In this document: positions 1 through 64,000 of the stretch, piece by piece
Position numbering within the stretch: position 1 is the first letter of the stretch
Layout of the letters: each line of letters opens with the position of its first letter
DNA from: Candidatus Micrarchaeum acidiphilum ARMAN-2
GTDB taxonomy: Archaea; Micrarchaeota; Micrarchaeia; Micrarchaeales; Micrarchaeaceae
Assembly: GCA_009387755.1 (NCBI GenBank)
Contig: GG697240.1
Span: 1 to 64,000, forward strand
Direction of reading: 5' to 3'
Length of the DNA: 64,000 nucleotides
Notes under the pieces: model-generated
Database searches by the model: none
What the model saw: only the letters and a program-made list of their open reading frames with translations
What the model was told of the DNA's origin: nothing
Made by a program: the position numbers and the translations under genes

Positions 1-1
1 T

Positions 2-706
2 AAAAAATTGAAACAAGTATTTATAAATTTACAAAAAGCCATAAGAGTACAAAATAGACTTGATGAAAAAAAGTTAATAAGTATGGGTTATAAAGGTAAA
101 ATATATAATATACCTCCATTTATAAATATTCCCAAAAAGACCTCCTCTACCAAATCAGAAAGATTTATTGCTCTCTCGGTTAGCCGTTTAAGTATTAAGC
201 ATAAAGGCATAGATTTATTGTGCGAGGTCATAGAAAAGACATTAAACAAGACCGATAAGATCATATTTTATATTGTGGGTTCTGGGGATGACGGCGAAAC
301 ACTAATTAGAAATTTAGAAAATAAGTACCCTAAAAATGTAAAATGGTTTGGGTTTATTGATGAAACTATATTGTACAAAATATATCAAAGATCAAATTTG
401 TTTATCTCAACTTCTCGTGGTGAGAATTTCGGGATTAATGTAGGGGAGGCTCAAATAAGCGGGCTTCCAACAATAGCATTTGATGTTATGGGTTCTCAGG
501 ATATAATAACAAACAAGATTCAGGGCGAATTAATAAAACCGTTTGATGTAAATAAGTTTTCAAATTCAATAATAAAGTTCTATGATTTTTACAATAAAAA
601 CGAAGCTGGATATAAGAACTTAAAAAAGAAAATATCAGATATAAGTATAAAAAGATATAATTATAAACTAATCATAAAACTGCTTATAAAAATGTTTATT
701 GATTGA
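2..706 (+). CDS. Glycosyltransferase family 1 (GT1/GT-B), C-terminal portion; gene probably continues upstream of the window
   Basis: GT1 C-terminal motifs (GENFGINVGEAQISGLPTIAFDVMGSQDII, EX7E-like). Reading frame is open to the window edge. Lies in a ~30% GC island. Confidence 0.7.
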   Translation, partial: KKLKQVFINLQKAIRVQNRLDEKKLISMGYKGKIYNIPPFINIPKKTSSTKSERFIALSVSRLSIKHKGIDLLCEVIEKTLNKTDKIIFYIVGSGDDGETLIRNLENKYPKNVKWFGFIDETILYKIYQRSNLFISTSRGENFGINVGEAQISGLPTIAFDVMGSQDIITNKIQGELIKPFDVNKFSNSIIKFYDFYNKNEAGYKNLKKKISDISIKRYNYKLIIKLLIKMFID

Positions 707-715
707 GGTACTAAA

Positions 716-1411
716 ATGAAGAGAAAACTTTTTATTTATGGTACTATCTTCAATAATTCTTTGTGGGTAAGGGACAGTATAAAAAGTATACAATTGCTAA
801 AACCTGCTGCAATATATATTTGTGATAATTTTTCTACAGATGGAACTTATGAACTATTAAAAAATCTGAATAGAAGATATAAGAATATATATATAGTTAG
901 AGTAAAAAGCAGCAGGGGTAAAGGCCGTCAAGTTGCGCTTGATTTAGTATACAAAGCGTCTAAAAATACTGACTTGGCCATGTATGTTGATTTTGATACA
1001 ATATATAAAAAGCCTTATTTGTTACTTATTCAAAAATTAATTGAAGCAATAAAAGGTAAAGAAGTATCAATAGGCATGCTTGCTACAATTAAAACAAATA
1101 AACTATGTAAATTTAAGAATTTGAATGCCGCAGAAGATGTTGAAAGATACGCCCACTTTATTGCTTTAGGATGTAAACTAATTGATGTTCCCAAAACAGC
1201 TAAACAATATAAAAATCTGGCGACAGAATCAATTAAGGGTAATAGGTTAATATCGCGCGAATTGTACTATTCGAAAAATCCAATCAGGTTGGTAAGGTGG
1301 ACCATTGATTTATATCGCGGGCATGCATACGATAATTATAAAAATGCATTAACTGATAAAGCATCTCAAATTATAAAGTTTATTGACATTTTTGGCTTTT
1401 TTGATGGCTAA
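716..1411 (+). CDS. Glycosyltransferase family 2-like protein
   Basis: N-terminal 'IYICDNFSTDGTYELL' (DxSxDG motif of GT-A/GT2). AT-rich codon usage matches the preceding GT1 gene. Confidence 0.55.
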   Translation: MKRKLFIYGTIFNNSLWVRDSIKSIQLLKPAAIYICDNFSTDGTYELLKNLNRRYKNIYIVRVKSSRGKGRQVALDLVYKASKNTDLAMYVDFDTIYKKPYLLLIQKLIEAIKGKEVSIGMLATIKTNKLCKFKNLNAAEDVERYAHFIALGCKLIDVPKTAKQYKNLATESIKGNRLISRELYYSKNPIRLVRWTIDLYRGHAYDNYKNALTDKASQIIKFIDIFGFFDG

Positions 1412-1531
1412 AGTTATTGGGACTTATAGATATAACGAGAACTTAGATAATCGTAGTTTAATTACACATAAGAGTGAATACCGATTTTTAAAAAAAAGAA
1501 TAACTATTTCTAGTTCCTGCTGGACAACCGC

Positions 1532-2212
1532 ATGGACCTTTTCGAAGGTGTCAAATACGGCATAATAGGAGAGGCGTCTTTCATGGGCTCTAAAATGAAC
1601 ATGCAGACCGCACAGAAAGGTGCCATGAACATCGATATCACCTTTAGGGGCAAGGCTGCCCACGGCTCAAGGCCGTGGCTGGGCGACAACGCGATACTCA
1701 AGGCGATAAAATTTATAGATTCATACCAGCAGGCGGCGGAAAATCTAAAAACTGAAGACAGACTCCTGGGAAAGGGCTCGGTCAACATAGGCACGATAAA
1801 TGGAGGGACTGCCAGCAACGTGGTACCAGATACTTGCAGGGTTGAGGTAGACAGAAGGTTGGTTCCTGGCGAAACTGCTGAAGAGGCGCTGGGGCAGGTT
1901 AAAAGTGTGCTTGAATCTCTCGGGATAAGCGCGGAGATAAGCGTGCCTGTGTCCAGAGGGGCGTATAAGCTTAGGACCGATTCTAAGATACTGGAGATAA
2001 TGAGGCATGCAGCTGGTGAAAACTTCAGTGAAATAGGCGCAACCGGATATACCGAAGCAGAACTTTACAATGCAAGAGCTGGCATAGATTCTGTTGTATT
2101 TGGACCTGGCGAAAAGGAGGTAATCCACCAAGTCGATGAATATGTACCGATAAAGAACCTTCTTGAGGCTGCAAATGTCTACGAGAAGGTAATACGGGAA
2201 TGGTGCTTCTAG
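1532..2212 (+). pseudogene. M20 (ArgE/DapE/CPG2-like) peptidase, 5'-truncated remnant: only the dimerisation and C-terminal catalytic part is present
   Basis: Homology begins at the dimerisation domain ('IIGEAS...ITFRGKAAHGSRPWLGDNAI') and runs to the C-terminal 'GPGE..HQVDEYV'. N-terminal HxD/metal-binding half is absent. Homology starts exactly at the GC-content boundary (~1510). An intact paralog is at 14076-15293. Confidence 0.55.
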
Positions 2213-2317
2213 CCATAAATTGCATAGAGGGCTTTGATTTTACTTCACTACGATTCAACCTTGCACGGAAGCTTCGCCGAATTTATGCGCTTGCAGACGT
2301 TTTGCCTGCCTCCTGAC

Positions 2318-2337
2318 ACATTTGCGCGCGCAAATGT
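2318..2337. promoter_or_regulatory. Perfect 20-bp palindrome ACATTTGCGCGCGCAAATGT, ~60 nt upstream of the EamA transporter gene
   Basis: Read directly from the sequence. Candidate operator for a dimeric regulator, or an RNA hairpin. Confidence 0.3.
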
Positions 2338-2396
2338 ATTTAGGCGCCCGCGTCATAATTTCTGTGAGGATTTGAATCCGCGCCTGCCGTGGTATT

Positions 2397-3236
2397 ATGT
2401 TTTACCTGTATCTTGCCGGTCTTACTGCCGTGCTGTGGTCAATTTCAGGGATAATAATAAAGATGGTGTCATCCAAGTTCGGGAACCTTTTTGCGACCGC
2501 TTTTGTTGGCATTGGAAACGTAATAGTCCTTTCAGCAATAGTGCTGCTGCTGGGCAATTTGGGGATAAGTGCGTATGCCGCCGCGCTCAGCGTTGCTGGC
2601 GGGATAATAACAGGAATAGGATACCTCTTATTCTACAAATCGCTGCAGAGGCAGCAGGCATCAAACACCTTTTCCACAATAGAGATACAGGTCGCAATTT
2701 TATTTCTCTACGGCGTTTTGGTGCTGGGCGAGGCCGTAAGCACCCTAGATGTGCTTGGCATAGTAACCATAGCGCTGGGTACCCTGGCAGTTTCAATAGA
2801 AAAAGCGAGGTTTAACAGGGGGCTTTTGCCTGCAATTGCAGCGCAAGTCTTTTGGGCTCTGGGCTGGATCTTTCTGGTTTACCCCATATCCGTAACACCC
2901 AACCACATACTGCCAAACTTGGTGAGTTTCACTGCAGCGCTCACAATGGTCTGCCTGATACTGCTGGCCTATAAGATTAATAAAAAGTTGGATGCGCATC
3001 CCGATGGCAGGGGGGTGGCGGTCGGTGTATCCGCAGGGCTGTTCTCGGGATCCGGAAACGCAGTATACACGCTGCTAATCTACCTAAAGGAGCTGGCGCT
3101 GAGCGCGCCGATATCCAACAGCAGCCCAATAATAATAGCAGTTATAGCGCACTTCGTCTACAAAGAAAGGTTAAGCACCATCCAGGCCATTGGAATAATT
3201 GCAGTTGTGCTTGGCGCAGTAATTCTAAGTATATGA
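2397..3236 (+). CDS. EamA/DMT-superfamily membrane transporter (about 10 TM helices)
   Basis: Two similar halves of hydrophobic helices. Gly/Ala-rich TM segments typical of EamA domains. Confidence 0.6.
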   Translation: MFYLYLAGLTAVLWSISGIIIKMVSSKFGNLFATAFVGIGNVIVLSAIVLLLGNLGISAYAAALSVAGGIITGIGYLLFYKSLQRQQASNTFSTIEIQVAILFLYGVLVLGEAVSTLDVLGIVTIALGTLAVSIEKARFNRGLLPAIAAQVFWALGWIFLVYPISVTPNHILPNLVSFTAALTMVCLILLAYKINKKLDAHPDGRGVAVGVSAGLFSGSGNAVYTLLIYLKELALSAPISNSSPIIIAVIAHFVYKERLSTIQAIGIIAVVLGAVILSI

Positions 3237-3407
3237 TTCTGCTTATTTTGGGCCTTGCGCTGCGCAAATAGCTGTGTTTATGCCTAGGCGTTGCGTTTCA
3301 GCTTTTAGGGTTCAAGGAAAAATGCAGCCCTGGCCTAAGCCGCAGGATTATTCATCAGCCAGAGGTTGCCATCTGTAGAATTCGCTTTTATGTCCAAGCG
3401 TTGCGAA

Positions 3408-3920
3408 TCAGATACTCGGCAAAATACTGTTCATCGATATGAACTTGTCTCCTACGGTAATGCCCTTTTTGGATATTAGGATTTTTGGCGCTTGAGCTCC
3501 GAGCTTGCTTTCCTTATCTGTCAAAGGCACAAGGTATAATCCGTCTTCGGAGTATACTATTTTGGAATCCACTCTGTAGGTATCCGCGTCGTAGCCACGA
3601 TAGCCGCTTGGGAGTGCCTCGGCCGTCAAGCCCCCGTCCTTTTCAATGACTATTTCTGCCCCATATTCTTCACGTGCGCCTGACCCTCCATAAAAATTGA
3701 TTGAAATTTTAGTAGTTTTGTTAAAAGTGTCAGTAGCACTATCATACCCTGCCCTCTGGCGTGCAGAAATAACCACTTCAGGATATGCAATTACATGGCC
3801 TTCTTCCTCATTAAAGTACAGGCGAAGCTCTGTTTCTGAATCTGTGTCTATTACCTTCTTCTCGGTTTGTTCGCCCCTCAACTTTATATCGGTATTCTTC
3901 CTTACATTCTCTTTATCCAT
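3408..3920 (-). CDS. Hypothetical protein
   Basis: 170-aa ORF with host-like GC. An AT-rich TATA-like promoter region lies just upstream (3921-4003). No recognisable domain. Confidence 0.4.
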   Translation of the reverse strand: MDKENVRKNTDIKLRGEQTEKKVIDTDSETELRLYFNEEEGHVIAYPEVVISARQRAGYDSATDTFNKTTKISINFYGGSGAREEYGAEIVIEKDGGLTAEALPSGYRGYDADTYRVDSKIVYSEDGLYLVPLTDKESKLGAQAPKILISKKGITVGDKFISMNSILPSI

Positions 3921-4003
3921 ATTATCACCAATATCTATGTGCGCAAGGTTATATATATGCCTTTACCATATTATATATATATTTGCATATGTGATATATT
4001 ATT

Positions 4004-4879
4004 ATGGAAAAGCATATCTTCAAATTCGGAAAAAACAGCCTGGCGTTTATAATACCGAAAAAGTGGGCCGACAAATACGGATTGAGGGCGTCCAGCAGGA
4101 TTTTTGTAGGCGAAGACGATGCTGGAAATCTGACCGTCTCCGGGAGCGGAGCTTCGAGGAGCGAAAAGGAAATAGATATCGATAGCAGCATTAGGCCAGA
4201 TGTGCTAAGCAGATGGGTTGGCCTCCACTACATGCAGGGTACGCAAGCACTCAGGATCCATTCATCCGGAGGGATCACTACAGAGCAGGCAATGGCCGTG
4301 GCAAACAGGATAAGCAGCGAGTGCTCCGGCTTCGAGATAACAAGCCAGTCGAGCAGCGATATCATCATAGAAAATTTCTCAGACATGGGTGAAGTCGAAA
4401 TTGACAGGATACTGATGAGGATAGAGGCGCTGATATCGCAGGAGTTTATTGAGCTTGTGAGGGGAAACCCGGATGTTGTTCCTGAAATAGAAAAACTTGT
4501 AAACAGGTTTTACATGCTTGGAATGAGATATACGAATATGGCAAGGTCGCGCAGTTCAATGGCCTATTTTTCAGCCCTGAGCACGCTTGAGGATATTTCA
4601 GACAAGCTTGATGAGGCGAGTAAAATACGCCCCCTGCCACACCAGCTAATGACGGATCTCAAAGATGCATTTTCACTGTGCAATAAGGCAATGTCCGGCG
4701 ATATTAAGTCAATAAACAGAATATTCGAAATCAGGGCAAAGGTACTTGGCGGCATTCCAAAATTGAAATCCGCCGGCGAGGCAGCAGCTCTGCTCGCTTC
4801 GATTGCATATGACACATCAGGATTGGCAGAGCTAGGCCTCATTAAAATCAAGAGCCTGGCAGAAAGCCTGACAAGCTAG
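4004..4879 (+). CDS. AbrB/SpoVT-like N-terminal domain fused to a PhoU-like domain (phosphate-uptake regulator family)
   Basis: N-terminus 'FKFGKNSLAFIIPKKWADKYGL' resembles a swapped-hairpin AbrB domain. The helical remainder resembles archaeal PhoU homologues. AT-rich promoter immediately upstream. Confidence 0.45.
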   Translation: MEKHIFKFGKNSLAFIIPKKWADKYGLRASSRIFVGEDDAGNLTVSGSGASRSEKEIDIDSSIRPDVLSRWVGLHYMQGTQALRIHSSGGITTEQAMAVANRISSECSGFEITSQSSSDIIIENFSDMGEVEIDRILMRIEALISQEFIELVRGNPDVVPEIEKLVNRFYMLGMRYTNMARSRSSMAYFSALSTLEDISDKLDEASKIRPLPHQLMTDLKDAFSLCNKAMSGDIKSINRIFEIRAKVLGGIPKLKSAGEAAALLASIAYDTSGLAELGLIKIKSLAESLTS

Positions 4880-4923
4880 GCTTTGCGCAGGCACACTGCT
4901 TGTGATTAGGCCTGCCGGCTTAA

Positions 4924-5115
4924 TTATATCTTCTTTACCTTCTTTGCCCTTGGGCCTCTTTCAGCCTGCTCGACTTCGTACTCTACTGCGTCGCCAACCG
5001 CCAGTGTTGCTCCGCCTTCAATAGCCGTGCTGTGCACGTATATGTCTTTTCCGTCTTCTCCCGTAATGAATCCGAAACCCCTTTCAGAGTTAAACATTTT
5101 GACTTTTCCTTTCAC
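4924..5115 (-). CDS. cspA: Cold-shock protein (CSD, CspA family)
   Basis: MKGKVKMFNSERGFGFITGEDGKDIYVH...: RNP1/RNP2 motifs (GFGFI, VHS) of the cold-shock domain. Confidence 0.9.
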   Translation of the reverse strand: MKGKVKMFNSERGFGFITGEDGKDIYVHSTAIEGGATLAVGDAVEYEVEQAERGPRAKKVKKI

Positions 5116-5212
5116 AAAACCACTTTTTGTCAGCTATTTATCGAATTTAGGATATAAAATACTTTGTGAAGTCCGCTTTAATCGGTCGTGCTGCATTTTC
5201 GCGGCGCAGGAG

Positions 5213-5932
5213 CTAAAATTTTTTGGCTTTGTGACTAGGCGACGCCTTCATAAACCTTGAGATAATGTATTTTTTGCTGAAGCCTGCTCTGTTAAAGTAC
5301 TCCCATATCTGCGATGGTATCGTAGACGGGTCGGTGCCGTATAGCGGATGGTTTCGCTTTACCGTTGCTTCAAACTCACTGTTTTTAACGTTTTTATAAA
5401 GCGATACAACCAATGCAAGCGACTTGGCCTCCTTGCGGCGAGCCCTTTCCAACTCTGCCTTGCTAAGGCAGGATTCTGCAGGGCTTTCAATTACAACGTA
5501 TCTGCTTCCGAGGGCCTTTCGGAATATGTATGACGCCCTCGGCATGTGGTACGCTACCGCAACCAGCAGTATGCGTTTTGTGCCTCGCATTTTGCGGATT
5601 ATCTTGGAGCTGTACAGAGCGTTTCCTATGGTGTCCATGGACCTTTTCTCGGTGATAAGAGCCGAGGCAGGTGCGCCCAAAGAAACTGCATATCGCCTCA
5701 TGCCCTCCGACTCGGTAAGCCTTGGCTTCCTTCTATGCTTAAAGCTCCAGCCGCCGCTGAAAAGTATCGCCTTGGCCCTGCCTTCCTTGAGCAGCAGAAC
5801 CGCGTGCTCTACAATTTTTTTCGATTCGCAGGTCAGGGAACCGCCTTGGCTGATTTCCTTGCCAAGCGCCACTATTATGGTATTGCCGCGGTATTGCATC
5901 TCCTCCTTACGGACAAAGAGCTTTCTAGCCAT
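5213..5932 (-). CDS. DUF218 (YdcF/ElyC-like) domain protein
   Basis: 'ILFSGGWS...TIGNALYS...LLVAVAYHMPRA' is characteristic of DUF218. Start placed at MARKLF (5932) to avoid overlap with the neighbouring gene. Confidence 0.5.
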   Translation of the reverse strand: MARKLFVRKEEMQYRGNTIIVALGKEISQGGSLTCESKKIVEHAVLLLKEGRAKAILFSGGWSFKHRRKPRLTESEGMRRYAVSLGAPASALITEKRSMDTIGNALYSSKIIRKMRGTKRILLVAVAYHMPRASYIFRKALGSRYVVIESPAESCLSKAELERARRKEAKSLALVVSLYKNVKNSEFEATVKRNHPLYGTDPSTIPSQIWEYFNRAGFSKKYIISRFMKASPSHKAKKF

Positions 5933-5988
5933 GCTGTAATCAATCTTACTTTTTACGATCCGGACGCAGCGGCATCTTCCGTGCACGG

Positions 5989-6939
5989 CTATCTTGTCCT
6001 CAACACTATCCTGGCGTTTGCAGAGTATATCTTCTCTGTCTGGGCATCGTCCAGGGAAAGCTGTTTTATGCTGCCCATTATCCTTTCTGTGCTGCCCCAC
6101 GGGTAGTCAGTCCCGAAAATCACATGGTCAATACCGAAAAAGTCCAATGCGATCCTTAGCCACGGCCACCACATCCCTTCTGCTGTATCGACATAAAGGC
6201 TTTTCAGGACGTCGAGCGGATTCTTCCTGTGGGTTTGTGCATATGTTGCGTCCTGCATCGCAAAATCTGAAATCCTTCCCGCAAGGAGCGGCACTATCGA
6301 GCCCAGGTGATGGACCACCACTTTCAGCCTGTCGTGCTTTTCGAGCACTCCGGACCTGAAAAGCCTGAATAGTGCAAGCGTCGTGTCCATGTCCCATCCA
6401 AGCGCTATGTCCGCATTGTAATCCTTAAGCCATGGATATGAATTTGCCATAAATGTCGGGTGTATCCAAAGTCCGGATCCTATGGATTCCAGGACCGAGT
6501 AAAATCCATCCAGCTCCGGTCCGTCTATGGGCTTGCCGTTGACATTAGACACTACCTGTATGCCGGAAAGCCCGAGGTCGTGAATGCACCTCTTCGCTTC
6601 ATCAGCTGCGAAACCAGGATCAGAAAGCGAGACCGTGCCTATCCCAAGGAACCTGTCTTTGTACTTTTCAACAAGGCTTCTTATGCCGTTGTTGGCCTCT
6701 ACGGTTATATGCTTTGTAGACTTTTCGTCTAGGCCCAGCCCATCGATCGCAGGCATGGCAAGAGAGAGCACTTCTTGATCTATGCCTAGCCTGTCCATTA
6801 CAGACAGCCTGTATTCCACATCGCGCAGTGCCCTGAGGGAATTCGCCATGTTTTTTACCATGTCTGGAATGCTTCCCATGGCATTGATATATTCATCCGG
6901 ATATATGTGGTTGAATATGTCAATTTTCATAATAAGCAT
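5989..6939 (-). CDS. Amidohydrolase-2 family metal-dependent hydrolase (ACMSD-like TIM barrel)
   Basis: N-terminus 'MKIDIFNHIYP' (iDxHxH-type motif) and 'WGSTERIMG'. TATA-like CTTATAAATTTAG about 15 nt upstream of the MLIMK start. Confidence 0.6.
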   Translation of the reverse strand: MLIMKIDIFNHIYPDEYINAMGSIPDMVKNMANSLRALRDVEYRLSVMDRLGIDQEVLSLAMPAIDGLGLDEKSTKHITVEANNGIRSLVEKYKDRFLGIGTVSLSDPGFAADEAKRCIHDLGLSGIQVVSNVNGKPIDGPELDGFYSVLESIGSGLWIHPTFMANSYPWLKDYNADIALGWDMDTTLALFRLFRSGVLEKHDRLKVVVHHLGSIVPLLAGRISDFAMQDATYAQTHRKNPLDVLKSLYVDTAEGMWWPWLRIALDFFGIDHVIFGTDYPWGSTERIMGSIKQLSLDDAQTEKIYSANARIVLRTR

Positions 6940-7042
6940 TGGCGAATCTAAATTTATAAGCATTATCGCTGTTTTGCCGCATATGCATTGTATGGATGCA
7001 GGCACAGCACTATACATAAATATCTATTGATAAAATTGATAT

Positions 7043-7423
7043 GTGATTGATATGGAAAGGATTGAAATGTGCCCAACACTCGAAGTGCTCCACTTATTGG
7101 GGAGAAAGTGGGCCGTTCCAGTGCTTGACGAAATATATTTTTCAGAGAAATACGCAAGATTCAACGATATGGCGAGCTCTCTGCACCCAATAACTCCGAG
7201 AGAGCTGAACCTTATGCTATTAAAGCTGGTTGATTCCGGCATTGTAGAAAAGGTTGATCTTCGCGGGAAAACCGCCTACACCCTGACAAAAAGAGGCGTA
7301 CTAGTGCACGATCTAATAAAAGCCATAAAACGTCAGGGCAACAAGTTAGGAAATGAAGGGTACGACTGCGTGAACACGAGGTGCAGTCAGTGCGCGCAGT
7401 TCAAAGTCTGCCTTAACGAATAG
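7043..7423 (+). CDS. HxlR-family winged-helix transcriptional regulator with a Cys-rich C-terminal tail
   Basis: 'CPTLEVLHLLGRKWAVPVLDEI' is the HxlR signature. C-terminal CVNTRCSQCAQFKVC. Confidence 0.7.
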   Translation: MIDMERIEMCPTLEVLHLLGRKWAVPVLDEIYFSEKYARFNDMASSLHPITPRELNLMLLKLVDSGIVEKVDLRGKTAYTLTKRGVLVHDLIKAIKRQGNKLGNEGYDCVNTRCSQCAQFKVCLNE

Positions 7424-7448
7424 CCAGTCTGCGCTGGCATACTGCAGA

Positions 7449-8270
7449 TTATGCACGATTCTTAATTATATGTTCAATCCCAAAAGCGGTAACCGACATA
7501 GTTGCGAGCTCAACCGCGTTTTTGAGCGCTGACTCTGGGCCTGCTCCCGCTGCGGTTTGGGCCATAAATGCCCCTCCGAGTATGTCTCCGGAACCGCTTT
7601 TTTCCACCTGCTTTACTCTTGGTGCCTGCGCATGGAATGCAGTGCCTTTGCCAGAGTACACTGCCCCGTACCTGCCGAGCTTGTAGACAAACGCCTTGCT
7701 TTCTAGCAGTGGCTTGTCAATAAGCCTAAATTCGTTCATGTCAAAGAAAAGCACGTCGGCAACTGCCATTGCGGCAGATATTTCTGCGTGCCTGCTCACC
7801 AGGTACTCTTTTACAGTGTCAATGCCTATCACAGCGCCTTTCACCGTGGACCTGATGTAGGACGCCACATCGCCTTGCTTTTTTGGGTCCGTAGTTGCTA
7901 TGTAGTAATATTTACACTTCAGATAATGCTCAGGAATCATCCGGATCGAAAATCTTTCGCGCACACCCGGAAAAATCTGGATGTCCCGCTTATAGCCGTC
8001 CTTGGCGTATTTGCACACGCACAAGAAGCTGCTTCCCGGTGAAGTTTGAACGCCTTCTGTGTCTGCGCCAAGGAGTGCAAGTTTGCCCATGTCATAATCG
8101 CTACCTACTATTGAGAGCAGTCCTACCCTGTCCGAGAACCTCGAGGCACCAGCTGCAGCATAATATGCAGATCCGCCCTGCATTTTCATGTTGATATCCG
8201 GTGCATGCAGTTCGTCATAGCCCAGGTCTCCGAATATCACAAGTTCTGGCGCTTTTTTAACTTCGTCCAT
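7449..8270 (-). CDS. PfkB/ribokinase-family sugar or metabolite kinase
   Basis: C-terminal 'KSGSGDILGGAF' matches PfkB signature 2. N-terminal GG dipeptide region. Last gene of an overlapping four-gene operon. Confidence 0.7.
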   Translation of the reverse strand: MDEVKKAPELVIFGDLGYDELHAPDINMKMQGGSAYYAAAGASRFSDRVGLLSIVGSDYDMGKLALLGADTEGVQTSPGSSFLCVCKYAKDGYKRDIQIFPGVRERFSIRMIPEHYLKCKYYYIATTDPKKQGDVASYIRSTVKGAVIGIDTVKEYLVSRHAEISAAMAVADVLFFDMNEFRLIDKPLLESKAFVYKLGRYGAVYSGKGTAFHAQAPRVKQVEKSGSGDILGGAFMAQTAAGAGPESALKNAVELATMSVTAFGIEHIIKNRA

Positions 8271-8296
8271 AGGTTCCGCCTTTCAGGTCATGCGGT

Positions 8297-8830
8297 TCAT
8301 TCGTCAAACTTTAAGGTTTTAAAGCTTTTCAAATCCATGCCGTGCATGGCGTAGACCTTTTCCCAGCTTATATTCCCAAGCTCCCTTCCAGCTATTCCTA
8401 TCTCAGATATGGCCGACCGCACCTCTCTTTCGGACTTTGCCTCGACTTCAGCTACCGGCTTAAGCTTCGGCCATTCGTTTATGGTTATCTCTGCATTTTT
8501 GTAGATGTAAGTATATCTGACGTTTTCCTGATACAGCCCGTCGCCCAGTGCTTTCTGGAATATCTTTACGGCGGTGTCAAAGTCTTCAACAGCGGTTTCC
8601 AGCTCTTCGGTATTGGCGAGGCCGCTGCCGGTCCTGTACTTGTAGGTGACTGTGGCGGTTTTTCCGTCGGTCCTCACGCGTATGAATCTGTCCTCGTTTT
8701 CGGCCTTCTTTAAAGCGAAGACCCACCTTTTTTGCAGTGTCTTGCCAGCGAATTTAGCGCCGTTTTTTTCCAACTTTGCAATCAGGCCGTCCTTGTCTAT
8801 GTCGATTATCTTAGTTTCAATTTCGATCAT
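8297..8830 (-). CDS. CYTH-domain protein (triphosphate tunnel metalloenzyme; CyaB / thiamine-triphosphatase-like)
   Basis: N-terminal 'MIEIETKI' (ExExK motif) with alternating acidic and basic beta-strands. Overlaps the upstream gene by 4 nt. Confidence 0.65.
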   Translation of the reverse strand: MIEIETKIIDIDKDGLIAKLEKNGAKFAGKTLQKRWVFALKKAENEDRFIRVRTDGKTATVTYKYRTGSGLANTEELETAVEDFDTAVKIFQKALGDGLYQENVRYTYIYKNAEITINEWPKLKPVAEVEAKSEREVRSAISEIGIAGRELGNISWEKVYAMHGMDLKSFKTLKFDE

Positions 8831-9870
8831 TCAATCACTGCAGCAAGATTTTCGTATAGTATCTTTCCTCCGCTTAAAAGGCTTTTATATATTTGCTCGT
8901 GGCTTACTGCATCATTTTTTAGGTCTATGAGGTTGTCGGTCCTGGCCCCGCAGGGCTGCAGTATGCCTGTGGGTGAGAGCCTGGCATAATATCTGCAGCC
9001 CTCTAGGCATGCGCTTCGGGCTTTGCAGTTAACTACGGGGCAGTTGTTTGTCAGCGAATCCTTCAGGTCGATTATTGCGTTGCCTATTATGAAAATCTTG
9101 CCGTAGTAAGGCTGTATGTATGAATATGCAGAAGATGCCCGGGCGTCAAGCCTTTTTTCGAATTCCTTAAGCAACTGGTCAAAATGCTCCTGGTTCTGCC
9201 CGCTCTGGTCAATTATATGGAAAAATTTTATTCTGATGCCGAGGTTGTCTGAAAGCGCTATGTAATCGTCCAATTCCGCAAACGTTTCGTCTCTGATAAG
9301 CACATTTACACTTGTTTTGAGCCCGGAGCCTATTGCGCTTATTACGCCTTTCATTACAGCTTCTTGCGCGTCTATTCCAGTTATGCGCTTGAATTCGGTC
9401 CTGTCAAGTGAGTGCATCGACACATTTACCTCATTCAAGCCGGCATCCTTTAGGCGTGAGGCAAGGTTAGGATTCCCGCCAGAAAGCCGTGTTCCGTTCG
9501 TCGTAAGTTTGATATTTTTTATGTACCCTATTTTGCGCATTCTTGAAATAAGGTCTAAAAGTTCAGTTTCAAACAGCGTGGGCTCGCCATCGCCTGCAAT
9601 GTGAACGTTTATGTCCACCGAAGTAGCCGAATGCAGCTTTTCTACAATTGCAATTATTTCATTGTTCGATATTGCATTGCCGCTCCCTCTGTAGCTGTTG
9701 TCATCGTGGCATGCCACGCCAAGCTTCTTGTCGAAAATGCAGTTTTCATTGCATATACGTTTGCTTACGACTACTCCTTGCGGCACTGTTTTGTCTATTC
9801 TGAGATTCAATGATTTTGTCCTACCCAATTTTTTTTCTATTATTTCTATTGCCTTTTCCTCTGGGGTCAT
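8827..9870 (-). CDS. MoaA-like radical-SAM-fold protein with a non-canonical cluster motif
   Basis: MoaA-like core ('IAGDGEPTLF', 'KLTTNGTRL', 'AGLNEVNVSMHSLD') and a C-terminal Cys cluster (CPVVNCKARSACLEGC). The usual CxxxCxxC is 'CNENCIFD...AC' here. Start taken at MTPEEK. Confidence 0.6.
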   Translation of the reverse strand: MTPEEKAIEIIEKKLGRTKSLNLRIDKTVPQGVVVSKRICNENCIFDKKLGVACHDDNSYRGSGNAISNNEIIAIVEKLHSATSVDINVHIAGDGEPTLFETELLDLISRMRKIGYIKNIKLTTNGTRLSGGNPNLASRLKDAGLNEVNVSMHSLDRTEFKRITGIDAQEAVMKGVISAIGSGLKTSVNVLIRDETFAELDDYIALSDNLGIRIKFFHIIDQSGQNQEHFDQLLKEFEKRLDARASSAYSYIQPYYGKIFIIGNAIIDLKDSLTNNCPVVNCKARSACLEGCRYYARLSPTGILQPCGARTDNLIDLKNDAVSHEQIYKSLLSGGKILYENLAAVIE

Positions 9871-9880
9871 TGGAACACCA

Positions 9881-10537
9881 TTAGAGTCTTTCGCGCCTCT
9901 TGATGGCCCGTATTTTGCCAAGCGCAATCTTTGAGATTATGCAATCAACAGTCTCTTCAGGAGTGAGATTCGTGTTGTCTATCTCAATTACCTGTGCCTT
10001 GCCTCTTTCCCTTAGCTCCGCGGCGTACTTATAGAATTCCGAATCAATAAATGCCATTATCTTCGAGTCCCAGTCCAAACTGCTGTTTTTCACAGCTTCT
10101 CTTCGTGCAATCCTTCTAACCCGCTCTTCTTTGCCAACATGAAGGAACACCACAATGTCCGGATGCACTAGAGATCTTTCGGCAGAAGCAACAATGTCAT
10201 TTATTACAGATTTGTTGGCATCGCCATCGTACAGGGCATCGTAGGCAAAGTGATACGCCTTTGTGGAGTAAATGGATCTAACGAGTATTGTATCGATACC
10301 CTTCCTTTCGTTTTCAGCGGCCTCGTTGGAGGATAACTGATTAGTTCCTAGGAAGTATATCAGCCTGGCTAAAATTAGATCGCCAGCCTGGCCATTTAGA
10401 AAGTCCCGGAGGTCCGGCAGGAAGTCAACCCTCTTGGATTGCTCTATGACCTTAGATCCTGGCATTCTTTCAGAGAGCATTGCAGATATGGTAGATTTGC
10501 CGGAACCGTCACACCCTTCTATCGCTAAGATGACCAT
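9881..10537 (-). CDS. Thymidylate-kinase-like P-loop (d)NMP kinase
   Basis: 'ILAIEGCDGSGKST' is a Tmk-type P-loop. Start at MVILAI. First gene of the overlapping operon. AT-rich promoter region upstream. Confidence 0.6.
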   Translation of the reverse strand: MVILAIEGCDGSGKSTISAMLSERMPGSKVIEQSKRVDFLPDLRDFLNGQAGDLILARLIYFLGTNQLSSNEAAENERKGIDTILVRSIYSTKAYHFAYDALYDGDANKSVINDIVASAERSLVHPDIVVFLHVGKEERVRRIARREAVKNSSLDWDSKIMAFIDSEFYKYAAELRERGKAQVIEIDNTNLTPEETVDCIISKIALGKIRAIKRRERL

Positions 10538-10829
10538 GCGGATACACCTGCTAAGAGTTGCCACTCACTCCCATTTATAGTATAGCTGTTTTTCACGTTT
10601 GGTTATAATTTAAATATAATACTGCGCGGCGGTGCAATATCGATTGGGATGGAAACGCGAAAAATGCTGAAAAAAGTAAGTATGCAGGTATTTTGGCGTT
10701 AGACGATAGTATAGCTTAGCGACGTCAGAATTGATAGCTCGGCAACTAATTTATTTTTATATATATAAATCTTTTGCTATGTAGAAAGGTATAAATATAT
10801 GATAAAATAATATATTTACTGGTGTAAAT

Positions 10830-11312
10830 ATGACCAAACAAAAAACCAATTCGGATGGCATAACAAGAAGGATCTTCACGAAGGAAGTCGTAAAGTTGCG
10901 GGAGAGTTATAACGGCAAGGTAAGCGAGGAAGAGATGAAGAGCATAGGTGCAATACTGGAAACGGTAGATGCGACGTTTATTGGAACAAGCCGCTACAGC
11001 AAACCAGAAAATGGCTATGATCTCATAGCAAGCAGCATATACGCGGCGGCAGTTCAGGCAAAAATGAATGGCCATGACAACCTCTGGAAGGATTTGGCAT
11101 CCGTAGAGAATTCTGACTCGCTAATAAACAAGTTCAGCAGGTTTGTTAAATCAGATGCCGCCATTGTGGAGCAGAGAAAGAAGAAGTTTGATAAATTACA
11201 GTATCTCAGGGAAGTTGAAAACACACCGGGAGGGCTCGCAAGCATTCTTTCAAGCGAAAAAGGCAGGGCGGATCTGCTCAAGCAGCTCAGGAGGATAGAG
11301 AAGGAATCCTAA
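10830..11312 (+). CDS. Hypothetical protein
   Basis: 160-aa ORF immediately downstream of an AT-rich divergent promoter. No recognisable domain. Confidence 0.4.
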   Translation: MTKQKTNSDGITRRIFTKEVVKLRESYNGKVSEEEMKSIGAILETVDATFIGTSRYSKPENGYDLIASSIYAAAVQAKMNGHDNLWKDLASVENSDSLINKFSRFVKSDAAIVEQRKKKFDKLQYLREVENTPGGLASILSSEKGRADLLKQLRRIEKES

Positions 11313-11384
11313 ATCTAGGTAATTGCGAGATTTCATGCTCGCAATGCCAAGCCGTTGTGTATTGGAGAATGCGCAGGCGTGAAC

Positions 11385-12053
11385 TCAGATAGTGGCGCGT
11401 GGTCTTTTGCGCCTGCGGCCCATCTCTTTCAGGTAAAGCCTGAAGAGGTCCATTCTTCTGCTTGCGTTTCTGAGCAAAAAGTCAGTCATGCCCATTGAGT
11501 AAATGCTGCCCCTATATATGTTCTTCGTTACGAATCTCATTCCGAAGCCGGTGGCGCGCTTCACTGCCCCGGGTGTAACGGCGTTGGTAATCCTTTCGGT
11601 AAAAAATACACCGCTTCTTGCGAAGTCGTAAACCGCATCATAGAACGATTCGTCAAGCATGGCAACCGCGTCGGTATTTCTTATGTCGGGGTGCGTTACG
11701 GTTTCTACGAAATACATCATGTAGCGCCCCCTTTTCTCCAGCGAGTATACGTTGTTTGCGGTTATCTCCTGATCTAGCATAAGGCCCTTTTTGGCTTTCC
11801 TGAACATTTTTTCCTTTAGTGCAACAAAATGCCAGTAACCAAGTATGTTCAAATTTCCATCGACAAGATACCTCGAAGAGTAAGGGCTCTTCTTGAAAAC
11901 CGGTACCCAGTTCTCGCGCGTCCCTTCCTCCTCCTTGGTTATGCCCTTCATGTCTGCGTAATCCAGATAGATAAGCCTGTCAAGCAGGGATTCGTAGCTG
12001 TATTTTCCGCTTAGAAATGGGTGATATGGAATTACGGCAAGTGTTTCGAACAT
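11385..12053 (-). CDS. Hypothetical protein
   Basis: 222-aa ORF with host-like composition. No recognisable domain. Confidence 0.4.
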   Translation of the reverse strand: MFETLAVIPYHPFLSGKYSYESLLDRLIYLDYADMKGITKEEEGTRENWVPVFKKSPYSSRYLVDGNLNILGYWHFVALKEKMFRKAKKGLMLDQEITANNVYSLEKRGRYMMYFVETVTHPDIRNTDAVAMLDESFYDAVYDFARSGVFFTERITNAVTPGAVKRATGFGMRFVTKNIYRGSIYSMGMTDFLLRNASRRMDLFRLYLKEMGRRRKRPRATI

Positions 12054-12330
12054 TGTATCGCGCTTTGATCAGTTTAATAATCCAGCAAAGATTATGCGTC
12101 ATGCAAGTTATAAAAACTTTCATCGGATTGCAGTACAGTTTGCATCCCTATACTCCGCAAGAATCAGATACGGATGGGTAAAGCGACAAGAACCATTTGC
12201 TTTGCTTCGCCCTTTTTCCAGGATGGCTCGTATGTTGATATGCCACTCTTGCTTCATTCTGCAACTCTCATGCACACTGCAATTATTAAAAAGTGTCTCA
12301 GCTCTACAGTAACAGTTAAAAGATTTTATA

Positions 12331-14070
12331 TTGATAATCAAATCAGTGCGTTCTATGGAAGATATATATCATAGTGTATTGGAAATCTCCGGAGATAAAC
12401 TTAAGATAGAGGACATTGTCCGCGTAGGCAATTCTATCCCTGGAACAGTTATGGTGAGACTGTCCAAAAATGCAGAAGACTCCATGCGCAAATCTAGGAA
12501 GTTTGTGGATGAAGCTGTTGAAAACAAATTAACAATATATGGCATTAACACTGGTTTCGGTTCACAGGCTGAGAATGTGATATCGAGCGAAGATGTTGCT
12601 CTCCTGCAGCGCTACCTGATAGTAAGCCATTCTGCAGGGGTAGGAGACCCTTTCAGTCAGGAACTGATAAGAGCTTCAATGCTGATAAGGGCAAATACGC
12701 TGGCAAAGGGCAACTCAGGAATCAGGATAGAAGTAGTGCAAACGCTCATAGATATGATAAACAAAGGCGTGGCCCCGTTTGTGCCTAGGAAGGGATCGCT
12801 AGGCGCCAGTGGAGATCTGGCCCCGTTATCGCATATTGCGCTAGTAATGACACGCGACCCGAGGGATACACACATAAAGATTGAGGATGAGCTAGCCAAG
12901 AAAGCAGCTTCTGGGATGCATTTCGATGATGACGAACGCAGAAAATCTCTAAAGGAGTCTGGAGAGGCATATCTTTGGTCGTCTGAAAGAAGCTCATGGG
13001 AGCGGATGACCGGAATTGAAGCAATGGCAAAGGCCGGAATCAAAAGGATAACCTTGAGCGCAAAGGAAGGTCTTGCATTGAACAATGGAAGCACGGTTTC
13101 GGCCGCTATGGCGGCATACGCCATCCATTACGGAGAAAACTTGCAGCGCAGCGCAGACATAATAGCCGCGCTAACCACGGAATCTGTTAAGGGTTTCGAG
13201 TCCGCATTCTATGAAGAGCTTCATGCGACACGTCCGCACCCGGGGCAGGCTGAATCTGCCAAAAGGATACGCAATTACTTGAAATCTAGTGGAATGGTTA
13301 CGCACATAGAGCAGATACAAAACTCGCGAAATGTATATCAGGACTTTAAAAAGGTTCAGGACTCGTATTCTATAAGGTGTATTCCCCAGGTTCATGGCCC
13401 GGTGATAGACACGCTGAGGTCCTCGAGAGAAATGATTGATAAGGAGATCAATTCTGCAACCGATAATCCATTGATAATGCCGGACAACAGCTACTTTAAC
13501 AAGAGTTTCAGCGGAGGCAATTTCCACGGCCAGTACATAAGCCTCTACATGGATAATCTCGGCACAGCACTCGGCATACTCGGCAACATAGCCGAGAGAA
13601 GGATTTTCAAGCTCGTGACAAGGAATCTGAGCGAAGGGCTGCCAGGGTTTCTGATATCTCCAGCACCGGATAAGGCCGGGCTCATGAATGGTGCGATGAT
13701 ACTTCAGTATACTGCAGCACACCTGGTATCGGAGAACAAGGTATTCTCGCATCCAGCGTCAGCTGATAGCATACCCTCGTGCGAAGACAAAGAAGATTTC
13801 GTAAGCATGGCGCCCATAGCAGCCAGCAAGGCACTGGCGATACTGGAAAACTCTGAGAATATACTTGCAATAGAGCTTTGGTGCGATATAGTCGCCCTCA
13901 GGATCAGGATGAAAGAGGGCCTTACACCAAGCGATAACGCCAAAAAGGTCCTTGGTCTCTTCAAGGACAAGGTTGCGGAGTTTGAGGAGGACAGAGTAGT
14001 CTATGACGAGGTGAGGGAGCTGAAGGCGTTCATACACGATGGCGGGCTGCAGTCCATGACCCGGCAGTAA
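12331..14070 (+). CDS. hutH: Aromatic amino acid ammonia-lyase (HAL/PAL family; MIO-forming)
   Basis: 'GSLGASGDLAPLSHIAL' contains the Ala-Ser-Gly triad that forms the MIO cofactor. Full-length collinear similarity to histidine ammonia-lyase. Confidence 0.8.
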   Translation: MIIKSVRSMEDIYHSVLEISGDKLKIEDIVRVGNSIPGTVMVRLSKNAEDSMRKSRKFVDEAVENKLTIYGINTGFGSQAENVISSEDVALLQRYLIVSHSAGVGDPFSQELIRASMLIRANTLAKGNSGIRIEVVQTLIDMINKGVAPFVPRKGSLGASGDLAPLSHIALVMTRDPRDTHIKIEDELAKKAASGMHFDDDERRKSLKESGEAYLWSSERSSWERMTGIEAMAKAGIKRITLSAKEGLALNNGSTVSAAMAAYAIHYGENLQRSADIIAALTTESVKGFESAFYEELHATRPHPGQAESAKRIRNYLKSSGMVTHIEQIQNSRNVYQDFKKVQDSYSIRCIPQVHGPVIDTLRSSREMIDKEINSATDNPLIMPDNSYFNKSFSGGNFHGQYISLYMDNLGTALGILGNIAERRIFKLVTRNLSEGLPGFLISPAPDKAGLMNGAMILQYTAAHLVSENKVFSHPASADSIPSCEDKEDFVSMAPIAASKALAILENSENILAIELWCDIVALRIRMKEGLTPSDNAKKVLGLFKDKVAEFEEDRVVYDEVRELKAFIHDGGLQSMTRQ

Positions 14071-14075
14071 GCTCT

Positions 14076-15293
14076 TCACTTCTGCCTAAACAGGCCCAAG
14101 AAGACCTTTGCATCGTTTACCATGTTTTCGATACTTGCATATTCATTAGGCTGATGCGCTACGTCGTCCCCCGTGAACCAAACGGCGGTCGGGAAGCCCT
14201 TCCTCCTAAAGAATGTGGCGCACGTGCCTCCACCTATGCCCACGGGTTTCAGCTCAAAGCCCCTATATTCCTTTACTGTTCCGCGCAGAAGCTTTACAAT
14301 TTCGGCCGACACGGGAGTCGCCTGTGGTGCAGCATTCTTCTCTTCTATATCTATGGTTATCTTTGCAGGGCTGAATTCAGGAGATTTGGAAAATTCTTCG
14401 ATATCTCTAAGTACCTGATTTATGTCGTAACATGGCAATATTCTAGAGTCAAGGTAGAACACCTCCTTGCCTGGAACAATGTTTACGCTGTCTACATTCT
14501 TTTCGTGCTTCGTCATTTCAAAAGTAGAAACGCTAGGTTCGAATATAGGGTCGCGGGCGCTGTACTTTTCATGGAGAAGGTTGTCCAGTCTATAGAAGAA
14601 CTTGATTGCCACGCGAAGTGCGTTGACTCCATCGTCAGGCGTACTTGCATGCACCTGCTTTCCCTCAAACGTGAATTTGAGCCAGAGAACGCTCTTTTCG
14701 GCAACCTCAACCTTACTACCATCACTTGTGCTCCAGTCGGGGACCATGAACATGTCGGAACTGGAAAACAGTCCCTTTTCTTCAACAAGTTTTTCAATGC
14801 CATATACGCTTCCCAGCTCCTCGTCCGCCACTATTGCCAGCCCAAAGTTAATGGGGGGGTTTGAGCCTGAATCCTTTAGTGCCCTGAGCGCGTATAGGGC
14901 GCTAACAAGGCTTTGCCCGTCATCCATGCTGCCCCTGCCATATATCTTACCATCCCTTATAGTTGCGGTAAAAGGGTCAGTTTTCCAAGCTTCCAAATCG
15001 CCTGCCGCCACCGTGTCCATATGCGGCACCAACCAAAGTGTTCTATCATTATCGCCATACTTGACAACGAGGTTTGGCCTCTTTACGCCATCGGAATCAG
15101 TGTAATCATATTCTTTCACTTCAAAACCCCAGCGTTCTAGAATGGACCTCAAGAATTGCGCCCTTTCCATCTCGCCTGCGCCGCCACTCTTTGGTGATAT
15201 CGCCTTTATAGCTATCATCTTCGATAGTGTGTCAACCATTTCCTTCGTATCTAAGAGTTCACCAATATTTTTTCTCGTTGTTGTCATATCCAC
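14076..15293 (-). CDS. M20-family metallopeptidase (ArgE/DapE/succinyl-diaminopimelate desuccinylase-like), intact
   Basis: 'LWLVPHMDTVAAGD' (HxD metal site), 'ADEELGS', C-terminal 'HQPNEY'. Converges on hutH with a 5-nt gap. Confidence 0.75.
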   Translation of the reverse strand: MDMTTTRKNIGELLDTKEMVDTLSKMIAIKAISPKSGGAGEMERAQFLRSILERWGFEVKEYDYTDSDGVKRPNLVVKYGDNDRTLWLVPHMDTVAAGDLEAWKTDPFTATIRDGKIYGRGSMDDGQSLVSALYALRALKDSGSNPPINFGLAIVADEELGSVYGIEKLVEEKGLFSSSDMFMVPDWSTSDGSKVEVAEKSVLWLKFTFEGKQVHASTPDDGVNALRVAIKFFYRLDNLLHEKYSARDPIFEPSVSTFEMTKHEKNVDSVNIVPGKEVFYLDSRILPCYDINQVLRDIEEFSKSPEFSPAKITIDIEEKNAAPQATPVSAEIVKLLRGTVKEYRGFELKPVGIGGGTCATFFRRKGFPTAVWFTGDDVAHQPNEYASIENMVNDAKVFLGLFRQK

Positions 15294-15350
15294 ACCACAT
15301 ATAACTATTCTATGATTACTCTTTCAATATTTATCATTTTGGATAACCGG

Positions 15351-15914
15351 CTATGATTTGGCGTCGCCATCGTACTTCAGCCTGTAGAGTTCTGCCTCTT
15401 TAAACGCTTCTTCTACCGCCTCTTCGGGAGTCTTTGCCGGATAAACTTGCCTGCGTTTCCTTCCGTCAAAGAATTTGCCTGCCATGTCGTCCGCCCATCC
15501 GCCAAAGCCCTGGAGTGCTATCAGTGGTATGTCCGCTTGGTACGCAACGGCCAGCTCGTTGAGCGTCCCGGAGCCGCCGCTCACTCCTATGACCGCGTCG
15601 CACGCCAGGACAAGCACGAATTCCCTGCCCCCACCTCTCTCCATGCCGCAGGGCACTATAACATCAACGCCCTCCTTCTGGTAGATATCCTTTCTCTTGC
15701 CATATGTCACCCCCACGGTAAGACCACCTCCTTTCTTGGCTCCCCTACATGCTGCAGTGGAGAGCGAGTCATAATCCTTTTCGGCACCAAAAACCAGAAT
15801 CCCGCCCTTTTTGGCTATTAGCTCGCCCATCCTCTCGGCGGCACGCTCCGCCTCCTTGGCATACTTCAGATCTGCAGCAGAACCCATCACACCTATCTGC
15901 AATCTCCTTGGCAT
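15351..15914 (-). CDS. TIGR00725/LOG-like (SLOG) Rossmann-fold protein
   Basis: 'IGVMGSA...GGILVFGAEKD...VIGVSGGSGTLNELA' is typical of LOG/DprA-like SLOG proteins. Confidence 0.55.
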   Translation of the reverse strand: MPRRLQIGVMGSAADLKYAKEAERAAERMGELIAKKGGILVFGAEKDYDSLSTAACRGAKKGGGLTVGVTYGKRKDIYQKEGVDVIVPCGMERGGGREFVLVLACDAVIGVSGGSGTLNELAVAYQADIPLIALQGFGGWADDMAGKFFDGRKRRQVYPAKTPEEAVEEAFKEAELYRLKYDGDAKS

Positions 15915-15984
15915 TATATCACAAAATCAAATAAGCTTAAAGGCTTATAAAACTACCTAAAAGTTTTACAATAAATCTTCCATT

Positions 15985-16890
15985 TCATGAAACTACCGTC
16001 TCCAGTTCTGACAGCCCGAGTTTGGCGTAATAAGCGGACTTTGACTTGTCAGTGTTTATCCTGACAAAAGAGGACAATGAGAACTGCAGGGCACGGCCCA
16101 AGGCTAACTGCCTTCTCGTTTTGTCTTCGCCGAGGTCCAAGAGCTTTGCTACCTTGCCGACCAAATCATTCAGATGCTGCGCCTGTGCCGCCATAGGAAT
16201 CTGATAGACATCTGCCAGCAATGCGGTAAATATGCCGATGCAGGGAAGCATTGTGCCCCTATATGTAGACTGCGGCCAGGGATCGATAAATTTAATCGAA
16301 TCATTATGTACAAAGAAATTGTCTGGCGTCGAGTCCAGCACCATAATAGTACTGTTCCTAGAGGCAATATCTTCCGGCTTCAGCCTTGTCAAAAGGTCCC
16401 TGTACCTAGTGTCTATCACACTATTTTGTTCCAACACTCCGTACCATTTCTTAATTTGCGACGCTATTTCTACGATTCCTGCATACTGTTCATCCGTGTT
16501 CTTCACCAGCGTTTTCTCTGCAAGCGACTGCAATTTATCGAAAAAAGTGTCTAGCACAGCAGGATTGTCTCTAGCGCATTGTGTAATATTTTTGCCCAGA
16601 TATGGCATTACCAGCGCGCTAAACTGCTTTTCTTTCAACACCATCAATCTATCTGGCACTAATGCTCTCCCGCCTTCTCTGGAAATCATAGCGTAGCCAT
16701 TTACATTGTTTGACACTTCATTCATGCTTTCCTTATCTACCCCTATCTTTGCCACCATCTGTTGTTTGCCCTTGCGGCACAGGTAAAGCTTAGTTGTCGT
16801 GTGTCCCTGTATTGCCAACGGCTCGAAATCATAGAGCGAGAATTTCTTTGCCAAATGCTCTAAAATCCTATTTTGGGTGCTTTCCGACAA
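15985..16890 (-). CDS. Protein-kinase-like / aminoglycoside-phosphotransferase-like fold protein (putative small-molecule kinase)
   Basis: 'VLDSTPDNFFVHNDSIKFIDPW' resembles the catalytic loop HxDxxxxN...D of APH/choline-kinase enzymes. Assignment is weak. Confidence 0.35.
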   Translation of the reverse strand: MSESTQNRILEHLAKKFSLYDFEPLAIQGHTTTKLYLCRKGKQQMVAKIGVDKESMNEVSNNVNGYAMISREGGRALVPDRLMVLKEKQFSALVMPYLGKNITQCARDNPAVLDTFFDKLQSLAEKTLVKNTDEQYAGIVEIASQIKKWYGVLEQNSVIDTRYRDLLTRLKPEDIASRNSTIMVLDSTPDNFFVHNDSIKFIDPWPQSTYRGTMLPCIGIFTALLADVYQIPMAAQAQHLNDLVGKVAKLLDLGEDKTRRQLALGRALQFSLSSFVRINTDKSKSAYYAKLGLSELETVVS

Positions 16891-17731
16891 TTGCCTCAGT
16901 CCTTAAAAATTTAGTCAGTATCTCAATCACGCCGCCGGTTATGTTATTTTCAGCAACGTATATTGCCTTGTCCTTAAATTCATTACCGGCATTTCCAACC
17001 GCATAATGCAAAGCTATGTCTTCGCCCAAATAATCGGACATGGAGTTGCCTATCATACCTATCTGCTTCAAACCTAATTCCTGCATTAAAAGTTTTGTTC
17101 CATCGCGCTTGCTTCCGCCCTTCGGCGCAATTATTATAACTCCATCCCCTGCGTTTAAATCGTTATGTGTACCAATAGTTTGCCAGTTCAAAACAGGTTT
17201 TATCACTTCAAGAATCTTATTGTATTCATCAAATTCTGGAAACCTAAAGTGCGTGCCATCGTTTATTCTTACAAACAATCCAAGACTGCATTTGCGCAAT
17301 GGGTTTAACATAACAACTGTTTCCCCACGCCCTCCTATCAGTTCTCCGTTGCGGATTCTTGCCACTGGATCTCCGCCCGACCACACCGTTATACCTTCAG
17401 CCTCCAGCAAAGTTTGAGCCGTCTTGAACATCTTTTCAAATTCGATAGGGATATCCCTATCCTTTACGATGGTTTTGCCATCAATCATTAAGAGTTGGCC
17501 CTTTTCTGCCACGACAGGTCCGTTAAGTCCTATCTCGTTTTCCCAATTTACCAATACTTGAAGCGGCGTGTCTGAGTTCAACCCTATTTTCCAGCCCGCA
17601 TTTTCCATGCTTTCTACTACTCTACGTAGCTGCTGAAGTGGCCATGTAAAATTATAATTTTTGTCTATAAGGGTTGCATCTAGATCCAACAGCACTAATT
17701 TATTAAGTGGAATTTTCATGTAACGGGACAT
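16868..17731 (-). CDS. HAD-superfamily hydrolase, subfamily IIB-like (Cof/MpgP-like phosphatase)
   Basis: Motif I 'LLDLDATLID', cap region 'NGPVVAEKG', motif IV 'GNSMSD'. Paralog of 18860-19738. Confidence 0.65.
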   Translation of the reverse strand: MSRYMKIPLNKLVLLDLDATLIDKNYNFTWPLQQLRRVVESMENAGWKIGLNSDTPLQVLVNWENEIGLNGPVVAEKGQLLMIDGKTIVKDRDIPIEFEKMFKTAQTLLEAEGITVWSGGDPVARIRNGELIGGRGETVVMLNPLRKCSLGLFVRINDGTHFRFPEFDEYNKILEVIKPVLNWQTIGTHNDLNAGDGVIIIAPKGGSKRDGTKLLMQELGLKQIGMIGNSMSDYLGEDIALHYAVGNAGNEFKDKAIYVAENNITGGVIEILTKFLRTEAIVGKHPK

Positions 17732-17774
17732 AAATTAATCACTCTGTGCCTAACGCGTTTTATGCCAATCGATC

Positions 17775-18662
17775 TTAGTCAGCATTCCGTGATTTGACTA
17801 AAGGTACAAACTCGCCAACGCGTTTTTTTACATCGACACCTGCATTTCTGAGCATTCCTGTGATCTGGCCGTATGAATTTCTGCAGAGAGCCTTGCATTC
17901 CTCTATTTTGTCTTTAGGTATACTGGCAAAGGACTGCAAGTCTTCTGTATATGGTATATATCTCCTGATTCCATCTGCAGTGTAACTATCTGGTACTTTC
18001 CTTCCATCAATCAAGAGTAAATCCCTCATTTCAAGCCACTCATATTCCATAGACTGGTCTATGTTTACCACTTCGGTAACTATACCGTTGTCATTGTACT
18101 TGTTTTTCAACTTGTTAGTTAGTATGTCAGACGAGGCGCCAAGAACCACACCTGCGACAGGTATACCGAATTTTTCAATTTCTTTTGTGATAAATTCGAG
18201 TGTCTTGCCCTCAAATGATCCAACATCAGTTAGGATTACAGCGTCATATCTGCGTTTGTCATTCATCATCTGCTTTAGCATTGCCATTTGAACGTCCACT
18301 GCAGGCGCGCCAAACCTATTTGCTATTCTGTAGGTACCGTCCAGCGGATTGGTTTCTCTTGTCACTTCAAGATAAAAATCTGCATTTGGGCAGTATACCC
18401 TGTCAAGACTTACGACCATAGCCGTTTCATTCATTATTTTGACTTTGGCGATTGCAGCATCCATTTTTTTAGAAACGTCTGAAGCATAAATAATCTTAAG
18501 CGTATATTCTGGCGAAATCACATTCTTCATAGCTGTTGCAAGGTTTTCCTGAATTTCAATTAGGGCATTCCTCAGGTCAGGCATATCATTGACCTCATTT
18601 ATTCCTAGCTTGCGGGCCAGTACTTCGATTCCATCCATAGTTATCAGATATGGTTTGGACAT
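17775..18662 (-). CDS. Hypothetical protein with a phosphoribosyltransferase-like motif
   Basis: 'YDAVILTDVGSFEGKTL' resembles the PRPP-binding motif of type I PRTases. Flanked by two HAD-IIB paralogs. Confidence 0.3.
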   Translation of the reverse strand: MSKPYLITMDGIEVLARKLGINEVNDMPDLRNALIEIQENLATAMKNVISPEYTLKIIYASDVSKKMDAAIAKVKIMNETAMVVSLDRVYCPNADFYLEVTRETNPLDGTYRIANRFGAPAVDVQMAMLKQMMNDKRRYDAVILTDVGSFEGKTLEFITKEIEKFGIPVAGVVLGASSDILTNKLKNKYNDNGIVTEVVNIDQSMEYEWLEMRDLLLIDGRKVPDSYTADGIRRYIPYTEDLQSFASIPKDKIEECKALCRNSYGQITGMLRNAGVDVKKRVGEFVPLVKSRNAD

Positions 18663-18859
18663 TCACTCACACCTTTGAATTCTATTTTATTACGTGCGGT
18701 TCAGATATAAATATGTTGACCTAAGTGCTTAATAGAAAGCTTTGTTGCGCCCGACCGCATGCAAGATTTCCACAATAATTGACACTTTTGCTTCTGCACA
18801 TGCAATTGCGTGGAATCCGTATTCAAAAACATCTGTGAATTGTCCTTATGGTTTGTTCA

Positions 18860-19738
18860 CTAACGCCACAGCCATGGTGTTTTTGGAAGTTTGGCGCTCA
18901 ATACGCATAGCAATTCGATTACTCCCTTCGAGTACTTGTGCCTTGCATATGCATACGCTTTCTTCTTCAACGTCTGGCTTGCATTGCCAACCGCCATAAA
19001 CTTTCCAATCCTGTTGACCATTTTGTAGTCATTATCTTCGTCTCCTATGGCGTAGAGATTGCAGGAGCCTGTCGTCTTTTTCAGCCATTTAACTGCAGTG
19101 CGCTTGGACACTTTCGATGTGTAAAACAGCATGTTTCCGAACTGCGAGACCACGATTGTGAACTCCTTTTTGTTTTTGAAAAGCGTTTTCATATGCACCT
19201 CCAACCCGGACATGATTCCCGGGGCATCTACTAGCTTCTTGTGCTGTACGAGTTTCAGGTATAAGCTTGTAGTATACACCCTCGATTTTGTGTTCAGAAT
19301 CAGAAGCGTGCCATCAGGGTAGTTGAATCTGCCCTGGCGTTTTAACGCTGCAACAGTGTCTGTCTCCAACCATATTACTCTGCGCCCTGACGAACCTGCC
19401 AGGTAGGACAGGACAGCCCTTTGAAATTTCAGTTTGGCATTTCTGATAGCTTTCAGGTCGTTCACGCCAAGAAGTGCGATCGCCTTCCTGCCTCTAGAAA
19501 CTTTGGCAATCAGACCATTCTCGGCGACCAGCGGCCCGTTGAAGCCAAACTTCCTGTAAACGGGCAGCATGTCACTCATTGATCTGTTCGAATTCAGGCC
19601 GAATAGGAATCCGTGCTTTGCCAGCTTATTCATCTCAGATCTAATTCTAACGGCGTCTCCTTCGCTAACATGATACTTATTCTTCGTGTTAACGAGCGTG
19701 CCATCTATGTCTATAAAAACTATTGTTTTCTTAGCCAT
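18860..19738 (-). CDS. HAD-superfamily hydrolase, subfamily IIB-like (second paralog)
   Basis: Motif I 'VFIDIDGTLV', cap region 'NGPLVAENG', motif IV 'IGDEDND'. Start at MAKKTIV. Confidence 0.65.
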   Translation of the reverse strand: MAKKTIVFIDIDGTLVNTKNKYHVSEGDAVRIRSEMNKLAKHGFLFGLNSNRSMSDMLPVYRKFGFNGPLVAENGLIAKVSRGRKAIALLGVNDLKAIRNAKLKFQRAVLSYLAGSSGRRVIWLETDTVAALKRQGRFNYPDGTLLILNTKSRVYTTSLYLKLVQHKKLVDAPGIMSGLEVHMKTLFKNKKEFTIVVSQFGNMLFYTSKVSKRTAVKWLKKTTGSCNLYAIGDEDNDYKMVNRIGKFMAVGNASQTLKKKAYAYARHKYSKGVIELLCVLSAKLPKTPWLWR

Positions 19739-20082
19739 GTTGGGACGAGACCTTCCCATATCTGAACGGTGGTTCAGAAAAGAACCATTAACAATAATCA
19801 CAGTAATTTAGGAAGTTGAATTCTTAAATAATTTTGTACCAATAATAAATTTATGGTGCTTTCTCTCTTCTTTTTATTATTGGGTGATATGCGGTCTAGC
19901 TGGGAGAGAGAATCTGTTCTTCGAATAAAAGAGCATTGTTTGATGCGCATCTTCTCCGCGTTGCAGAAACTGTTCACAGAAAACGCGATTACAAAATCTT
20001 GGCATATGTCTATTGGTGCCATATTCCTCATCGCAAGAGTAAGAGGATAAATATATAAAAGCCATTTATACTAATCTAAAAT

Positions 20083-20090
20083 CTAAGGAG
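20083..20090 (+). promoter_or_regulatory. Shine-Dalgarno-like AAGGAG 9 nt upstream of the SET-domain gene start
   Basis: 'ctAAGGAGttgattgcATGATG' read from the sequence. Confidence 0.4.
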
Positions 20091-20098
20091 TTGATTGC

Positions 20099-20494
20099 AT
20101 GATGCTCATAAAAACTAGGATAGGGCCTAGCAGGATACAGGGCATAGGGCTTTTTGCCGACCAAGATATAAAGAAGGGCACGCCTGTATGGAAGTTTACG
20201 CCCGGATTCGATCTGAGGTTTACCGAAGAACAGCTCAGGCGCTTACCTCCCAGGGCAAGGAGGTATGTAATCAGATACGGATGGAAAAGTGACAAGAGCC
20301 ATTTGCTTTGCTTCGCCCTGGATGACGGGAAATACTTCAACCACTCAGACAATCCGAACACGCTGAGCAGATACTACGATGACGAAGAGGAGGTCGTTAC
20401 CAAGGCCATAAGGGACATAAGGAAGGGAGAAGAGATCACGGATAACTACAGGTCCTTTGAAAGCACATTCAGAAAGCCCAAGAACTATAAGTAG
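20099..20494 (+). CDS. SET-domain protein (putative protein lysine methyltransferase)
   Basis: 'GIGLFA', 'NHSDNPN' (NHSCxPN SET signature), C-terminal 'EEIT.NY'. 131 aa, like minimal archaeal and bacterial SET proteins. Confidence 0.7.
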   Translation: MMLIKTRIGPSRIQGIGLFADQDIKKGTPVWKFTPGFDLRFTEEQLRRLPPRARRYVIRYGWKSDKSHLLCFALDDGKYFNHSDNPNTLSRYYDDEEEVVTKAIRDIRKGEEITDNYRSFESTFRKPKNYK

Positions 20495-20605
20495 AAAACT
20501 GCGCCGTGAAGAACATTGAAAGCTTGTTATATTTTGTCGCTTTTGCGGCAATAGCATTAAATAGGGAAAGGAAAAATCAGTTATTGAATACTTTTACGTG
20601 ATACC

Positions 20606-21145
20606 ATGTCAGAGCAATCAAGCAATGCGCGAAGCAAAAGCAGTAAACAGAGCACATATCTTGCCAGTGCAATAATATTGATAGTTGTAGTGCTGGCTGT
20701 TGGGTATTTTGCCTACAGCGGCGCGGCGCCGGGCGCTGTGGCGGTCGGCGACAATGTCAGCGTGTTTTATACAGGAAGCTTCACTAACGGAACAGTATTC
20801 AATACCAACGTAGGCAGCGCACCATTTAACTTTACAGTAGGGGCCGGTGAGGTAATACCGGGATTCAACAGCGCAGTCATAGGCATGCATGTAGGGCAGA
20901 ACAAAACAGTAACGCTTCCTCCGAGCGAAGCGTACGGCCCTGTAAACCAGAGCTTGATAGTGCAAGCACCGCTTTCCGAATTTAAGAGCACAAACGTGAC
21001 AGTCGGCCTACATGTTTCTACGCAGTCCGGACTTTCCGGAGTGGTCACTACTGTCACCTCAAACACTGCAACTGTCGATTTTAACCCGCCGCTGGCAGGC
21101 AAAACCCTAATATTCAACATAAAGGTAGTGGCAATAAGAAAATAG
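20606..21145 (+). CDS. Membrane-anchored FKBP-type peptidyl-prolyl cis-trans isomerase
   Basis: N-terminal TM helix, then FKBP core 'VSVFYTGSFTNGTVFNTN...VIPGFNSAVIGMHVGQ...YGP'. Confidence 0.8.
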   Translation: MSEQSSNARSKSSKQSTYLASAIILIVVVLAVGYFAYSGAAPGAVAVGDNVSVFYTGSFTNGTVFNTNVGSAPFNFTVGAGEVIPGFNSAVIGMHVGQNKTVTLPPSEAYGPVNQSLIVQAPLSEFKSTNVTVGLHVSTQSGLSGVVTTVTSNTATVDFNPPLAGKTLIFNIKVVAIRK

Positions 21146-21201
21146 TCTGGCATTCGCACAAAATCCGCATTGAACAGTAAATTAAATCTGAGTGGACTGA
21201 G

Positions 21202-22005
21202 TTAGCCTATTGCACTTGTGTAGTTCTTCAGGTAGTGGTAAAAGGCCTTCCTGAAAACGTATATCAGCACCACTGCAAAAAGCACTATGGCAAGCGAAGC
21301 CCACGCATTTACCCTGCCTAGCAGTATCTCTGCAGGATAGTATACTGCAAGGCCCATTGGAACCAGAAGGGAAAATATGAAGACGCCCACTATACTGTAT
21401 ATCTGCAGCGGATAAGAGGAAAACTCGCTGAAGACATTCATCAAATTGCCCGACCACCTGGCAGATTTCATCAGGGAATACACGACCATGGTGAACACCA
21501 TCATAAACGAGATCATAGCGGCGAGGCCGAATCCAGCAACAACGATAAACTCGAGAAGCTCGGGGACTGTTGGGCCAATGTTAAAGAGCGCATACGAGAT
21601 TATCGCAACGCTGGTAAAGGCGCTTGAAAGCGAATAGATGCTTCCCAAAGCCAGTGACGACAGGTATGGCGAATAAGGTCGGGTAAGGTAAATGTCTAGG
21701 CCTCCTTGTCGCATGAGCGCAACGATGGCTCTGGGAGAAGAGAAATAATTAAGCATCGAAAGAATAAAGGTGGACATGCTGCTAAGGAACAGAAGTTGGT
21801 AATAACTCCATCCCGCGATTCCGCTCGAAACTGAGTATATTATCGTTATAAATATGAAGTTCAAAAGCGGCCCTGTTGCTATGGCGAGCAGCACGAAAAC
21901 TGCAGACGCCCTGTAGGCGAGCACTTCCTTCCATGCGTACAGCTGCATCGCTAGGAATACCCTTGCATTGCGCACCTGACTTCTAATAAATCTGCTGAAT
22001 TGCAT
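21202..22005 (-). CDS. ABC-2 type transporter permease
   Basis: Six-TM hydrophobic protein. Third gene of the ATPase-permease-permease operon. Confidence 0.55.
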   Translation of the reverse strand: MQFSRFIRSQVRNARVFLAMQLYAWKEVLAYRASAVFVLLAIATGPLLNFIFITIIYSVSSGIAGWSYYQLLFLSSMSTFILSMLNYFSSPRAIVALMRQGGLDIYLTRPYSPYLSSLALGSIYSLSSAFTSVAIISYALFNIGPTVPELLEFIVVAGFGLAAMISFMMVFTMVVYSLMKSARWSGNLMNVFSEFSSYPLQIYSIVGVFIFSLLVPMGLAVYYPAEILLGRVNAWASLAIVLFAVVLIYVFRKAFYHYLKNYTSAIG

Positions 22006-22006
22006 T

Positions 22007-22822
22007 TCAACCGCCGGCCGAAGTTATGCTCTTGTAAGCCTGCTTCCAAGTAAAGTGCCCTATCGTGTAAAGCACTGCAAACCATGCGAGGCCGCCTAAA
22101 AACATTTCTGGAGCAACCGCGCTTGGATTTGTGAGGGCAGTTATCGGGAGGTAAAACATGTACTGGAACGGCAGCAATCCTATTATCCCTGCCGCAGCCC
22201 CGGAAAACAGGGAAAGAGGTATCATGGATCCGCCCAGCAGCGATGCAAGCAGCCCCTCGAATATCACGAACCCGTGTATGTCGTTCGCATACGCGCTCAG
22301 AGCACCTATGATGAATTCCATTGAATAGCTTACGCCCATGCCTATGCCCATCATAGCTATGAATTCTATCGCAGCAATTGCACTAAGGTGAACCTTGAAA
22401 ACTACTAGTATTATAACCAGCAAGGGCAGCTCGGCCATGGCCGCCCAGGTAAAGTTTTCAATGATAACGGTTGTAACTGTGTACCTTACGTATCCCATCG
22501 GCAGAGCGAGCTTGGACGCTATCGCGCCGTGCTTTATGTCGTGCTGTATGCTATATGGAAGGTCGGTATACAGTATCAAGCTTACCACGCTTGCAAGGAA
22601 AAAGTAAAGTATCATGCTGTCAAGAGTGTAAGTGCCTATGCGGTTTGTCCTGGTGGTCGCATATATGACAGTCCAAACGAAAACCATGACAAGGGGATAT
22701 AGTATGCGCATTAAGAAGCTCAGGACAAGATCTGACCGGTATGCCAGAAGGTCCTTTGCATTGAGCTTGAACATGGCCCAGTACCTTGCTATGCTCGTTG
22801 CTAGGTCAATCTTTGCTGCCAT
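22007..22822 (-). CDS. ABC-2 type transporter permease
   Basis: Multi-TM protein. Start at MAAKIDLA gives a short overlap with the ATPase gene. Confidence 0.55.
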   Translation of the reverse strand: MAAKIDLATSIARYWAMFKLNAKDLLAYRSDLVLSFLMRILYPLVMVFVWTVIYATTRTNRIGTYTLDSMILYFFLASVVSLILYTDLPYSIQHDIKHGAIASKLALPMGYVRYTVTTVIIENFTWAAMAELPLLVIILVVFKVHLSAIAAIEFIAMMGIGMGVSYSMEFIIGALSAYANDIHGFVIFEGLLASLLGGSMIPLSLFSGAAAGIIGLLPFQYMFYLPITALTNPSAVAPEMFLGGLAWFAVLYTIGHFTWKQAYKSITSAGG

Positions 22823-23837
22823 GGTCTGAAGCCCTTTTCTTGTAGAATTGGTGCAGCGTAATGCCAAAGTCCGGCTCTGCTATGCTGTAATCGGCAACCT
22901 TGTCCGAAGACAGGAATGCGCCAAGTCTCTTATCCTTTATCATCTTGCCCGGAATGCTGAACTTTATGTAGTCTTTAGTACGCTCAAGTGTCCTCACGCC
23001 AGACAGGTGCGGCAGTTTTGTGCTTCCTTTCAGATAAGCGGTCACCTCTCTGTAGTCTCCGAACATCTTTGATATTCCCTGATTTGTGCCGTCATATATC
23101 ACGCTACCATTGTCAAGTATTATGGTCCTTTTGGCGAGTATCTTTATGTCGTCTATTATATGCGTCGCTATTATGAATGTAGTACCGAACCGCTTGTTCA
23201 TATCAAACAGTGCATCCCTTAGCGCGAAGCTCGAAGGCAAGTCAACCCCTATGGTAGGCTCGTCCAAGAAGACTACCTCGGGCATATGGAGCAGCGACGC
23301 CGCGAAATTGCACTTCATCCTTTCGCCAAGGGAAAGCTCGCGCACCTGCCTCTTGTAGACCTTTTCCAGCTCCAGCACACCCACAAGATACCTGACCCGT
23401 CTTTTGAATTCATCGTCAGATATGCCGTATAGGGCCTTCCTGAATTGGAAGGTGTCCAGTGCGGGCAGATTCCAGTAGAGCTGCTCATGCGCCCCGAATA
23501 CAACGCCTATGCGCATGGCAAGAGTTTCCCTCGAAATCCACGGGTCCATTCCCAACACTCTAATAGTGCCGGAGTCTGGATGCAGGACCCCGGTTAGTAC
23601 CTTTATCATTGTCGATTTTCCGCTGCCGTTCTTGCCGAGCAGCGCAACTATCTCGCCCTTTTTGACTGAAAAGCTGACGCCGTTCAGCGCCTGCTTTATT
23701 ATGTACTGCCTGCGTATCGAAGATAGGATGCCCTGCCCATGCTTGGTCTCATAGCTCTTGAATTTTTTTCTTACATCTTCTACCAGCACAGCTAGCGAAT
23801 CATCTTTCATGTTGGCCACTACGACAGTAAGAGTCAA
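22806..23837 (-). CDS. ABC transporter ATP-binding protein (ABC-2 family)
   Basis: Walker A 'GKNGSGKST', signature 'LSLGERMK', Walker B 'VVFLDEPT'. Confidence 0.85.
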   Translation of the reverse strand: MTLTVVVANMKDDSLAVLVEDVRKKFKSYETKHGQGILSSIRRQYIIKQALNGVSFSVKKGEIVALLGKNGSGKSTMIKVLTGVLHPDSGTIRVLGMDPWISRETLAMRIGVVFGAHEQLYWNLPALDTFQFRKALYGISDDEFKRRVRYLVGVLELEKVYKRQVRELSLGERMKCNFAASLLHMPEVVFLDEPTIGVDLPSSFALRDALFDMNKRFGTTFIIATHIIDDIKILAKRTIILDNGSVIYDGTNQGISKMFGDYREVTAYLKGSTKLPHLSGVRTLERTKDYIKFSIPGKMIKDKRLGAFLSSDKVADYSIAEPDFGITLHQFYKKRASDHGSKD

Positions 23838-23930
23838 TATTTTATCTTTAGCACAGTAATTTAACTGTTCTCTTTAATGGCGTTCTTCATCCCAGTAAAG
23901 CTTATAATTTTTTCTTGAGCAGGCTACCTG

Positions 23931-24077
23931 ATGATTGGGACAAGGGATGAAGTTTTTGTAGATGAAAACAGATGCCTTGTGTGCGGGCATCCCATGGTTC
24001 ATGTGCAAGCCTGCCATTTGAAATGCACGAACTGCGGCCGGGAGATGGACTGCTCTGACAAGGGTTTTATCTGGTAA
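23931..24077 (+). CDS. Small (48 aa) four-Cys zinc-ribbon protein, absent from the ORF track
   Basis: Manual translation: MIGTRDEVFVDENRCLVCGHPMVHVQACHLKCTNCGREMDCSDKGFIW. Two CxxC pairs. Lies in the intergenic space before hemC. Confidence 0.4.
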   Translation: MIGTRDEVFVDENRCLVCGHPMVHVQACHLKCTNCGREMDCSDKGFIW

Positions 24078-24143
24078 ATTAGTGCTGTGGCTGCATGGGC
24101 AGGAATTCTCAGGGATTGCGCAATAGGCTGCAGAGATGTTTAG

Positions 24144-25049
24144 ATGTCTGAAAGCGAGATAACAATTGGCACGCGGGGAAGCGAGCTTGCAGTGGCGCAG
24201 GCGGAGATTGTAAGAAATAAACTTGCTGCAATCGAGCCGAGGATTTCCTTCAGGATTGTCAAAATAAAAACACTCAATGAGAAGGTAGACAGATCCAAGG
24301 CAAGAACAGAAAAGGATATCTACACCAAGGAAATAGACGAGGCCATTTTGGAACGCAGGATAGACATTGCAGTTCATAGCCTGAAGGACCTGAAGTTCAA
24401 CATGGATGAGAATATGCAGATAGGTGCAGTGCCCGACAGAGACGACCCGAGGGATGTGTTTATAGGAAACACAGAAACGGAATTTGAGCATCTGGGCACG
24501 GACGCGCTTGTAGGTACAAGCAGCATTAGGAGAAGGGTTCAGCTGACAAGGATAAACCCCAAACCAATGATTTCTGACCTGCACGGCAACATTGACACCA
24601 GGCTGTCAAAACTCAATTCTGGGGAATTTTCTGGAATTGTTATTGCAGCCGCTGGGGTAAAGAGGCTTGGAAAGGCAGTTAGAATGCAGTATTTCGATGA
24701 AAGGGATGTGGTGCCGGCCATAGGGCAGGGTGCAATAGCAGTAACAGTACACAAGGACAACTCGGCTGCGGCTGAGCTCCTTAAACGCATAGACAACATG
24801 AAAGCGCGGGTTGAAGTTGGAGAAGAGATAGAATTTGGAAAGGCATTCGGAACCGGCTGCAACCTCCCAATAGGTGCCAATGCGAAAATGCTTGAAAGCG
24901 GGAAGATCGGCATCGTCGGATTCGTAAGTGATCTCGCTGGCAAGACTTTAGTCAAGGGGGAAACCGAGACCGGGCCAGGACACGCAGGAAAAAGCCTGGC
25001 CGAACTGCTAATCAAAAAAGGGGCGGGTAATCTCATTGAAAGGAACTAA
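24144..25049 (+). CDS. hemC: Porphobilinogen deaminase (hydroxymethylbilane synthase)
   Basis: 'ITIGTRGSELAVAQA', 'IAVHSLKD', 'GNIDTRL'. Full-length collinear match. Confidence 0.9.
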   Translation: MSESEITIGTRGSELAVAQAEIVRNKLAAIEPRISFRIVKIKTLNEKVDRSKARTEKDIYTKEIDEAILERRIDIAVHSLKDLKFNMDENMQIGAVPDRDDPRDVFIGNTETEFEHLGTDALVGTSSIRRRVQLTRINPKPMISDLHGNIDTRLSKLNSGEFSGIVIAAAGVKRLGKAVRMQYFDERDVVPAIGQGAIAVTVHKDNSAAAELLKRIDNMKARVEVGEEIEFGKAFGTGCNLPIGANAKMLESGKIGIVGFVSDLAGKTLVKGETETGPGHAGKSLAELLIKKGAGNLIERN

Positions 25050-25749
25050 GCCGCGGGTTTTGGTGCTGAGGTCTTCCGAGAATCTGGCGGAAACCTGCGC
25101 CGAACTGCGAAAGGCGTCGATAGAATGCATTCCTGTCGAGGCAATAAGAGCCGAGGCGGTTGCACAGGAAGGCAGGTTAATGCGCAGCATGATAGCCAGC
25201 GCAGACTACGTGATATTTACATCCAAGAATTCGATTGCGTTTTCAAAGAGCTACTTTTCGGGAGTGTATGCTGGGCACAAGTTCCTAACATGCGGGATAT
25301 CAACGAAAACGTTTGCCGAGGAGTCTGGGTTCAGAGTTTCCTACGCACCAAAGACAGGAGGTATTAACGCAGTAATAAAATGGCTGAAGGCAAAACGGCC
25401 GGGTCCAGTGCTCTGCATATCTGGAGAATCGTCTTCGAACGATTTTTTGCAGGTTTTGCTTCGCGGCTTTACTGTAATCGAGGTAGGAGTTTACCGGATA
25501 AAAAGACTCCGCCCAAAAATACCTGCCGAGGCAATAACTGGGATTTCGCATGTGCTATTTTTCAGCTCTGCCGAAGTTGACGTTTTCAGAGACGCAGTTG
25601 CATCGCATAATGGCCTTGACTTTGACAGCGTCTCCGCGGTTTGCATAGGCAGAAAAACTTTTGAGCGTGCCGCTGCAATTTTTAGGAAACCTGTGCTTTC
25701 CAGGCAGAATGGCATAGCAGGCGCAATTGAGGCGATAAAAAATGGATAA
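25036..25749 (+). CDS. hemD: Uroporphyrinogen-III synthase
   Basis: HemD-like two-domain protein (~240 aa) between hemC and hemE. TTG start overlaps hemC by 14 nt. Confidence 0.65.
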   Translation: MKGTKPRVLVLRSSENLAETCAELRKASIECIPVEAIRAEAVAQEGRLMRSMIASADYVIFTSKNSIAFSKSYFSGVYAGHKFLTCGISTKTFAEESGFRVSYAPKTGGINAVIKWLKAKRPGPVLCISGESSSNDFLQVLLRGFTVIEVGVYRIKRLRPKIPAEAITGISHVLFFSSAEVDVFRDAVASHNGLDFDSVSAVCIGRKTFERAAAIFRKPVLSRQNGIAGAIEAIKNG

Positions 25750-26782
25750 TATAAAGGATAGCCTGTTCATAAGGGCCTGTTATGGAAAGCACGTGGAAAG
25801 GCACCCGGTATGGTTTATGCGCCAGGCAGGCAGGTACCTGCCCGAATACTCCAAGATAAAGGGAGCTAGGAACGTGCTTGATGTGCAGTCCGATCCACTT
25901 GCATCTTCGGAGATAACCGTGCTTCCTGTAGACAAGCTTGGCGTTGATGCGGCCATACTCTACGCTGATATAATGATACCGATAAGGGCGGCAGGGCTTG
26001 GTGTCAGAATAGAGGAAAACATAGGGCCAGTTATGGATTTTGCAGTTGGAGAACCTGACGACCTTGCGCCGCTGGAAAGGTTCAGTTGCGATAGGGATGC
26101 TCCATATGTCCTAGAAAACATAGTCCGTACCAAGGAGAAGCTTGCCGGACGCGTGCCACTGATCGGTTTTGCAGCAGGGCCATTTACCTTGCTGAGCTAT
26201 CTTCTTGAGGGCAGACCTTCAAGGACCTTTGACAGATGCAGGGCCATAATCCAGGATGATCCGGACCTTTGGAGTAGGTTCATGGATATGGCTGCATCTA
26301 TGACAATAAGATACTTAAGGTCGCAAGTAAGGACCGGTGTAGACGCAGTACAGATATTCGACAGCTGGGCCGGATTTCTGGAGCCCGAAGTTTATAGAAA
26401 ACACGTGCTTGAGCATACAAAGCGCATAGTCGACGAGATCAAAGGCATCGTGCCTATAATACATTTCTCCGCAAGAAGCTCGGGCATTATGAGAGACCTG
26501 AGAGAGCTAGACTGCGAGGTGATAAGCATCGGACCCGACGTGGAGCTGAAGCTTGCCAGATCCGCGCTAGGAAATGGAAAGTCGCTGCAGGGCAATCTCG
26601 ACCCAAGCATGGCTGTGCGCGGAGGCGCAGAAATGCTTGCAAGGACAGACAGCATACTGGACGAGATGGATGGCGTTGATGGATTCGTTTTCAACCTTGG
26701 CCATGGAGTTGCAAAAGACACGCCCCCAGAGAACCTTATGAAAATAGTTGAGCGCGTAAAGGCAAGGCCCGCGCATCAGTAG
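25742..26782 (+). CDS. hemE: Uroporphyrinogen decarboxylase
   Basis: 'PVWFMRQAGRYLPEY' (the UroD RQAGR motif). Full-length similarity. Confidence 0.9.
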   Translation: MDNIKDSLFIRACYGKHVERHPVWFMRQAGRYLPEYSKIKGARNVLDVQSDPLASSEITVLPVDKLGVDAAILYADIMIPIRAAGLGVRIEENIGPVMDFAVGEPDDLAPLERFSCDRDAPYVLENIVRTKEKLAGRVPLIGFAAGPFTLLSYLLEGRPSRTFDRCRAIIQDDPDLWSRFMDMAASMTIRYLRSQVRTGVDAVQIFDSWAGFLEPEVYRKHVLEHTKRIVDEIKGIVPIIHFSARSSGIMRDLRELDCEVISIGPDVELKLARSALGNGKSLQGNLDPSMAVRGGAEMLARTDSILDEMDGVDGFVFNLGHGVAKDTPPENLMKIVERVKARPAHQ

Positions 26783-27672
26783 CCCAGAGCCCTTGAACTG
26801 GCTTCGAAAAGCGCTTTCACTATTTCATCAGAATCGTTCGGCATTTTGGAAACCTTGAAGTTTATGCCTTTGCTTTTGCAGAGCGATCCCAATACGATTC
26901 CGGCGTCGTACATTGTTTCGAGGTTGTCAGTTACGAATCCTATCGGTATTATTGCCAGATTCTTGATGCCGGATTCAGCCAGTTCGGCTACTTTCTGCTC
27001 TGCCGAAGGCCCTATCCAGCGGCCCGGCATGTCTGCCGCACTCTGGAAGCAAAGGGTCCAGCTGTTGCCGAACTGCGCCTGCACCTTTGCACATGCCTCC
27101 AGAATCTGATCTGTGTATACTGCAAGATCGTCTTCCGGCGTCACAGGCATGCTGTGCGCAGTAAACAGCAGCATATAGCTGTCATCTATTCCAAGTTTGG
27201 AGATTTCGTTCTGCCAAGCCTTTATAAGTCCGGGCTCCGCGCTCCACGAATTAACCTTGAAGATCTCCGGTTTCCATCCTATAGACGCAGCTGCAGCATC
27301 GACCATGCCAAAGTAGCTTTCGGCACTTATCTTTGAGTAGAAGGGGGCCACAGGCACGCACGCTAGCCTTTCTATGCCCGCATCTGCAGCGGATTTTAGC
27401 GAATCTAGTATGTAGGGCCTTGAATACTTCATCCCCACAAACACCTCTGCGGCTTTCCCGGTCTCAGACATCATGCGCTGCAATTTTTTTGCCTGGCTGA
27501 AGGTTACTTCAAGGAGCGGGGATCTGCCGCCTATAGCCCTGTATCTTTCGATCAGCCTTTTGAGCTGCTCTGGTGGCGGCTTTTTGCCCCGGAGTATGTT
27601 TGTATAGTATTCTTCGACCCCGTCGATGCCCGGCGGAGTGCCATAAGCCATCAGCATTATTCCATCAGTCAT
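26776..27672 (-). CDS. hemH: Ferrochelatase (possibly coproporphyrin ferrochelatase)
   Basis: 'MLMAYGTP', 'LLFTAHSMP'. Overlaps hemQ by 4 nt (ATGA). Converges on hemE with a 7-nt overlap. Confidence 0.85.
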   Translation of the reverse strand: MTDGIMLMAYGTPPGIDGVEEYYTNILRGKKPPPEQLKRLIERYRAIGGRSPLLEVTFSQAKKLQRMMSETGKAAEVFVGMKYSRPYILDSLKSAADAGIERLACVPVAPFYSKISAESYFGMVDAAAASIGWKPEIFKVNSWSAEPGLIKAWQNEISKLGIDDSYMLLFTAHSMPVTPEDDLAVYTDQILEACAKVQAQFGNSWTLCFQSAADMPGRWIGPSAEQKVAELAESGIKNLAIIPIGFVTDNLETMYDAGIVLGSLCKSKGINFKVSKMPNDSDEIVKALFEASSRALGY

Positions 27673-28286
27673 GAGATGAGCCCGTCAATTCTTTTTATCC
27701 CGGTCAATATAGGAGTTTCATTCCTTATCCACTTTCTTGCTTCGGCGTGCCTGAGTTCTTCAGTAACTGCGACCCACTTTGCTATATTGCGTAGCTCGTA
27801 TATTACTACGAATTCCCAGTCTCCTATGCCGAACGATTCGGTGGTGTAAGATATAACTCCATAATTGTTGCTGCTTTCAATTGCAATTTTCACATGTGCT
27901 GCAATTATGCTTTTCCTTTCAGCCTCAGGTAGAAGGTACCAGCTCGGATCCTTAGACATAGGATACGCAACGAAATACTTGTACTCGCTGGTTGTGCTGC
28001 GCTTCCTGGCGTCTTTGAAGACTGAAAGCATGCCGTGCCGCGGCTTGGCAAAACCCGCAAGCTCCTTTTCAATATAGAACCTTGCATCCGACACGGTCGC
28101 GGGATCCTCGGCCATGAACCAGAAAATGATGTCGCAGTCGTTCCTCAGGGATTCATAAATATTAAAGCGCGCGCCTCCGCTTTTCTTCCATGATTCCGCC
28201 CACTTGGATATCTTTTCGAGTTTTTTTGCCCTCTCAGACCTTCCGGTTGACCACCAGCGGCTGCCCAGCGAAAAAGAAATCACCAT
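27669..28286 (-). CDS. hemQ: Chlorite-dismutase-like / HemQ family protein (putative coproheme decarboxylase); N-terminus uncertain
   Basis: Cld/HemQ-family sequence similarity. Translationally coupled to hemH. The 336-aa track ORF has an implausible N-terminal extension, so the start is taken at MVISF. Confidence 0.6.
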   Translation of the reverse strand: MVISFSLGSRWWSTGRSERAKKLEKISKWAESWKKSGGARFNIYESLRNDCDIIFWFMAEDPATVSDARFYIEKELAGFAKPRHGMLSVFKDARKRSTTSEYKYFVAYPMSKDPSWYLLPEAERKSIIAAHVKIAIESSNNYGVISYTTESFGIGDWEFVVIYELRNIAKWVAVTEELRHAEARKWIRNETPILTGIKRIDGLIS

Positions 28287-28359
28287 GGAGGTAAGTTCGT
28301 TCAAGCTTACACCGTAGACAATTCTCACGTAAAATATAAATACGGCAGCAGCTGCAAGC

Positions 28360-28998
28360 TTGTGCCGCGTGCCATGCGGCGAGCATAAATATAATAAGAT
28401 GCCAAACGAATTGTTTCTGCAAGAAGGCGATGGTTTTATGGTCAAACCCAAGCACCACAGGTATATACCAGGAAAGAAAAAGTATGTATTCAGGAAGGCC
28501 AGCACTGCATATGCCAAGACCTTTAAAACTGAGAAGGCGCGGCTTTCCAAGTGCATCAAGGGCGATTTGGCAGCCATAGAGCACGTGGGCAGCACCGCAG
28601 TTCCTGGTTTGGGCGGAAAGAACATACTTGACATATTAGTAGGGATTAAAAAACCAGATAGACGGGCACTTAAGGGCATGCTGGAGGAATTGGGCTACGA
28701 CTTTATGCCGGAAGCAGGCTCTCAGCGCAGGCTGTTCTTTGTTAGAGACGCGCGCTTTGAGGGAAAGCAGATGAGAATACACCTGCACCTTGTCAAATTC
28801 GAAGGCACCGAATGGAAACAGAAGATCTCCTTCAGGGATTACCTCAGAAAGCACAAGGAACTCGTCAAAGAATACGAAAGAGTGAAGAAAGAAGCAGTTA
28901 AAAAGGCAAATGGAAACAAAGAGGCTTATCTTAAGGCCAAAAGCAGGTTCATAGATAGTGTGACCCGAAAGGCGCTTGGACGTAAGATAAAATCCTGA
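28360..28998 (+). CDS. GrpB/UPF0157 nucleotidyltransferase-like protein
   Basis: 'AIEHVGSTAVPGLGGKNILDILVGI' is the GrpB family signature. Confidence 0.7.
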   Translation: MCRVPCGEHKYNKMPNELFLQEGDGFMVKPKHHRYIPGKKKYVFRKASTAYAKTFKTEKARLSKCIKGDLAAIEHVGSTAVPGLGGKNILDILVGIKKPDRRALKGMLEELGYDFMPEAGSQRRLFFVRDARFEGKQMRIHLHLVKFEGTEWKQKISFRDYLRKHKELVKEYERVKKEAVKKANGNKEAYLKAKSRFIDSVTRKALGRKIKS

Positions 28999-29125
28999 AT
29001 TAGGCTTACTTAATTTTCGATTAGTTGAAGCATCACTTTTAGTACAAATGCATGTTTCCGGGATATGCTTAATACTGCCCTAGCCCGGCTTTGGTTTCCA
29101 TAGCCCGGGTTGCCTCGACCGCTTT

Positions 29126-30283
29126 CTATTTCGGCTGGCTCTTTGATAGCGTGACTGTGTCACTGCCGCTTCCTGAATCGTCATCGGCGTCTTGCTTGAC
29201 GGACATGCCCTTGGCGGCCTTTTGGGCCTTTTTGCCCTGCTGCTTTGCCTGGCTGTCCTGTTGAGGCTGCGGCCTCTCAGTCTCTCCCACTATTGAGCCC
29301 ATGTCAGCAGATGCTGGAGCGCTGCTGCTGGGCTGTGCGGCGTTGTCGCCGCTCTTTGATGTGTCATCGCCGACATTTCCAATTCCGGTAAGCTTGTCTA
29401 TGCCGAGCACGCCTATCGGAGTCGGTATGCCTAGTCCTCTAGACTCCGTCGGGATGAATATCAGGTGGTTCTTGCCGCTTATGCCTATTTCGTACAGCAT
29501 GTTAAGGGCCCTTAGCTGCATTGCGTAGACATTGGAGTTGTATGCATGTGCAGCCGCAACCATGTTGGTAGCAGCAAGCTTTTCAGATTCCGCAAGTATC
29601 ACCCTAGCATCGCGCTCCCTTGATGCTATGGCCACCTTAGCCATTGCGTCTTGCAGGTCGTCAGGTATCTTTACATCACGTATTTCAACAGATATGACGT
29701 TGACGCCCCAGGGCGTAACCCTCTGGTCTATAAGCGTCTTGACCTGCGAGGCTATTTCGCTCCTGCCTATTATCATGTTGCTGAGGTTCACTTTTCCGAT
29801 GACATCCCTGAGCGCAGTCTGAGCTGCAAGGGAAACAGCCTGATCTACATTGTTTACCTGAAGCGCTGTGCTTTCCGGATTCTCGATCCTTGTGAACATT
29901 ATGGCTTCGACATCGACGCTGACATTGTCCTGCGTCAGTGTCTTCTCCGCAGAGAACGATGCCGAGAAGGTCCTAAGGTCGAACTTATAGGGCATGCTCT
30001 GAACCAAAGGCATTATGAAGAAAAGCCCTGGGCCGTAGGTGCCCTTGTACTTTCCAAGAGTGAGGATTGGCGCCCTTTTCCACTCCGGCAGTATCTTTAT
30101 GCTCAGGCCCACATATATTATAAGTATGAAGACGAACAGCCCCGCAGCGACCTCGTAGCTGAGGGTTGCCAAGTATCCAAGGGCAGCAAATATGGCGGAT
30201 ATTATTACCCCCAGAAATAGTGTAAGAACGGAGTTGCCGTGCATTCCCTGCGTGCTTTTGTACAAGTAAATCTGATTTTCCAT
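29126..30283 (-). CDS. SPFH/band-7 (stomatin/prohibitin-like) membrane protein with a low-complexity Gln/Ala/Ser-rich tail
   Basis: N-terminal TM helices, SPFH core ('VDVEAIMFTRI...ALQVNN'), C-terminal coiled coil and a disordered tail. Confidence 0.8.
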   Translation of the reverse strand: MENQIYLYKSTQGMHGNSVLTLFLGVIISAIFAALGYLATLSYEVAAGLFVFILIIYVGLSIKILPEWKRAPILTLGKYKGTYGPGLFFIMPLVQSMPYKFDLRTFSASFSAEKTLTQDNVSVDVEAIMFTRIENPESTALQVNNVDQAVSLAAQTALRDVIGKVNLSNMIIGRSEIASQVKTLIDQRVTPWGVNVISVEIRDVKIPDDLQDAMAKVAIASRERDARVILAESEKLAATNMVAAAHAYNSNVYAMQLRALNMLYEIGISGKNHLIFIPTESRGLGIPTPIGVLGIDKLTGIGNVGDDTSKSGDNAAQPSSSAPASADMGSIVGETERPQPQQDSQAKQQGKKAQKAAKGMSVKQDADDDSGSGSDTVTLSKSQPK

Positions 30284-30387
30284 CTATTCACCACAAGCCG
30301 GTAGCGCACCCGGAGAAGCGCGTAGCGGGCATCACTAGTACATTTCGGTGCTAGAATTTAAATAGTTACGTGACATCCACTTACCCT

Positions 30388-30425
30388 AAACAGCACAGGT
30401 TTTCCCGCTCACGGCGCTAAATACG
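30388..30425 (+). repeat. 37-nt intergenic motif, copy A (AAACAGCACAGGTTTTCCCGCTCACGGCGCTAAATACG)
   Basis: Shares about 80% identity with copy B at 31871-31907, same orientation. The two copies flank the DAHP synthase gene. Confidence 0.5.
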
Positions 30426-30515
30426 ATTCCACTTGTCAATTGCTGCGCGGAATTATTGACCCTCCACTAGCTCACTTGTCTGTAGACTGATAGTTGAATT
30501 ATTGTAGATATGCGG

Positions 30516-31520
30516 TTACTTTCTGAGCAGCCTATGCGCATCGAGAATCAATTTCTCAGTCTCTTCCCACCCTATGCATGAATCCGTCACCGAGACGCCA
30601 TACTTGAGGTCCTTTGCACGCTTAGGAATTGGTTGCGATCCCTCATTTATGTTCGACTCGAGCATGAGCCCCCTTATGCCGGTGTTGCCCCGGAGTATCT
30701 GCCCGATTACATCTTTAAAAACCTTAGACTGCATCCTATAGTCCTTGTTTGAATTTCCATGGGAGCAGTCGACCATTAGCGTGTCGCTTAGCCCGTTTTC
30801 CTTGAGTATTACCTGCGCCTTCTCTACACTCGCAGCGTCGTAATTCGGCCCGTTGTCTCCACCCCTCAGTATTATGTGGGTGTTGGAGTTCCCTTTGGTA
30901 GTTACTGCAGATACCGTCCCGTTCTGGTCTATTCCTAAAAACCATTGGGGTTTGGATGCGGCAATTACTGCGTGCATTGCTACTGTAATATCTCCCTGCG
31001 TGCTGTTTTTGAACCCTATCGGCATGGAGAGTCCCGATGCCATCTGGCGATGCACAGAGGATTGCACGGTTCTTGCGCCTATCGCAGCCCATGAGATGGT
31101 GCCGCCGAGATATTGTGGTACAAACGGGTCCAAGAATTCCGTTCCAGAGAGGAGTCCCATCTCCGCATTCCTCACCAGTATTTCCCTGGCAAGCCTGAGC
31201 CCTTTATTGATATTCTCCGTGCCGTCAAGGTTAGGATCGTATATGAGCCCTTTCCACCCCACAGTTGTCCTCGGCTTTTCGAAATATACGCGCTTTACTA
31301 TTATGAAAACGTCATCGACAGCCTTGCTCAGGGAGAGCAGCCTCTTGGAGTACTCCGCATCCGACGCCACATCGTGTATGGAACACTGGCCCACTACAAG
31401 GACTATTCTTTTGTCCCTTCCATGTATTGATTCTATGACATCGTACCTTCCACGCGCGACGGTTTCCCTACCGCGGCTGGTCAGGGGCACCTCCTGCTTT
31501 AATGCCGCAGGGGTTATCAA
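30516..31520 (-). CDS. aroG: 3-deoxy-7-phosphoheptulonate (DAHP) synthase, class I-alpha
   Basis: 'KPRTTVGWKGLIYDP', 'GQCSIHD', C-terminal 'IGWEETE'. Typical length of 334 aa. Confidence 0.85.
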   Translation of the reverse strand: MITPAALKQEVPLTSRGRETVARGRYDVIESIHGRDKRIVLVVGQCSIHDVASDAEYSKRLLSLSKAVDDVFIIVKRVYFEKPRTTVGWKGLIYDPNLDGTENINKGLRLAREILVRNAEMGLLSGTEFLDPFVPQYLGGTISWAAIGARTVQSSVHRQMASGLSMPIGFKNSTQGDITVAMHAVIAASKPQWFLGIDQNGTVSAVTTKGNSNTHIILRGGDNGPNYDAASVEKAQVILKENGLSDTLMVDCSHGNSNKDYRMQSKVFKDVIGQILRGNTGIRGLMLESNINEGSQPIPKRAKDLKYGVSVTDSCIGWEETEKLILDAHRLLRK

Positions 31521-31870
31521 CGGGCGATATCCAGTTATGTTGCTGTCTTCTATTTTCCTTTTTGTGGATTGTGGCGTTATAGCACCTATTTGCCATTTTA
31601 CCTGCGATTAATGATAGGTAGATATGTTAAGAGCAGTATGGTTAATATTCTTTTTGTACAACTGCTTCCAGAAAATGTGTATCGCAGTCATACCGCGCAG
31701 GATGACTTTTGAAAGGGAGAGTTTATCGCAGGGGCGGGGCAGTGTGCTTTGTCAACTGGCCGCGATGATGGGGTCGATGCTTTTATAATATTAGTATATT
31801 GACATCCTCTCCCAACTGGAGGTTGGTAATTAAAATTCTCGGTGGCATCCCCCCCCACGCAAACAGCACA

Positions 31871-31907
31871 AGGTTCCAGCCTACGGCGCTAAAATTCGCG
31901 CCTGTAC
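31871..31907 (+). repeat. 37-nt intergenic motif, copy B (AAACAGCACAAGGTTCCAGCCTACGGCGCTAAAATTCG)
   Basis: Sits in a 600-nt ORF-free region (31521-32125), preceded by a poly-C tract and a TATA-like TTTTATAATA at 31771. Confidence 0.5.
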
Positions 31908-32125
31908 GCAATGCACGTGCCGCTTGTAAGCGTGTTCATTCCGTTCCTGTATTCTATGCCGGACTCAGAAGGCTGCTCCGTTAGGAGCTGAAATCCATCA
32001 AGGTTGTAGGACATCACGTCTTAGATGAAGGCGCAACTGCGCCGTAGCAATGCCAATATTCATTATATTAGCATTGAGTTGTAGCTTGGACATGCAAAGG
32101 CTGCGCTAAGCTTCACATCGTGCAG

Positions 32126-33121
32126 CTAGTGCTCTGTTATCCGTATAGACACTCCGCTTTCATTGGCACTAATCTTCGCCTTTCCGCCTATTGGAAAAGT
32201 GACAAGCGGTGTTGTATGTCCAAAGTCCGCGCCGCTTATTACGGGGATTCCTTCAAGTTCCTTCTTTGTCTTTATTATCTTTTCAAGAAGCGGCTGGGTC
32301 ATCTGGCTCTTGAGTTCAAACCTGCCTATCACTATGCCTCTGACGCCATCAAACCCGGGCTGCTGTATTACAGACTGTAAGTCCCTGGCAAAAGTCACTG
32401 GGTTTGTTGCCTCGTCGTCCTCAAGAAAAAGTATGGAGTCTTTTAGGCTCGGCATGTACTGCGTTCCCTGGAGCAAGTTAAAGGTGCACAGATTGCCCCC
32501 AAGTATAGTCCCTTCTGCAGAGCCTTTGTTTATGACCTTGTAGCCTTCATTTCTGAGAAATTTCCTGTTTTCCTGGTCCTTGTACCAGGAGTCGTTGCTC
32601 CACTCCTTTGAAGGCACTATGTCGTACGGTTCTTCAGACATTATGCATTTTTTGAAGTAGTCTATTGTGTACTCATTACCCTTTAGCATTCCAAATGTGG
32701 TAAAATGCGGGCCCGAATATGAAACCATACCGGTTTTGGCGAATATTGCATCTTGCAGTGCGGTTATATCTGAAAAGCCGCATAGCGGCTTTGGATTCTT
32801 AGCAATCAGGCCAAAGTCAATATAGTCAAGAAGCTCGTTGCTATTGAATCCGCCTATCACGGTAAGCATGCCTTGTATCTCCTTACTTTCAAAGGCCCTA
32901 GTAAGATCCTCGACCCTAGACGCAACGGAAGATGACTCAAATTCGTCTGTTTCTTCTGCATGCCTGGATACCTCTACTTCGAGCCCTAGCCTCCTGAGGC
33001 ACTCGGTTGCATATCTGCGGGTTTCGTTGTTCAATATCGACATGCTGCGTGCAGGAGCTATAACGGCGACTTTGTCCCCTCTTGCCAGCTTTCTAGGCAC
33101 TATCATAAAAACACCAAGCAT
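32126..33121 (-). CDS. LD-carboxypeptidase (peptidase S66; LdcA/MccF-like)
   Basis: 'ARGDKVAVIAPA', 'GFSDITAL', C-terminal 'GHTTP'. TTATATAT box just upstream of the MLGVF start. Confidence 0.7.
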   Translation of the reverse strand: MLGVFMIVPRKLARGDKVAVIAPARSMSILNNETRRYATECLRRLGLEVEVSRHAEETDEFESSSVASRVEDLTRAFESKEIQGMLTVIGGFNSNELLDYIDFGLIAKNPKPLCGFSDITALQDAIFAKTGMVSYSGPHFTTFGMLKGNEYTIDYFKKCIMSEEPYDIVPSKEWSNDSWYKDQENRKFLRNEGYKVINKGSAEGTILGGNLCTFNLLQGTQYMPSLKDSILFLEDDEATNPVTFARDLQSVIQQPGFDGVRGIVIGRFELKSQMTQPLLEKIIKTKKELEGIPVISGADFGHTTPLVTFPIGGKAKISANESGVSIRITEH

Positions 33122-33236
33122 GTTAAATTCAAGATATATAATTATTGCTTTTGTACAAGGGGGCTTGCAGCTTGCAACACTGGCCAGAATTCCCAATAGA
33201 AAACGCTTAAATATCTAGCCGGGCACAAAAAATACT

Positions 33237-33863
33237 ATGTCAAAAAAGGCGAAGACTTGGCAGAACAGGGACAGGGAGTACAACATAACCCCGCTTGAAC
33301 TGCTGGACATTTATCACAGGCTTGAAAAGCTGTTCGACGATGTCGCAATACTGGGCGGAAGGGCCGTAAACATATACATATCGGGAGACAAAAGGTTTAC
33401 CAAGGATATAGATGTAGTCGTAAAGCTTCCAGATATTCCTTTGAACATGCTCAAGGATGCAATACTTGAAAACGGGTTCATATACGAAACATACGATAAT
33501 GGAAACCTTAAAAAACTAATAAACAAAGAAACCAATACCTCGATAGACCTGTATTACTCCGCCAACTTGGGCGGCATACGCATCCAGGATCTGCTTGACC
33601 TTGCAAAGACCAGGATCCTAGGCCACGACAACGAAACAGTCAAAGTAGTGCATCCGGCGCTGCTAATTCTGATGAAACTGAAGAGCAACAGGCCAAAGGA
33701 TATAGAGGACGTCGGCAAGCTCGTCCACAACCTGTATGGCACGCCAGAAAAGTTCATAGAAAGGGAGAATGCCGTGCTGTCGCGCTATCTTGACCTGTCC
33801 GATTTCGGTTTCCTGAGATCTAGGCTGGAGACCACACGCTACGAGCAGCTTCTGCGAAACTGA
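33237..33863 (+). CDS. Putative minimal nucleotidyltransferase-fold protein
   Basis: 'ILGGRAVNIYISGDKRFTKDIDVVV' resembles the Pol-beta-type NTase G[SG]...D.D motif. Assignment is weak. Confidence 0.35.
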   Translation: MSKKAKTWQNRDREYNITPLELLDIYHRLEKLFDDVAILGGRAVNIYISGDKRFTKDIDVVVKLPDIPLNMLKDAILENGFIYETYDNGNLKKLINKETNTSIDLYYSANLGGIRIQDLLDLAKTRILGHDNETVKVVHPALLILMKLKSNRPKDIEDVGKLVHNLYGTPEKFIERENAVLSRYLDLSDFGFLRSRLETTRYEQLLRN

Positions 33864-34016
33864 GCGACGGCAGCTAAGCTCTGCCTACGCGCAGGTAAAC
33901 TCTTTTTTTAGATAGATTTAAATACCTTAAATACATTAGATTAAAAATAAACTAGTTTATAATTAAAATAGCTTATTGGGGTGCACTGCTTGCCGCGCGG
34001 AAACGAAGGAAACGAA

Positions 34017-34355
34017 ATGCAGAACTACATGACCAAGGACATGTACCATCTCATAATGAAGCTGGTTATACTTGGCTCTATAAAAAAGAAGAAGATGTAC
34101 CCCTACGAACTCATAAACCGCGTCGCAATGCACGTGCCGAAGTACAAAAGCGACAAGAAGGAGATAAAAAACGACGTTTACAACACCCTTGCCGTTCTGG
34201 AAAGGATTGGTTATATACGCCTGGAAAGGAAGCTTGCCGGAGGCAGGGTCAAAAACTTCTACACGATTACAAAGAAGGGTAATGAATCGCTTCTTGCATC
34301 TAAAAGGATACTTGCGGAAGCGATGATAAACGTCACAAAGCAACTGAAGGGATGA
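34017..34355 (+). CDS. PadR-family transcriptional regulator
   Basis: 'LVILGSIKKKKMYPYELINRV' winged-helix PadR signature. TTTATAATTAAAAT box upstream. 4-nt overlap with the ABC ATPase gene. Confidence 0.65.
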   Translation: MQNYMTKDMYHLIMKLVILGSIKKKKMYPYELINRVAMHVPKYKSDKKEIKNDVYNTLAVLERIGYIRLERKLAGGRVKNFYTITKKGNESLLASKRILAEAMINVTKQLKG

Positions 34356-35347
34356 CAATGAATAACTCTGTTGAAATATACGGGCTGACAAAGAAATTCG
34401 GGGATTTGACCGCGGTCAACAATATAGACCTTACCATAAAGAAGGGCGAGATATTCGGCCTATTGGGGCCCAACGGCGCGGGCAAGACCACTACCATAAG
34501 CATGCTGCTAGGCATAGTCAAACCCACTTCGGGCAGGATAATAATAGAAGGCTACAACGCGCAGAAGGAAAGCGCAAAGGTTAAGCAGGTTGTCGGCTTC
34601 ATGGCGCAGGAAACCATAGTGGACAGCGACCTTACCGCATACCAGAACCTGGAGATAGCGGCTAGGCTGTACCACATGCCCAGGAACGAATGGGCGGAGA
34701 GGATATCGGGGGCCCTGAAGTCCGCGCAGCTGGAGCAGTTCGCAGACAAAAAGGCGGGTACATTCTCAGGAGGCATGAAAAGGAGGCTTTACCTGGTAAA
34801 GTCAATGCTGCATGCGCCGCAGCTTATCATACTGGACGAGCCGACCACTGGCTTGGACGTCCAGAACAGGATAGAGATGTGGAGGCAGATACGGGAGCTT
34901 AACAAGAGCGGCGTTACAGTAATAATTACCACGCAGTACCTTGAGGAGGCAGACAACCTGTGCAACAGGATAGCGATAATAGACCACGGGCAGCTAAAGG
35001 CGATAGGCACGCCCTCGGAGCTTAAAAGGAGCGTGTCAGAGGGCCAGATACTCGAGATAATAAGCACGGCTTCAGAGGTAGAAGGCATATCGAAACTGCT
35101 CAAGTCAAAGTTCGGGATAAACTCGGAATTCAAGGACGACAAGGTTACCGGCCTGATAGAGAAGGATCCGATAGGCATGCTGCCAAAGATACTTAACGAG
35201 CTCAAGAAGGAGAAGCTTTATGTTGCAGCGGTTAACATGCACCTGCCCACCATGGATGACGTGTTCATAAAGCTTACGGGCTCAACGATACGCGACAAGG
35301 CAGGCGAATTCCAGTCGGACAGGAATATGCTGCTGACAATGAGATGA
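34352..35347 (+). CDS. ABC transporter ATP-binding protein (ABC-2/DrrA-like)
   Basis: Walker A 'GPNGAGKTT', signature 'FSGGMKRRL', Walker B 'LIILDEPT'. Confidence 0.85.
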   Translation: MTMNNSVEIYGLTKKFGDLTAVNNIDLTIKKGEIFGLLGPNGAGKTTTISMLLGIVKPTSGRIIIEGYNAQKESAKVKQVVGFMAQETIVDSDLTAYQNLEIAARLYHMPRNEWAERISGALKSAQLEQFADKKAGTFSGGMKRRLYLVKSMLHAPQLIILDEPTTGLDVQNRIEMWRQIRELNKSGVTVIITTQYLEEADNLCNRIAIIDHGQLKAIGTPSELKRSVSEGQILEIISTASEVEGISKLLKSKFGINSEFKDDKVTGLIEKDPIGMLPKILNELKKEKLYVAAVNMHLPTMDDVFIKLTGSTIRDKAGEFQSDRNMLLTMR

Positions 35348-35351
35348 AATC

Positions 35352-36485
35352 ATGGGTTTCTTCGAAGACACTATGACGATATTCAGGCGCGAGATGCTCG
35401 TATTCAAGAGCAACCTTAGGACCAACATAATCAGGTCGATAATATTCCCGATAGTGATAATTTTCTTCTTCGGCAACATAAACGCAAGCACGTTTAACAC
35501 TGCGGTTGCGGTAGTAAACTATGCGAACAACCCCGCCTCGATAGCGTTCATTAGCGACCTGCAGCAGGGCCAGGCCCTTGCCATATCGACAGTCACAACC
35601 CAGCAAACGGCATTGACGATGCTGCACAACAGCCAGGTGTCGGCCGTTGTCGTGATTCTGCCGAATTTTCCAGATGGCAATCCGTCCGGCGCAACAGATG
35701 TCGATGTATATTACAGCGAGAGCAACTTTGCCGCTGTTCCGGAGGCCTTGGCGACCATACAGGCAGTGTCGGAAAAGTTTGCTGTAAGCCCATCAGAATT
35801 TGCTGAAGGATCCGTAACTCCGCCAAAGCCGACTAACTACGGCCTCTCGCAGGTACTGCTTTACGGGGCCAACACCAATTATAAAACCTTCCTTACCGCA
35901 GGCATAATAGCCATGGTGGCTGCGTTCGGCTCGCTTTTCGGAGGAGGCGTATCGCTTATAACAGACAGGCAGCTTGGAAACCTGAAGGCATTCCTTCTTT
36001 CCCCGATATCGAAAAACGCCGTGATACTTGGAAAGGTGCTGTCCGGCACTGCCCAGTCGGTACTATACGGCATCCTGGCTCTCATTGTGGGCCTAGTGGC
36101 TGGCGCAAGCATAGCCATGGGGATTATAGGCGTTCTTTGGATAGTGCTTATAGTAATAATGATATCCCTGGGTTTCAGCGGGGTCACCATAATACTCGCG
36201 TCGAGAATGTCGCAGATACAAACCTATTCAATCTTAGGGAACGTCATAGTGCTGCCCATGTGGTTTCTTTCAGGCGCGTTCTTCCCGGCAAGCTCGCTGC
36301 CGTCGTTCATGCAGCCTTTTAGCACGTTCAACCCCATGACTTACGCAGTCTCCGGAATGCGCGACGTGATGCTGGTCGGATATTTCCCCATAGGGTCGAT
36401 AATATTGGATATAGGCGTGCTGGTAATATTCCTGGCGTTCGGCGTTCTTGCAACATTCAAGCTTTTCAAGCCGAATATAAGTTGA
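35352..36485 (+). CDS. ABC-2 type transporter permease
   Basis: N-terminal TM helix, large extracytoplasmic loop, then five C-terminal TM helices. Typical ABC-2 permease. Confidence 0.7.
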   Translation: MGFFEDTMTIFRREMLVFKSNLRTNIIRSIIFPIVIIFFFGNINASTFNTAVAVVNYANNPASIAFISDLQQGQALAISTVTTQQTALTMLHNSQVSAVVVILPNFPDGNPSGATDVDVYYSESNFAAVPEALATIQAVSEKFAVSPSEFAEGSVTPPKPTNYGLSQVLLYGANTNYKTFLTAGIIAMVAAFGSLFGGGVSLITDRQLGNLKAFLLSPISKNAVILGKVLSGTAQSVLYGILALIVGLVAGASIAMGIIGVLWIVLIVIMISLGFSGVTIILASRMSQIQTYSILGNVIVLPMWFLSGAFFPASSLPSFMQPFSTFNPMTYAVSGMRDVMLVGYFPIGSIILDIGVLVIFLAFGVLATFKLFKPNIS

Positions 36486-36514
36486 ATTTTTTATGATAAT
36501 AAACTGGTGTAAAC

Positions 36515-38257
36515 ATGTCGCAAAAAATAAGGATTTCGATGTTTTCGGTCGCTGCGGTGCTGCTGGCAGTATTCATGCTTCAGGCGGCATATGCACAGCC
36601 TGCAGGGTCCACCGGCGGAGCTCCGACAGGCAGCGGCGCTCTTTCGATACAGGATCTGTCGGTGTCACCAAACTATGTGGTTTCAGGCGACAACATAAGC
36701 CTGTCATTCCAGCTCTACAATTCTTATTCCAGCAGCCTCAGGAACGTAAACTTGGACCTTGAAGCTTCCAACCCGCTCCTCAACGTGTCGCCATCTTACA
36801 CCAGCTTGGCTGACAGCATAGGCAGCGGGACGTATGGCGGCCTGGGCCTTGATGTATACAGCTACAAGATTCATGTGCCATCCACCCTGCCGGAGGGGGT
36901 TTATACCATTTCCGTAGTAGCCACTTACGAGACAACGGTCAGCGACGGGCTGCTGAGCTACGACGTTCCGGGCGAATCTGTGATGCCGATATACATATAC
37001 GTGCATGGGCTGCCGAAGCTCGGCATCAATCTGGCGCCTTCATCGCAGATAGAGCCAAACCAGAACGTTCAGATGCAGATTGCGGCGACCAACTTCGGAA
37101 CCGGAACCGCTTACAACGTGACTGCGGTTCTTGAGAATTCGACATATTTCAAGCCGTTTGGAAATAAGGTTTTTGTGCTGGGCAACATGGAGCCCGGGAC
37201 ACCCGCAACTGCAGACGCAAACGTGTACGTGGCCAGAAACATAGTAAACGGCACGCAGTTCATCAACATGACAGTATCCTACCAGTACGACAACGGAACG
37301 CATGCCGAGAGCAATGTGAGCGTGCCCGTGGGCGTGCTGCTGAACTCGCCGGATGTGATCGCAACGGTGCAGTCCACTGAGCCGTCAGAACTCTACATTG
37401 GCTCCAACCAGTCGGTGCAGATAGCAATACAGAACGTAGGCTCCGGGCTTGCAAGGAACGTAAGCGTATCAGTATTAAGCGGCAGAGGCACGATAGTCGG
37501 AAGCTCGTCAAGGAGCTTTTTCATAAGTTCGCTGCAGCCAGGACAAAGTGCAACTGAAAGCGTCATGGTAAGCTCCAATGAGAGCAACCCGCAGAACTCG
37601 TCAGACATCTATGCGATGATAGGGTATGAGGGCGCCAACTACATGGGCAATTACTCAAAGACCGTTGCGATACCACTCAGCCTGTTCCCATCGGCAGAAT
37701 TCAACGTGACAGCAGTAAGGGGCAGCCTGACACCTGGAGGAACGTACCTGCCGGTCACTTACGAAATAAAGAATATAGGGAACGAGCCGGCAAAGGAGGT
37801 GTCGCTCTCGCTGCAGTCAATATACCCGATAACTCCTGTCTCAGGAACTGCATATGTGGAAAGCATAATGCCCGGCGAAGCCGCCAATGTGACCTTCTAC
37901 GTGGATGTTGATCCGAACGGCGCACAGGGCTCCTACCCTGTAACGATATATGAGCAGTGGAGGCAGCCGAACGGGGCGTCTTCCCAGCAGTTCTCAGGAT
38001 CCAGCAGCTATTACATAAAGGTAGGAGATGCTGGAGCCAGTTCAAGCTCAGGGGCAGGCTCAAATGCAGGGCAGCAGGGTGCTGGTCAAAGCGCAATTGG
38101 CATAGTAATTGCAGTTGTTGTGATATTGGCGATAGCTGCGTTCGTAATGCGCAAAAGGTCTTCGGCGTCGAGGGCCAGTGCCAAAAGAGATTCAAATGAG
38201 CAGCAGGACGAAAAGCGAGGAGAAGGCCGCAGGAGGGGCGTGAAACAGGGTAGCTGA
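36515..38257 (+). CDS. Secreted, heavily N-glycosylated cell-surface protein with a C-terminal TM anchor (CARDB/COG1361-like 'S-layer domain' architecture)
   Basis: Signal peptide (MSQKIRISMFSVAAVLLAVFMLQAAYA). Repeated beta-rich modules with many NxS/T sequons. C-terminal 'IGIVIAVVVILAIAAFVMRKR' followed by a basic tail. Confidence 0.6.
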   Translation: MSQKIRISMFSVAAVLLAVFMLQAAYAQPAGSTGGAPTGSGALSIQDLSVSPNYVVSGDNISLSFQLYNSYSSSLRNVNLDLEASNPLLNVSPSYTSLADSIGSGTYGGLGLDVYSYKIHVPSTLPEGVYTISVVATYETTVSDGLLSYDVPGESVMPIYIYVHGLPKLGINLAPSSQIEPNQNVQMQIAATNFGTGTAYNVTAVLENSTYFKPFGNKVFVLGNMEPGTPATADANVYVARNIVNGTQFINMTVSYQYDNGTHAESNVSVPVGVLLNSPDVIATVQSTEPSELYIGSNQSVQIAIQNVGSGLARNVSVSVLSGRGTIVGSSSRSFFISSLQPGQSATESVMVSSNESNPQNSSDIYAMIGYEGANYMGNYSKTVAIPLSLFPSAEFNVTAVRGSLTPGGTYLPVTYEIKNIGNEPAKEVSLSLQSIYPITPVSGTAYVESIMPGEAANVTFYVDVDPNGAQGSYPVTIYEQWRQPNGASSQQFSGSSSYYIKVGDAGASSSSGAGSNAGQQGAGQSAIGIVIAVVVILAIAAFVMRKRSSASRASAKRDSNEQQDEKRGEGRRRGVKQGS

Positions 38258-38285
38258 TTCATTGCCACGGCATAAATGCGCGTTC

Positions 38286-38696
38286 TTATGTCCTTGTTGC
38301 GCTTTCCGCTTCGCCTGCCATATCTAGGGCTCCCCGTAAATCTTTGCTTATGGCCTTGTTACGCTTCATTCTCAGATATGAAAATCCTGAGAGTGTAGCG
38401 AAAACTCCGCCGAATATGGAAAATGTGGCAGCCATGGATGCGCCTGCGCCCGAAAATATTGACCAGGCGGCACCGGCAGCCTCTGCCACTGCTAGCGCTG
38501 CGTTATAAACTGCTAGCGTCCTGTATCTTATGCTTGAGTTCTTGAACGTATCGGACATTTTTTCGAAGAATTCTTGCCCGGAAGATGATTTCCTAAGCGG
38601 AATCGTGGCCGGTGGCCATACTTCCTTTCTTATAATAGACGCAACGCTGGATTTTTTCTCCATTTCACCGCTTTGCGGCATCTTCTGGATATTCAT
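38286..38696 (-). CDS. Small membrane protein (hypothetical)
   Basis: Two Ala/Gly-rich TM helices in the C-terminal half. Confidence 0.35.
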   Translation of the reverse strand: MNIQKMPQSGEMEKKSSVASIIRKEVWPPATIPLRKSSSGQEFFEKMSDTFKNSSIRYRTLAVYNAALAVAEAAGAAWSIFSGAGASMAATFSIFGGVFATLSGFSYLRMKRNKAISKDLRGALDMAGEAESATRT

Positions 38697-38786
38697 AGCA
38701 CCACAGTAAATTATGCTTACCAGATATTTATACTTGCCAGTGCTGGGATTGGATTTGCATTAGCAGAGCACACGCCACTACACATC

Positions 38787-39416
38787 TCAGCGGTACAGGC
38801 CGCTGGGATCCGTTGGGCCCTTTTCCGAGCCCTCAGAGTAATCGTCTTCGTCGTCGTATGCACGGAGCAGCGTGGTAAGCTGCTTTTCAGCAAATTTTGA
38901 GAGGTTCAGATCAAGGCCTTTTGAAGCCTTTGAAAGGTAGCCCAGGCCGGTTTCAATGTCTGTTGCGGTCATCGCATTCTTGGCAATAAGTACTGCATTC
39001 CAGGCGCCTCTGACCTGCGCATCTGATTCGGGTCCTGATGCCGCGGAAAGCAGCTTGTTTCTCTCGCCGAGCAGCATTACCTGGATAGTGCTGTAGAACG
39101 CCGCCTCCTCGGATCCCGGTGTGACTTCGTCAAGGCATATCTTGACCCTGTCCATGTAAATGTCTATTATTATCATTGAGAATATCCTGTAAAAGCCCTC
39201 TTTGTCTAATCCCTTGAGGTTTTTTGAGTCCTTCAGGATAGGCATTGCAACATCGGAAAGGTACTTGTATTCGGACTCGGCCAGCTTCTTTTGCACCTGC
39301 GTGCCGTTCTCAAGGCCAAGGTATTCCATGCCAATTACATTGCCGTGTGTCCTTTGATGGACTTCTGCGGCTCTCTTTTCCATCATATACTTTGCGTTCG
39401 TTCTTTTATCAGGCAT
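38787..39416 (-). CDS. Hypothetical protein
   Basis: 209-aa ORF with host-like composition. No recognisable domain. Confidence 0.4.
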   Translation of the reverse strand: MPDKRTNAKYMMEKRAAEVHQRTHGNVIGMEYLGLENGTQVQKKLAESEYKYLSDVAMPILKDSKNLKGLDKEGFYRIFSMIIIDIYMDRVKICLDEVTPGSEEAAFYSTIQVMLLGERNKLLSAASGPESDAQVRGAWNAVLIAKNAMTATDIETGLGYLSKASKGLDLNLSKFAEKQLTTLLRAYDDEDDYSEGSEKGPTDPSGLYR

Positions 39417-39594
39417 ACTTAATTCACCATTCTCAAAGCCACCATATTCTTATACAGTTGGGCTGCCATTTTTGTGCAGTCTGCCACCAATCATTTACTG
39501 ATCTAAGATATTTATTTATTGCCGCAATACGCCTTTTGTCTTATGCCAAGGCGTAGTGTTTAAAGTTGCATAGACGTCTCTATAATTAGATATT

Positions 39595-40098
39595 GTGAAA
39601 TGGAGACGGCGACTGCCACCTATAGAGATTACATCTGTCGAATCAGAAACTGACAGCTATGCCAATATATGCAGCGACGTAGCCTCAATGCTTAGGGACG
39701 CAATTGACAGCATGGCTTTGAAGGCATGCATAGAGCGCCAGGATGTAGCAAAGATGCATGCGTCTGATACTGCTTTCAAAATGCTTGTTGCAAGGCTGGA
39801 AGAAGACAATCGGGCATCTGAGGATGCATTATCCAGGATTGAGCCAAGCAGGCGCAGCTCTGAGCCATACTGCGAATACGCCGAGATACTTGACCACAAC
39901 ATGAAAATAAGAAATATGCTCTTTTCATGTCCTGACGCGCTATTCCTGGACGCCGTAACCGGAATCGAAAGGGATTATGGCGGCTTTCTCAGGGCTGTTG
40001 AGGACTTCAATTTCCTTGAGCGCTATAAGGGCTGGATAAAGGAAAAGATTATAAAGGAAGTAAAAGAAGGCTGGGCAGGGCCTGAAAATAATGAATAG
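39595..40098 (+). CDS. Hypothetical protein
   Basis: 167-aa ORF. No recognisable domain. Confidence 0.35.
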   Translation: MKWRRRLPPIEITSVESETDSYANICSDVASMLRDAIDSMALKACIERQDVAKMHASDTAFKMLVARLEEDNRASEDALSRIEPSRRSSEPYCEYAEILDHNMKIRNMLFSCPDALFLDAVTGIERDYGGFLRAVEDFNFLERYKGWIKEKIIKEVKEGWAGPENNE

Positions 40099-40117
40099 AT
40101 TGCCCAAATGAAATGGC

Positions 40118-40450
40118 TTACTCCGCGAACAGCTCTTCCGCAAGCTCCTCCTTGGCGTCTGCGTACTCCTTGTTCTTTATTATGTCTTCGACCTTGCTGC
40201 TCTTTATCAGTGCGTATTTTATGCTCCCCTGGGACATCATGTAGGAGCCTGGGCACATCACGCCCTCGCGCACTGCAATAACATCAGGGCTAAGCCTAAG
40301 TATGCTCGCCATTGTGGCCTCCTTGCTGCCATAGCCTGGATTTTCGCTTTCAGAAAGCTTGCCGCTCTGGTCGTCGTATATTTCTATGAATTCCGCCTGG
40401 TCGAGGGGCACTATTTCCTTGTCTTTGCTGCATGCTATTGCCACTTTCAT
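40118..40450 (-). CDS. NifX/NifB-C-terminal-like (dinitrogenase FeMo-cofactor-binding family) small protein
   Basis: 'MKVAIACSKDK...FIEIYD...PDVIAVREGVMCPGSYMMSQ' matches the ~110-aa PF02579-type fold. Confidence 0.45.
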   Translation of the reverse strand: MKVAIACSKDKEIVPLDQAEFIEIYDDQSGKLSESENPGYGSKEATMASILRLSPDVIAVREGVMCPGSYMMSQGSIKYALIKSSKVEDIIKNKEYADAKEELAEELFAE

Positions 40451-40537
40451 AATATCACAAGCATATATCGTTCTAAAAATTATTTAATTTGGTAGGCAAG
40501 CGGCCTTTTATGTGCGTAAAATTTGTGCAGCGATGCG

Positions 40538-42673
40538 TTACCTGCCCTTTTGCCTGCGGGCAAGCGCATAAGCGAATATTACCGCCACCACTATTATTAT
40601 TAATGCAGCAATTATGCCGCTGTCGTTGCTGGAGGGTTTTGGCACGGCTGGTACGGTTGTCGCGGGTGTAGTGGTAGGCGCAATAGTGGTGGTTGGAACT
40701 GTGGTGTTTGCGTATAGTGCGACTATCGGGTCTGATGAAACGCTGAATGATATAGTGCATGTTACCGGGTTTACAGTGTAAGGCACTATTGGTTGCAGCG
40801 AACCGTTCACGAGTTCGTATGGCGCAGTTGGGTATCCTGATGCGCAGTCATAGGTAGTGGTTATGTTTGCGGTTATGCTGCCTGCAGAGGTAAAGTTTAG
40901 TATGAATGCCTTAACCATTGTGTGGTTGGCGAAGAACGGCAATGTGCCAGTGTAGTTTGCAATTGTGAAATTGACGTTAGTCGAATTTGGAGAAGGAGTT
41001 GCAAATGAAACGAACATGCCCAGGTTGCCGAAGCTAATGTTAAAGGGCTTTCCGGCCGATGTACCGAAAGATCCAGTATATGAAGCTGTTGAACTGGATA
41101 TGTTTAGAGTGTGTTGCGGCACGGTTGTCGTTGCAGTAGAGGTTGTAGTTGAATTGACAATGTACAGCACGGTTGTCGTTGCAATCGAGGTAGATGTGCT
41201 GGTTGCATGGCCTGAACCCGGCGCTTGCACTTCGTATGCGTAGGTTATGGAGTCTGCGGAATAGTTGGCGTTGCCTGTTTCATTGAAAGTGTAGGTATAG
41301 AGCCCTATTGAGTTTGAACCAGTGTAAGTTATAGTGTTGGACGTGCTGCCTACAAGCGTTCCGTTTAGATAGAGTTTGGCGGTTATCTGGCTGTTGTATG
41401 TTTCTATCGAAGCAATCGTATTGCATGACAGACCATCGACAGTATAGGTGCTGCAGGACTGGGGGAACGACATTTTCGGCGCTGCCTTGTATATAGAATA
41501 ATTTCCAATCGAGAATCCTTCTGCATATACAACGTTGCCTGTGTTGTAGAACTCAAAGGAGTAGTTGCCAGCAACTGCGGGTGCGTTGTAGGCAATCGAC
41601 CCAAAACCGGCTGTGGAAGAGTCAACCTTTGAATATGGGCCACCGTTCACTGACATGTATAGGTTGCCTATTGCGTTTGACGGAGATATTGAAGCGGTTA
41701 CGGTTGCATTAGAGCCATTGTATACGAAGCTGCGTGGCACAGAAATTGAAGTATGCGCAGCCGCAGCAGATATCACAAAATTTTCTATTATGTTTGCTGG
41801 GGTGTAGTTTGCATTTCCAGGCGTTTCGAATTCAAGTGTGTAGTTGCCCACGTTTATTGCGTTGATCGGCGCGGTCTGTACATGGCCCGGCGCATTTGCC
41901 GAATAGGTTGCGATAGTATTGCCATTTAGCATCAGTGTGCCGCCTAGTGGCTGCAATGTATTGGATATTGAGAATGTTGCAGTTGCGTTTATGGAATTGC
42001 CAGTGTATACGTAGCTAGAAGCTATTCCAGACAAGTGGATGTCTGGCGTTGCCTTTGATATAGTGTATATGTCGTTTGAAACGCCTATGCCGGTGTAGTT
42101 CGAATTTGGTATCTGGAAGTCAAGCGCATATGTGCCTGCAGCTGCAGGGAGAGAATATTCGGTTTCAGGGCTTAGTTTTATTGCGACAATCGTATAGTTA
42201 TTTGCTTCGTTTTCATATCCAGAAGGTCCTATAAGGTAAACCGTCCCATTTTTTCCCGTAAAGGCATAGTAAGGATCTTCGTAGAATGGTACTGTTTGAA
42301 TGCCGCCGACTTGGGCGTTTGTAGTGGTATTCAGAACTACTACGCCGTACGCATATGATCCAGAATACCCGCTAGAAGATGGATCGTAGCTAAAAAGATA
42401 GACATTGCCTCCGGACACGGCAGATATATACGGATAGTATACCGGAACGTTTTTTACAGTAGATCTTGTATGGGTGTTGTACACTTCAACATACTCTCCA
42501 TAATATATAGGTATATACAAGTATTCACCATTGGATGATATTGATATTTGGCCGGTATCCTCCTCGGATGTTGGTATTCTGTATTGCAAGGTGTTTGTAG
42601 TTGTATTTATTACTGTAAAATCATAGTAGTATCCTGAAACATAGAGGTGCCTGCCGCTGGGCGAAAGCACCAT
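40538..42673 (-). CDS. Giant surface glycoprotein, C-terminal segment: Ig-like repeats, Thr/Pro linker and a C-terminal TM anchor
   Basis: Begins with a YVTN-type repeat that is in frame with upstream sequence beyond the annotated ATG. Repeats such as 'MSVNGGPYSKVDSS..AYNAPAVAGNYSF' match those in the upstream ORF. C-terminal 'IIAALIIIVVAVIFAYALARRQKGR'. Confidence 0.6.
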   Translation of the reverse strand: MVLSPSGRHLYVSGYYYDFTVINTTTNTLQYRIPTSEEDTGQISISSNGEYLYIPIYYGEYVEVYNTHTRSTVKNVPVYYPYISAVSGGNVYLFSYDPSSSGYSGSYAYGVVVLNTTTNAQVGGIQTVPFYEDPYYAFTGKNGTVYLIGPSGYENEANNYTIVAIKLSPETEYSLPAAAGTYALDFQIPNSNYTGIGVSNDIYTISKATPDIHLSGIASSYVYTGNSINATATFSISNTLQPLGGTLMLNGNTIATYSANAPGHVQTAPINAINVGNYTLEFETPGNANYTPANIIENFVISAAAAHTSISVPRSFVYNGSNATVTASISPSNAIGNLYMSVNGGPYSKVDSSTAGFGSIAYNAPAVAGNYSFEFYNTGNVVYAEGFSIGNYSIYKAAPKMSFPQSCSTYTVDGLSCNTIASIETYNSQITAKLYLNGTLVGSTSNTITYTGSNSIGLYTYTFNETGNANYSADSITYAYEVQAPGSGHATSTSTSIATTTVLYIVNSTTTSTATTTVPQHTLNISSSTASYTGSFGTSAGKPFNISFGNLGMFVSFATPSPNSTNVNFTIANYTGTLPFFANHTMVKAFILNFTSAGSITANITTTYDCASGYPTAPYELVNGSLQPIVPYTVNPVTCTISFSVSSDPIVALYANTTVPTTTIAPTTTPATTVPAVPKPSSNDSGIIAALIIIVVAVIFAYALARRQKGR

Positions 42674-45600
42674 ATAGAAAGGATAGGAAACGAATCTGAG
42701 CCAAGGCTTATCTGTGTTATTGCATTTGTGGCAAGGTTTATGGCATCTATGCTGTTTGTACCGTAGTTTGACGCGTAGAGCACTGTGTCGTTCTTGCTAA
42801 GGACGTCGTAGTAAATCTCCGACGAGCTGTTTGGAAGAACTATGCTGTTTACAATCTTGTTTGTTGCAAGATTTAGTACCAATATGGTATTTCCTGCGTA
42901 TGATGATACATATGCATAGTCGGTAACGTTTGATATTGCAATGCCGTAAGATTCGAATCCGCTAGGCAGATATATTATGTCGTTGCCAAAGGTTGAGCCA
43001 GGAGGATAATAATAGACAGTATTAGACTCTGTAGTGAAATATGCAGTTCCGTTTTTACTTTCTGCCCCGGCATAGAATGGTACTGTTGTTATTCCGTTTG
43101 AGTTTAAAAGTGATGGTTTTGGCAGCGTATTGCCGTTTAAGGTTGCACTAAGGCCGAGCTGCGAGGCATTGGCATTATATGCAGTTACAGTGAAGTTTGT
43201 TCCTGTGTAAACTGAGTTTGAAGGAAGAGAGCTCACAACCTTTAGAGAGGCAGGGGATATTGTTAGTGTAGACACTGCGTTTGAGGGAACGTAATTGCCA
43301 GAAAGGACAGGAACCGCTTTCAAAGAATAGCTGCCTACTGCTGCAGGGCCTGTGTAAGCAAAGTTAAACTTTGTCGGGGCAGATATATTTTTTATTACAG
43401 TAATATTTTTAAGCTCGGTAAAGTTTTCATAGTTGATTAAGTATATGTCACTGCCATCCGTAACTGAATATTCAGTATAATTTGAACCTGTGTTTATTGA
43501 CCCCATCAGACTCCCAGAAGAAACGTTCACAATATAGGTAACGCTATTGGCTCTTAAAGAGCTATTGCTTGCGAAGACATACCCACCCAAAGCAGAAACT
43601 GCAGTCATCCCGCTTGGAATTCCAGAAATGGCGCTTAATGTGCCAGTAGCTGTATTGTATACAACAACACCAGTGCTGCCAGCATCTGCAGGTATGTACA
43701 GGTTAGAGCCGACCAGTGCCATATTTGAACCTGCTTTTGTTAAGTATTGGGAAAGTGATACAGCTGTTACTGTGTAGGTACTTGTGTTTATCAAATAAAG
43801 TGAAGAGGAATTTTCTGCCACATATATCGTATTTCCGTTCTGAGACAGTGCTATTGAGTACGGACCCGAGGAGCTCGGAAGCGACACATTTTTTATTACT
43901 GTGCCCGTGCTTGTGTTTACCACAGTTATGCTGTCAGTACCGTAGTCCGTTACATATAACAATTTCCCATCTGGCGAAGCAGCTATGTAATATGGTTTTA
44001 TTGAAGAAAGTAGCAAAGAGTTGCTGCTCAGTGGTATGTCTTTTTCCACTGTATTGGTGGATAAGTTAAAAACCGCCAAAGTGCCGTTAAGGTAGTTGGT
44101 AATGTAAGCATTGCCCGTGTTGTTCGGAATCACGATCCCTGTGGGGCCGTTTAGAAGGCTTGAGTTTATGTTTTTTACAACTGCACTGGTCTTGGTATTA
44201 ATTACTGATATTAAATTATAATAGTACGCTGGAGAATAAAGGTAAGTGCCGTTTTGCGACACTGCGGCGCCATAATAGCCGTAATAGGGGCTTGTCTTTA
44301 TGGGCATCAGCTCCAAATTTACTGGGAGTTCGGTGCTGCTTTGGACAAGAGTGTTGTTAACGTATAGGTCAATTCCAATCGTATTGCTGTAATATGTTGT
44401 AAGGCCGTAGCTTATTATCGCATTTGAGCCGTCGTAAGTGAAGCTGTTTGACGGAAGCACGGATATGCTTGGCTTGGGGTTATACTGGCTTATTATGTAG
44501 TTTGCCGTGGTGCTTTCTGCGCTGTAAATCGCGTTTGCGTCAGTAGCCAAAGTAAACGAGTACGATCCAGCAGATGCAGGTGCGTTGTATGTTATGGTAT
44601 TGGATGAAGACGTAAGCGCGACAACGTCAATGCCCGTGCCTCCGTTGACAGACATTATCAGGTTTCCGGTCAGGCCGGAAGGATACACCGACGCGGTTAC
44701 GGTTGCGTTTACTGCATTGTAGGTAAAGCTGGATGGGACCTCAAGAGACAGCGATGGAGTCAGGCTGTTTACCGTAAATAGTTTCGATGAAAACGCGGTT
44801 ACTGCGGGTGAAGCGCTGTCTGTAAGGGTCACGTTGGCGAAATATGTGCCTGGGTCCAGAGTGCCTGTTGAGTAGTTTGCAATGCCGTTATTTGCATTTA
44901 TTGTTACGCTATTGCTTTCGGTAAAGCCTGTGAATGGATTTGAAATTGATATAGCAACCGAATACGGCGGAGTGCCATTGACAGCCTTTATCTTGACCGT
45001 TGGGAAATTTGGATATGTCAATGAGTTAGATGATAGTGTCTCTATTATTTTTGGGGCTGCAGTTATCACGAAGTTGCCGGATAGGGATGAGTTTGTTTCG
45101 GGACCTGTGCCGCTAGAGTCTGCAACAGTTGCCTTCAGGTAGTATGTTCCTGGTGCAAGATCATTGCTCTGTATTGGTATATTCGCAGTATCAGAGGAAA
45201 TTCCGCCCAGGCTGAGGCCAGGTAGCCCTGTCATTAACGCATTTGATGTTGCATTATAAATGTAAACGTTGGCAGTGTATGGCTCTGTGCCGCCGGTCCA
45301 CGACAGCGATGCGCTGAAAGGCTGCCCCTGCTCTATGAGATTTGAGCTCAGGGATATGGAAGGTACGGACAAGGTGGGGCTTACGGTATATGTGATGCTG
45401 TCTGGAGAGCCGGAAGACTCAAATGTGTAGGGACTTGCACCGCCGTTGTTCGTTTCTTCATCTATCGCCTTTACGTAATAGCTGTAACTGCCAGGAGTGT
45501 TAGGCAAGTTAAATGTGAAGCTGCCTGAAGAGCCTGGCGAGTTTAATGTTAATGTATTGCCTATCTGTGAGCCGTTTTGCGCGGATATCAAAGACACTTC

Positions 45601-46461
45601 GAACGGGCCTATCCCACCATTAAGAGCGAAGCCAAACGTAGCAGACTGACCCTGATCATAATTAAAATTAGTGACTGATAGTCTGATTGTAGGCGTCCCT
45701 GCAACATATAGCGGCATTGCAGTAGAACTTTTAGTTTCCGGATTCCCATAGGAGCTGTCTTTCACTACTGCACAATAATATATGGTGCCTGTAGTCGTAG
45801 GAGACACAGTAAACGATTCTGAGTAAGTGGTTATGTCATTTGATGAATCTACAAGTGTAGCGCCAGATCCCCCACAGGAACTCGTAGAGCTTGAATACAA
45901 ATTAACTGTGAACGGAGGAGTTCCTGTAGCGAACGAGTTATTCGGGTAATTCCATTTGACCGTCATAATGGCTGATTGGCCAACGTCCAATGCGTTTGTA
46001 GAAAGAGAGAGTGTTGGAGTTACAAGGTTGTAATTTACAGTATATGTTGCTTTGGCCGATGCGATTTCAGCGCCGTTACCCGAATCATTGTATGTAGTAA
46101 ATGTTATGTTATATGGACCGTAAAGTGGCGCAAATGTCAAAGATCCATTATCCAGACAACCAGTATTTATATTAGTCCCGTTAGATATTAGGCTATAGTT
46201 ATAAGATTGGCCATTTGTTTCAGATGTTTCATTTATAAAACATTCACCGCCAAGACTTGTTTCGGCTTTTATTTGTATATCGTATGCCATAGTTGGAGTT
46301 CCGCTTCCGTTTGGGGGAAGACCAACCCCGGTTCCGGTAAAAGTAAATACGGTTGTTGTATAATTGTGGGAGCTTCTGGTGTCAACACTGACGTTCTGCG
46401 GGCTAATTGTGGCTGTACCTGCATGGCTTAGATGTATTATCGGTAAAGTAAAAACTAGCAC
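42610..46461 (-). CDS. Giant surface glycoprotein, N-terminal segment: signal peptide, Ig-like domains and YVTN beta-propeller repeats
   Basis: Signal peptide 'MLVFTLPIIHLSHAGTAT'. Dense NxS/T sequons. Repeats such as 'LLYVTDYGTDSITVVNTSTGTV'. Ends in a stop after a frame change. Confidence 0.65.
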   Translation of the reverse strand: MLVFTLPIIHLSHAGTATISPQNVSVDTRSSHNYTTTVFTFTGTGVGLPPNGSGTPTMAYDIQIKAETSLGGECFINETSETNGQSYNYSLISNGTNINTGCLDNGSLTFAPLYGPYNITFTTYNDSGNGAEIASAKATYTVNYNLVTPTLSLSTNALDVGQSAIMTVKWNYPNNSFATGTPPFTVNLYSSSTSSCGGSGATLVDSSNDITTYSESFTVSPTTTGTIYYCAVVKDSSYGNPETKSSTAMPLYVAGTPTIRLSVTNFNYDQGQSATFGFALNGGIGPFEVSLISAQNGSQIGNTLTLNSPGSSGSFTFNLPNTPGSYSYYVKAIDEETNNGGASPYTFESSGSPDSITYTVSPTLSVPSISLSSNLIEQGQPFSASLSWTGGTEPYTANVYIYNATSNALMTGLPGLSLGGISSDTANIPIQSNDLAPGTYYLKATVADSSGTGPETNSSLSGNFVITAAPKIIETLSSNSLTYPNFPTVKIKAVNGTPPYSVAISISNPFTGFTESNSVTINANNGIANYSTGTLDPGTYFANVTLTDSASPAVTAFSSKLFTVNSLTPSLSLEVPSSFTYNAVNATVTASVYPSGLTGNLIMSVNGGTGIDVVALTSSSNTITYNAPASAGSYSFTLATDANAIYSAESTTANYIISQYNPKPSISVLPSNSFTYDGSNAIISYGLTTYYSNTIGIDLYVNNTLVQSSTELPVNLELMPIKTSPYYGYYGAAVSQNGTYLYSPAYYYNLISVINTKTSAVVKNINSSLLNGPTGIVIPNNTGNAYITNYLNGTLAVFNLSTNTVEKDIPLSSNSLLLSSIKPYYIAASPDGKLLYVTDYGTDSITVVNTSTGTVIKNVSLPSSSGPYSIALSQNGNTIYVAENSSSLYLINTSTYTVTAVSLSQYLTKAGSNMALVGSNLYIPADAGSTGVVVYNTATGTLSAISGIPSGMTAVSALGGYVFASNSSLRANSVTYIVNVSSGSLMGSINTGSNYTEYSVTDGSDIYLINYENFTELKNITVIKNISAPTKFNFAYTGPAAVGSYSLKAVPVLSGNYVPSNAVSTLTISPASLKVVSSLPSNSVYTGTNFTVTAYNANASQLGLSATLNGNTLPKPSLLNSNGITTVPFYAGAESKNGTAYFTTESNTVYYYPPGSTFGNDIIYLPSGFESYGIAISNVTDYAYVSSYAGNTILVLNLATNKIVNSIVLPNSSSEIYYDVLSKNDTVLYASNYGTNSIDAINLATNAITQISLGSDSFPILSIWCFRPAAGTSMFQDTTMILQ

Positions 46462-46732
46462 CGCGAACAGGAGAATTAGGGGCTTTATCGCATTGCTGCT
46501 TATTTTATCACGTTATTATACAAACAAACTGTGCTATGCTTGTTTATACTATACTTGATTATACTCTTTTTATTGTTTTTTCATGCGGTTGTTATAAATA
46601 CTTTTTGCTTTTCCGTAGCGTAGTTGAATACAAGAAATTGGATTTGCCAGGCTGCCTATTTGGCGCACGAATCAGAGTGCGGCTGAGACTTCCGGTTGAT
46701 ACCTGCTTTGCATTTTGCGCGTACCGGGCCTT

Positions 46733-47368
46733 TTAAGATTTGCCGCGCCTGCCAACAGTCTCCATCATGCCGCTGCCTTGGGCCTTTGCGCCCCTGTGCT
46801 GCATGGAGCCAGATGCCTTCCTATAGCCGTGCTTGTACGCGGCATGCACCATTACTGCTGCAATTAGGACGGCTATCAGAATTATCATGTATGCATTTCC
46901 CTGGCTGCGCCGGCCGGTAGAGCGTATCACACCCATAGATTCCTTGAATGAGGATATGTACATGCTTATGTCGAATGCCATTGCAAAGGAGTTGTAAAGT
47001 GCTATTATTATGCTCCATGCGCCGGGCTTCCTTACAGCTATTATTATTGACTGCACGGTTATTATGAATCCGAAGCCTATGATCAGTATGCCCAGGAAAA
47101 TGAAGTCAAAGCTGAGCAGGAACTGGAAGGAGGAAAGCGTTATGTACGAAGCGTAGTATGCCAGGAATCCCAGGACTATCGCCATTACGTAAGTGGCTCC
47201 CACGAGGCCGAGACCGACAGCAGAGTACGCCGCTGCCTTCCTGAACTTCGACTTGTCGCCCTTGGCTTTTATCGCGCCCAAGCTGTACCCGCCGGCATAG
47301 GCGTCCCACATCGATATGAGGAAGTCTACCGCAATTATTATTACTATGAATATGGCTCCGAGGCCCAA
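46733..47368 (-). CDS. Integral membrane protein (hypothetical, 4-5 TM helices)
   Basis: Hydrophobic helices with a basic C-terminal tail. Confidence 0.4.
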   Translation of the reverse strand: MGLGAIFIVIIIAVDFLISMWDAYAGGYSLGAIKAKGDKSKFRKAAAYSAVGLGLVGATYVMAIVLGFLAYYASYITLSSFQFLLSFDFIFLGILIIGFGFIITVQSIIIAVRKPGAWSIIIALYNSFAMAFDISMYISSFKESMGVIRSTGRRSQGNAYMIILIAVLIAAVMVHAAYKHGYRKASGSMQHRGAKAQGSGMMETVGRRGKS

Positions 47369-47485
47369 AGCGTCACCTTATGAAAGCTTTTTGCGTTTGC
47401 ACACTCTAGAAGGCATGCGCACGCACCGTAGCGCTTGCGCTTTTTATATTTTTATACATGGCGCAAAATAATTAGTATTTGATTG

Positions 47486-49324
47486 CTATTGCGCGCCCTT
47501 TTCCTTAGAGCTTTCGGCTGTGTCCCTGCCTGCGTTTTCATCCCTTTTCAGACTGAACACGCCCAGGCTCCTCATTATTTCTTCGTACCTGTCGCCCAGG
47601 TCTATGGCGAAGTACGGGCTTGCATCCCCGTGGCCGTCAACGAAGTGCGTCACCTCGTGGGCTATGACATTTATGGTTTTGTATGGATCGTCAAGGATGT
47701 CAGTCTTTATCATTATCCTGTCCCTGTATGTGATTCCCTCGGTATCGCCATCGCTTGAAGCAGTGTAGAAACCTACCGGCACTATGTCCACGTCCTTGAA
47801 GCGGCCGCTCAGCACACGTAGCTTGCTGCGGTCCAAAACGTCCGCGATGCCGGTGGCGCGCAGCAGCCCCGATGCCATGGCCTGGAACTCTATCACCGGA
47901 GGGGGCTTCTTTCCTTCCAGCGGCAGCAGCTTTATGCCTATGCCCTCGAAGAGCTTTGCAGCCTTGTCGAAGTTTTGCCTTTGGATCTCGGTCAGCGACT
48001 CCTGGCTTACCTGCTCCACGTTTGTCTTCTGCTCCACCACTTTTGGCGAATAGAATGGTATGCCCAGGCACCTGTTGAAGAACATTTCCCATTCAATGTT
48101 TGGGAGCTCTATTATCGAGCTTTCTGACAGTGTGTACTCCGCCTCTTTCCTCTGCGACGGATCCCTAAGGATTACAGGGTCCTCGCCGTATATCTCTTTT
48201 ATGGCCTCAATCCATTCCTTCTTTGCCGGCGCGTCTGCCACCGCGTCGAAATCGACGTTTGCTTCGAACGAGTCCTGGTTTTTATTTATCCAGTATATGA
48301 GCTCCTTTATGTGCTCCTTGCTGGCCAGGTTGGCTATTAGCCTGCCTGCGGCCATCTTTGCGCGGTACCAGTTCGGCACTATTCTGTCCTCGCCTGACAT
48401 CATGTCCTTTCCGCCGGGCGCGACGCCGTTGAAGTCGTAGCTGAACAGGCCGGTAAACCCGTAGTCGTTCCTGCCGTCGAGATCCGCAAGCGCTATGCCC
48501 CTTACATATATCTTGGGCGACCTTTCGACCATGAGCTTGTCGGTCAGGACCGATTTCTTTGATCTTATATCGTTGACTGCTATTATGTCCCTTGGGGCAA
48601 GGTCCACGAACATGCTGCGCATGAGCTTTGCCATCCTGCCCTCTCCTTCAACCATGTAGCACGTGCCCTTGAAGGCCGCCGAGTCCAGCTTCTTTATTTC
48701 CAAGGTAAGGACCTCCTTGCCGTTTTTGTCCTTTGACATTTTCGGCTCTATTATAGTATCGTTGGCAATGACCTTTATGTTTATGCCGGACCTTAGCAGG
48801 ACCAAGTATGCAATCTTCAGCCCGGAGCCGAAAACGCCTGCCAGGCCTTCCGCATTCTTCTTGTCGCCCTCTCCCAGGTACACTAGGCCGTCCATTGCCG
48901 CGCCCCTGCCGTTGTCCCATACATATAGGTCTCCGCCTTTGCTTGACACTCCGAACGTCGTTGCATAGCCCAGGGCTTTTTCGTCCCTGACGTTTTGGAC
49001 CAATTCCCTTATCGCCATCTCCTTGGACCAATCAAGCTTCCATTCTGAAGTTATGTTGGTGTCCTTGATGAAGGTCTCCTTGGGCATTCTCTCGAATATG
49101 CTGTGGTCCAGCTCTATGTCGTAGCTTTCTCGTTCCTTTTCTTTCTCCTTTTCCATCCGGCTTAGCGCAACGCGCTGCTGCCTTCTTGCAAGCGCGGGCT
49201 TTATCTCTGCTTTTGCAATTCGCGCGGAGCCATATGTAACTAAGAATGTTCCGAATATGGCGTCGAATGTCACGTTTGTGCCGAAAAACGGAGCAGATGG
49301 GTTCAGGAAGGGCAGCGCGCCCAC
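47486..49324 (-). CDS. Membrane-anchored GHKL/Bergerat-fold ATPase fused to a C-terminal HExxH zinc-metallopeptidase-like domain
   Basis: N-terminal TM helix and a coiled-coil segment (EKEKEKERE). N-box 'ELVQNVRDE', G1 'WDNGRGAAMDG', G2 'GVFGSGLKIAY'. C-terminal 'VIAHEVTHFVDGHGD'. Confidence 0.5.
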   Translation of the reverse strand: MGALPFLNPSAPFFGTNVTFDAIFGTFLVTYGSARIAKAEIKPALARRQQRVALSRMEKEKEKERESYDIELDHSIFERMPKETFIKDTNITSEWKLDWSKEMAIRELVQNVRDEKALGYATTFGVSSKGGDLYVWDNGRGAAMDGLVYLGEGDKKNAEGLAGVFGSGLKIAYLVLLRSGINIKVIANDTIIEPKMSKDKNGKEVLTLEIKKLDSAAFKGTCYMVEGEGRMAKLMRSMFVDLAPRDIIAVNDIRSKKSVLTDKLMVERSPKIYVRGIALADLDGRNDYGFTGLFSYDFNGVAPGGKDMMSGEDRIVPNWYRAKMAAGRLIANLASKEHIKELIYWINKNQDSFEANVDFDAVADAPAKKEWIEAIKEIYGEDPVILRDPSQRKEAEYTLSESSIIELPNIEWEMFFNRCLGIPFYSPKVVEQKTNVEQVSQESLTEIQRQNFDKAAKLFEGIGIKLLPLEGKKPPPVIEFQAMASGLLRATGIADVLDRSKLRVLSGRFKDVDIVPVGFYTASSDGDTEGITYRDRIMIKTDILDDPYKTINVIAHEVTHFVDGHGDASPYFAIDLGDRYEEIMRSLGVFSLKRDENAGRDTAESSKEKGAQ

Positions 49325-49451
49325 TAGGGCGCCGTCTGCAGCCAGGACTGTGCCAATCAGCCCTGCGCTATGCCTTTTTATCCCTTCCTTTGCCGTTTTA
49401 AAGATTTGCGTCTTTTCACCTTTTTGGTTGCCGCATGCCCGCTGATTTCGC

Positions 49452-49886
49452 CTATTCCCTCAGGCCGAATCCATCCAATGTGGTTTTGCCCACAAAGGTA
49501 TCGTCTCTGTTTAAGAACTCAAGCTCCGAATCCGCAAGCCTGGCCTCGAAATAGAACGGGTAGTCCCTGCTGCTCAGGTCTCTGCGCTTCTGCACGCGCA
49601 GCCTTGCGAAGGTCAGTGCGCTGTCGTGGTGCGCTTCCATGAATTCCTTGACGGTCTTTTCAGCGGTGCCGCCGTCCACGTTATATATGAATATGTACAC
49701 ATTCTTTCCCGAATCGTGCTTGTACTTTGTCTTTATGAAAAGCGTGCAGCTTGCATTCTGCTCTGTATTCTTAGTTATGCCGACGAATTCTGCAGGCACG
49801 CATATCTTTCCGCCGCTGCCATAGGGTATGCGGTACAGGTCGAACACGCTATCGACCCTGAAGTCTTTTGCGTTTTTTGTCACCAT
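49452..49886 (-). CDS. Hypothetical protein
   Basis: 144-aa ORF. No recognisable domain. Confidence 0.35.
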   Translation of the reverse strand: MVTKNAKDFRVDSVFDLYRIPYGSGGKICVPAEFVGITKNTEQNASCTLFIKTKYKHDSGKNVYIFIYNVDGGTAEKTVKEFMEAHHDSALTFARLRVQKRRDLSSRDYPFYFEARLADSELEFLNRDDTFVGKTTLDGFGLRE

Positions 49887-49929
49887 TTAATTACCCAAGA
49901 TTTTACATATGGCAATTCTTTGCTTTTTG

Positions 49930-50286
49930 CTACTGCCATTCCGGGTGCATTGCGTAGGTCCAGAATTTGCTTATGGCTGCCTCGCTTGCCATGTTATCTA
50001 TCATTTCAGCGAAATTTTTGTTGCTGAACCTGTAAAGGTCGAGTATGAACCTTCCTGCTATGCCTTCGTCCTTGAGCTTTGCGAGTATGGAGGGTGCGTC
50101 GTAGGAGTTGCGTTTTGCGTACTCTGTAAAATCCTTCACGAGCCTTTCGACTGCTTCGTCATCCATTGTAAGCGCTTTGATGGCTGGCACGTCTGCGTCC
50201 AGCTGCTGCTTTGCATCCGCGTTTGAGGCTTCGGGCCTACTTGAGCTCTTTTTTGGATTAGGTACGGTTACCATATTTTGCACCAT
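49930..50286 (-). CDS. Hypothetical protein
   Basis: 118-aa ORF. Transcribed divergently from the mevalonate operon via a shared AT-rich promoter. Confidence 0.35.
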   Translation of the reverse strand: MVQNMVTVPNPKKSSSRPEASNADAKQQLDADVPAIKALTMDDEAVERLVKDFTEYAKRNSYDAPSILAKLKDEGIAGRFILDLYRFSNKNFAEMIDNMASEAAISKFWTYAMHPEWQ

Positions 50287-50313
50287 CGCATCTTTAACGC
50301 AGAATGCATTTGG

Positions 50314-50331
50314 TTATATATAATATTTATA
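50314..50331. promoter_or_regulatory. TATA-box-like element TTATATATAATATTTATA in the divergent promoter region between 49930-50286 (-) and the MVK gene (+)
   Basis: Read from the sequence. It is the only AT-rich block in a 110-nt intergenic spacer. Confidence 0.4.
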
Positions 50332-50397
50332 CTTTTCACAGCCCCTGGCGCGAGGACTGATTCGCCGATTGACGAATACGCTGCAAGGTTAATAAGA

Positions 50398-51468
50398 ATG
50401 CTAGGGCATAAAATAGCGTTGAATATGGAAGCCAGAGCGCCAGGAGTGATTAAGCTGTTCGGCGAGCATGCTGTGGTATACGACAGGCTTGCAGTTGCCA
50501 TGGCTATAGACAAATACGCCTACGCCAACGTTGGAAAGGCTGCTGGAGAATTTTCGGTCGGCCTGCTTGATTTCGGCAGGTCAGGAAATTTCTCAGAGAA
50601 GGAGCTCGAATCTATTTACATTTCTTATTTTGCAAAGGACTCCATCCCCGACCAGAAAGGCAAGACGGAGCACATACTTAAATTCATAGGCGAGAACAGC
50701 GCAGTAGACGCAGATCTGCTGCCTTTTGCCGTCATAGCGTCAAGGATACACAAACAGTATGGCGCAGGGCTTAACGGCATCAAGGCCGAAATAAGGTCAG
50801 AAATACCCACGCAAAAAGGATTTGCAAGCAGCGCGTCATGCTATACCGCATTTACATTGGCAATGCTGAACTATCTTGGAATATCGTTGGGTCACGATGA
50901 GATAATCGAGATAGCCAAGGATGGCGAAAGGGTGCGGCACAAAAACGAAGGCGCAGGAAAGATAGACGTCAGCACTTCATATTATGGGGGCTTCGTAAGC
51001 TACAGAGGCTCATCTGGCGCAAAAAAGGAAAACGATATAAATACAAATATAGTTCTGCATGCAATAGACACCGGACCCAAGAAGAGCACTGCTGAGATGG
51101 TTGGGCGCGTGAGGGAGATTTATGAAAGCAACCGAGAATACGCGAACTACCTGCTAGATAGGATAGAGGCCTGCAGCACAAGGGGCATAGCCGCGCTGAA
51201 AAGTGATGATGCTGAGAGCCTTGGAAAGATTATGGATGAAAACCACTCCTATCTGAGGATGCTTGGAGTTTCCAGCGAATCGCTTGAAGACGCTATTGCC
51301 CTGACCAAAGCTGCAGGTGGCCTTGGCGCGAAGCTGTCAGGTGGAGGAGGCGGAGGAATCGCCATTGCAATTACAAAAGACCACGACGCTCTTGAAAAGG
51401 AGTTGGCATTGCATGGCTACGTAAACTACTCTGTTGGTGTTTCGAAGAGCGGCGCGTCGGTTAATTAG
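50398..51468 (+). CDS. mvk: Mevalonate kinase (GHMP kinase)
   Basis: 'APGVIKLFGEHAVVYD' (MVK N-terminal motif) and GHMP motif 'PTQKGFASSAS'. The track ORF is extended 5' across the promoter, so the start is taken at MLGHK. Confidence 0.8.
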   Translation: MLGHKIALNMEARAPGVIKLFGEHAVVYDRLAVAMAIDKYAYANVGKAAGEFSVGLLDFGRSGNFSEKELESIYISYFAKDSIPDQKGKTEHILKFIGENSAVDADLLPFAVIASRIHKQYGAGLNGIKAEIRSEIPTQKGFASSASCYTAFTLAMLNYLGISLGHDEIIEIAKDGERVRHKNEGAGKIDVSTSYYGGFVSYRGSSGAKKENDINTNIVLHAIDTGPKKSTAEMVGRVREIYESNREYANYLLDRIEACSTRGIAALKSDDAESLGKIMDENHSYLRMLGVSSESLEDAIALTKAAGGLGAKLSGGGGGGIAIAITKDHDALEKELALHGYVNYSVGVSKSGASVN

Positions 51469-51479
51469 ATGGTGAAATT

Positions 51480-52541
51480 ATGGAAGATAGAATTTACACT
51501 GCGATTGGATCCTCGAACATAGCCTTCATAAAGTACTGGGGCAAGAGGGATGGCAAGATAAACCTTCCAAATAACTCCAGCATAAGCATGACCCTTGACA
51601 GGAATGTTGGCACCAAGACTAGCGTGCTTTTTTCCAGCAAGCTGAAAAGCGATAGACTGTTCATAAACGGGAAGGAGGAGAACATCAAAGAGGGTGCAAA
51701 CGAGAAATCTAGGTTTATAAGCGAGATGCTTGCCTATTGCAAAAAGGCGGCAGGAATAAACACGAATGCACTGATAGTGTCAGAAAATAATTTTCCATCA
51801 GACAGCGGCCTGGCTTCAAGCGCATCCGGCGGTGCGACTCTTGCATTCCTGCTGTCTAACGCCCTTGATCTGAAGATGGACTCCAGAGAGATATCAATAA
51901 TGGCAAGAAAGATAAGTGGAAGCGCGTGCAGAAGCGTTTACGGGGGCATAGTGAAATGGGATGCGGGAAGCAAGCAAGATGGCAGCGACTCCTTTGCAGA
52001 GCAGGTAGTTGATCATCGATACTGGCCTGATTTGATGGACATAATCGCAATAGTTGATCCTTCTAAGAAAAAAGTTTCTAGCAGTGCAGGGCATGCTATT
52101 ACTGTAAAGACTAGTTCACTATACAGGGTTAGACCGCAGGTGGCGGAGGAAGGCGTAAAAAAAGTTGTTAATGCAGTCACGAACAAAGATTTCCAGGTCC
52201 TTGCCGAAACTGTGATGCGCGACAGCAACAACATGCACGCCACGATGATGGACAGCTGGCCGCCAATAATGTACCTGAGCGATGCATCACGCAGCATAAT
52301 ATACGCAATGCACGAGCTCAACGAAAGCGAGGGCAAGTATGTCGCAGCGTACACGTTTGACGCAGGGCCGAATGCACATATAATAACTACCTCGAGCAAC
52401 AGAAGCAAGGTGATTAAGATGCTTGAAGAAATCGGAGTTGCAAGAAGCATAATAGAATCTAAGATGGGTGCAGGGCCGGAGATGCTGGAAGGAGAAGAGT
52501 CGCTTATCGACCAAGAATCTATGGCTCCTGTGCATAAATAA
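51480..52541 (+). CDS. Mevalonate-phosphate/diphosphate decarboxylase family protein (MDD/PMD-like GHMP)
   Basis: 'NIAFIKYWGKRD' (MDD N-terminal signature), 'SDSGLASSAS'. Lies between mvk and the IPK gene. Confidence 0.75.
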   Translation: MEDRIYTAIGSSNIAFIKYWGKRDGKINLPNNSSISMTLDRNVGTKTSVLFSSKLKSDRLFINGKEENIKEGANEKSRFISEMLAYCKKAAGINTNALIVSENNFPSDSGLASSASGGATLAFLLSNALDLKMDSREISIMARKISGSACRSVYGGIVKWDAGSKQDGSDSFAEQVVDHRYWPDLMDIIAIVDPSKKKVSSSAGHAITVKTSSLYRVRPQVAEEGVKKVVNAVTNKDFQVLAETVMRDSNNMHATMMDSWPPIMYLSDASRSIIYAMHELNESEGKYVAAYTFDAGPNAHIITTSSNRSKVIKMLEEIGVARSIIESKMGAGPEMLEGEESLIDQESMAPVHK

Positions 52542-52582
52542 TAAATATTAAATAAACCTATTAACTTAGACGCAGTGAAGAA

Positions 52583-53392
52583 ATGGCAAAGAAGCTCTAC
52601 ATGATAAAGCTTGGAGGAGGCGTAGTATCTGATATAGCGACTGCCAGGAAACCACTTGTTGACGAAATCAGTAGGGTTATCAACGAGGTAAAGGCTGCAA
52701 AGGATGAAGGGGGTTTCGACCTTATAATAGGCCACGGCTCGGGGTCTTTTGGCCACATACCAGCACACACCTACAGGGTAAACGAAGGGCTTGTCGGACC
52801 TGAGAGCAGGAAAGGAGCCGCAATAACCCAGCAGGTGGCGCAGGAGCTCAACAGGATAATAATTAGTGAGGCGATAAACGCAGGGCTAGATCCATTCCCG
52901 TTCTCGCCTTCCTCATTCATGATAGCGGATGGCGGCGTGCCCTCTGAAGGCAGCGCAGCGCACATCAGGCATGCAATAGACAGGGGCTTTGTTCCTATAG
53001 TTTACGGCGATGTGGTCATGGACAGGAAGATGGGCGTTAGCATAGCCTCTACAGAAAAGGTATTCAGCTTCCTGGCGAGGCAGATTGGCGTAGACAGGTT
53101 TGTGCTTGCAACCGACGTTGACGGCGTGTTCGACAAGGATCCGAGGACTAATCCTGATGCAAAGCTTGTAAGGCTCATAGACGGATCAAATATAGACAGC
53201 ATATTGGAGCACGCAGAAACCAACAAGATGAAAATAGACGTTACAGGGGGCATGAAAACAAAGGTCTTGGGCATGCATGAGATGGTATCTTTAAGCGGCA
53301 CCGAGGGCATAATAATAAACGGCAAGGTTCCAGGCAGGATACGCGACGCGCTTCTTGGAAAGGATGTGCCAGGGACCATAGTCAGGCCATAA
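52583..53392 (+). CDS. ipk: Isopentenyl phosphate kinase (amino-acid-kinase fold)
   Basis: 'MIKLGGGVVSD', 'GHGSGSFGH' (IPK His motif), 'VVMDRKMGVSIASTEKVF'. Confidence 0.8.
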   Translation: MAKKLYMIKLGGGVVSDIATARKPLVDEISRVINEVKAAKDEGGFDLIIGHGSGSFGHIPAHTYRVNEGLVGPESRKGAAITQQVAQELNRIIISEAINAGLDPFPFSPSSFMIADGGVPSEGSAAHIRHAIDRGFVPIVYGDVVMDRKMGVSIASTEKVFSFLARQIGVDRFVLATDVDGVFDKDPRTNPDAKLVRLIDGSNIDSILEHAETNKMKIDVTGGMKTKVLGMHEMVSLSGTEGIIINGKVPGRIRDALLGKDVPGTIVRP

Positions 53393-53771
53393 CGGGAATT
53401 GCTGGCCTTAGAATAGTAATTTGAAGACTTTTTTGCCTACCGCAGTCAAAATGGAAAGAAATAAAAAGGTATATTGAGAATTGGATAATGCGGTGGCAGA
53501 GATGAGTGGACAATCTGGTGGCTAAAGCGATTAGAGGATAAGATAAACACATCGTTTGACTTTGTTGGACTCCCATGATACGAATATAGTGCTATTGGGT
53601 AGAATCAACTGGTTTATATTAATGCCGAAATCTGTAACTGTTGTTTTATTCAAGTTGTGATGAAGATGATACGGTTCGATGTTGCTTTGTTTAAGTATCT
53701 GTAAAATGACACGCCACCAGTGCCCTGGGCACAACCCTTAAAAGCAAGCCTTGCATCAGCTGCTAGCTCTT

Positions 53772-54443
53772 TCAACTCTTTTTTAGGCTTTTCAGTATCT
53801 TGATTATATCTTTGAAGCTTCCCGCGGCGTAGTCGGCACTTTGATGGCCTTTGTATGATATCGTTGTCATGCCCATCAGTTTTGCGCCGTCAAGCTCATC
53901 CTTGTCATGGCCGACGAAAACTGCGTTTTCGGGCCGGGCCTTGAAGTGCGCAAGCGCAACTTCATATGCTTCGCGGTCCGGCTTCCTGTGACCCGTGTCC
54001 ATTGGCACAAATATCTCGTCGAATATGCTTCCGAGGCCTGCGTATGCGAGCATGTCCTCTTTCTCCTTCTTCGAATTTATGGAATCGGTTAGCACTGCCA
54101 GGTATATGCCCAAGCGCTTTATCTTCGTCAGGGACTGCCTTAGGTCCTGCTCCGTTGCCCTATACAGCTTGGTCGAAGACTTGTGCAGCGCTACGAATTC
54201 TGATTGAAGATTTGGTGGTGCGCCGAGCAGCTTCGTGAACCTGCCCATTGTTATGTAGAGCTCATCCTCCCCGGGAGTTGTGCCTCGCATAGCCTTGATC
54301 CATGCGCTGTCCAGCATTTTTGCAGTGGCCGCTATTCCGGCAGCCTTGAGCAGCTTTATTGCCTCTTTGTTGAAGTATTCGTTGGATTCACTGCCGTCCA
54401 GCAGCACCCCGTTAGAGTCAAATATTGCAACGTATATTGACAT
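53772..54443 (-). CDS. HAD-superfamily hydrolase, subfamily IA
   Basis: Motif I 'VAIFDSNGVL', motif IV 'FVGHDKDELDGA'. Confidence 0.65.
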   Translation of the reverse strand: MSIYVAIFDSNGVLLDGSESNEYFNKEAIKLLKAAGIAATAKMLDSAWIKAMRGTTPGEDELYITMGRFTKLLGAPPNLQSEFVALHKSSTKLYRATEQDLRQSLTKIKRLGIYLAVLTDSINSKKEKEDMLAYAGLGSIFDEIFVPMDTGHRKPDREAYEVALAHFKARPENAVFVGHDKDELDGAKLMGMTTISYKGHQSADYAAGSFKDIIKILKSLKKS

Positions 54444-54577
54444 GTGATTACCGTCCTTGCTGCTATACGTATGTCCAGCTATAAAACCTTTACTGCATGA
54501 TAGAAATATGCGGCATTGTCAAAAGTGTTAGGTAAAATCTAAATATTTCAAAAAGCGGATATATTAATCGGATATTC

Positions 54578-54901
54578 ATGCAAACGACTGAAAATACTTA
54601 TGGGCATGCAGCACAGGCGCGAAATGAAAAACTGTCAAGTGGCATCAGGAGGGCGCTTGGCAAAGCGGCGCTTCTGGCCGGCAGCGCGCTTGAGGGGGTT
54701 TCGGCATACCTTATGATACGCCTTGATCCGCATGAGATTGCTGCTTACAATTCAAATGTTACGCTCCCTGCGCAGTATATGCTAGGACATCCATTGCAAA
54801 ATGATATTGCCATTGGCGCGACGATTGCGGGCGTACCCGGCATAATCGCACTTGCTGCCGGGCTAAAAATGCTTTTAAGGAAGGATGATGAAGAACAATG
54901 A
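54578..54901 (+). CDS. Small hypothetical protein with a predicted C-terminal TM helix
   Basis: 107-aa ORF. No recognisable domain. Confidence 0.3.
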   Translation: MQTTENTYGHAAQARNEKLSSGIRRALGKAALLAGSALEGVSAYLMIRLDPHEIAAYNSNVTLPAQYMLGHPLQNDIAIGATIAGVPGIIALAAGLKMLLRKDDEEQ

Positions 54902-54915
54902 GGTTATGGAAGTAA

Positions 54916-55665
54916 ATGACCAATACATATAATTCCAGAAAAGCAGGTGCATCAAGCCTAGCATGGACCGCCGAAGAAGAAAAGTCGTTCGCGCGGTGCA
55001 GCTCCAAATCTAAAAAACTGCGGGTTGAAATCGTAGGCATGGCAGACCTGCTTAGGAGCGAGGACAGGCCTGAATGCTTTCAATATCCGTACACCAACGA
55101 AACCTACAGCATCTTAACCCTGGACAAGCTAAGGCGGGTGGTTAGGGGCAAAAAAAGGCTTTTGTTTGTGGTTGGAGGAGGAGGGATATTGAAACTTCTG
55201 CCTGCGCTGGCTGAAGGCAATGATTTCGAAAGCATTACTGGAATTGATATAAACCTTGGACAGCTGCTCAATTTCAAGCATCTCTGCAAAAAGATAAACG
55301 AAGGCAAGGATGTATTCATAAGAAGGAATACCAGTTATGGAAACACTGTGTCGCTAAAGCAAACTGTGATAGCAGGCTCGGAGTGGCTCGGAAATGTTGG
55401 GCTTCATAGATATGAGTTCTTCTTAGTTCCTGGGATAAAGCTTGAAAGGAACATACCAGGGATAAACCTTATTCATGACAGCATTGAAAGATATCTTCAA
55501 AGGGTGCCTGATAAGCACGCTCCCGATGTCCTATACCTATCTAACGTGCTTGAATGGAACAGCGATCTGTACTCTGTAATACATAAAAGCAGGAAGATAC
55601 CTAAGAACGCAGTAATAATGGCGTATAAAACAGCGCGCGATGGACTAGGTTTTTACAGAAAGTAG
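54916..55665 (+). CDS. Hypothetical protein
   Basis: 249-aa ORF. 'LLFVVGGGGILKLL' is a possible nucleotide-binding Gly-rich loop. No confident family. Confidence 0.35.
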   Translation: MTNTYNSRKAGASSLAWTAEEEKSFARCSSKSKKLRVEIVGMADLLRSEDRPECFQYPYTNETYSILTLDKLRRVVRGKKRLLFVVGGGGILKLLPALAEGNDFESITGIDINLGQLLNFKHLCKKINEGKDVFIRRNTSYGNTVSLKQTVIAGSEWLGNVGLHRYEFFLVPGIKLERNIPGINLIHDSIERYLQRVPDKHAPDVLYLSNVLEWNSDLYSVIHKSRKIPKNAVIMAYKTARDGLGFYRK

Positions 55666-55669
55666 CGCG

Positions 55670-56836
55670 CTACTTTATCAGTTTCTTGTAGGCGAAGCCG
55701 CTGGCTGCCTGCAATACACCGCCTATAATTAGTGGCGCCGGAAGTGCTATGTCCATTAGATAGCCGCTGGTGCCAGCTGTCATCTGCGATGCCCTGGTAG
55801 CTATACCCTGAACGCTTGTTGCAGTTCCATAATCCTCAACGTCCACGCCGCGCACCATGACAGTTGACCTCGCGGGGGAGCCGAAGGATGCCACTACACC
55901 CCTTAACACGAAAAATGCAGATGCAAGCACAGGTATAGGCGACAGTGCCATTGCAATAAGCAGCAGCCCGTTTGAAAGCCTTGTTGCAAGCACAACATTA
56001 ATCAGGTTATACTTGAAAGATATCGCCCTTGCAAGGTACGACCCCAGTATGCCCATTGCGTAGTAGACTATGTAGACCGTGCCTATGTATGAAGTGCCTA
56101 TGCCAAACGATAACTCGAACCATAGCGGCAGTATCGGTATTGACATGCCTATGCCTGCGCCACTAAGGCTGTTTGCAGCGATTATGCGCAGTATGTATTT
56201 CATGCTCGTGCGCTTCATCACCTTAGTAGTCTTTGCAGGGCGCTTGATCTCCGAGAGTAGGAACAGCGAGAGCAGGGAAAGAAGAAGAAGCACAGCTGAA
56301 ATTTCGAACACCACCCTAAATGCGGAAATGTTTCCGTATATAGTTGCAAAGTAAGAATGGAGCGAGACCAGCAGGGCGCCGATTACACTGCCAAACCCCC
56401 CGAGCAGCATTAGCAGGGACATGCGCCTTACTCTTTCCTTTTCGTCGCGCCAGTTGTTTGCCAGGAAGGGCATCAGCCCGTTTGAGAAGGTGCCCCTGGC
56501 GGTGCCTCCTCCGCCGCTGAGTCCGCCCAGTATGATAGCCGCTATTATTAGGTAGATAGACGTGGAAACGGACAGCAGCAATATCCCGGCAAACGATATT
56601 CCCTCGGATATTATCAATGATTTTTTATATCCATATCTGTCCCCTATGGCGCCCCCAATAAGCACAACAACCATGCTGAACAGTACTGTTGCAAATATTA
56701 CTATTCCTATGGATATTAGGTCAAGATGCAGCGCGTACAGATACAGCGGAAAAGATACGTTTACGGCTATCAGCCCTATGCTCCTAAATATCCTGGATGC
56801 TCCCAGTGCTGCGTATCCGTAGCTGCGCTGTTCCAT
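55670..56836 (-). CDS. MFS transporter
   Basis: About 12 TM helices in two 6-TM halves. 'GAIGDRYGYKK' resembles the MFS loop 2-3 motif (G-x-L-aD-R-x-G-r-[KR]). Confidence 0.7.
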   Translation of the reverse strand: MEQRSYGYAALGASRIFRSIGLIAVNVSFPLYLYALHLDLISIGIVIFATVLFSMVVVLIGGAIGDRYGYKKSLIISEGISFAGILLLSVSTSIYLIIAAIILGGLSGGGGTARGTFSNGLMPFLANNWRDEKERVRRMSLLMLLGGFGSVIGALLVSLHSYFATIYGNISAFRVVFEISAVLLLLSLLSLFLLSEIKRPAKTTKVMKRTSMKYILRIIAANSLSGAGIGMSIPILPLWFELSFGIGTSYIGTVYIVYYAMGILGSYLARAISFKYNLINVVLATRLSNGLLLIAMALSPIPVLASAFFVLRGVVASFGSPARSTVMVRGVDVEDYGTATSVQGIATRASQMTAGTSGYLMDIALPAPLIIGGVLQAASGFAYKKLIK

Positions 56837-56883
56837 GCTATTGATTTGCCAGCAAACTAATTTATCATTTTATGCTCAGAGGG

Positions 56884-57621
56884 CTAATCCTGCGCAGCTC
56901 CAGAACCAATGTGCCTCATCATGTAGGCGAGAAAAATAAGGGCGATTATAGTTGATGGTATCCAAACAATAAGTTCTCCTGCAGCATATGAAAAGCCTAA
57001 CAGCGCCGTAGCTATGGTTATATAGATTAGCATGCCATCTATGTATGAGTGGGCCAGGAAAGTAACCAAAAAATTTCTGGGCGCCTTCTTCCTTGCAATG
57101 CCGCCTTTCAAAAAGACCGCTGTGCTAGTGTGGAATATCATTGAAAATGGCGCTTGCAGGACTATGCCTATCAGCAAAAATGCGCCGGTTGCAGCAGCAG
57201 TGCCAGACGTAGAAAGGCCAGGGAGTAGCCCGAAGACAAAAATTGCGATGTCGACAACCGCAAAACCAAAGCCAATCCAGGACGCATCCTGCACCGTGCG
57301 GTACTTTACTGCAAAAAGCTTCGCGCCTTCCTGCCAAAGCCCAGCCATTATTCCCAAGAAAGCGGCTATTGCAAGGGGGTATTCCTTTTGAAGGGCAACG
57401 TATTTCAGGCTTGCGGCGGACAAGCTCTTTGAAGACTCAAGTATGAGTATGAATGGGATCTCCTGGAAAATCGACTGCGCCACAAGCGCTATGGCCATTG
57501 CACCTATGCCTATCATGACTGCAAGCACTGCGCCTGATCTTGATTTTTTGAGTAGAAGCCCGGCTGCAAGCAGCATTACTGCAACGGAGATTGTTATGCC
57601 GAGCAAAGATGCGAGCACCAT
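56884..57621 (-). CDS. Polytopic membrane protein, possibly CPBP/Abi-family intramembrane protease-like
   Basis: Seven or eight TM helices. 'WQEGAKLF', 'FH' and 'HSYID' loosely resemble the CPBP motifs EExxxR/FxxxH/HxxxD. Assignment is weak. Confidence 0.3.
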   Translation of the reverse strand: MVLASLLGITISVAVMLLAAGLLLKKSRSGAVLAVMIGIGAMAIALVAQSIFQEIPFILILESSKSLSAASLKYVALQKEYPLAIAAFLGIMAGLWQEGAKLFAVKYRTVQDASWIGFGFAVVDIAIFVFGLLPGLSTSGTAAATGAFLLIGIVLQAPFSMIFHTSTAVFLKGGIARKKAPRNFLVTFLAHSYIDGMLIYITIATALLGFSYAAGELIVWIPSTIIALIFLAYMMRHIGSGAAQD

Positions 57622-57721
57622 TATAATACCCTTAAAATAGCCAAACCTAAAATTTTTATACAGCCCTGTGCACTAGAAAAAATATAAATATCATGGCAGG
57701 TGCAGTATATATAGTGTTTGC

Positions 57722-60244
57722 ATGGATGCTGACGTGAAGGATATCTTTGACCTGGCATACGAGAACGCGCTTGCGCGCCGCGCACATGTCGATAGCAACT
57801 ACATTGATGCACTCAATCATGGCATTGAAGTTGCCCTTGGCAAGAAGGACGCCGCAGACTTAAGCGTAGAAGCAGGAAAGCTTGATTCCGTACTGCTTGC
57901 CTTGGAAAGCATAAATAGCATATGCGAAGCAAAGGCGTACAGCGAAAGCTTGGAATTCTTTCCGGTCAGGCACAGCATTTCTAGAGACACAAAGAGGAAG
58001 AGTATGGTAACCATAAGGCTAAGGGCGGGAGAGGCTAAATTCAAGACTCCGGATAGCGCCAAACCGGCAAATTCAAGCGCCACTACAATTGAGCGTAATG
58101 TGCATGAAACTGTAGCACAGGTTACAGCACGGCCAAAAAAGGAAACACCCGGCGCTATGGGATTTGCCGAAGTGGTAAACAGCAGCTATGAAAAAATTGC
58201 AGAGCATTACAAGAGGCTGAGCAAGGAAGAGTACGGCATAGAATTCAAAGTACCTGAAGTCAGAATGTTTTCAGATGACAAAGCAGAGCCCGACAACGAA
58301 TCGAAATTTAAAGCGGGCGTCTTGGGCTACTACAAAGACTCTGAAAACACCATTCATCTAACTAGGGCGCTATATGAAAAATATTTATTAAATGATACCT
58401 CGATCCGCAATGAGGATATTTATTTGACATTGGAGCATGAACTCGGACATGCATTTGCTACGCAGATGGGCTATGACAAAACTTATGGGCTACGCGGCGA
58501 ATACTATGGCAGCAGCCGCCTAAGATACAGGGGGATAAGAGATATTGTTGCCTCAGAATTTTTGGCAAACCTTTTCGGGGCAAGGATTGATATCGAGATT
58601 AAAGGCGCATCTCCCACAAATAAAGCTCTGGCCGATGAGCTCCTCAATCAGGCGACACTTGACTACTTATACAAGGATACAGATGCAGCAAAGATTTATT
58701 TTGATACGCTTTTGAAAAAATCCAAGGAGCTCATGGATAAGCACGCCGAAATTAAGACTGAATTCAAGAAAAAGAAGCGCGACTACACTGACAATGGTGG
58801 TGAGATAGACTTGGGATACTTTAAAACTTACCTTCTTGAAGCCACTGCAGAGGCCATAACGTACTTGAAATTCATAGAAGACGGGCTTTCTGCGCTGGAG
58901 ATTTATGGCGGACCTGTGCTAGGGGCTGTAAAGGCTCTTGAGGAGGGAATGAGTTTCGACAGGCTGGTCAGCAAGGCGTCGAAAAATATAAAATCCTTGA
59001 AATATGTAAAAGAATACTTTCCTGGCGCGGCCGCGGTAGAATACTCAAGCCTGTATTCGTCTTTTGATCTCTTTGAAAGCCTGGGCCCGTATATGACGGA
59101 CGTGCTTGGCCTGAGCACAGATCAAAACAAAAATTTGAATCCAGAAAAGCGCATGCGCGATGAACTTGAAAAATGTGAGGATGCAATAGGAGGGATGGAG
59201 GGGTACTTTAAAAGGATGGAGCGCGTGGGCAGGGACATGTACGAAAACGAAAAGAAGGTCCTTGGCGAAATGGAAAGGCTTAAGAAAGAATTGAATGGCG
59301 CCCTACCTGGGCCGGGCGGGAACAAAGTCCAAGCGGCCAATGCGGATATGCAGATGTACAACATGCTGGATAACAGCGCAATCGAGCTTCATGACATTGC
59401 CAGGCGCCTCGAATCCGAGTTTAATGGAGCAAGTGCCAAAGAAAAACTGCAAGACAAAGCATTCTTATATTCATTATTGGATGACCTCGGGAAAATGGTG
59501 TTGCGCGATCTGAATGGAATGATGAGGCTTGCGGCTGGAGACGCGTGGATTGACTTGAAGCCAAGCGATTTCAAAGTGGGGGAGGATATAGACGTCCCTG
59601 TATCTTTAGGAATTCTAGGAATTTACAAATCGAAGAGTTTCAGAGTAGATCCGTTTGAAGGTATCAAGAACCTCATTGAACCCATGGAAAGATATGAAGG
59701 AAACATTAGCGAACGCACTGCATACGATTTAGTAAGGCACCTATATCAGTTAGTAGTCCATGAGGGCTTTCATGCAGTACAGAATGAAAGATTAAATTCG
59801 GAAAAACAGGTAAATAGGGTCCTGCACGGCAAGGATACGGATATTTTCATAGAAGGCGGAGCCCATTTTGTGGAAAGGTATGTGAAGGCGCTCATAGAAG
59901 CTAGGGAGCGGGACAGGATTAGAAGCGCGGATGATATAAAACATATGTTCCTAGATGAATTTAATTTGTCGTCAGTTGCAAAATTGCTCGATGAAAAGCC
60001 CAGAAGTATAGCAGGTAAGCTGCATAAATATAGCGCGTATGACGTCGGCATGTTTATGTTTACGGTCAGGTACGTTGCGAACGGCAGCTTCATAAGCACG
60101 CTAAATGAAATCCGTAAAATGGCAGACGAAGATGGTACAGGCGGTATAAGCAACAGGAAACTTTACCAGATGTTGGACAGGGACATTGAAAATGGCAACG
60201 TTGCCAAGCTGAAAAGAGAGATTCAAGCGTACCGAATAAAGTAA
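57722..60244 (+). CDS. Large (840 aa) soluble protein with two HExxH zincin-like motifs; uncharacterised family
   Basis: 'LTLEHELGHAF' and 'LVVHEGFHAVQ'. Coiled-coil stretches. The N-terminal ~115 aa are homologous to the partial ORF at 63645-64000. Confidence 0.5.
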   Translation: MDADVKDIFDLAYENALARRAHVDSNYIDALNHGIEVALGKKDAADLSVEAGKLDSVLLALESINSICEAKAYSESLEFFPVRHSISRDTKRKSMVTIRLRAGEAKFKTPDSAKPANSSATTIERNVHETVAQVTARPKKETPGAMGFAEVVNSSYEKIAEHYKRLSKEEYGIEFKVPEVRMFSDDKAEPDNESKFKAGVLGYYKDSENTIHLTRALYEKYLLNDTSIRNEDIYLTLEHELGHAFATQMGYDKTYGLRGEYYGSSRLRYRGIRDIVASEFLANLFGARIDIEIKGASPTNKALADELLNQATLDYLYKDTDAAKIYFDTLLKKSKELMDKHAEIKTEFKKKKRDYTDNGGEIDLGYFKTYLLEATAEAITYLKFIEDGLSALEIYGGPVLGAVKALEEGMSFDRLVSKASKNIKSLKYVKEYFPGAAAVEYSSLYSSFDLFESLGPYMTDVLGLSTDQNKNLNPEKRMRDELEKCEDAIGGMEGYFKRMERVGRDMYENEKKVLGEMERLKKELNGALPGPGGNKVQAANADMQMYNMLDNSAIELHDIARRLESEFNGASAKEKLQDKAFLYSLLDDLGKMVLRDLNGMMRLAAGDAWIDLKPSDFKVGEDIDVPVSLGILGIYKSKSFRVDPFEGIKNLIEPMERYEGNISERTAYDLVRHLYQLVVHEGFHAVQNERLNSEKQVNRVLHGKDTDIFIEGGAHFVERYVKALIEARERDRIRSADDIKHMFLDEFNLSSVAKLLDEKPRSIAGKLHKYSAYDVGMFMFTVRYVANGSFISTLNEIRKMADEDGTGGISNRKLYQMLDRDIENGNVAKLKREIQAYRIK

Positions 60245-60385
60245 GGTCATTCCCGCGGAGGATGAAGGCGAACTGCAGGCAAGTATAATGCCTCCTTATG
60301 CCGTTTGAGACTATGACTTAATACCCTGTTTAGTTTGGTATGCTCCCCATTGAATTTGCCTAATTGGAAGTTAGATCTTACATTT

Positions 60386-61876
60386 TCATCTGCAAAATTT
60401 ATCCTTCTGAATTCCGTAGTGTCCTAGCACAAGGTACGACCTTACTGAAGTATAAATATATAAAGCTGCTTATCCACAACACTATTGGTGTTTGTTTCAA
60501 AAAATGACATAAATAGCGGACTGTGGTATAATGAGTTTTGTGGATTTTTTTGTTGAATCTTACAGGAAGGCATTCGGAATAATGCTTCATCCTGGGAAAA
60601 ACGCAAGAGGTGCACTTAGCGTTGGCGATGCACTGAAATTCTATTACACTATAGCGATAATACCTTTGATACTTGGAGTTGCCTTGTCCCTGCTGACAAA
60701 TGCAAGCTTCCTCAGCGTATTTGGAGGGTTTTCCGGAAGCAGTGCGTTGGGACCTGGCGCAGCCGCACCTGGTGGCGGACTGTATTTTGCATTATACCTT
60801 ATAGCGTTTTTCGCAGTCCTTGTGCCACTTGGCCTGTTATTTGACACCGCGATGTACCACGTAATAATAAAGTCGCTTTTAAAGATGTACAACAAGCCAT
60901 ACTCGACGGCATTTACTGCGTTCACCTACGCCATGATACCGGCGGTGCTTGTTTATTGGCTACTTCCATTAGGCATACTTGGGTATCTGGTAATACTGCT
61001 GTTTGGCTTGTGGAGCTTAGTAATAGAAATAATCTCACTTTCGAACCTGCTTTCTATAAGCAGGCTTATGGCGTTAGGTAGCCTCATACTTGACGAGCTT
61101 ATAGTTGCGGTAATATTATTCGGGGCGCTGTTCCTGGCAATTCTTGGTTCGGCGGGGCCGATGCTGCTAAATTCCTCCGTAATAAGCAGCAACCATTCCG
61201 TGCCTACAACCATACCCAACTATATTAACACAACCAGCATTGCAGTTCCGGCCACAACAATCCCAAGCACTAACACTAGCCAGAGCGGACCTTATTCCAG
61301 CATAGTAGGCACACAACCTGCTAGCACATCGTCTGCGAACTACTCTTCGTGTGCAAATTTTACAATATCAAATCCTAATGAATATAACCAGACAAGCCAC
61401 GCCAGCACTTTAGTATACGCCACATGCAAATGGGGTGGGGGCATGCTCTACGTTTATACGGCTGGAGGAAACTCCGGTTATGCGCATCTGAACATAAACG
61501 GAAGCAACGGCAAGACATATTTTGCCAATTCGACGAACTCGAGGTGCTATGCATATGCAGGTTCCTTCTATGCCCCGGCGCAGGATTACAAGCTTTGGAT
61601 AAGTGCGGGAGGAGGAGGCGGAATTTGCGGCAATGCAGCTGCACTGATCGTATCGGCCAACCATGTAAATACTTCGGCTGCAGCGCCCGGATCAAGCATA
61701 AAGCTTCCGTTCGGCAGCATGCTATTCTCCTCGAGCAGCACGCCGTCCAATGTCAGCTCCGCGGCCAACAGGATTCTTGGCAGCACGCAGCTTGATTTTT
61801 ATTCGAATGACAGTGCAAGAGTACTGCTTCAGAACGGAACAGAGATCTGGCTGGGCACCATCCCGTTAAACGAATC
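60386..61876. repeat. Tandem duplication unit, copy 1 (1,491 bp; promoter plus a Yip1-like gene lacking its last ~51 codons)
   Basis: Sequence from 60386 matches 61877 onward base for base as far as compared, apart from a 21-nt indel. Junction lies at ...AACGAATC|TCATCTGCAAAATTT. Confidence 0.85.
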
Positions 61877-61901
61877 TCATCTGCAAAATTTATCCTTCTG
61901 A
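60531..61901 (+). CDS. Yip1-like multi-TM membrane protein with a Ser/Thr/Asn-rich extracytoplasmic C-terminal domain; C-terminally truncated copy
   Basis: Five TM helices after 'MSFVDFFVESYRKAF'. The last 7 codons (HLQNLSF*) are read from duplicated promoter sequence across the duplication junction. Confidence 0.55.
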   Translation: MSFVDFFVESYRKAFGIMLHPGKNARGALSVGDALKFYYTIAIIPLILGVALSLLTNASFLSVFGGFSGSSALGPGAAAPGGGLYFALYLIAFFAVLVPLGLLFDTAMYHVIIKSLLKMYNKPYSTAFTAFTYAMIPAVLVYWLLPLGILGYLVILLFGLWSLVIEIISLSNLLSISRLMALGSLILDELIVAVILFGALFLAILGSAGPMLLNSSVISSNHSVPTTIPNYINTTSIAVPATTIPSTNTSQSGPYSSIVGTQPASTSSANYSSCANFTISNPNEYNQTSHASTLVYATCKWGGGMLYVYTAGGNSGYAHLNINGSNGKTYFANSTNSRCYAYAGSFYAPAQDYKLWISAGGGGGICGNAAALIVSANHVNTSAAAPGSSIKLPFGSMLFSSSSTPSNVSSAANRILGSTQLDFYSNDSARVLLQNGTEIWLGTIPLNESHLQNLSF

Positions 61902-63388
61902 ATTCCGTAGTGTCCTAGCACAAGGTACGACCTTACTGAAGTATAAATATATAAAGCTGCTTATCCACAACACTATTGGTGTTTGTTTCAAAAAATGACA
62001 TAAATAGCGGACTGTGGTATAATGAGTTTTGTGGATTTTTTTGTTGAATCTTACAGGAAGGCATTCGGAATAATGCTTCATCCTGGGAAAAACGCAAGAG
62101 GTGCACTTAGCGTTGGCGATGCACTGAAATTCTATTACACTATAGCGATAATACCTTTGATACTTGGAGTTGCCTTGTCCCTGCTGACAAATGCAAGCTT
62201 CCTCAGCGTATTTGGAGGGTTTTCCGGAAGCAGTGCGTTGGGACCTGGCGCAGCCGCACCTGGTGGCGGACTGTATTTTGCATTATACCTTATAGCGTTT
62301 TTCGCAGTCCTTGTGCCACTTGGCCTGTTATTTGACACCGCGATGTACCACGTAATAATAAAGTCGCTTTTAAAGATGTACAACAAGCCATACTCGACGG
62401 CATTTACTGCGTTCACCTACGCCATGATACCGGCGGTGCTTGTTTATTGGCTACTTCCATTAGGCATACTTGGGTATCTGGTAATACTGCTGTTTGGCTT
62501 GTGGAGCTTAGTAATAGAAATAATCTCACTTTCGAACCTGCTTTCTATAAGCAGGCTTATGGCGTTAGGTAGCCTCATACTTGACGAGCTTATAGTTGCG
62601 GTAATATTTTACATAATAATTGCTGTGATATTCGGGGCGCTGTTCCTGGCAATTCTTGGTTCGGCGGGGCCGATGCTGCTAAATTCCTCCGTAATAAGCA
62701 GCAACCATTCCGTGCCTACAACCATACCCAACTATATTAACACAACCAGCATTGCAGTTCCGGCCACAACAATCCCAAGCACTAACACTAGCCAGAGCGG
62801 ACCTTATTCCAGCATAGTAGGCACACAACCTGCTAGCACATCGTCTGCGAACTACTCTTCGTGTGCAAATTTTACAATATCAAATCCTAATGAATATAAC
62901 CAGACAAGCCACGCCAGCACTTTAGTATACGCCACATGCAAATGGGGTGGGGGCATGCTCTACGTTTATACGGCTGGAGGAAACTCCGGTTATGCGCATC
63001 TGAACATAAACGGAAGCAACGGCAAGACATATTTTGCCAATTCGACGAACTCGAGGTGCTATGCATATGCAGGTTCCTTCTATGCCCCGGCGCAGGATTA
63101 CAAGCTTTGGATAAGTGCGGGAGGAGGAGGCGGAATTTGCGGCAATGCAGCTGCACTGATCGTATCGGCCAACCATGTAAATACTTCGGCTGCAGCGCCC
63201 GGATCAAGCATAAAGCTTCCGTTCGGCAGCATGCTATTCTCCTCGAGCAGCACGCCGTCCAATGTCAGCTCCGCGGCCAACAGGATTCTTGGCAGCACGC
63301 AGCTTGATTTTTATTCGAATGACAGTGCAAGAGTACTGCTTCAGAACGGAACAGAGATCTGGCTGGGCACCATCCCGTTAAACGAATC
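61877..63388. repeat. Tandem duplication unit, copy 2 (1,512 bp; contains a 21-nt insertion relative to copy 1)
   Basis: Extra 'tttacataataattgctgtga' gives FYIIIAV in the protein. Otherwise identical to copy 1. Confidence 0.85.
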
Positions 63389-63566
63389 TGTCAGCCAGAT
63401 GAGCCTGTACTACAAGTCCTGGCCCGGCGGCTACGTTTCGGAGGGCATCAGATTCGAGAACATTGACTTGCTGATATCAGGCAGCGCCACTTCTGCAGTA
63501 GTTACGGCAACATATCCTGCAGATTCGAACTACACATTCGTAGTGGATTATGGAGGCGTGGGCTGA
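62022..63566 (+). CDS. Yip1-like multi-TM membrane protein with a glycosylated extracytoplasmic C-terminal domain; full-length copy
   Basis: 514 aa. Same N-terminus as copy 1 and an intact C-terminus (...YTFVVDYGGVG). Many NxS/T sequons, plus 'ISAGGGGGICGN'. Confidence 0.6.
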   Translation: MSFVDFFVESYRKAFGIMLHPGKNARGALSVGDALKFYYTIAIIPLILGVALSLLTNASFLSVFGGFSGSSALGPGAAAPGGGLYFALYLIAFFAVLVPLGLLFDTAMYHVIIKSLLKMYNKPYSTAFTAFTYAMIPAVLVYWLLPLGILGYLVILLFGLWSLVIEIISLSNLLSISRLMALGSLILDELIVAVIFYIIIAVIFGALFLAILGSAGPMLLNSSVISSNHSVPTTIPNYINTTSIAVPATTIPSTNTSQSGPYSSIVGTQPASTSSANYSSCANFTISNPNEYNQTSHASTLVYATCKWGGGMLYVYTAGGNSGYAHLNINGSNGKTYFANSTNSRCYAYAGSFYAPAQDYKLWISAGGGGGICGNAAALIVSANHVNTSAAAPGSSIKLPFGSMLFSSSSTPSNVSSAANRILGSTQLDFYSNDSARVLLQNGTEIWLGTIPLNESVSQMSLYYKSWPGGYVSEGIRFENIDLLISGSATSAVVTATYPADSNYTFVVDYGGVG

Positions 63567-63644
63567 TTTTAGAGGTAATGCGTTAAAATCAGCAGACACT
63601 GCACTGGTTTTAAATATTATTTAAGCCGATATAATAATGAGTCT

Positions 63645-64000
63645 ATGGCGGACGAAAAGCTGCTAGAGGTTGTGGACAGGGTGCAGACCGAGGCATTGGG
63701 CTTTAGCATTGCCGAGGGAGCAGGGGATCCAGACAGACTCAACAACATAATTGACGCTATCTTTTCTGGCAGAGAAGAAATTGAAGTTGGCATTGGAGAG
63801 AAGCGGCTTAAGCCCTTCCTGGAAACACTTGAAGCAATAAATCTTGTATGTTCTGCAAAGGCGAACTATTCTGGATGGGAGTTTGAACCTATAAAGCACA
63901 GTACTGTAGAAAGCGACGTTGCAGGAGACAACGTCACCGTAAAGCTAAAAAGGGGCGCGATAAAATTCAGGCAGCCAGAGGAAAAACCGCTAGTGCAAAA
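63645..64000 (+). CDS. Paralog of the 840-aa double-HExxH protein; N-terminal part only (truncated by the window end)
   Basis: 'LETLEAINLVCSAKANYSGWEFEPIKHS...VTVKLKRGAIKFRQPEEKP' aligns with 'LLALESINSICEAKAYSESLEFFPVRHS...VTIRLRAGEAKFKTPDSAKP' from 57722-60244. Confidence 0.55.
   Translation, partial: MADEKLLEVVDRVQTEALGFSIAEGAGDPDRLNNIIDAIFSGREEIEVGIGEKRLKPFLETLEAINLVCSAKANYSGWEFEPIKHSTVESDVAGDNVTVKLKRGAIKFRQPEEKPLVQ

What the first reader, a model, noticed from the sequence alone, without database searches (positions are those of the whole stretch)
1..1535. Low-GC glycosyltransferase island ending at a truncated gene
The first ~1.5 kb is about 30% GC, against about 50% for the rest of the window. 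It encodes a GT1 and a GT2 glycosyltransferase. The composition switches within ~20 nt (about 1510-1530), which is exactly where homology to an M20 peptidase begins in mid-protein. This looks like a horizontally acquired surface-glycan locus whose insertion or replacement removed the 5' half of a resident gene. The island runs off the left edge of the window.
Basis: partly seen in the sequence, partly recalled or inferred. Interest (0 to 1): 0.55.

Follow-up and report, generated by a model that had tools for sequence, protein, structure and literature searches.

The report
Rearrangement breakpoint at a scaffold end
The AT-rich sugar-transferase genes at the left edge are a genuine but displaced piece of this tiny archaeon's own surface-glycan gene cluster, joined through a 9-base overlap to the middle of a peptidase gene that is intact in most of the same population, so this is an ordinary minority rearrangement (or chimera), not the edge of a newly inserted island.

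Summary
Window 1-1512 is 28.7% GC against 47.2% elsewhere (z = -6.9). It encodes a GT4 fragment and a GT2-like gene. M20 homology starts mid-protein, at codon 142, at position 1514.

The window is the start of the 335-kb scaffold of Ca. Micrarchaeum acidiphilum ARMAN-2, so the low-GC piece sits at a scaffold end. Both parent sequences were recovered:
- The same-strain intact 373-aa M20 gene lies on 21 contigs. They are about 99.9-100% identical to the window from 1509 on (two 95.6% contigs belong to a co-occurring sister lineage). The original Sanger assembly also holds it.
- The native glycan island (membrane protein, three GT4, GT2, FkbM methyltransferase) lies on 16 contigs. Its left flank is an ARMAN-2 gene on another scaffold.

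The two parents share a perfect 9-nt microhomology at the join (GTTCCTGCT, 1513-1521; chance about 5e-5). The junction recurs in one short-read JGI contig, which ends at a k=77 graph merge. A Logan contig from another run stops exactly at the breakpoint.

Best reading: a minority structural variant made by microhomology-mediated recombination between two loci of one genome, captured at a thinly covered scaffold end. A chimeric artefact is not excluded. It is not a fixed island insertion. Interest is low.

The parts
1..1512 (+). Low-GC segment (28.7% GC). It is the 3' part of the native Micrarchaeum glycan-biosynthesis island, equivalent to L006:6166-7676.
   Evidence: Window 1-1521 is 99.8% identical to L006, L007 and L008 and to L010.
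2..706 (+). C-terminal 234 aa of a 385-aa GT4-family glycosyltransferase (the third GT4 of the island), cut by the scaffold end.
   Evidence: Pfam PF00534, E=8e-28. 100% identical to EET89890.1 'partial'. The full-length 385-aa form P0172 is on 16 contigs.
716..1411 (+). GT2-like glycosyltransferase ORF as it reads in this scaffold (231 aa, EET89891.1). Its end is a frameshift artefact. The native gene is 271 aa, and the junction-allele ORF in L010 is 282 aa, corresponding to window 716-1565.
   Evidence: Pfam PF00535, 27.8 bits. Sequences P0121 (271 aa), P0163 (231 aa) and P0165 (282 aa, ending ...SSSCWTTAWTFSKVSNTA) are.
1360..1394 (.). Three discrepancies from all other island contigs, clustered within 35 nt: a mismatch at 1360, a 1-nt insertion at 1379 and a mismatch at 1394. 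They probably reflect a low-quality, single-read consensus near the scaffold end, and they cause the GT2 frameshift.
   Evidence: Alignment of the window against L010. L010 is 100% identical to L006 over the island part.
1513..1521 (.). The junction: a perfect 9-nt microhomology, GTTCCTGCT, shared by the 3' end of native GT2 (L006:7677-7685, 11 nt before its stop) and codons 141-144 of intact M20 (L014:10423-10431). With the flanking TCTA the match is 13 of 14.
   Evidence: Four-way alignment. Random junctions between the two parents reach >=9 nt with P = 5.1e-5.
1522..2212 (+). 3' part of the resident M20 (ArgE/DapE-type) metallopeptidase gene. Homology runs from codon 142, and the annotated ORF starts at ATG 1532 (226 aa, EET89892.1). 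It lacks the N-terminal catalytic-domain residues.
   Evidence: Pfam. 100% identical to residues 148-373 of the intact P0149. 0-6 mismatches to the same-strain contigs L013-L015 and L017-L021.
2397..7017 (.). Resident context, syntenic in all relatives: EamA transporter (+), 170-aa protein (-), 291-aa protein (+), cold-shock protein (-), DUF218 (-), amidohydrolase (-).
   Evidence: ORFs and Pfam. The same gene order follows the intact M20 in L001 and L012-L021.

Best explanation
The left 1.5 kb is the 3' end of a native low-GC glycan-biosynthesis gene cluster of Ca. Micrarchaeum acidiphilum ARMAN-2. The cluster comprises a polytopic membrane protein, three GT4 genes, a GT2-like gene and an FkbM-type methyltransferase. 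It normally lies at another locus, next to UNLARM2_0334. In this scaffold it is joined, head to tail on the same strand, to codon 141 of a resident M20 peptidase gene through a 9-bp microhomology.

The join is best read as a real DNA rearrangement made by microhomology-mediated illegitimate recombination. It could be a deletion, a duplication or a copy-insertion; the topology is unresolved. A minority of an otherwise near-clonal Richmond Mine population carries it, and the majority allele has both genes intact. The variant ended up in the reference because it sits at a thinly covered scaffold end.

Functional consequence (inferred): GT2 keeps 268 of its 271 residues and gains a 14-residue out-of-frame tail. 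M20 loses the N-terminal His/Asp/Glu-Glu metal and catalytic residues and is dead in that allele.

Shown: both parent sequences, the breakpoint, the microhomology, and recurrence of the junction in a short-read assembly. Inferred: in vivo origin, minority frequency, and mechanism.
For: - Both parents were recovered at about 100% identity. The native island is in L006-L008 and L022-L028. The intact M20 is in L013-L021 and L031.
- The island belongs to the same genome. The 198-aa left-flank protein of L006 is identical to EET90307.1 (UNLARM2_0334) of ARMAN-2, on an 88,950-bp scaffold.
- The breakpoint is a 9-nt perfect microhomology, with chance P = 5e-5. This is far too short for any overlap or k-mer assembler to have joined on, and it is not expected from blunt ligation.
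- The same junction is on JGI contig L010 (3300038729), which lacks the window's three local errors. Its stretch shared with the intact-M20 path is exactly 77 nt, as for a k=77 de Bruijn edge ending at a merge vertex. This points to an independent short-read assembly with reads spanning the junction.
- Logan contig L022 (run SRR359020) matches the island at 100% and stops exactly at the last microhomology base, as expected at a fork between native and junction continuations.
- The island carries other structural and disruptive polymorphisms, so rearrangement there is not exceptional.
Against: - The junction is seen on only two contigs, the window and L010. No other member of the GT2 protein cluster reads through it.
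- The provenance of JGI 3300038729 and SRR359020 could not be established. They could share DNA, or even reads, with each other, and conceivably with the ARMAN-2 data set.
- The junction lies 1.5 kb from a scaffold end, in a stretch with clustered consensus errors.
- The same JGI sample has the intact allele on a 92-kb contig (L014).
- The Sanger community assembly ACXJ01 contains the intact allele but not the junction pattern.
- No second or reciprocal junction was found.
- Cluster membership implies the island is not on the long contigs that extend 35-80 kb upstream of M20. A simple deletion would therefore be very large for a 1-Mb genome.
Confidence: 0.6

Rival explanations
1. Artefact. The junction is a chimeric molecule or mis-join that exists only in the sequencing data, such as a chimeric clone or read, or in vitro template switching at the 9-nt match. 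It was incorporated at the low-coverage end of the scaffold. The genome itself has only the intact M20 and the intact island.
For: - Scaffold-end position, with the GT4 annotated as 'partial'.
- Three consensus errors within 35 nt just left of the junction.
- The ARMAN-2 assembly also holds an 11.5-kb contig with the intact 5' part of M20, overlapping the window by about 600 nt.
- 21 intact-M20 contigs and 16 intact-island contigs against 2 junction contigs.
- Independence of the second observation is unproven.
Against: - The same breakpoint appears in a k=77 short-read contig without the Sanger errors.
- A contig from run SRR359020 ends exactly at the breakpoint.
- An identical chimera arising twice is very unlikely.
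- Ligation chimeras do not show 9-nt microhomology (P = 5e-5).
- 9 nt is too short for an assembler join.
Confidence: 0.3
2. A horizontally acquired glycan island inserted at, or replaced, this position in the ARMAN-2 genome and removed the 5' half of M20. Position 1513 would then be the fixed island boundary.
For: - A strong compositional step.
- The relative L001 has an intact M20 at this position.
- Genomic islands that split genes are documented in the related Mia14 (PMC5498576).
Against: - The intact M20 is present in the same strain at 99.9-100% identity, including in the same assembly project.
- The island's native right side continues past GT2 into a methyltransferase on 16 contigs.
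- The GT2 gene is itself cut at the junction.
- There is no tRNA, and no integrase or terminal repeats were found.
Confidence: 0.04
3. Contamination. The low-GC 1.5 kb belongs to a different, AT-rich organism of the same biofilm (for example ARMAN-4/5 or a Thermoplasmatales archaeon) and was wrongly attached to the Micrarchaeum scaffold.
For: - 29% GC is far from the 47% of the genome.
- The nearest named GT homologues are Thermoplasmatota and Sulfolobales proteins at 41-45% identity.
Against: - L006 physically links the island to a 46%-GC flank whose protein is 100% identical to ARMAN-2 UNLARM2_0334.
- A sister lineage has the flank gene and a 90%-identical GT4 that are most likely on one 116.5-kb contig, inferred from equal contig lengths in the cluster table.
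- Island contigs co-occur with ARMAN-2 M20 contigs in the same runs.
Confidence: 0.04

Closest known systems
Hypervariable low-GC surface-glycan (glycosylation / O-antigen-like) gene islands of prokaryotes. Glycosyltransferase-bearing genomic islands are reported in the related Ca. Mancarchaeum acidiphilum Mia14 (PMC5498576).
   Same: A cluster of GT4 and GT2 glycosyltransferases, a sugar methyltransferase and a polytopic membrane protein. GC and GC3 are far below the genome's. There are many strain-level disruptive and structural variants.
   Different: No glycan product, flippase or oligosaccharyltransferase was identified, and no donor lineage was found. What the window shows is only the last 1.5 kb of the cluster, displaced from its native context.
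Microhomology-mediated illegitimate recombination junctions (short-repeat deletions or duplications, MMEJ / template-switch events). This comparison rests on general knowledge.
   Same: Two unrelated loci are joined in direct orientation at a 9-bp perfect repeat (13 of 14 with flanks), with one repeat copy retained. Both parent sequences exist intact in the population.
   Different: Topology, size and frequency of the event are unknown. No reciprocal or second junction was seen. An in vivo origin is inferred, not shown.
Gene-splitting genomic-island integration in Mia14 (MIA14_0850/0891 split by a 36.5-kb island; PMC5498576).
   Same: A DPANN (Micrarchaeota) genome in which an island abuts a truncated resident gene.
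   Different: In Mia14 both halves of the split gene flank the island in a closed genome. Here only the 3' half is adjacent, the island gene is also cut, and the intact gene coexists in the same strain.
Assembly or cloning chimeras at contig ends.
   Same: Terminal position, low coverage, clustered errors, and a conflicting overlapping contig in the same project.
   Different: The junction recurs in a separate short-read assembly and coincides with a graph fork in another run. Microhomology is present.

Membership tests
Integrated (horizontally acquired) genomic island at this site | Composition deviating from the host genome | tested here: met
   GC 0.287 against 0.472, z = -6.9; GC3 about 0.25 against about 0.53.
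Integrated (horizontally acquired) genomic island at this site | Mobility or integration signatures at the boundary (tRNA, integrase, direct repeats flanking the element) | tested here: not met
   No tRNA in the 64 kb. No integrase among the ORFs of 1-6000 or among the L006 island proteins. The only repeat is the 9-nt microhomology, present once at the junction.
Integrated (horizontally acquired) genomic island at this site | The site is occupied in this genome and empty only in other strains or species | tested here: not met
   Same-strain contigs (0-6 mismatches over 2.6-10.7 kb) carry the intact M20 with its normal upstream genes. The ARMAN-2 project itself also holds it.
Integrated (horizontally acquired) genomic island at this site | The boundary coincides with the true end of the island | tested here: not met
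   On 16 contigs the island continues past this point, through the GT2 stop and into an FkbM methyltransferase.
GT4-family glycosyltransferase (Pfam Glycos_transf_1, PF00534) | C-terminal GT-B Rossmann domain matching the profile above the gathering score | tested here: met
   97.6 bits against a cut-off of 26.4 for window 2-706. The N-terminal domain is missing here because the scaffold ends, and is present in the 385-aa P0172.
GT2-family glycosyltransferase (PF00535) | GT-A domain matching the profile above the gathering score | tested here: met
   27.8 bits against a cut-off of 23.3, a marginal pass. Catalytic motifs were not examined.
M20 metallopeptidase (ArgE/DapE/acetylornithine deacetylase type) | Complete catalytic domain with the N-terminal metal-binding His/Asp and the Glu-Glu pair, plus the dimerisation domain | tested here: not met
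   The window ORF matches only M20_dimer and profile positions 112-205 of 206 of Peptidase_M20. Residues 1-147 of the 373-aa P0149, which include the HMD, DMKGG and GEET segments, are absent. Assignment of those segments as metal ligands is from general knowledge of the family.
Microhomology-mediated rearrangement junction | Both parental sequences identifiable, with a shared short repeat at the breakpoint beyond chance | tested here: met
   L006 and L014 are the parents; 9-nt perfect overlap; P(>=9) = 5.1e-5 in 2 million simulated junctions.
Microhomology-mediated rearrangement junction | Junction present in independent DNA preparations | tested here: inconclusive
   It is seen in the window, in L010 (a k=77 short-read contig) and as a fork at the end of L022. 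The provenance and independence of these data sets could not be verified.
Assembly chimera | The join occurs at a repeat at least as long as the assembler's overlap or k-mer, and is unique to one assembly | tested here: not met
   The shared sequence is only 9 nt. The junction is also present in L010.

The most novel reading that the evidence does not exclude
Within a near-clonal natural population of an ultrasmall DPANN archaeon, a sub-population carries a large microhomology-mediated rearrangement. It links the hypervariable surface-glycan island to a distant locus and inactivates an M20 peptidase. If collinear it would be a deletion of more than 80 kb; otherwise it would be a copy-insertion of island DNA. 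Together with the other breakpoints and frameshifts in the island, this would mark the glycan locus as a recombination hot spot that reshapes a 1-Mb reduced genome in situ.
Probability: 0.35. Interest if true: 0.35.

Novelty: new member of a known kind. Interest (0 to 1): 0.15.

Why it matters
It matters mainly as a caution.
- The first three genes of this widely used reference scaffold (EET89890-EET89892) do not represent the majority genome.
- The 231-aa GT2 is a frameshifted read-out.
- The 226-aa 'peptidase dimerization domain protein' is a fragment of a gene that is intact in the population.
- A GC step next to a truncated gene is not enough to call an island insertion.

If the junction is real, it is one more example of strain-level structural variation centred on a surface-glycan locus. 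That is expected for organisms under phage or host-interaction pressure and is of modest interest for DPANN population genomics.

Tried and rejected
- Exact look-ups of the window's own GT2 and M20 ORFs, and of P0135 and P0150, found nothing on record.
- Both genome-contig scans were uninformative. The M20 fragment gave no confirmed hit. GT4 P0172 gave only 26%-identical bacterial hits. The species is evidently not among those representatives.
- The junction-specific DNA scan of metagenome contigs gave 0 hits. It did not find L010, a JGI contig known to contain the pattern, so the collection lacks that contig. The collection does hold the Sanger metagenome ACXJ01, which therefore lacks the junction.
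- P0152, a 226-aa M20 from JGI, looked like a second truncated allele in a divergent lineage. It is only a contig (L011) that starts inside an intact gene, matching L001 from 10392. Rejected.
- I tested whether the island lies immediately upstream of the 10-kb block before M20, which would make the junction a deletion of about 12 kb. The right flank of L006 and the left end of L031 share no sequence. Cluster membership implies the long contigs extending 35-80 kb upstream of M20 do not contain GT4 number 3. Adjacency is not supported, and the arrangement remains unknown.
- GTTCCTGCT also occurs at L006:825 and on the minus strand at window 47115. I found no evidence of a role and treat these as chance.
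- Literature searches for the run and sample accessions returned nothing. The original ARMAN genome paper is not held. Chen et al. 2018 mention a closed ARMAN-2 genome but give no details on closure.
- Rfam and tRNA scans of the whole window found nothing.
Full report
**1. The observation**

The compositional step is real and sharp.
- Window 1-1512 is 28.7% GC against 47.2% for the remaining 62.5 kb.
- No other 1.5-kb window falls below 40.8% (z = -6.9).
- Third-codon-position GC is 0.24-0.26 in the two left ORFs against 0.52-0.55 in the next three genes.
- The 30-nt bins jump from 0.20 (1481-1510) to 0.53 (1511-1540).

Pfam confirms the gene content.
- 2-706 is the C-terminal half of a Glycos_transf_1 (GT4) protein (E=8e-28).
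- 716-1411 is a weak but above-threshold Glycos_transf_2 match.
- 1532-2212 matches M20_dimer plus only the last part of Peptidase_M20.
- The frame upstream of 1532 is closed by many stop codons.

**2. Where the window comes from**

The GT4 fragment is 100% identical to EET89890.1, 'glycosyl transferase group 1, partial', of Candidatus Micrarchaeum acidiphilum ARMAN-2, on a 335,072-bp contig. The GT2 and M20 ORFs are EET89891.1 and EET89892.1 on the same contig. The window is therefore the start of a GenBank scaffold of an acid-mine-drainage DPANN archaeon. 'Runs off the left edge' means 'runs off the end of the assembly'. This makes an assembly or cloning artefact a serious rival from the outset.

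**3. The M20 side**

A relative at 83% nucleotide identity (L001) has an intact 373-aa M20 followed by the same EamA, 170-aa, 291-aa, CSD, DUF218 and amidohydrolase genes as the window. Homology to the window starts at 1514.

More importantly, a 373-aa protein (P0149) whose last 226 residues are identical to the window ORF is encoded on 21 contigs from NCBI, JGI, ENA and Logan assemblies.
- Eight of the ten places shown match window 1509 onward with 0-6 mismatches over 2.6-10.7 kb.
- The other two are a 95.6% sister lineage.
- All have the same upstream genes: acetyltransferase, HD hydrolase, endo/exonuclease-phosphatase and so on.

The ARMAN-2 project itself contains EET90572.1 (P0150). This is the N-terminal 270 aa of the same protein on an 11,487-bp contig, and it overlaps the window's fragment identically over about 120 codons. 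The Sanger mine-drainage metagenome contig ACXJ01011273.1 (L031, 11,491 bp) overlaps window 1509-2110 and differs only by Ns in its terminal low-quality stretch. So the gene is intact in the same strain and even in the same sequencing project.

**4. The glycosyltransferase side**

Window 1-1521 is 99.8% identical to JGI and Logan contigs (L006-L008). In those contigs the GT2-like gene is complete (271 aa) and is followed by a minus-strand FkbM-type methyltransferase, not by M20. Sixteen contigs from at least ten samples or runs, plus two NCBI MAGs, show this native arrangement.

The longest, L006 (8,978 bp), shows a low-GC block of about 7 kb (roughly 1500-8700) between 46-48% GC flanks. Its contents are:
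- a 781-aa protein with about a dozen N-terminal hydrophobic segments and a sequon-rich C-terminal domain (no Pfam hit);
- three GT4 genes;
- the GT2-like gene;
- the methyltransferase.

The left-flank protein of L006 is identical to EET90307.1 (UNLARM2_0334, AbiEi-like) of ARMAN-2, on an 88,950-bp scaffold. The island is therefore part of the Micrarchaeum genome, at another locus, and is not contamination. A sister lineage carries the flank gene (99% identical over 171 aa) and a 90%-identical GT4. Their cluster entries give the same longest-contig length, 116,555 bp, so they are probably on one contig.

The window's GT2 differs from every other copy by two mismatches and a 1-nt insertion within 35 nt (positions 1360, 1379, 1394). 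This produces the annotated 231-aa product. I read the cluster as low-quality single-read consensus near the scaffold end (inference).

**5. The junction**

Aligning the window with both parents places the breakpoint in a perfect 9-nt overlap, GTTCCTGCT (window 1513-1521). This equals L006:7677-7685, 11 nt before the GT2 stop, and L014:10423-10431, M20 codons 141-144. With the flanking TCTA the match is 13 of 14. In 2 million simulated random joins of the two parents, overlaps of 9 nt or more occurred with P = 5.1e-5.

Nine nucleotides is far below any assembler's overlap or k-mer length and is not expected from blunt-end ligation. It is the classic mark of microhomology-mediated illegitimate recombination or template switching (general knowledge).

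Both genes are cut.
- GT2 loses its last three codons and, in the error-free version, gains 14 out-of-frame residues (P0165, 282 aa...SSSCWTTAWTFSKVSNTA).
- M20 loses residues 1-141, which include the His/Asp and Glu-Glu segments that M20 enzymes use for metal binding and catalysis. That assignment comes from family knowledge; the sequence is.

**6. Is the junction real DNA?**

Three observations speak for it.
- JGI contig L010 (sample 3300038729, 2,745 bp) contains the same junction. It is 100% identical to L006 on the island side, so it lacks the window's three errors, and it is identical to the window up to its end at window-equivalent 1589.
- The part of L010 shared with the intact-M20 path is exactly 77 nt. 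This is what a k=77 de Bruijn edge that stops at the merge vertex looks like. L010 thus comes from a short-read assembly in which reads span the junction (inference from contig geometry).
- Logan contig L022 (run SRR359020) equals L006:2358-7685 at 100% and stops exactly at the last base of the microhomology, as expected at a fork between the native and junction continuations. Contigs from four other runs pass this point unbroken.

Several points speak against it.
- Only these two contigs carry the junction.
- The same JGI sample has the intact allele on a 92-kb contig (L014).
- The ACXJ01 Sanger assembly has the intact allele but not the junction pattern.
- I could not establish the provenance of the JGI and SRA data sets, so L010 and L022 may be one data set, and independence from the ARMAN-2 reads is unproven.

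**7. What kind of event**

Both pieces are joined head to tail on the same strand. That is compatible with a deletion, with a tandem-duplication or circle junction, or with a copy of island DNA inserted into M20.

I tested the attractive idea of a small deletion. The intact-allele Sanger contig L031 begins, 10.4 kb upstream of M20, with the 3' end of a different low-GC GT2 gene (34.7% GC). That gene is homologous to the 328-aa GT2 at the start of L001, so glycosylation genes do lie upstream of this block. However:
- the right flank of L006 shares nothing with L031 or with L012-L021;
- the 90%-identity cluster of GT4 number 3 has no member on any contig longer than 9 kb, while contigs with intact M20 extend 35-80 kb upstream.

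So adjacency is not supported, and the event, if collinear, would be large. The topology remains open. The closed ARMAN-2 genome mentioned by Chen et al. 2018 (PMC5864196) would settle it.

**8. Verdict**

But the reading 'island insertion that removed half a resident gene' does not hold.
- The island has its own native locus in this genome.
- Its real end is not at 1513.
- The M20 gene is intact in the same strain.
- There are no integration signatures (no tRNA; no integrase).

My probabilities:
- About 0.6: a minority structural variant generated in vivo by microhomology-mediated recombination and captured at a poorly covered scaffold end.
- About 0.3: a chimeric artefact.
- A few percent each: a fixed insertion, or foreign contamination.

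Either way the feature is ordinary. Low-GC, strain-variable surface-glycan clusters are well known. Glycosyltransferase-bearing islands and a gene-splitting island are described in the related Mia14 (PMC5498576). The three proteins are already in GenBank.

The useful outcome is a correction. EET89891.1 is frameshifted, EET89892.1 is a fragment of an otherwise intact gene, and the first 1.5 kb of the scaffold does not reflect the majority genome.

Noticed in passing
L006:8503-8526 (native island, inside the FkbM methyltransferase gene 7755-8741, minus strand): A second polymorphic breakpoint. Contigs L007, L008, L025, L027 and L028 diverge from L006 exactly after L006:8514. L006 has a tandem 12-nt repeat there (CTTTCCCAAAAC CTTTCCCAAAAC). 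The alternative continuation (GAAAAATAATCTTCAGG..., 308 nt in L025) matches nothing else fetched.
   Followed up: partly
L023, L024, L025, L027, L028 (island contigs from other samples): Disruptive variants of the island genes. GT2 is split into 60 + 183 aa in several runs, and a 261-aa form ends at the A8 homopolymer. GT4 number 2 is broken into fragments of 129, 161 or 185 aa, with a divergent patch around L006:4909-5033. These are either real pseudogenisation of the glycan locus or homopolymer sequencing errors.
   Followed up: partly
L031:1-472 (also L001:1-264): In the intact allele, the block upstream of M20 is bounded about 10.4 kb away by the 3' end of another low-GC (34.7%) GT2 gene on the plus strand. 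It is homologous to a 328-aa GT2 in relative L001 and different from the window's GT2. Several assemblies break near there. This suggests a second glycosylation locus, or a larger one, upstream of M20.
   Followed up: partly
window 12144-20090: An 8-kb segment with no counterpart in relative L001. It encodes an aromatic amino-acid (histidine/phenylalanine) ammonia-lyase (E=1e-158), a second complete M20 peptidase paralogue (405 aa, minus strand 14076-15293), a SLOG/LOG-like protein, two HAD hydrolases and two proteins without Pfam hits. GC dips to 0.41 at 17-19 kb.
   Followed up: partly
L006:351-947 (UNLARM2_0334, AbiEi-like regulator): The 198-aa ARMAN-2 / L006 form is identical to 206-aa forms on long contigs up to residue 171, then has an unrelated C-terminus. 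This is a frameshift or another breakpoint in the island's left flank.
   Followed up: no
window 1-64000: No tRNA gene (ARAGORN) and no Rfam family at gathering threshold in the whole 64 kb. This is somewhat unusual for 64 kb of a 1-Mb genome. Intron-containing or split archaeal tRNAs might have been missed.
   Followed up: no
window 60047-60213: A short stretch 74% identical, in opposite orientation, to L001:4934-5091, which lies in a 330-aa gene of unknown function upstream of M20 in the relative. It is probably a paralogue or a relocated gene.
   Followed up: no
L012 and L016 (ENA ERZ27237514, ERZ27237492): A 95.6%-identical sister lineage carries exactly the same M20 protein (P0149) as ARMAN-2. 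A 90%-identical island GT4 (P0184) is labelled 'Candidatus Marsarchaeota archaeon' in NCBI, which looks like a binning or taxonomy mislabel of a Micrarchaeum-like contig.
   Followed up: no

Follow-up and report, generated by a model that had tools for sequence, protein, structure and literature searches.

Four closely packed genes of Candidatus Micrarchaeum acidiphilum ARMAN-2, a tiny acid-mine archaeon of the DPANN group with a genome of ~1 Mb, encode a thymidylate-kinase-like kinase, a MoaA-fold radical-SAM enzyme, a CYTH enzyme and a PfkB-family kinase. The radical-SAM enzyme belongs to a rare family separate from MoaA, and its gene stays linked to kinase and CYTH genes in many relatives. 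We judge the odds to be evenly balanced that the operon is a dedicated nucleotide-analogue pathway built on viperin-like logic and possibly aimed at transcription or invading genetic elements; its chemistry, substrate and role are those we infer below from folds, motifs and gene linkage.

A compact four-gene operon

In the window analysed (a 64-kb stretch of the ARMAN-2 genome), four minus-strand ORFs in the order A-B-C-D occupy positions 7449–10537: Gene A, a thymidylate-kinase-like P-loop nucleotide kinase (9881–10537, 218 aa, EET89903.1); Gene B, a MoaA-fold, predicted twin-cluster radical-SAM enzyme (8827–9870, 347 aa, EET89902.1); Gene C, a CYTH/triphosphate-tunnel metalloenzyme (8297–8830, 177 aa, EET89901.1); and Gene D, a PfkB-family (ribokinase-like) kinase (7449–8270, 273 aa, EET89900.1). 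A first-pass annotation of this DNA had described a minus-strand operon whose genes overlap by 4 nt or lie less than 30 nt apart, and the ORFs were found where it placed them, with gaps of 10, −4 and 26 nt; its domain calls were likewise correct at family level by HMM assignment (Thymidylate_kin, Radical_SAM, CYTH and PfkB). Gene A starts at the ATG at 10537, as in public gene calls, and an alternative GTG at 10564 would give 227 aa. Ten nucleotides, with a GGTG read from the sequence inside them, separate the A stop from the B ATG (9870); a mechanical TTG start of B at 9927 would instead mean a 47-nt A/B overlap. B and C overlap by 4 nt (ATGA), by which C is predicted to be translationally coupled to B, and 26 nt lie between the C stop and the D ATG (8270).

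An AT-rich divergent intergenic spacer of 266 bp (10565–10830) separates the operon from a 160-aa gene on the opposite strand. Its GC content is 0.32 (10550–10849) versus about 0.45–0.52 in genes and flanks, and TATA-like runs can be read on the operon (minus) strand at 10769–10750, 10620–10603 and 10585–10573; the spacer is a candidate archaeal promoter region, plausibly shared by the operon genes and serving the opposite-strand gene. The base composition of the locus is ordinary, the neighbours of the operon within 10 kb are metabolic genes, and no defence or mobile genes were found within 10 kb.

Public annotations name the products thymidylate kinase, PfkB sugar kinase, putative CyaB and, for Gene B in the JGI record, cyclic pyranopterin phosphate synthase. 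The first-pass annotation had named well-assigned, unrelated housekeeping roles as evidence that would count against a dedicated pathway, and none of the four proteins reached the equivalog cutoff of a housekeeping enzyme. When the operon was searched against PADLOC-DB v2, kinase A alone matched catalogued models (PDC-M51B, 5.7e-17; VakA, 2.7e-11), and B, C and D gave zero matches to the catalogued anti-phage defence systems. Close packing of four genes is by itself ordinary; the operon carries a more-than-chance signal because linkage recurs in relatives despite shuffled gene order, and because some of the genes are fused.

Gene B belongs to a rare family related to MoaA

Gene B matched Pfam Radical_SAM (PF04055, 58 bits versus a cutoff of 29.5), carries an AGDGEPT SAM motif that is invariant across its family, and was modelled as a MoaA-like partial TIM barrel. 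MoaA (PDB 1TV7/2FB3) is by far its closest fold and closest sequence family. The best NCBIfam match was moaA_archaeal (TIGR02668), at 109.2 bits versus a cutoff of 325.25; NF001199 (107.4 versus 231) and TIGR02666 (86 versus 284) also fell short. In a neighbour-joining tree, all archaeal and bacterial-type members (78/78) formed one clade apart from 38 MoaAs. The family is rare (38 clusters at E ≤ 1e-30 among 1.84e9 representatives) and patchy (11/185,579 species representatives). By these sequence comparisons, Gene B represents a rare family distinct from MoaA that spans archaea and bacterial-type lineages.

Identification of Gene B as MoaA itself (GTP 3′,8-cyclase) was rejected on the missed equivalog cutoffs, the separate clade and the lack of molybdenum cofactor (Moco) neighbours. 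No Moco genes lie within 10 kb on either side, and homologues of MoaC/B, MoaE, MobA and MoeA are absent from the 64-kb window, including the nearby moaC that the first-pass annotation had named as a mark of a genuine MoaA; true MoaAs from the same scan are located in Moco clusters. Mob_synth_C (PF06463) is on record for true MoaAs but for no B-family member. MoaA has a terminal Gly-Gly, whereas ARMAN-2 B lacks a GG tail and has a conserved SGGK near, but not at, its C terminus. The family does have a Cys-rich region, but with five invariant C-terminal cysteines, compared with the three of the MoaA auxiliary cluster, and with an 11-residue insert that carries two extra invariant cysteines; its signature is NxCPNxxCxxRxxCxEGC...QPCGxRxDN...SGGK.

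The cluster motif differs as well. Where MoaA has Cx3Cx2C, the sequence in ARMAN-2 B and in every close Micrarchaeota member is CNENCxF[DVS]x6C, that is Cx3Cx9C; the usual third-cysteine position is Asp, Val or Ser and the canonical triad is lost, whereas more distant family members retain CNLxCxWCH. We regard Cx3Cx9C as a predicted cluster-binding variant. We know of no precedent for this spacing, and the loop was modelled at a pLDDT of only 68–76, both of which count against our preferred reading.

With respect to substrate, sequence alignment places R24 and R297 of Gene B, both invariant, at the positions of MoaA R17 and R268 (PDB 2FB2), whereas the position of R266 is Tyr, Ser, His or Glu in the B family. 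The first-pass annotation had pointed out that MoaA homologues act on GTP, but GTP as substrate of Gene B is an assumption: one of the three arginines named for 2FB2 is not kept, and the partner kinases (thymidylate/CMP-kinase-like and uridine-kinase-like) hint at pyrimidines.

The kinases and the CYTH enzyme

Gene A matched Thymidylate_kin (PF02223, 48 bits versus a cutoff of 27, 1.2e-12) and dNK (1.8e-6). All cluster kinases share the P-loop GxDGxGK[ST], R87 and the lid arginines R142 and R146, but ARMAN-2 kinase A has VRS where eight other cluster kinases have DR[YFS], so that the Asp is lost. Assignment as dTMP kinase (Tmk) was rejected on this altered DR motif, despite the kept P-loop and lid arginines, and on the missed equivalog score (TIGR00041, 38.6 bits, below the cutoff of 83.25).

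Gene C is assigned, by conserved residues and profile comparison, to the CYTH/triphosphate-tunnel metalloenzymes. Its ExExK (EIETK), R51/R53 (RxR), K64, E76/E78 (ExE) and E128/E130 (ExE) are conserved, and it shares catalytic residues with SaTTM, archaeal CYTH proteins and CyaB, but falls below the cyaB equivalog cutoff (TIGR00318, 44.9 bits, 1e-11, versus 57.95). ARMAN-2 Gene C by itself did not reach the Pfam CYTH threshold; a profile of its orthologues matched, in the PDB, SaTTM (7ns8, 7e-20), Pyrococcus CYTH proteins and a class IV adenylate cyclase (4e-6). We found no description of a CYTH gene translationally coupled to a radical-SAM gene.

Gene D matched PfkB (PF00294, 44.6 bits versus a cutoff of 25.8, 1.6e-11) and has the C-terminal GxGD catalytic motif in the form SGSGD; it lay far below the cutoff of every NCBIfam equivalog, and its closest solved relative (3kd6) is a PfkB protein with no assigned function. 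A specific orthologue (E 3e-52) occurs in the same cluster of lineage L025, fused to a SAM methyltransferase.

Linkage is conserved in relatives with changing partners

Relatives of Gene B almost always adjoin a P-loop nucleoside or nucleotide kinase, in varying gene order. A TMK-like or uridine-kinase-like kinase adjoins the B homologue in 13/14 evaluable archaeal lineages, in three gene orders, and a TMK-type kinase does so in three bacterial-type loci. In some loci the TMK-like partner is swapped for a non-homologous, uridine-kinase-like kinase; two radical-SAM–TMK fusion proteins were found, and a pyruvate-kinase-barrel–TMK fusion lies beside one B homologue. CYTH genes adjoin B homologues in about 12 lineages, with catalytic residues intact. 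PfkB is in the cluster in only 2 of ~19 lineages (ARMAN-2 and L025); elsewhere its place is taken by a TFS-like factor, by an extra CYTH-like protein and a methyltransferase, or by HD or NUDIX hydrolases. Gene D is a lineage-variable fourth member of the operon. Of the quartet posited in the first-pass annotation, then, the linked radical-SAM, kinase and CYTH genes recur in many relatives, but the four genes are not conserved as a set. The Micrarchaeota loci lie in metabolic or housekeeping surroundings, and the L036 cluster adjoins a ribosomal protein operon.

Further partners resemble transcript-cleavage factors. A divergent TFS-like protein follows the cluster in five Micrarchaeota lineages; these proteins have 114 aa, match TFS_arch over their full length with an invariant R..DE hairpin, and a database search returned one relative only besides the query. 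In eight bacterial-type lineages a GreA-C-domain paralogue follows the B homologue, matching the C-terminal two-thirds of GreA with no recognisable GreA N-terminal domain. TFS-like and GreA-like factors are non-homologous but functionally analogous. Both partners are divergent paralogues of known factors (archaeal TFS/TFS4; bacterial GreA/GreB/Gfh1/Rnk), far below equivalog cutoffs, and neither matched PADLOC-DB v2 models. A TFS-like gene or any other cleavage-factor paralogue is absent from the whole 64-kb ARMAN-2 window.

Genes near bacterial-type members encode CHAT, Cas_NE0113, NACHT, integrase, type I restriction-modification specificity (S) subunit, AAA_15/21 and transposase proteins, with defence-type genes (CHAT, CARF, restriction-modification) at only three loci (L045, L060 and L061). 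CHAT lies directly upstream of, and co-directional with, the B homologue in three loci, a Cas_NE0113/CARF protein lies upstream in L045, and in L062 a DksA/TraR protein is encoded two genes away from the B homologue. This reach of the B family into bacterial defence islands, together with the cleavage-factor linkage, was not visible from the ARMAN-2 sequence read in the first pass.

A possible nucleotide-analogue pathway and its alternatives

In the pathway we propose, D would phosphorylate a nucleoside or ribose moiety, A would convert a monophosphate to a diphosphate, and a housekeeping NDP kinase would complete the triphosphate. B would then cleave SAM at the putative Cx3Cx9C cluster and abstract a hydrogen from the ribose of the bound NTP, yielding a modified NTP, and C may act on the product triphosphate, which it would either split off, as tripolyphosphate (PPPi) or as pyrophosphate (PPi), or cyclise. 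The kinase fusions and linkage, the TFS-/GreA-like linkage and the defence genes at three loci together point to a nucleotide analogue aimed at transcription or at invading genetic elements as the most likely product. The core idea of the first-pass annotation, a self-contained nucleotide or triphosphate module matching no named pathway, is sound, and its interpretation as a whole partly supported. Against our reading stand the ARMAN-2 locus itself, which has an ordinary base composition, no TFS-like gene in the window and no defence or mobile genes within 10 kb, the linkage of PfkB in only two lineages, the sighting of defence contexts at only three bacterial-type loci and the lost Asp of kinase A; a chain-terminator NTP is also hard to reconcile, as end product, with a CYTH enzyme that strips triphosphate.

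An alternative interpretation is that the operon makes a cofactor or metabolite for the cell's own use, with B and C acting like MoaA and MoaC: the radical-SAM enzyme would rearrange a purine NTP, a cyclase-like CYTH would form a cyclic phosphate with release of PPi, and the outcome would be either a cofactor precursor of pterin, deazapurine or cPMP type or a modified nucleoside, with the kinases, methyltransferase and HD/NUDIX proteins serving tailoring or salvage. The closeness of B to MoaA in fold and family, its conserved R17/R268 equivalents and auxiliary-cluster cysteines, the coupling of B and C, the surroundings of the Micrarchaeota loci (L036 among them) and the tailoring-like look of the methyltransferase, HD and NUDIX partners all agree with this, but we consider it unlikely: the 64-kb window yielded no further Moco or pterin genes, a route from GTP to a cofactor has no need of nucleoside or nucleotide kinases, the B family is rare and patchy, its bacterial members sit in defence islands with GreA-like paralogues, and TFS/Gre linkage has no role in a cofactor pathway. 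That same linkage, present in both domains of life, could instead reflect a signal, whereby B produces a nucleotide, modified or cyclic and possibly made with CYTH as the cyclase, that is read by the TFS-/GreA-like factor at the RNA-polymerase secondary channel (compare ppGpp with DksA), or by CHAT/CARF in bacteria, so that transcription is reprogrammed or halted under stress or infection. Class IV adenylate cyclases do belong to CYTH, and the CHAT, Cas_NE0113/CARF and DksA/TraR neighbours noted above would suit such a role. However, the nearest match of the CYTH orthologues is a triphosphatase, SaTTM, and not a cyclase; the DE hairpin with which active cleavage factors carry out catalysis is retained in the TFS-like proteins, which fits RNA rescue better than ligand sensing; the ARMAN-2 window has no TFS-/Gre-like factor; and we know of no radical-SAM enzyme that makes a signalling nucleotide. 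We regard a second messenger as very unlikely.

Finally, the cluster might be a chance assembly of housekeeping salvage genes, in which the true thymidylate kinase of the genome (A) and a ribokinase or nucleoside kinase (D) happen to lie beside an inorganic triphosphatase of general function (C) and an unrelated radical-SAM enzyme or degenerate MoaA (B). The public names read this way, DPANN archaea depend on salvage and PfkB is seldom linked, but the missed equivalog cutoffs of all four proteins, the survival of B–kinase–CYTH linkage through changes of gene order, non-homologous kinase replacement and fusion, and the separation of the B family from MoaA and from Moco context, in which the true MoaAs were found, make this highly improbable.

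Returning to the nucleotide-analogue reading, what is most striking is that one enzyme family repeatedly has a cleavage-factor partner, TFS-like in archaea and GreA-like in bacteria, and this pairing yields a directly testable hypothesis: production of a nucleotide analogue coupled to protection or control of the producer's own RNA polymerase. More speculatively, and we hold this broader proposal to be doubtful, the family may define a novel type of archaeal and bacterial system in which a MoaA-derived radical-SAM enzyme and a kinase make a modified nucleotide acting through RNA polymerase. Fast-evolving secondary-channel cleavage-factor paralogues (TFS-like, GreA-like) would be dedicated to it, either excising the analogue from the host's stalled transcripts or using it as a co-ligand for transcription shutdown, and ARMAN-2 would have a variant in which CYTH and PfkB process the nucleotide further. 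Excision, if it occurs, would confer a self-immunity that invaders' polymerases lack if they are unable to use such factors. Were the nucleotide-analogue pathway borne out, it would join a short list of specialised small-molecule pathways assigned in DPANN archaea, and would bring new radical-SAM chemistry on nucleotides together with a Cx3Cx9C cluster-binding variant.

Comparison with known systems

After MoaA, the next-best structural and sequence relatives of Gene B are two twitch radical-SAM enzymes, AbmM (albomycin) and BlsE (blasticidin S). The substrate of AbmM is a cytidine nucleotide and that of BlsE is cytosylglucuronic acid; in each case a pyrimidine nucleoside or nucleotide is modified on its sugar. 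Their identity to Gene B is just 15–18%, however, and their natural-product clusters are unrelated, with no kinase, CYTH or cleavage-factor linkage.

Viperin ranks below MoaA, BlsE and AbmM as a structural match and, to our knowledge, lacks the auxiliary-cluster cysteines that Gene B has. Gene B was rejected as a viperin on its score with NF038283 (viperin_w_prok; 23.1 bits versus a cutoff of 180) and the absence of a PADLOC pVip match; the pVip models are themselves non-specific, giving 56–82 bits for MoaA controls versus 0–56 bits for B-family members. The likeness is one of design and not of membership: as in viperin/pVip with a CMPK2- or VakA-type kinase, a radical-SAM enzyme related to MoaA, with an NTP as its putative substrate, is linked or fused to a TMK-family kinase that would supply that substrate. 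Linkage of viperins to kinases, and fusion of viperin to a 'triphosphatase or cyclase domain', have been described (bioRxiv 10.1101/2023.09.13.557418). The resemblance extends to the match of kinase A to PADLOC VakA and to the bacterial relatives of B in defence islands. If our reading is true, the B family, with its own partner set of kinases, CYTH and transcript-cleavage-factor paralogues, would show that the MoaA scaffold was recruited to make nucleotide analogues a second time, independently of viperin.

Operon layout and surroundings

The four minus-strand ORFs at 7449-10564 encode a thymidylate-kinase-like P-loop kinase (A), a radical-SAM enzyme (B), a CYTH enzyme (C) and a PfkB-family kinase (D), and their products are identical to GenBank EET89900-EET89903 (D to A, respectively) of Candidatus Micrarchaeum acidiphilum ARMAN-2, a DPANN archaeon; many acid-mine metagenome contigs carry the same locus unaltered. 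The most plausible start of A is the ATG at 10537, as in the public call (218 aa), with AGGTG 8 nt upstream. Ten nucleotides separate the stop of A from the ATG of B (9870), the stop of B and the start of C overlap as ATGA, and 26 nt lie between C and D, a layout read directly from the sequence that confirms the four-gene operon proposed in the first-pass annotation. The 266-bp spacer upstream of the operon has a GC content of 0.32, compared with about 0.45-0.52 in the genes, and contains several TATA-like runs. It also lies upstream of a divergent orphan gene and is a plausible candidate for the operon promoter. Neither an Rfam family nor a tRNA was detected in the window.

That orphan (160 aa; window 10830-11312, plus strand), immediately upstream of the operon and weighed as a possible transcription-factor-like partner, is alone in its 90%-identity cluster and is predicted to be all-helical at low confidence (single-sequence AF2, pLDDT 64, unreliable). 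Like a second upstream orphan of 222 aa (11385-12053, minus strand), it has no match in Pfam, NCBIfam or PADLOC and forms a single-member cluster. The operon is otherwise flanked by an aromatic/histidine ammonia-lyase (12331-14070, plus strand), a SLOG/LDcluster4 (LOG-like nucleotide-binding) protein (15351-15914, minus strand) and a convergent HxlR-type regulator (7043-7423, plus strand), and its neighbours are metabolic genes.

A radical-SAM family distinct from MoaA

B has the shape of MoaA, yet it is not MoaA. MoaA models score best on it, with 109 bits where the cutoff is 325. The cluster motif CNENCxF[D/V/S]x6C reads as Cx3Cx9C: the position of the third MoaA cysteine is occupied by another residue and an invariant cysteine lies seven residues further on, so a [4Fe-4S] cluster at this site is putative, the modelled loop having a pLDDT of 68-76. 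The C-terminal region carries five invariant cysteines and an 11-residue insert. By sequence alignment, B retains only two of the three arginines altered in the MoaA 2FB2 triple mutant, and it has no precomputed Mob_synth_C domain, which true MoaAs do show.

Several identities for B were weighed. A genuine molybdenum-cofactor (Moco) MoaA is ruled out by the sub-cutoff score and by the gene content of the 64-kb window, in which no MoaC, MoaB, MoaE, MobA or MoeA homologue was detected; the first-pass annotation had named a genuine MoaA with moaC nearby as an example of what would speak against its pathway. True bacterial MoaAs from the same genome scan (n = 3) lie inside Moco clusters and have Gly-Gly ends. 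Public annotation of the operon uses generic names or 'cyclic pyranopterin phosphate synthase', and the latter is mistaken. Membership of the viperins is likewise ruled out: matches of the B family to PADLOC pVip models are uninformative because control MoaAs match the same models more strongly. B is predicted to work in the manner of MoaA and viperin-type nucleotide modifiers, yet it falls outside both groups. The idea that B substitutes for ribonucleotide reductase, with a C3' radical leading to loss of the 2'-OH, is disfavoured by the class II reductase adjoining one archaeal cluster (L038), and a role as a viral auxiliary gene is without support, no relatives having been found among IMG/VR viral contigs.

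A word-indexed search with B recovered 28 clusters, nearly all micrarchaeotal, at identities of 36-100%; below these came a gap and then true MoaAs at 26-28%. Among 1.84 billion representatives, exhaustive profile searching returned only 38 B-family clusters at E<=1e-30, and the GTDB species representatives with a detected member numbered only 11. A metagenome scan revealed a second, bacterial-type branch at 33-35% identity with a canonical CNLxCxWCH motif. Both branches share the signature NxCPNxxCxxRxxCxEGC...QPCGxRxDN...SGGK and together are monophyletic (78/78 sequences) with respect to 38 MoaAs in a neighbour-joining tree. We found no description of this family or of its linkages and partners in the literature, although an earlier one may exist elsewhere. 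At L026 (7956-9017), one of the relatives' loci (designated L0xx), the radical-SAM gene is broken into three ORFs in different frames, as a pseudogene or through assembly error; the Marsarchaeota label of its bin is doubtful given 52% identity to Micrarchaeota proteins.

The partner enzymes

HMM assignment placed A-D in the superfamilies originally claimed, none with an assigned equivalog. A, a P-loop kinase of the thymidylate-kinase/dNK type (Pfam, 1.2e-12), falls well below the dTMP-kinase equivalog cutoff (38.6 versus 83.25 bits) and matches the PADLOC models PDC-M51B and VakA; judged from the pVip model descriptions, VakA appears to be a kinase linked to viperins. Residues 86-88 of A (window 9881-10537, minus strand) read VRS, compared with DR[Y/F/S] in 8/8 other aligned cluster kinases, possibly reflecting altered catalysis or specificity in the ARMAN-2 lineage. 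C retains the ExExK, RxR, K, ExE and ExE residues of CYTH enzymes, and its orthologue profile hits SaTTM, a triphosphatase of Sulfolobus, at 7e-20; for class IV adenylate cyclases the value is about 4e-6. D has the GxGD motif of PfkB kinases, and neither family models nor solved relatives assign it a substrate.

Conserved linkage of the enzyme to kinases

Neighbours in all fetched loci were classified by phmmer, with key ones checked against Pfam and NCBIfam, and identical or near-identical loci were merged by eye into about 19 archaeal-type lineages. A P-loop kinase adjoins the B homologue in 13/14 archaeal-type lineages with enough flanking sequence. The thymidylate-kinase (TMK)-like protein precedes the enzyme in ARMAN-2, L016, L026 and L039/41, follows the CYTH gene in L012, L014 and L038, and directly follows the enzyme in L025; in L011, L023, L024, L036 and L042 it is replaced by a non-homologous uridine-kinase-like protein (117 bits to udk models). 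Two further proteins from the exhaustive profile search, P0194 (540 aa) and P0199 (530 aa), fuse an N-terminal B-family radical-SAM domain to a C-terminal Thymidylate_kin domain and are Rosetta-stone links between enzyme and kinase. At L045, of the bacterial type, a pyruvate-kinase barrel is fused to a TMK-like kinase. A linkage that persists when the genes are reordered, when a non-homologous kinase takes over and when the two are fused is strong evidence that a kinase supplies the nucleotide on which the enzyme depends.

CYTH genes adjoin the enzyme in about 12 lineages and are absent from the uridine-kinase type, whereas PfkB occurs in the clusters of ARMAN-2 and L025 only, the latter encoding a clear D orthologue (E 3e-52) fused to a SAM methyltransferase that is also adjacent in L039/41. 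The neighbourhood check therefore bears out part of the first-pass reading: the conserved units are the enzyme-kinase pair and the trio with CYTH, not the quartet, while the idea of a nucleotide pathway stands.

Other recurrent partners include HD and NUDIX hydrolases. A conserved protein of 233-249 aa follows CYTH at L025:4469-5194, L039:2723-3472 and L041:6464-7165 and is itself followed by the SAM methyltransferase; it begins with an ExExR-like strand, and its CYTH nature is putative (hhalign probability of only 44% against the CYTH profile). Six lineages have a small protein of 87-111 aa beside the cluster (L011:2916-3188, L014:7665-7928, L023:6371-6634, L025:1910-2212, L039:4021-4356 on the minus strand, and L042); these proteins resemble, below threshold, the ligand-binding (RAM) domain of Lrp/AsnC and may be regulators that bind small molecules. 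Eight or more Micrarchaeota lineages encode a protein of ~405 aa divergently to the radical-SAM gene (minus strand at L020:1371-2588, L023:3116-4327, L024:6698-7912, L012:6678-7895 and L036:6709-7923; also L011, L016 and L018), often with a NUDIX hydrolase behind it. Its sole recognisable part is a C-terminal winged helix; the N-terminal ~330 residues have no match in Pfam, NCBIfam or PDB, and the ARMAN-2 window has no such protein. One archaeal and one bacterial-type locus also encode a ribonucleotide reductase within a few kb of the cluster (L038:8770-10465 and L044:5888-9337, both minus strand); the former has class II-type Pfam domains and the latter, read from the translated ORF, looks intein-containing.

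Association with transcript-cleavage factors and conflict genes

In five Micrarchaeota lineages the cluster is directly followed by a 114-aa two-zinc-ribbon TFS-like protein (L012:10196-10540, L014:10776-11120, L038:3658-4005, L026:9561-9905 and L016:4213-4575); the ARMAN-2 window has none. The match to archaeal TFS is full-length, at 30-40 bits compared with a cutoff of 64.75, and the R..DE acidic hairpin is invariant. Because a query of 5.8 billion database clusters found only one relative besides itself, this protein seems to be a paralogue that is specific to the cluster and evolves fast, not the canonical TFS. In eight bacterial-type lineages (L044, L045, L048, L050, L052, L056, L060 and L061) a Gre-like protein of 154-208 aa is encoded immediately or two genes downstream of the enzyme; its C-terminal two-thirds matches GreA at 66-72 bits in most and weakly in L045 and L061, and its non-canonical N-terminus bears the conserved motif SPGSGMGRPxDLP. 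TFS and GreA are non-homologous and do the same job in the secondary channel of RNA polymerase, and chance is a poor explanation for their having become linked independently to a single enzyme family.

Among the loci examined, conflict genes surround only three, all bacterial-type (L045, L060 and L061). CHAT proteases are encoded directly upstream in three loci (L047, L055 and L060), and neighbours of bacterial-type loci include Cas_NE0113/CARF (in L045), NACHT, an integrase, a type I restriction-modification specificity (S) subunit, AAA_15/21 ATPases and transposases. The gene that follows the Gre-like one in L060 (8728-9510) encodes a protein of 260 aa that resembles HNH_5 endonucleases weakly and below threshold (3e-4), a possible effector in the bacterial-type cassette.

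Proposed mechanism and parallels with viperin systems

From the operon, its folds and catalytic motifs, the distinct family and the linkages, we infer the following chemical steps. PfkB (elsewhere the uridine-kinase-like protein) and the TMK-like kinase would bring a nucleoside or NMP up towards the NTP, from which B would take a ribose hydrogen to yield a modified NTP; CYTH, translationally coupled to B, would then hydrolyse or cyclise the triphosphate. In other lineages, methyltransferase, HD and NUDIX partners would tailor or detoxify the product. The earlier assumption that GTP is the substrate did not hold up. The partner kinases hint at a pyrimidine substrate and the MoaA-like fold at a purine.

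The link to cleavage factors points to an encounter between the product and RNA polymerase. The product could be an analogue, removed from the host's own transcripts by its cleavage factor, or a ligand acting jointly with that factor. If CYTH removes the triphosphate, this would speak against the pathway ending in a chain-terminating NTP in Micrarchaeota.

The system is best described as a radical-SAM nucleotide modifier with its kinase, and the cleavage-factor link may make more of it. MoaA abstracts H3' and viperin H4', and the pairing of enzyme and kinase parallels in design that of viperin with CMPK2 or VakA kinases. The parallel extends to eukaryotic viperins reported to be fused to a 'triphosphatase or cyclase domain' (bioRxiv 10.1101/2023.09.13.557418).

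What the first reader, a model, noticed from the sequence alone, without database searches (positions are those of the whole stretch)
8827..9927. MoaA-like radical-SAM protein with a degenerate cluster-binding motif
The protein keeps the MoaA-type core (GDGEPTL, TTNGTRL, VNVSMHSLD) and a C-terminal Cys cluster resembling MoaA's auxiliary site. The N-terminal cysteine triad that normally binds the radical-SAM 4Fe-4S cluster reads CNENCIFD...(11)...AC. The third Cys of CxxxCxxC is not in its canonical place. Either an unusual Cys spacing is used, or the protein has lost radical chemistry and repurposed the fold.
Basis: seen in the sequence. Interest (0 to 1): 0.55.

Follow-up and report, generated by a model that had tools for sequence, protein, structure and literature searches.

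The report
Radical-SAM enzyme with stretched cysteine motif
This archaeal gene encodes a MoaA-shaped radical-SAM enzyme whose iron-sulfur-binding motif is stretched by a conserved 7-residue insertion; it most likely still works, is probably not MoaA, and sits in a cassette of nucleotide-handling genes resembling antiviral viperin systems.

Summary
The minus-strand gene 8827-9870 (ORF to 9927) is 100% identical to a Ca. Micrarchaeum acidiphilum ARMAN-2 protein and reads CNENCIFDKKLGVAC. That is CX3CX9C, spacer 9 rather than 11. It is not a sequencing error or decay: at least 24 Micrarchaeota protein clusters keep C-x3-C-x-F-x7-C. They form one clade nested inside a larger uncharacterised family with canonical CNLxCxWC. 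The change is therefore one 7-residue insertion between the aromatic residue and Cys3. Two AlphaFold models (pLDDT 92) predict it as a strand-turn-strand.

The gene is packed with a thymidylate-kinase-like kinase, a CYTH triphosphatase/cyclase-like protein and a PfkB kinase. Across 39 related loci the partners are nucleotide kinases, CYTH, TIR proteins and, in 15 loci, RNA-polymerase secondary-channel factors (TFS-like or GreA-like).

Best reading: an active nucleotide-modifying enzyme in a viperin-like cassette. Product and biological role are inferred, not shown.

The parts
8827..9870 (-). Radical-SAM gene (347 aa from the ATG at 9870; the open frame continues to a TTG at 9927)
   Evidence: ORF list. 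100% identical to P0001 from Ca. Micrarchaeum acidiphilum ARMAN-2. Pfam Radical_SAM 58 bits against a cut-off of 29.5. AlphaFold model pLDDT 92.
9709..9753 (-). Radical-SAM cluster motif Cys40-x3-Cys44-x9-Cys54 (CNENCIFDKKLGVAC)
   Evidence: Direct translation. The three Cys are invariant in the family and align with MoaA C24/C28/C31.
9712..9732 (-). Seven-residue insertion (Asp47-Ala53) between the aromatic Phe46 and Cys54, predicted as a strand-turn-strand
   Evidence: It appears as a gap in all canonical relatives and MoaA. DSSP on two models gives E45-47 / turn 48-51 / E52-53 and E47-49 / turn / E54-55. A Gly/Asn/Asp-rich turn position is conserved.
9580..9594 (-). GDGEP, the SAM-binding 'GGE' motif with one inserted residue (G-x-GEP), a signature of the wider family
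   Evidence: Translation. G93/G95/E96/P97 are conserved, whereas MoaA has GGEP.
8950..9042 (-). C-terminal five-cysteine auxiliary-cluster region CX4CX5CX3CX14C, including Arg293 and Arg297 (equivalents of MoaA Arg266/Arg268)
   Evidence: Translation. All five Cys are invariant across both the stretched-motif and canonical subfamilies.
9881..10564 (-). Thymidylate-kinase/deoxynucleoside-kinase-like P-loop kinase, 10 bases upstream of the radical-SAM gene
   Evidence: Pfam Thymidylate_kin 48 bits and dNK 28 bits. NCBIfam dTMP kinase 38.6 bits, below its cut-off of 83. Homologues sit next to the radical-SAM gene in 10 of 39 loci.
8297..8830 (-). CYTH-type triphosphate tunnel metalloenzyme (CyaB-like). 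Its ATG overlaps the radical-SAM stop codon (ATGA).
   Evidence: N-terminal ExExK motif in the sequence. Profile hit to the Saci_0718 triphosphate tunnel metalloenzyme, E 7e-8. NCBIfam cyaB 44.9 bits, cut-off 58. Conserved directly after the radical-SAM gene in 6 Micrarchaeota loci, plus CYTH in 2 bacterial-type loci. The overlap is read.
7449..8270 (-). PfkB-family (ribokinase-like) kinase, 26 bases after the CYTH gene. Seen only in this genome's version of the cassette.
   Evidence: Pfam PfkB 44.6 bits. Weak ribokinase and ribose-1-phosphate-kinase matches. No homologue in the other loci.

Best explanation
The gene encodes an active, two-cluster, MoaA-fold radical-SAM enzyme. The SAM-cleaving [4Fe-4S] cluster is held by Cys40, Cys44 and Cys54. 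A lineage-specific 7-residue insertion sits between the conserved aromatic residue (Phe46) and Cys3. It is predicted to fold out as a small beta-hairpin, which would return Cys54 to the base of the loop next to Cys44. A five-Cys C-terminal domain holds an auxiliary cluster next to two conserved arginines that bind the guanine base in MoaA. The enzyme is not the GTP 3',8-cyclase of molybdenum-cofactor synthesis. It belongs to an uncharacterised sister family (G-x-GEP motif, five C-terminal Cys) that performs radical chemistry on a nucleotide, probably a purine nucleotide. In this genome it is co-transcribed with a thymidylate-kinase-like kinase and a PfkB kinase, which would supply phosphorylated substrate, and with a CYTH enzyme, which would act on the triphosphate of substrate or product. 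By analogy with viperin plus CMPK2, the cassette most likely makes a modified nucleotide. The recurrent TFS-like and GreA-like neighbours point to RNA polymerase as its target.

Shown here: the motif, its conservation and its origin by insertion; the fold; the failed MoaA tests; the gene neighbourhoods. Inferred: cluster ligation by Cys54, the substrate, the product, and the antiviral or conflict role.
For: Motif and origin: direct translation. At least 24 protein clusters carry C-x3-C-x-F-x7-C. About 55 relatives carry canonical CX3CX2C with the same G-x-GEP and five-Cys features. In a neighbour-joining tree the 16 stretched-motif sequences are monophyletic and nested among canonical ones. 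Cys54 is followed by H/N-D-D, as Cys3 is followed by His in relatives and archaeal MoaA.

No other Cys is specific to the clade. The only conserved Cys are the 3 N-terminal and 5 C-terminal ones, and the latter are also present in canonical relatives.

Structure: pLDDT 92.0 and 92.5 for two members that are 45-46% identical to each other. Both show strand-turn-strand across the insertion.

Active-enzyme signs: equivalents of MoaA G74/G75/E76, T102, N104, S126 and N165 are invariant, and the N124 equivalent is nearly so.

Not MoaA: see the membership tests (PMC9026282).

Cassette: the four genes are packed with gaps of 10 and 26 bases and a 4-base overlap. Kinase, CYTH and TFS-like neighbours are conserved despite gene-order changes. 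A pyruvate-kinase/thymidylate-kinase fusion occurs in Bacteroidota relatives. TIR, CARF, HerA-like and integrase neighbours also occur. GreA/GreB C-domain proteins lie directly downstream in 6 loci, weaker Gre-like proteins in 4, and TFS-like proteins in 5. For viperins, linkage to nucleotide kinases and fusions to triphosphatase/cyclase domains are documented (bioRxiv 10.1101/2023.09.13.557418).
Against: No coordinates were available, so the distances between the three Cys were not measured. pLDDT drops to about 71 in residues 51-60. AlphaFold does not model clusters.

Several MoaA triphosphate-binding residues are changed (R71 to His90, K163 to Ser187, R192 to Lys215). The substrate may therefore not be a triphosphate.

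The radical-SAM protein hits no PADLOC defence model, and no relative was found on viral contigs.

In the window itself the neighbours beyond the cassette are ordinary metabolic genes: amidohydrolase, histidine ammonia-lyase-like lyase and M20 peptidase. This genome's cassette has no TFS-like gene within the 64 kb.

The whole ARMAN-2 genome could not be searched for MoaC and other cofactor-pathway genes.
Confidence: 0.6

Rival explanations
1. It is a true MoaA (GTP 3',8-cyclase) for molybdenum-cofactor synthesis that merely carries an odd loop. This is how automatic annotation names it.
For: JGI annotation calls it 'cyclic pyranopterin phosphate synthase' or 'MoaA'. MoaA is the best solved-structure match. 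The equivalents of Arg266/Arg268 and of the three auxiliary Cys are present.
Against: NCBIfam MoaA equivalog scores are 109, 107 and 86 bits against cut-offs of 325, 231 and 284. Pfam Mob_synth_C (PF06463) is present in all the full-length MoaA hits but in none of the family. The Arg17 equivalent is Val/Ile/Leu/Thr and similar, and Arg17 is essential for cyclisation (PMC9026282). There are two extra invariant Cys. Conserved neighbours are kinases, CYTH, TFS/Gre-like and TIR proteins, never MoaC, MoaB or MoaE.
Confidence: 0.08
2. It is a pseudo-enzyme. The cluster site is crippled by the insertion, radical chemistry is lost, and the fold is reused for binding or regulation.
For: The canonical CX3CX2C is broken. 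There is a weak match to the 'pseudo-SAM/SPASM' family TIGR04347 (50.7 bits).
Against: All three Cys are invariant across at least 24 clusters down to 45% identity, and the SAM-binding motifs are conserved. The TIGR04347 score is a tenth of its 525-bit cut-off. The insertion is length-invariant with a conserved turn, as expected for a structured element and not for decay. Other radical-SAM families work with stretched motifs, CX4-11CX2C (PMC9477430).
Confidence: 0.07
3. It is an active radical-SAM enzyme, but the cassette is housekeeping nucleoside or nucleotide salvage, or RNA/cofactor modification, in a host-dependent DPANN archaeon. It is not a conflict system aimed at RNA polymerase.
For: In the window the neighbours are metabolic genes. 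The partners are ordinary-looking salvage enzymes: PfkB, thymidylate-kinase-like, uridine-kinase-like, Nudix and HD. There is no PADLOC hit for the radical-SAM protein and none on viral contigs.
Against: Only 8 loci were found among 185,579 species genomes. This is a lower bound, because the scan used a single peptide pattern. Gene order and partners vary. Canonical relatives sit beside TIR, CARF, HerA-like ATPase, helicases and integrases. Some Micrarchaeota loci lie next to an integrase and a PIF1 helicase, or next to a methyltransferase/ResIII pair. The kinase matches PADLOC models PDC-M51B (E 6e-17) and VakA (E 3e-11). A dedicated TFS or Gre paralogue is hard to explain by salvage.
Confidence: 0.25
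4. The radical-SAM cluster is bound by Cys40, Cys44 and some residue other than Cys54 (for example one of the five C-terminal Cys, or His55), and Cys54 has another role.
For: The Cys geometry was not measured. Model confidence is lower around residues 51-60. The family has two 'extra' C-terminal Cys.
Against: The five C-terminal Cys are equally conserved in relatives that have a normal CX3CX2C, so none is spare for this clade. Cys54 aligns with Cys3 and keeps its downstream context. Position 55 is His or Asn, so it is not a conserved ligand.
Confidence: 0.07

Closest known systems
MoaA / MOCS1A, GTP 3',8-cyclase (S. aureus MoaA, PDB 1TV7/2FB3)
   Different: CX3CX9C instead of CX3CX2C. G-x-GEP instead of GGEP. 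Five C-terminal Cys (CX4CX5CX3CX14C) instead of three (CX2CX13C). Arg17 is absent; Arg71 becomes His, Lys163 becomes Ser/Thr and Asp128 becomes His. No Mob_synth_C domain. Far below the equivalog cut-offs. No cofactor-pathway neighbours.
Viperin / prokaryotic viperins (pVips) with CMPK2-type nucleotide kinases
   Different: Not a viperin by sequence (NCBIfam viperin model 23 bits against 180; no PADLOC viperin hit). It has an auxiliary cluster domain, which the two viperin-specific models tested here do not detect. I did not find a link to TFS or Gre factors described for viperins. The product is unknown.
Radical-SAM families with stretched cluster motifs (CX4-11CX2C megaclusters on RadicalSAM.org; QueE CX14CX2C; HmdB/HcgA CX5CX2C)
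   Same: Precedent that the three cluster cysteines tolerate insertions and still support SAM cleavage (PMC9477430; motif list also in PMC4389238).
   Different: All variants listed there lengthen the first spacer and keep CX2C. Here the first spacer is canonical and the second grows from 2 to 9. Neither paper lists such a case, and a full-text search for 'CX3CX9C' with 'radical SAM' returned nothing.
AbmM and BlsE (nucleoside/nucleotide-modifying twitch-type radical-SAM enzymes of antibiotic pathways)
   Different: Different families with canonical motifs and different gene clusters. No evidence here for antibiotic biosynthesis genes in the Micrarchaeota cassette.

Membership tests
Radical SAM superfamily (PF04055) | Pfam Radical_SAM score above the gathering cut-off | tested here: met
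   58 bits against 29.5, residues 57-223 of the 366-aa ORF.
Radical SAM superfamily (PF04055) | CX3CX2C cluster motif near the N-terminus of the barrel | tested here: not met
   The motif is CX3CX9C. Three Cys are present and invariant, but with a 7-residue insertion before Cys3.
Radical SAM superfamily (PF04055) | SAM-binding motifs (GGE and downstream polar residues) | tested here: met
   G93-D-G95-E96-P97, T123, N125, S151 and N189 are invariant, N149 is nearly so, and all align with the MoaA SAM/ribose contacts.
Radical SAM superfamily (PF04055) | Reductive cleavage of SAM by a [4Fe-4S]+ cluster | not testable with these tools
   Needs anaerobic reconstitution, EPR and a 5'-deoxyadenosine assay.
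MoaA (GTP 3',8-cyclase) | Score above the curated equivalog cut-offs (TIGR02668, NF001199, TIGR02666) | tested here: not met
   109.2 against 325; 107.4 against 231; 86 against 284.
MoaA (GTP 3',8-cyclase) | C-terminal Mob_synth_C domain (PF06463) | tested here: not met
   Family members carry only PF04055, while every full-length MoaA hit (P0019-P0064) carries PF06463 (precomputed Pfam column). My own Pfam scan found only Radical_SAM.
MoaA (GTP 3',8-cyclase) | Three strictly conserved, essential arginines (S. aureus R17, R266, R268; PMC9026282) | tested here: not met
   The R266/R268 equivalents (R293, R297) are conserved. The R17 column is V/I/L/A/T/M/E/K in the clade and variable in canonical relatives, but Arg in every true MoaA aligned.
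MoaA (GTP 3',8-cyclase) | Auxiliary [4Fe-4S] cluster on exactly three Cys (CX2CX13C) with an open iron for GTP | tested here: inconclusive
   C288, C292 and C307 correspond to the MoaA trio with one register shift. Two further invariant Cys (C277, C282) could close the fourth site.
MoaA (GTP 3',8-cyclase) | Works with MoaC in a molybdenum-cofactor pathway | not testable with these tools
   No MoaC, MoaB or MoaE gene lies next to any of 39 loci. Whole genomes could not be scanned.
Viperin / pVip | Match to viperin-specific models | tested here: not met
   NCBIfam viperin_w_prok 23.1 bits against 180. No PADLOC hit at E <= 0.1.
Viperin / pVip | Dehydration of an NTP to a 3'-deoxy-3',4'-didehydro chain terminator | not testable with these tools
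   Requires enzymology and LC-MS.
TIGR04347 pseudo-SAM/SPASM proteins | Score above the curated cut-off | tested here: not met
   50.7 bits against 525.
Uncharacterised 'G-x-GEP / five-Cys' MoaA-like family (defined here) | G-x-GEP motif, C-terminal CX4CX5CX3C...C, and conserved R-x3-R after the fourth Cys | tested here: met
   Present in the window protein and in about 80 relatives. Profile scores for full-length members are about 130-550 bits, while archaeal and bacterial MoaA-type proteins (GGEP) score about 100-120 bits.

The most novel reading that the evidence does not exclude
The G-x-GEP/five-Cys radical-SAM family would be a second, viperin-independent way of making an antiviral or regulatory nucleotide analogue aimed at RNA polymerase. 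Kinases would load the substrate, the radical-SAM enzyme would alter it, and CYTH would process the triphosphate. A dedicated secondary-channel factor (a TFS paralogue in archaea, a GreA-like protein with a novel SPGSGMGRPxDLPxH tip in bacteria) would either rescue the host polymerase from the analogue or deliver it. The Micrarchaeota branch would additionally show that the CX2C half of the radical-SAM motif can be split by a hairpin without loss of function.
Probability: 0.25. Interest if true: 0.85.

Novelty: new variant of a known kind. Interest (0 to 1): 0.62.

Why it matters
For radical-SAM enzymology, the published catalogue of motif variants that I could read lengthens only the first spacer and keeps CX2C. 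A conserved, clade-wide CX3CX9C with a predicted hairpin between the adenine-stacking aromatic residue and Cys3 would extend the rules for recognising active family members. Motif filters that require CX3CX2C would miss it or call it degenerate.

For annotation, these proteins are auto-labelled MoaA or cPMP synthase. That would wrongly credit DPANN archaea with molybdenum-cofactor synthesis.

For biology, a MoaA-fold enzyme recurs next to nucleotide kinases, CYTH, TIR proteins and RNA-polymerase secondary-channel factors, and the last of these are analogous proteins in archaea and in bacteria. This gives a concrete, testable lead to a new nucleotide-based conflict or regulatory system.

Tried and rejected
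- Sequencing error or frameshift in the motif: rejected. The identical protein cluster has 7 member sequences on 7 contigs, and the motif is shared by independent metagenomes.
- Alternative alignment without an insertion: HMMER aligned S. aureus MoaA Cys31 to Asp47 without a gap. Rejected because archaeal MoaA and the canonical relatives are 7 residues shorter exactly there and share the Cys-His context.
- Measuring Cys-Cys distances: not possible. Model coordinates are not exposed, so only DSSP strings could be used.
- PADLOC on the radical-SAM, CYTH, PfkB and HD proteins: no hits.
- Viral contigs: 36 pattern matches, none a relative.
- Homology between the 405-aa wHTH protein of Micrarchaeota and the bacterial 'X' domain or the CARF protein: none found. 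PDB profile search found only the HTH.
- The 488-aa and 373-aa neighbours (L023, L021) against the X domain: no similarity.
- Literature: nothing for 'CX3CX9C', nothing for radical SAM + CYTH + MoaA, nothing relevant for Gre factors + radical SAM or Micrarchaeota + molybdopterin. Searches for the PADLOC names VakA and PDC-M51 returned only unrelated papers, so their meaning is unverified. The ARMAN genome paper is not held.
- Metagenome scan with a mixed alignment failed for lack of a conserved stretch. It was repeated with canonical members only.
- Bacterial-type promoter and terminator scan: not informative for an archaeon.
Full report
**1. What is in the sequence**

The interval 8827-9927 is one open frame on the minus strand (366 aa from a TTG). 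A database protein that is 100% identical (P0001, 347 aa, 'Radical SAM domain protein', Candidatus Micrarchaeum acidiphilum ARMAN-2) starts at the ATG at 9870. That start avoids the 47-base overlap with the upstream kinase gene, so I take 8827-9870 as the gene.

Direct translation gives KRICNENCIFDKKLGVACHDD, which is Cys40-x3-Cys44-x9-Cys54. The C-terminal cluster reads CPVVNCKARSACLEGCRYYARLSPTGILQPC. That is five cysteines spaced CX4CX5CX3CX14C.

**2. The motif is a conserved variant that arose by one insertion**

A search of 5.8 billion proteins returned 18 close clusters (36-84% identity), most of them named from Micrarchaeota. After those there is a drop from 175 to 67 bits, where true MoaA proteins begin. 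All 16 full-length close members read C-N-E-[NS]-C-x-F-x7-C. Eight further clusters found later read CNENCIFDADTDGKC. Loci from eight species-level MAGs, seven labelled Micrarchaeota and one Marsarchaeota, carry the gene.

A profile search of 1.84 billion representatives then showed a wider family, with about 40 representatives at E below 1e-30. These members have a canonical CNLxCxWC and otherwise share the same peculiarities. They have G-x-GEP instead of GGEP, and the same five C-terminal Cys.

In alignments the Micrarchaeota sequences differ from these relatives, and from archaeal MoaA, by exactly seven extra residues. The extra residues lie between the aromatic residue that follows Cys2 and Cys3. 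The Cys-His/Asn-Asp context after Cys3 is retained. In a neighbour-joining tree rooted on MoaA, the 16 stretched-motif sequences form one clade. That clade is nested among canonical ones, and its nearest neighbours are P0068, P0070 and P0077. The tree is a distance tree without support values, so I use it only for the nesting.

The simplest history is one insertion in an ancestor of this Micrarchaeota clade. The insertion has since been kept at constant length, with a Gly/Asn/Asp-rich turn position.

**3. Does it still bind the cluster and SAM?**

The only cysteines conserved in the family are the three N-terminal and the five C-terminal ones. The five C-terminal Cys are equally conserved in relatives that have a normal CX3CX2C. 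None of them is therefore 'spare' to replace Cys3, and Cys54 is the homologue of Cys3.

The residues that contact SAM in MoaA are invariant or nearly so: the GGE motif, T102, N104, N124, S126 and N165 in S. aureus numbering.

Two AlphaFold models were made. One is of the window protein (pLDDT 92.0, pTM 0.91). The other is of P0011, which is 45-46% identical to it (pLDDT 92.5). Both give the same secondary structure across the insertion: a short strand right after Cys2, a four-residue turn, a short strand, then a helix starting at Cys3. If the two strands pair with each other as a hairpin, its base places Cys54 beside Cys44. That is roughly where the i+3 cysteine sits in the canonical loop.

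This last step is inference. Confidence falls to about 71 in residues 51-60, and AlphaFold does not model clusters.

There is published precedent that stretched motifs work: CX4-11CX2C in several megaclusters (PMC9477430). All variants listed there change the first spacer. I found no description of a changed second spacer.

**4. It has the MoaA fold but is not MoaA**

Against membership:
- The three NCBIfam MoaA equivalogs score 109, 107 and 86 bits against cut-offs of 325, 231 and 284.
- The Mob_synth_C domain that marks every full-length MoaA hit is not detected in any family member.
- MoaA has three strictly conserved, essential arginines (PMC9026282, read). The two that hold guanine O6 (R266, R268) are kept as R293 and R297.
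- R17 is needed for the 3',8-cyclisation transition state and as the proton donor. Its position is Val here and variable across the family, while every true MoaA in the alignment has Arg.
- Further active-site positions differ in a clade-specific way: R71 is His90, D128 is His153, K163 is Ser/Thr187 and R192 is Lys215.
- Two additional invariant Cys (C277, C282) precede the MoaA-like trio.

I read this as follows. A purine, possibly guanine, nucleotide is probably still bound next to the auxiliary cluster, but the chemistry and the phosphate recognition differ from MoaA.

**5. Neighbourhood in the window**

Four genes are packed on the minus strand.
- Thymidylate-kinase/deoxynucleoside-kinase-like P-loop kinase, 10564-9881 (Pfam 48 bits).
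- The radical-SAM gene, 9870-8827, starting 10 bases after the kinase stop.
- CYTH protein, 8830-8297. Its ATG overlaps the radical-SAM TGA, giving ATGA.
- PfkB-family kinase, 8270-7449, starting 26 bases after the CYTH stop.

The CYTH assignment rests on four points. The protein has the N-terminal ExExK signature. A family profile hits the Sulfolobus triphosphate tunnel metalloenzyme Saci_0718 (E 7e-8). It scores 44.9 bits on NCBIfam cyaB, below the 58-bit cut-off. Pfam CYTH hits its homologues in L003 (weakly) and in L015.

**6. Neighbourhood in relatives**

In other Micrarchaeota loci the core recurs despite rearrangement.
- L007 and L014 have kinase, radical-SAM and CYTH in the same order as the window.
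- L001, L003 and L005 have radical-SAM, CYTH, then kinase.
- L003 also has an HD hydrolase.
- A second arrangement, in L011-L013, has radical-SAM followed by a uridine-kinase-like kinase. L012 and L013 also have a Nudix gene upstream, as does L025, which has no kinase.
- A 405-aa protein with a C-terminal winged helix is transcribed divergently in five loci.

I then clustered all ORFs within 4 kb of the gene in 39 non-redundant loci, including 43 loci fetched from metagenomes. The recurrent partners are:
- thymidylate-kinase-like kinase in 10 loci, two of them fused to a pyruvate-kinase barrel;
- CYTH in 8 loci;
- a roughly 340-aa 'X' domain fused either to an N-terminal HTH or to a C-terminal TIR domain, in 6 loci (35% identity between the two forms, E 3e-62; TIR_2 79 bits);
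- a HerA/DUF87-like ATPase in 3 loci;
- a CARF-type Cas_NE0113 protein;
- phage integrases flanking L041.

These partner sets vary from locus to locus. That variability, together with TIR, CARF and mobile-element genes, is what one sees for defence or conflict cassettes rather than for core metabolism. This is a contextual argument, not a demonstration.

**7. An unexpected recurrent partner: RNA-polymerase secondary-channel factors**

In five Micrarchaeota loci the cassette ends with a 110-115-aa protein built of two zinc ribbons. It scores 21-26 bits on Pfam Zn_ribbon_TFIIS, at or above the cut-off of 21. Its profile hits RPA12, RPB9, RPC10, the TFIIS C-ribbon and the Sulfolobus RpoM-2 chain of PDB 7OQY (best E 9e-10). 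It has an invariant R-x-x-D-E that aligns with the acidic hairpin of transcript cleavage factors.

In bacterial-type loci the gene directly after the radical-SAM gene is a GreA/GreB C-domain protein in six loci (60-80 bits against a cut-off of 26.9). In four more loci it is a weaker Gre-like 153-aa protein (22 bits). So 15 of 39 loci pair this enzyme family with a factor of the type that binds in the NTP-entry channel of RNA polymerase. The factors come from two unrelated protein families in the two domains of life.

The window itself has no such gene within its 64 kb.

**8. Proposed mechanism, with status of each step**

- Shown: the gene encodes a MoaA-fold radical-SAM protein with an invariant CX3CX9C and intact SAM motifs. 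It is co-located with nucleos(t)ide kinases and CYTH.
- Inferred with good support: Cys54 is the third ligand, and the insertion forms a hairpin.
- Inferred with moderate support: the substrate is a phosphorylated purine nucleotide produced by the adjacent kinases (PfkB or uridine-kinase-like, then thymidylate-kinase-like, with pyruvate kinase in some bacteria). CYTH then hydrolyses or cyclises the triphosphate of substrate or product.
- Speculative: the product is a nucleotide analogue that acts on RNA polymerase, as viperin's ddhCTP does. The TFS/Gre-like partner would then remove it from, or target it to, the polymerase. Linkage of viperin to CMPK2-type kinases, and viperin fusions to triphosphatase/cyclase domains, are documented.

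**9. Against this reading**

- The enzyme matches no known defence model and was not found on viral contigs.
- Several MoaA triphosphate-binding residues are changed.
- The ARMAN-2 copy lies among metabolic genes.
- I could not scan whole genomes for the cofactor pathway.
- Housekeeping salvage or modification therefore remains a serious rival (0.25).

**10. Novelty and verdict**

The protein is a new variant of a known kind. It is a radical-SAM enzyme of the MoaA/twitch type, belonging to an uncharacterised family that automatic pipelines mislabel as MoaA. Its cluster motif has a lengthened second spacer, which I did not find described. The finding is real, and more interesting than 'degenerate motif' suggests, mainly because of the cassette it belongs to.

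Noticed in passing
L001 8196-8540; L003 8776-9120; L005 3658-4005; L007 4240-4575; L014 7573-7905: A 110-115-aa TFS/RPA12/RPB9-type double zinc-ribbon protein with an invariant R-x-x-D-E acidic hairpin closes the Micrarchaeota radical-SAM cassettes. It looks like a dedicated transcript-cleavage-factor paralogue. None is present in the 64-kb window.
   Followed up: yes
L020 7997-8524; L035 5232-5768; L036 4629-5255; L037 4608-5171; L039 4738-5277; L040 1121-1657: GreA/GreB C-domain proteins lie directly after the canonical-motif relatives. Their N-terminal part does not match the Gre N-domain model. Between two helical stretches it carries an invariant SPGSGMGRPxDLPxH segment, possibly a new kind of secondary-channel tip.
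   Followed up: partly
L015 388-1758 (-); L020 5419-6936; L041 6954-8501; L042 1908-3437; L044 1655-3184; L053 202-1716: An unannotated domain of about 340 aa, with a weak squalene-cyclase-repeat match, is fused either to an N-terminal HTH_3 or to a C-terminal TIR domain, always next to the radical-SAM gene. The two forms are 35% identical.
   Followed up: partly
L017 8558-10237; L047 5715-7403: A pyruvate-kinase barrel is fused to a thymidylate-kinase-like domain (559-562 aa). It lies in Bacteroidota-type cassettes that also hold a CARF (Cas_NE0113) protein, a MazG-like protein, several unknown genes and a B12-binding radical-SAM enzyme. The whole looks like a larger nucleotide-tailoring cluster.
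   Followed up: partly
protein P0044 (340 aa, Logan contig of 2456 bases): This protein looks like a circularly permuted relative. The barrel and the C-terminal Cys region come first, and a beta1-plus-cluster motif, CNFNCGLPGTNKSWC, comes at the very C-terminus. That motif is also CX3CX9C, but the insertion lies before the aromatic residue. It could be real or an assembly or gene-fusion artefact.
   Followed up: no
L014 6001-7014: The radical-SAM gene in the MAG labelled Marsarchaeota matches in three pieces in different frames (6001-6267, 6311-6706, 6718-7014). This is either a pseudogene or assembly frameshifts.
   Followed up: no
window 8827-8830: The radical-SAM stop codon and the CYTH start codon overlap as ATGA on the minus strand, which suggests translational coupling. 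A hairpin followed by a T-containing tail lies just after the PfkB stop at 7438-7423.
   Followed up: partly
L001 4678-5895 (-); L007 583-2115 (-); L012 3116-4327 (-); L013 4698-5912 (-); L025 5685-6902 (-): A divergently transcribed protein of about 405 aa (the L007 ORF, 510 aa, was called from an upstream start) has a C-terminal winged helix (IclR/ArsR-like) and an N-terminal region of about 330 aa of unknown fold, with one weak RbsD/FucU hit at E 3e-4. It is probably the cassette's regulator or sensor. It is absent from the window.
   Followed up: partly
window 10830-11312 (+) and 11385-12053 (-): Two ORFs just upstream of the cassette (160 and 222 aa) have no Pfam match. The 12331-14070 gene is an aromatic-amino-acid (histidine) ammonia-lyase (529 bits), followed by an M20 peptidase.
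   Followed up: no
L025 11553-13193 and L027 5736-9194: In one Micrarchaeota lineage the radical-SAM gene lies about 3.5 kb from an N6/N4 DNA methyltransferase plus ResIII helicase pair (restriction-modification-like) and near an IS605 OrfB/TnpB gene.
   Followed up: no
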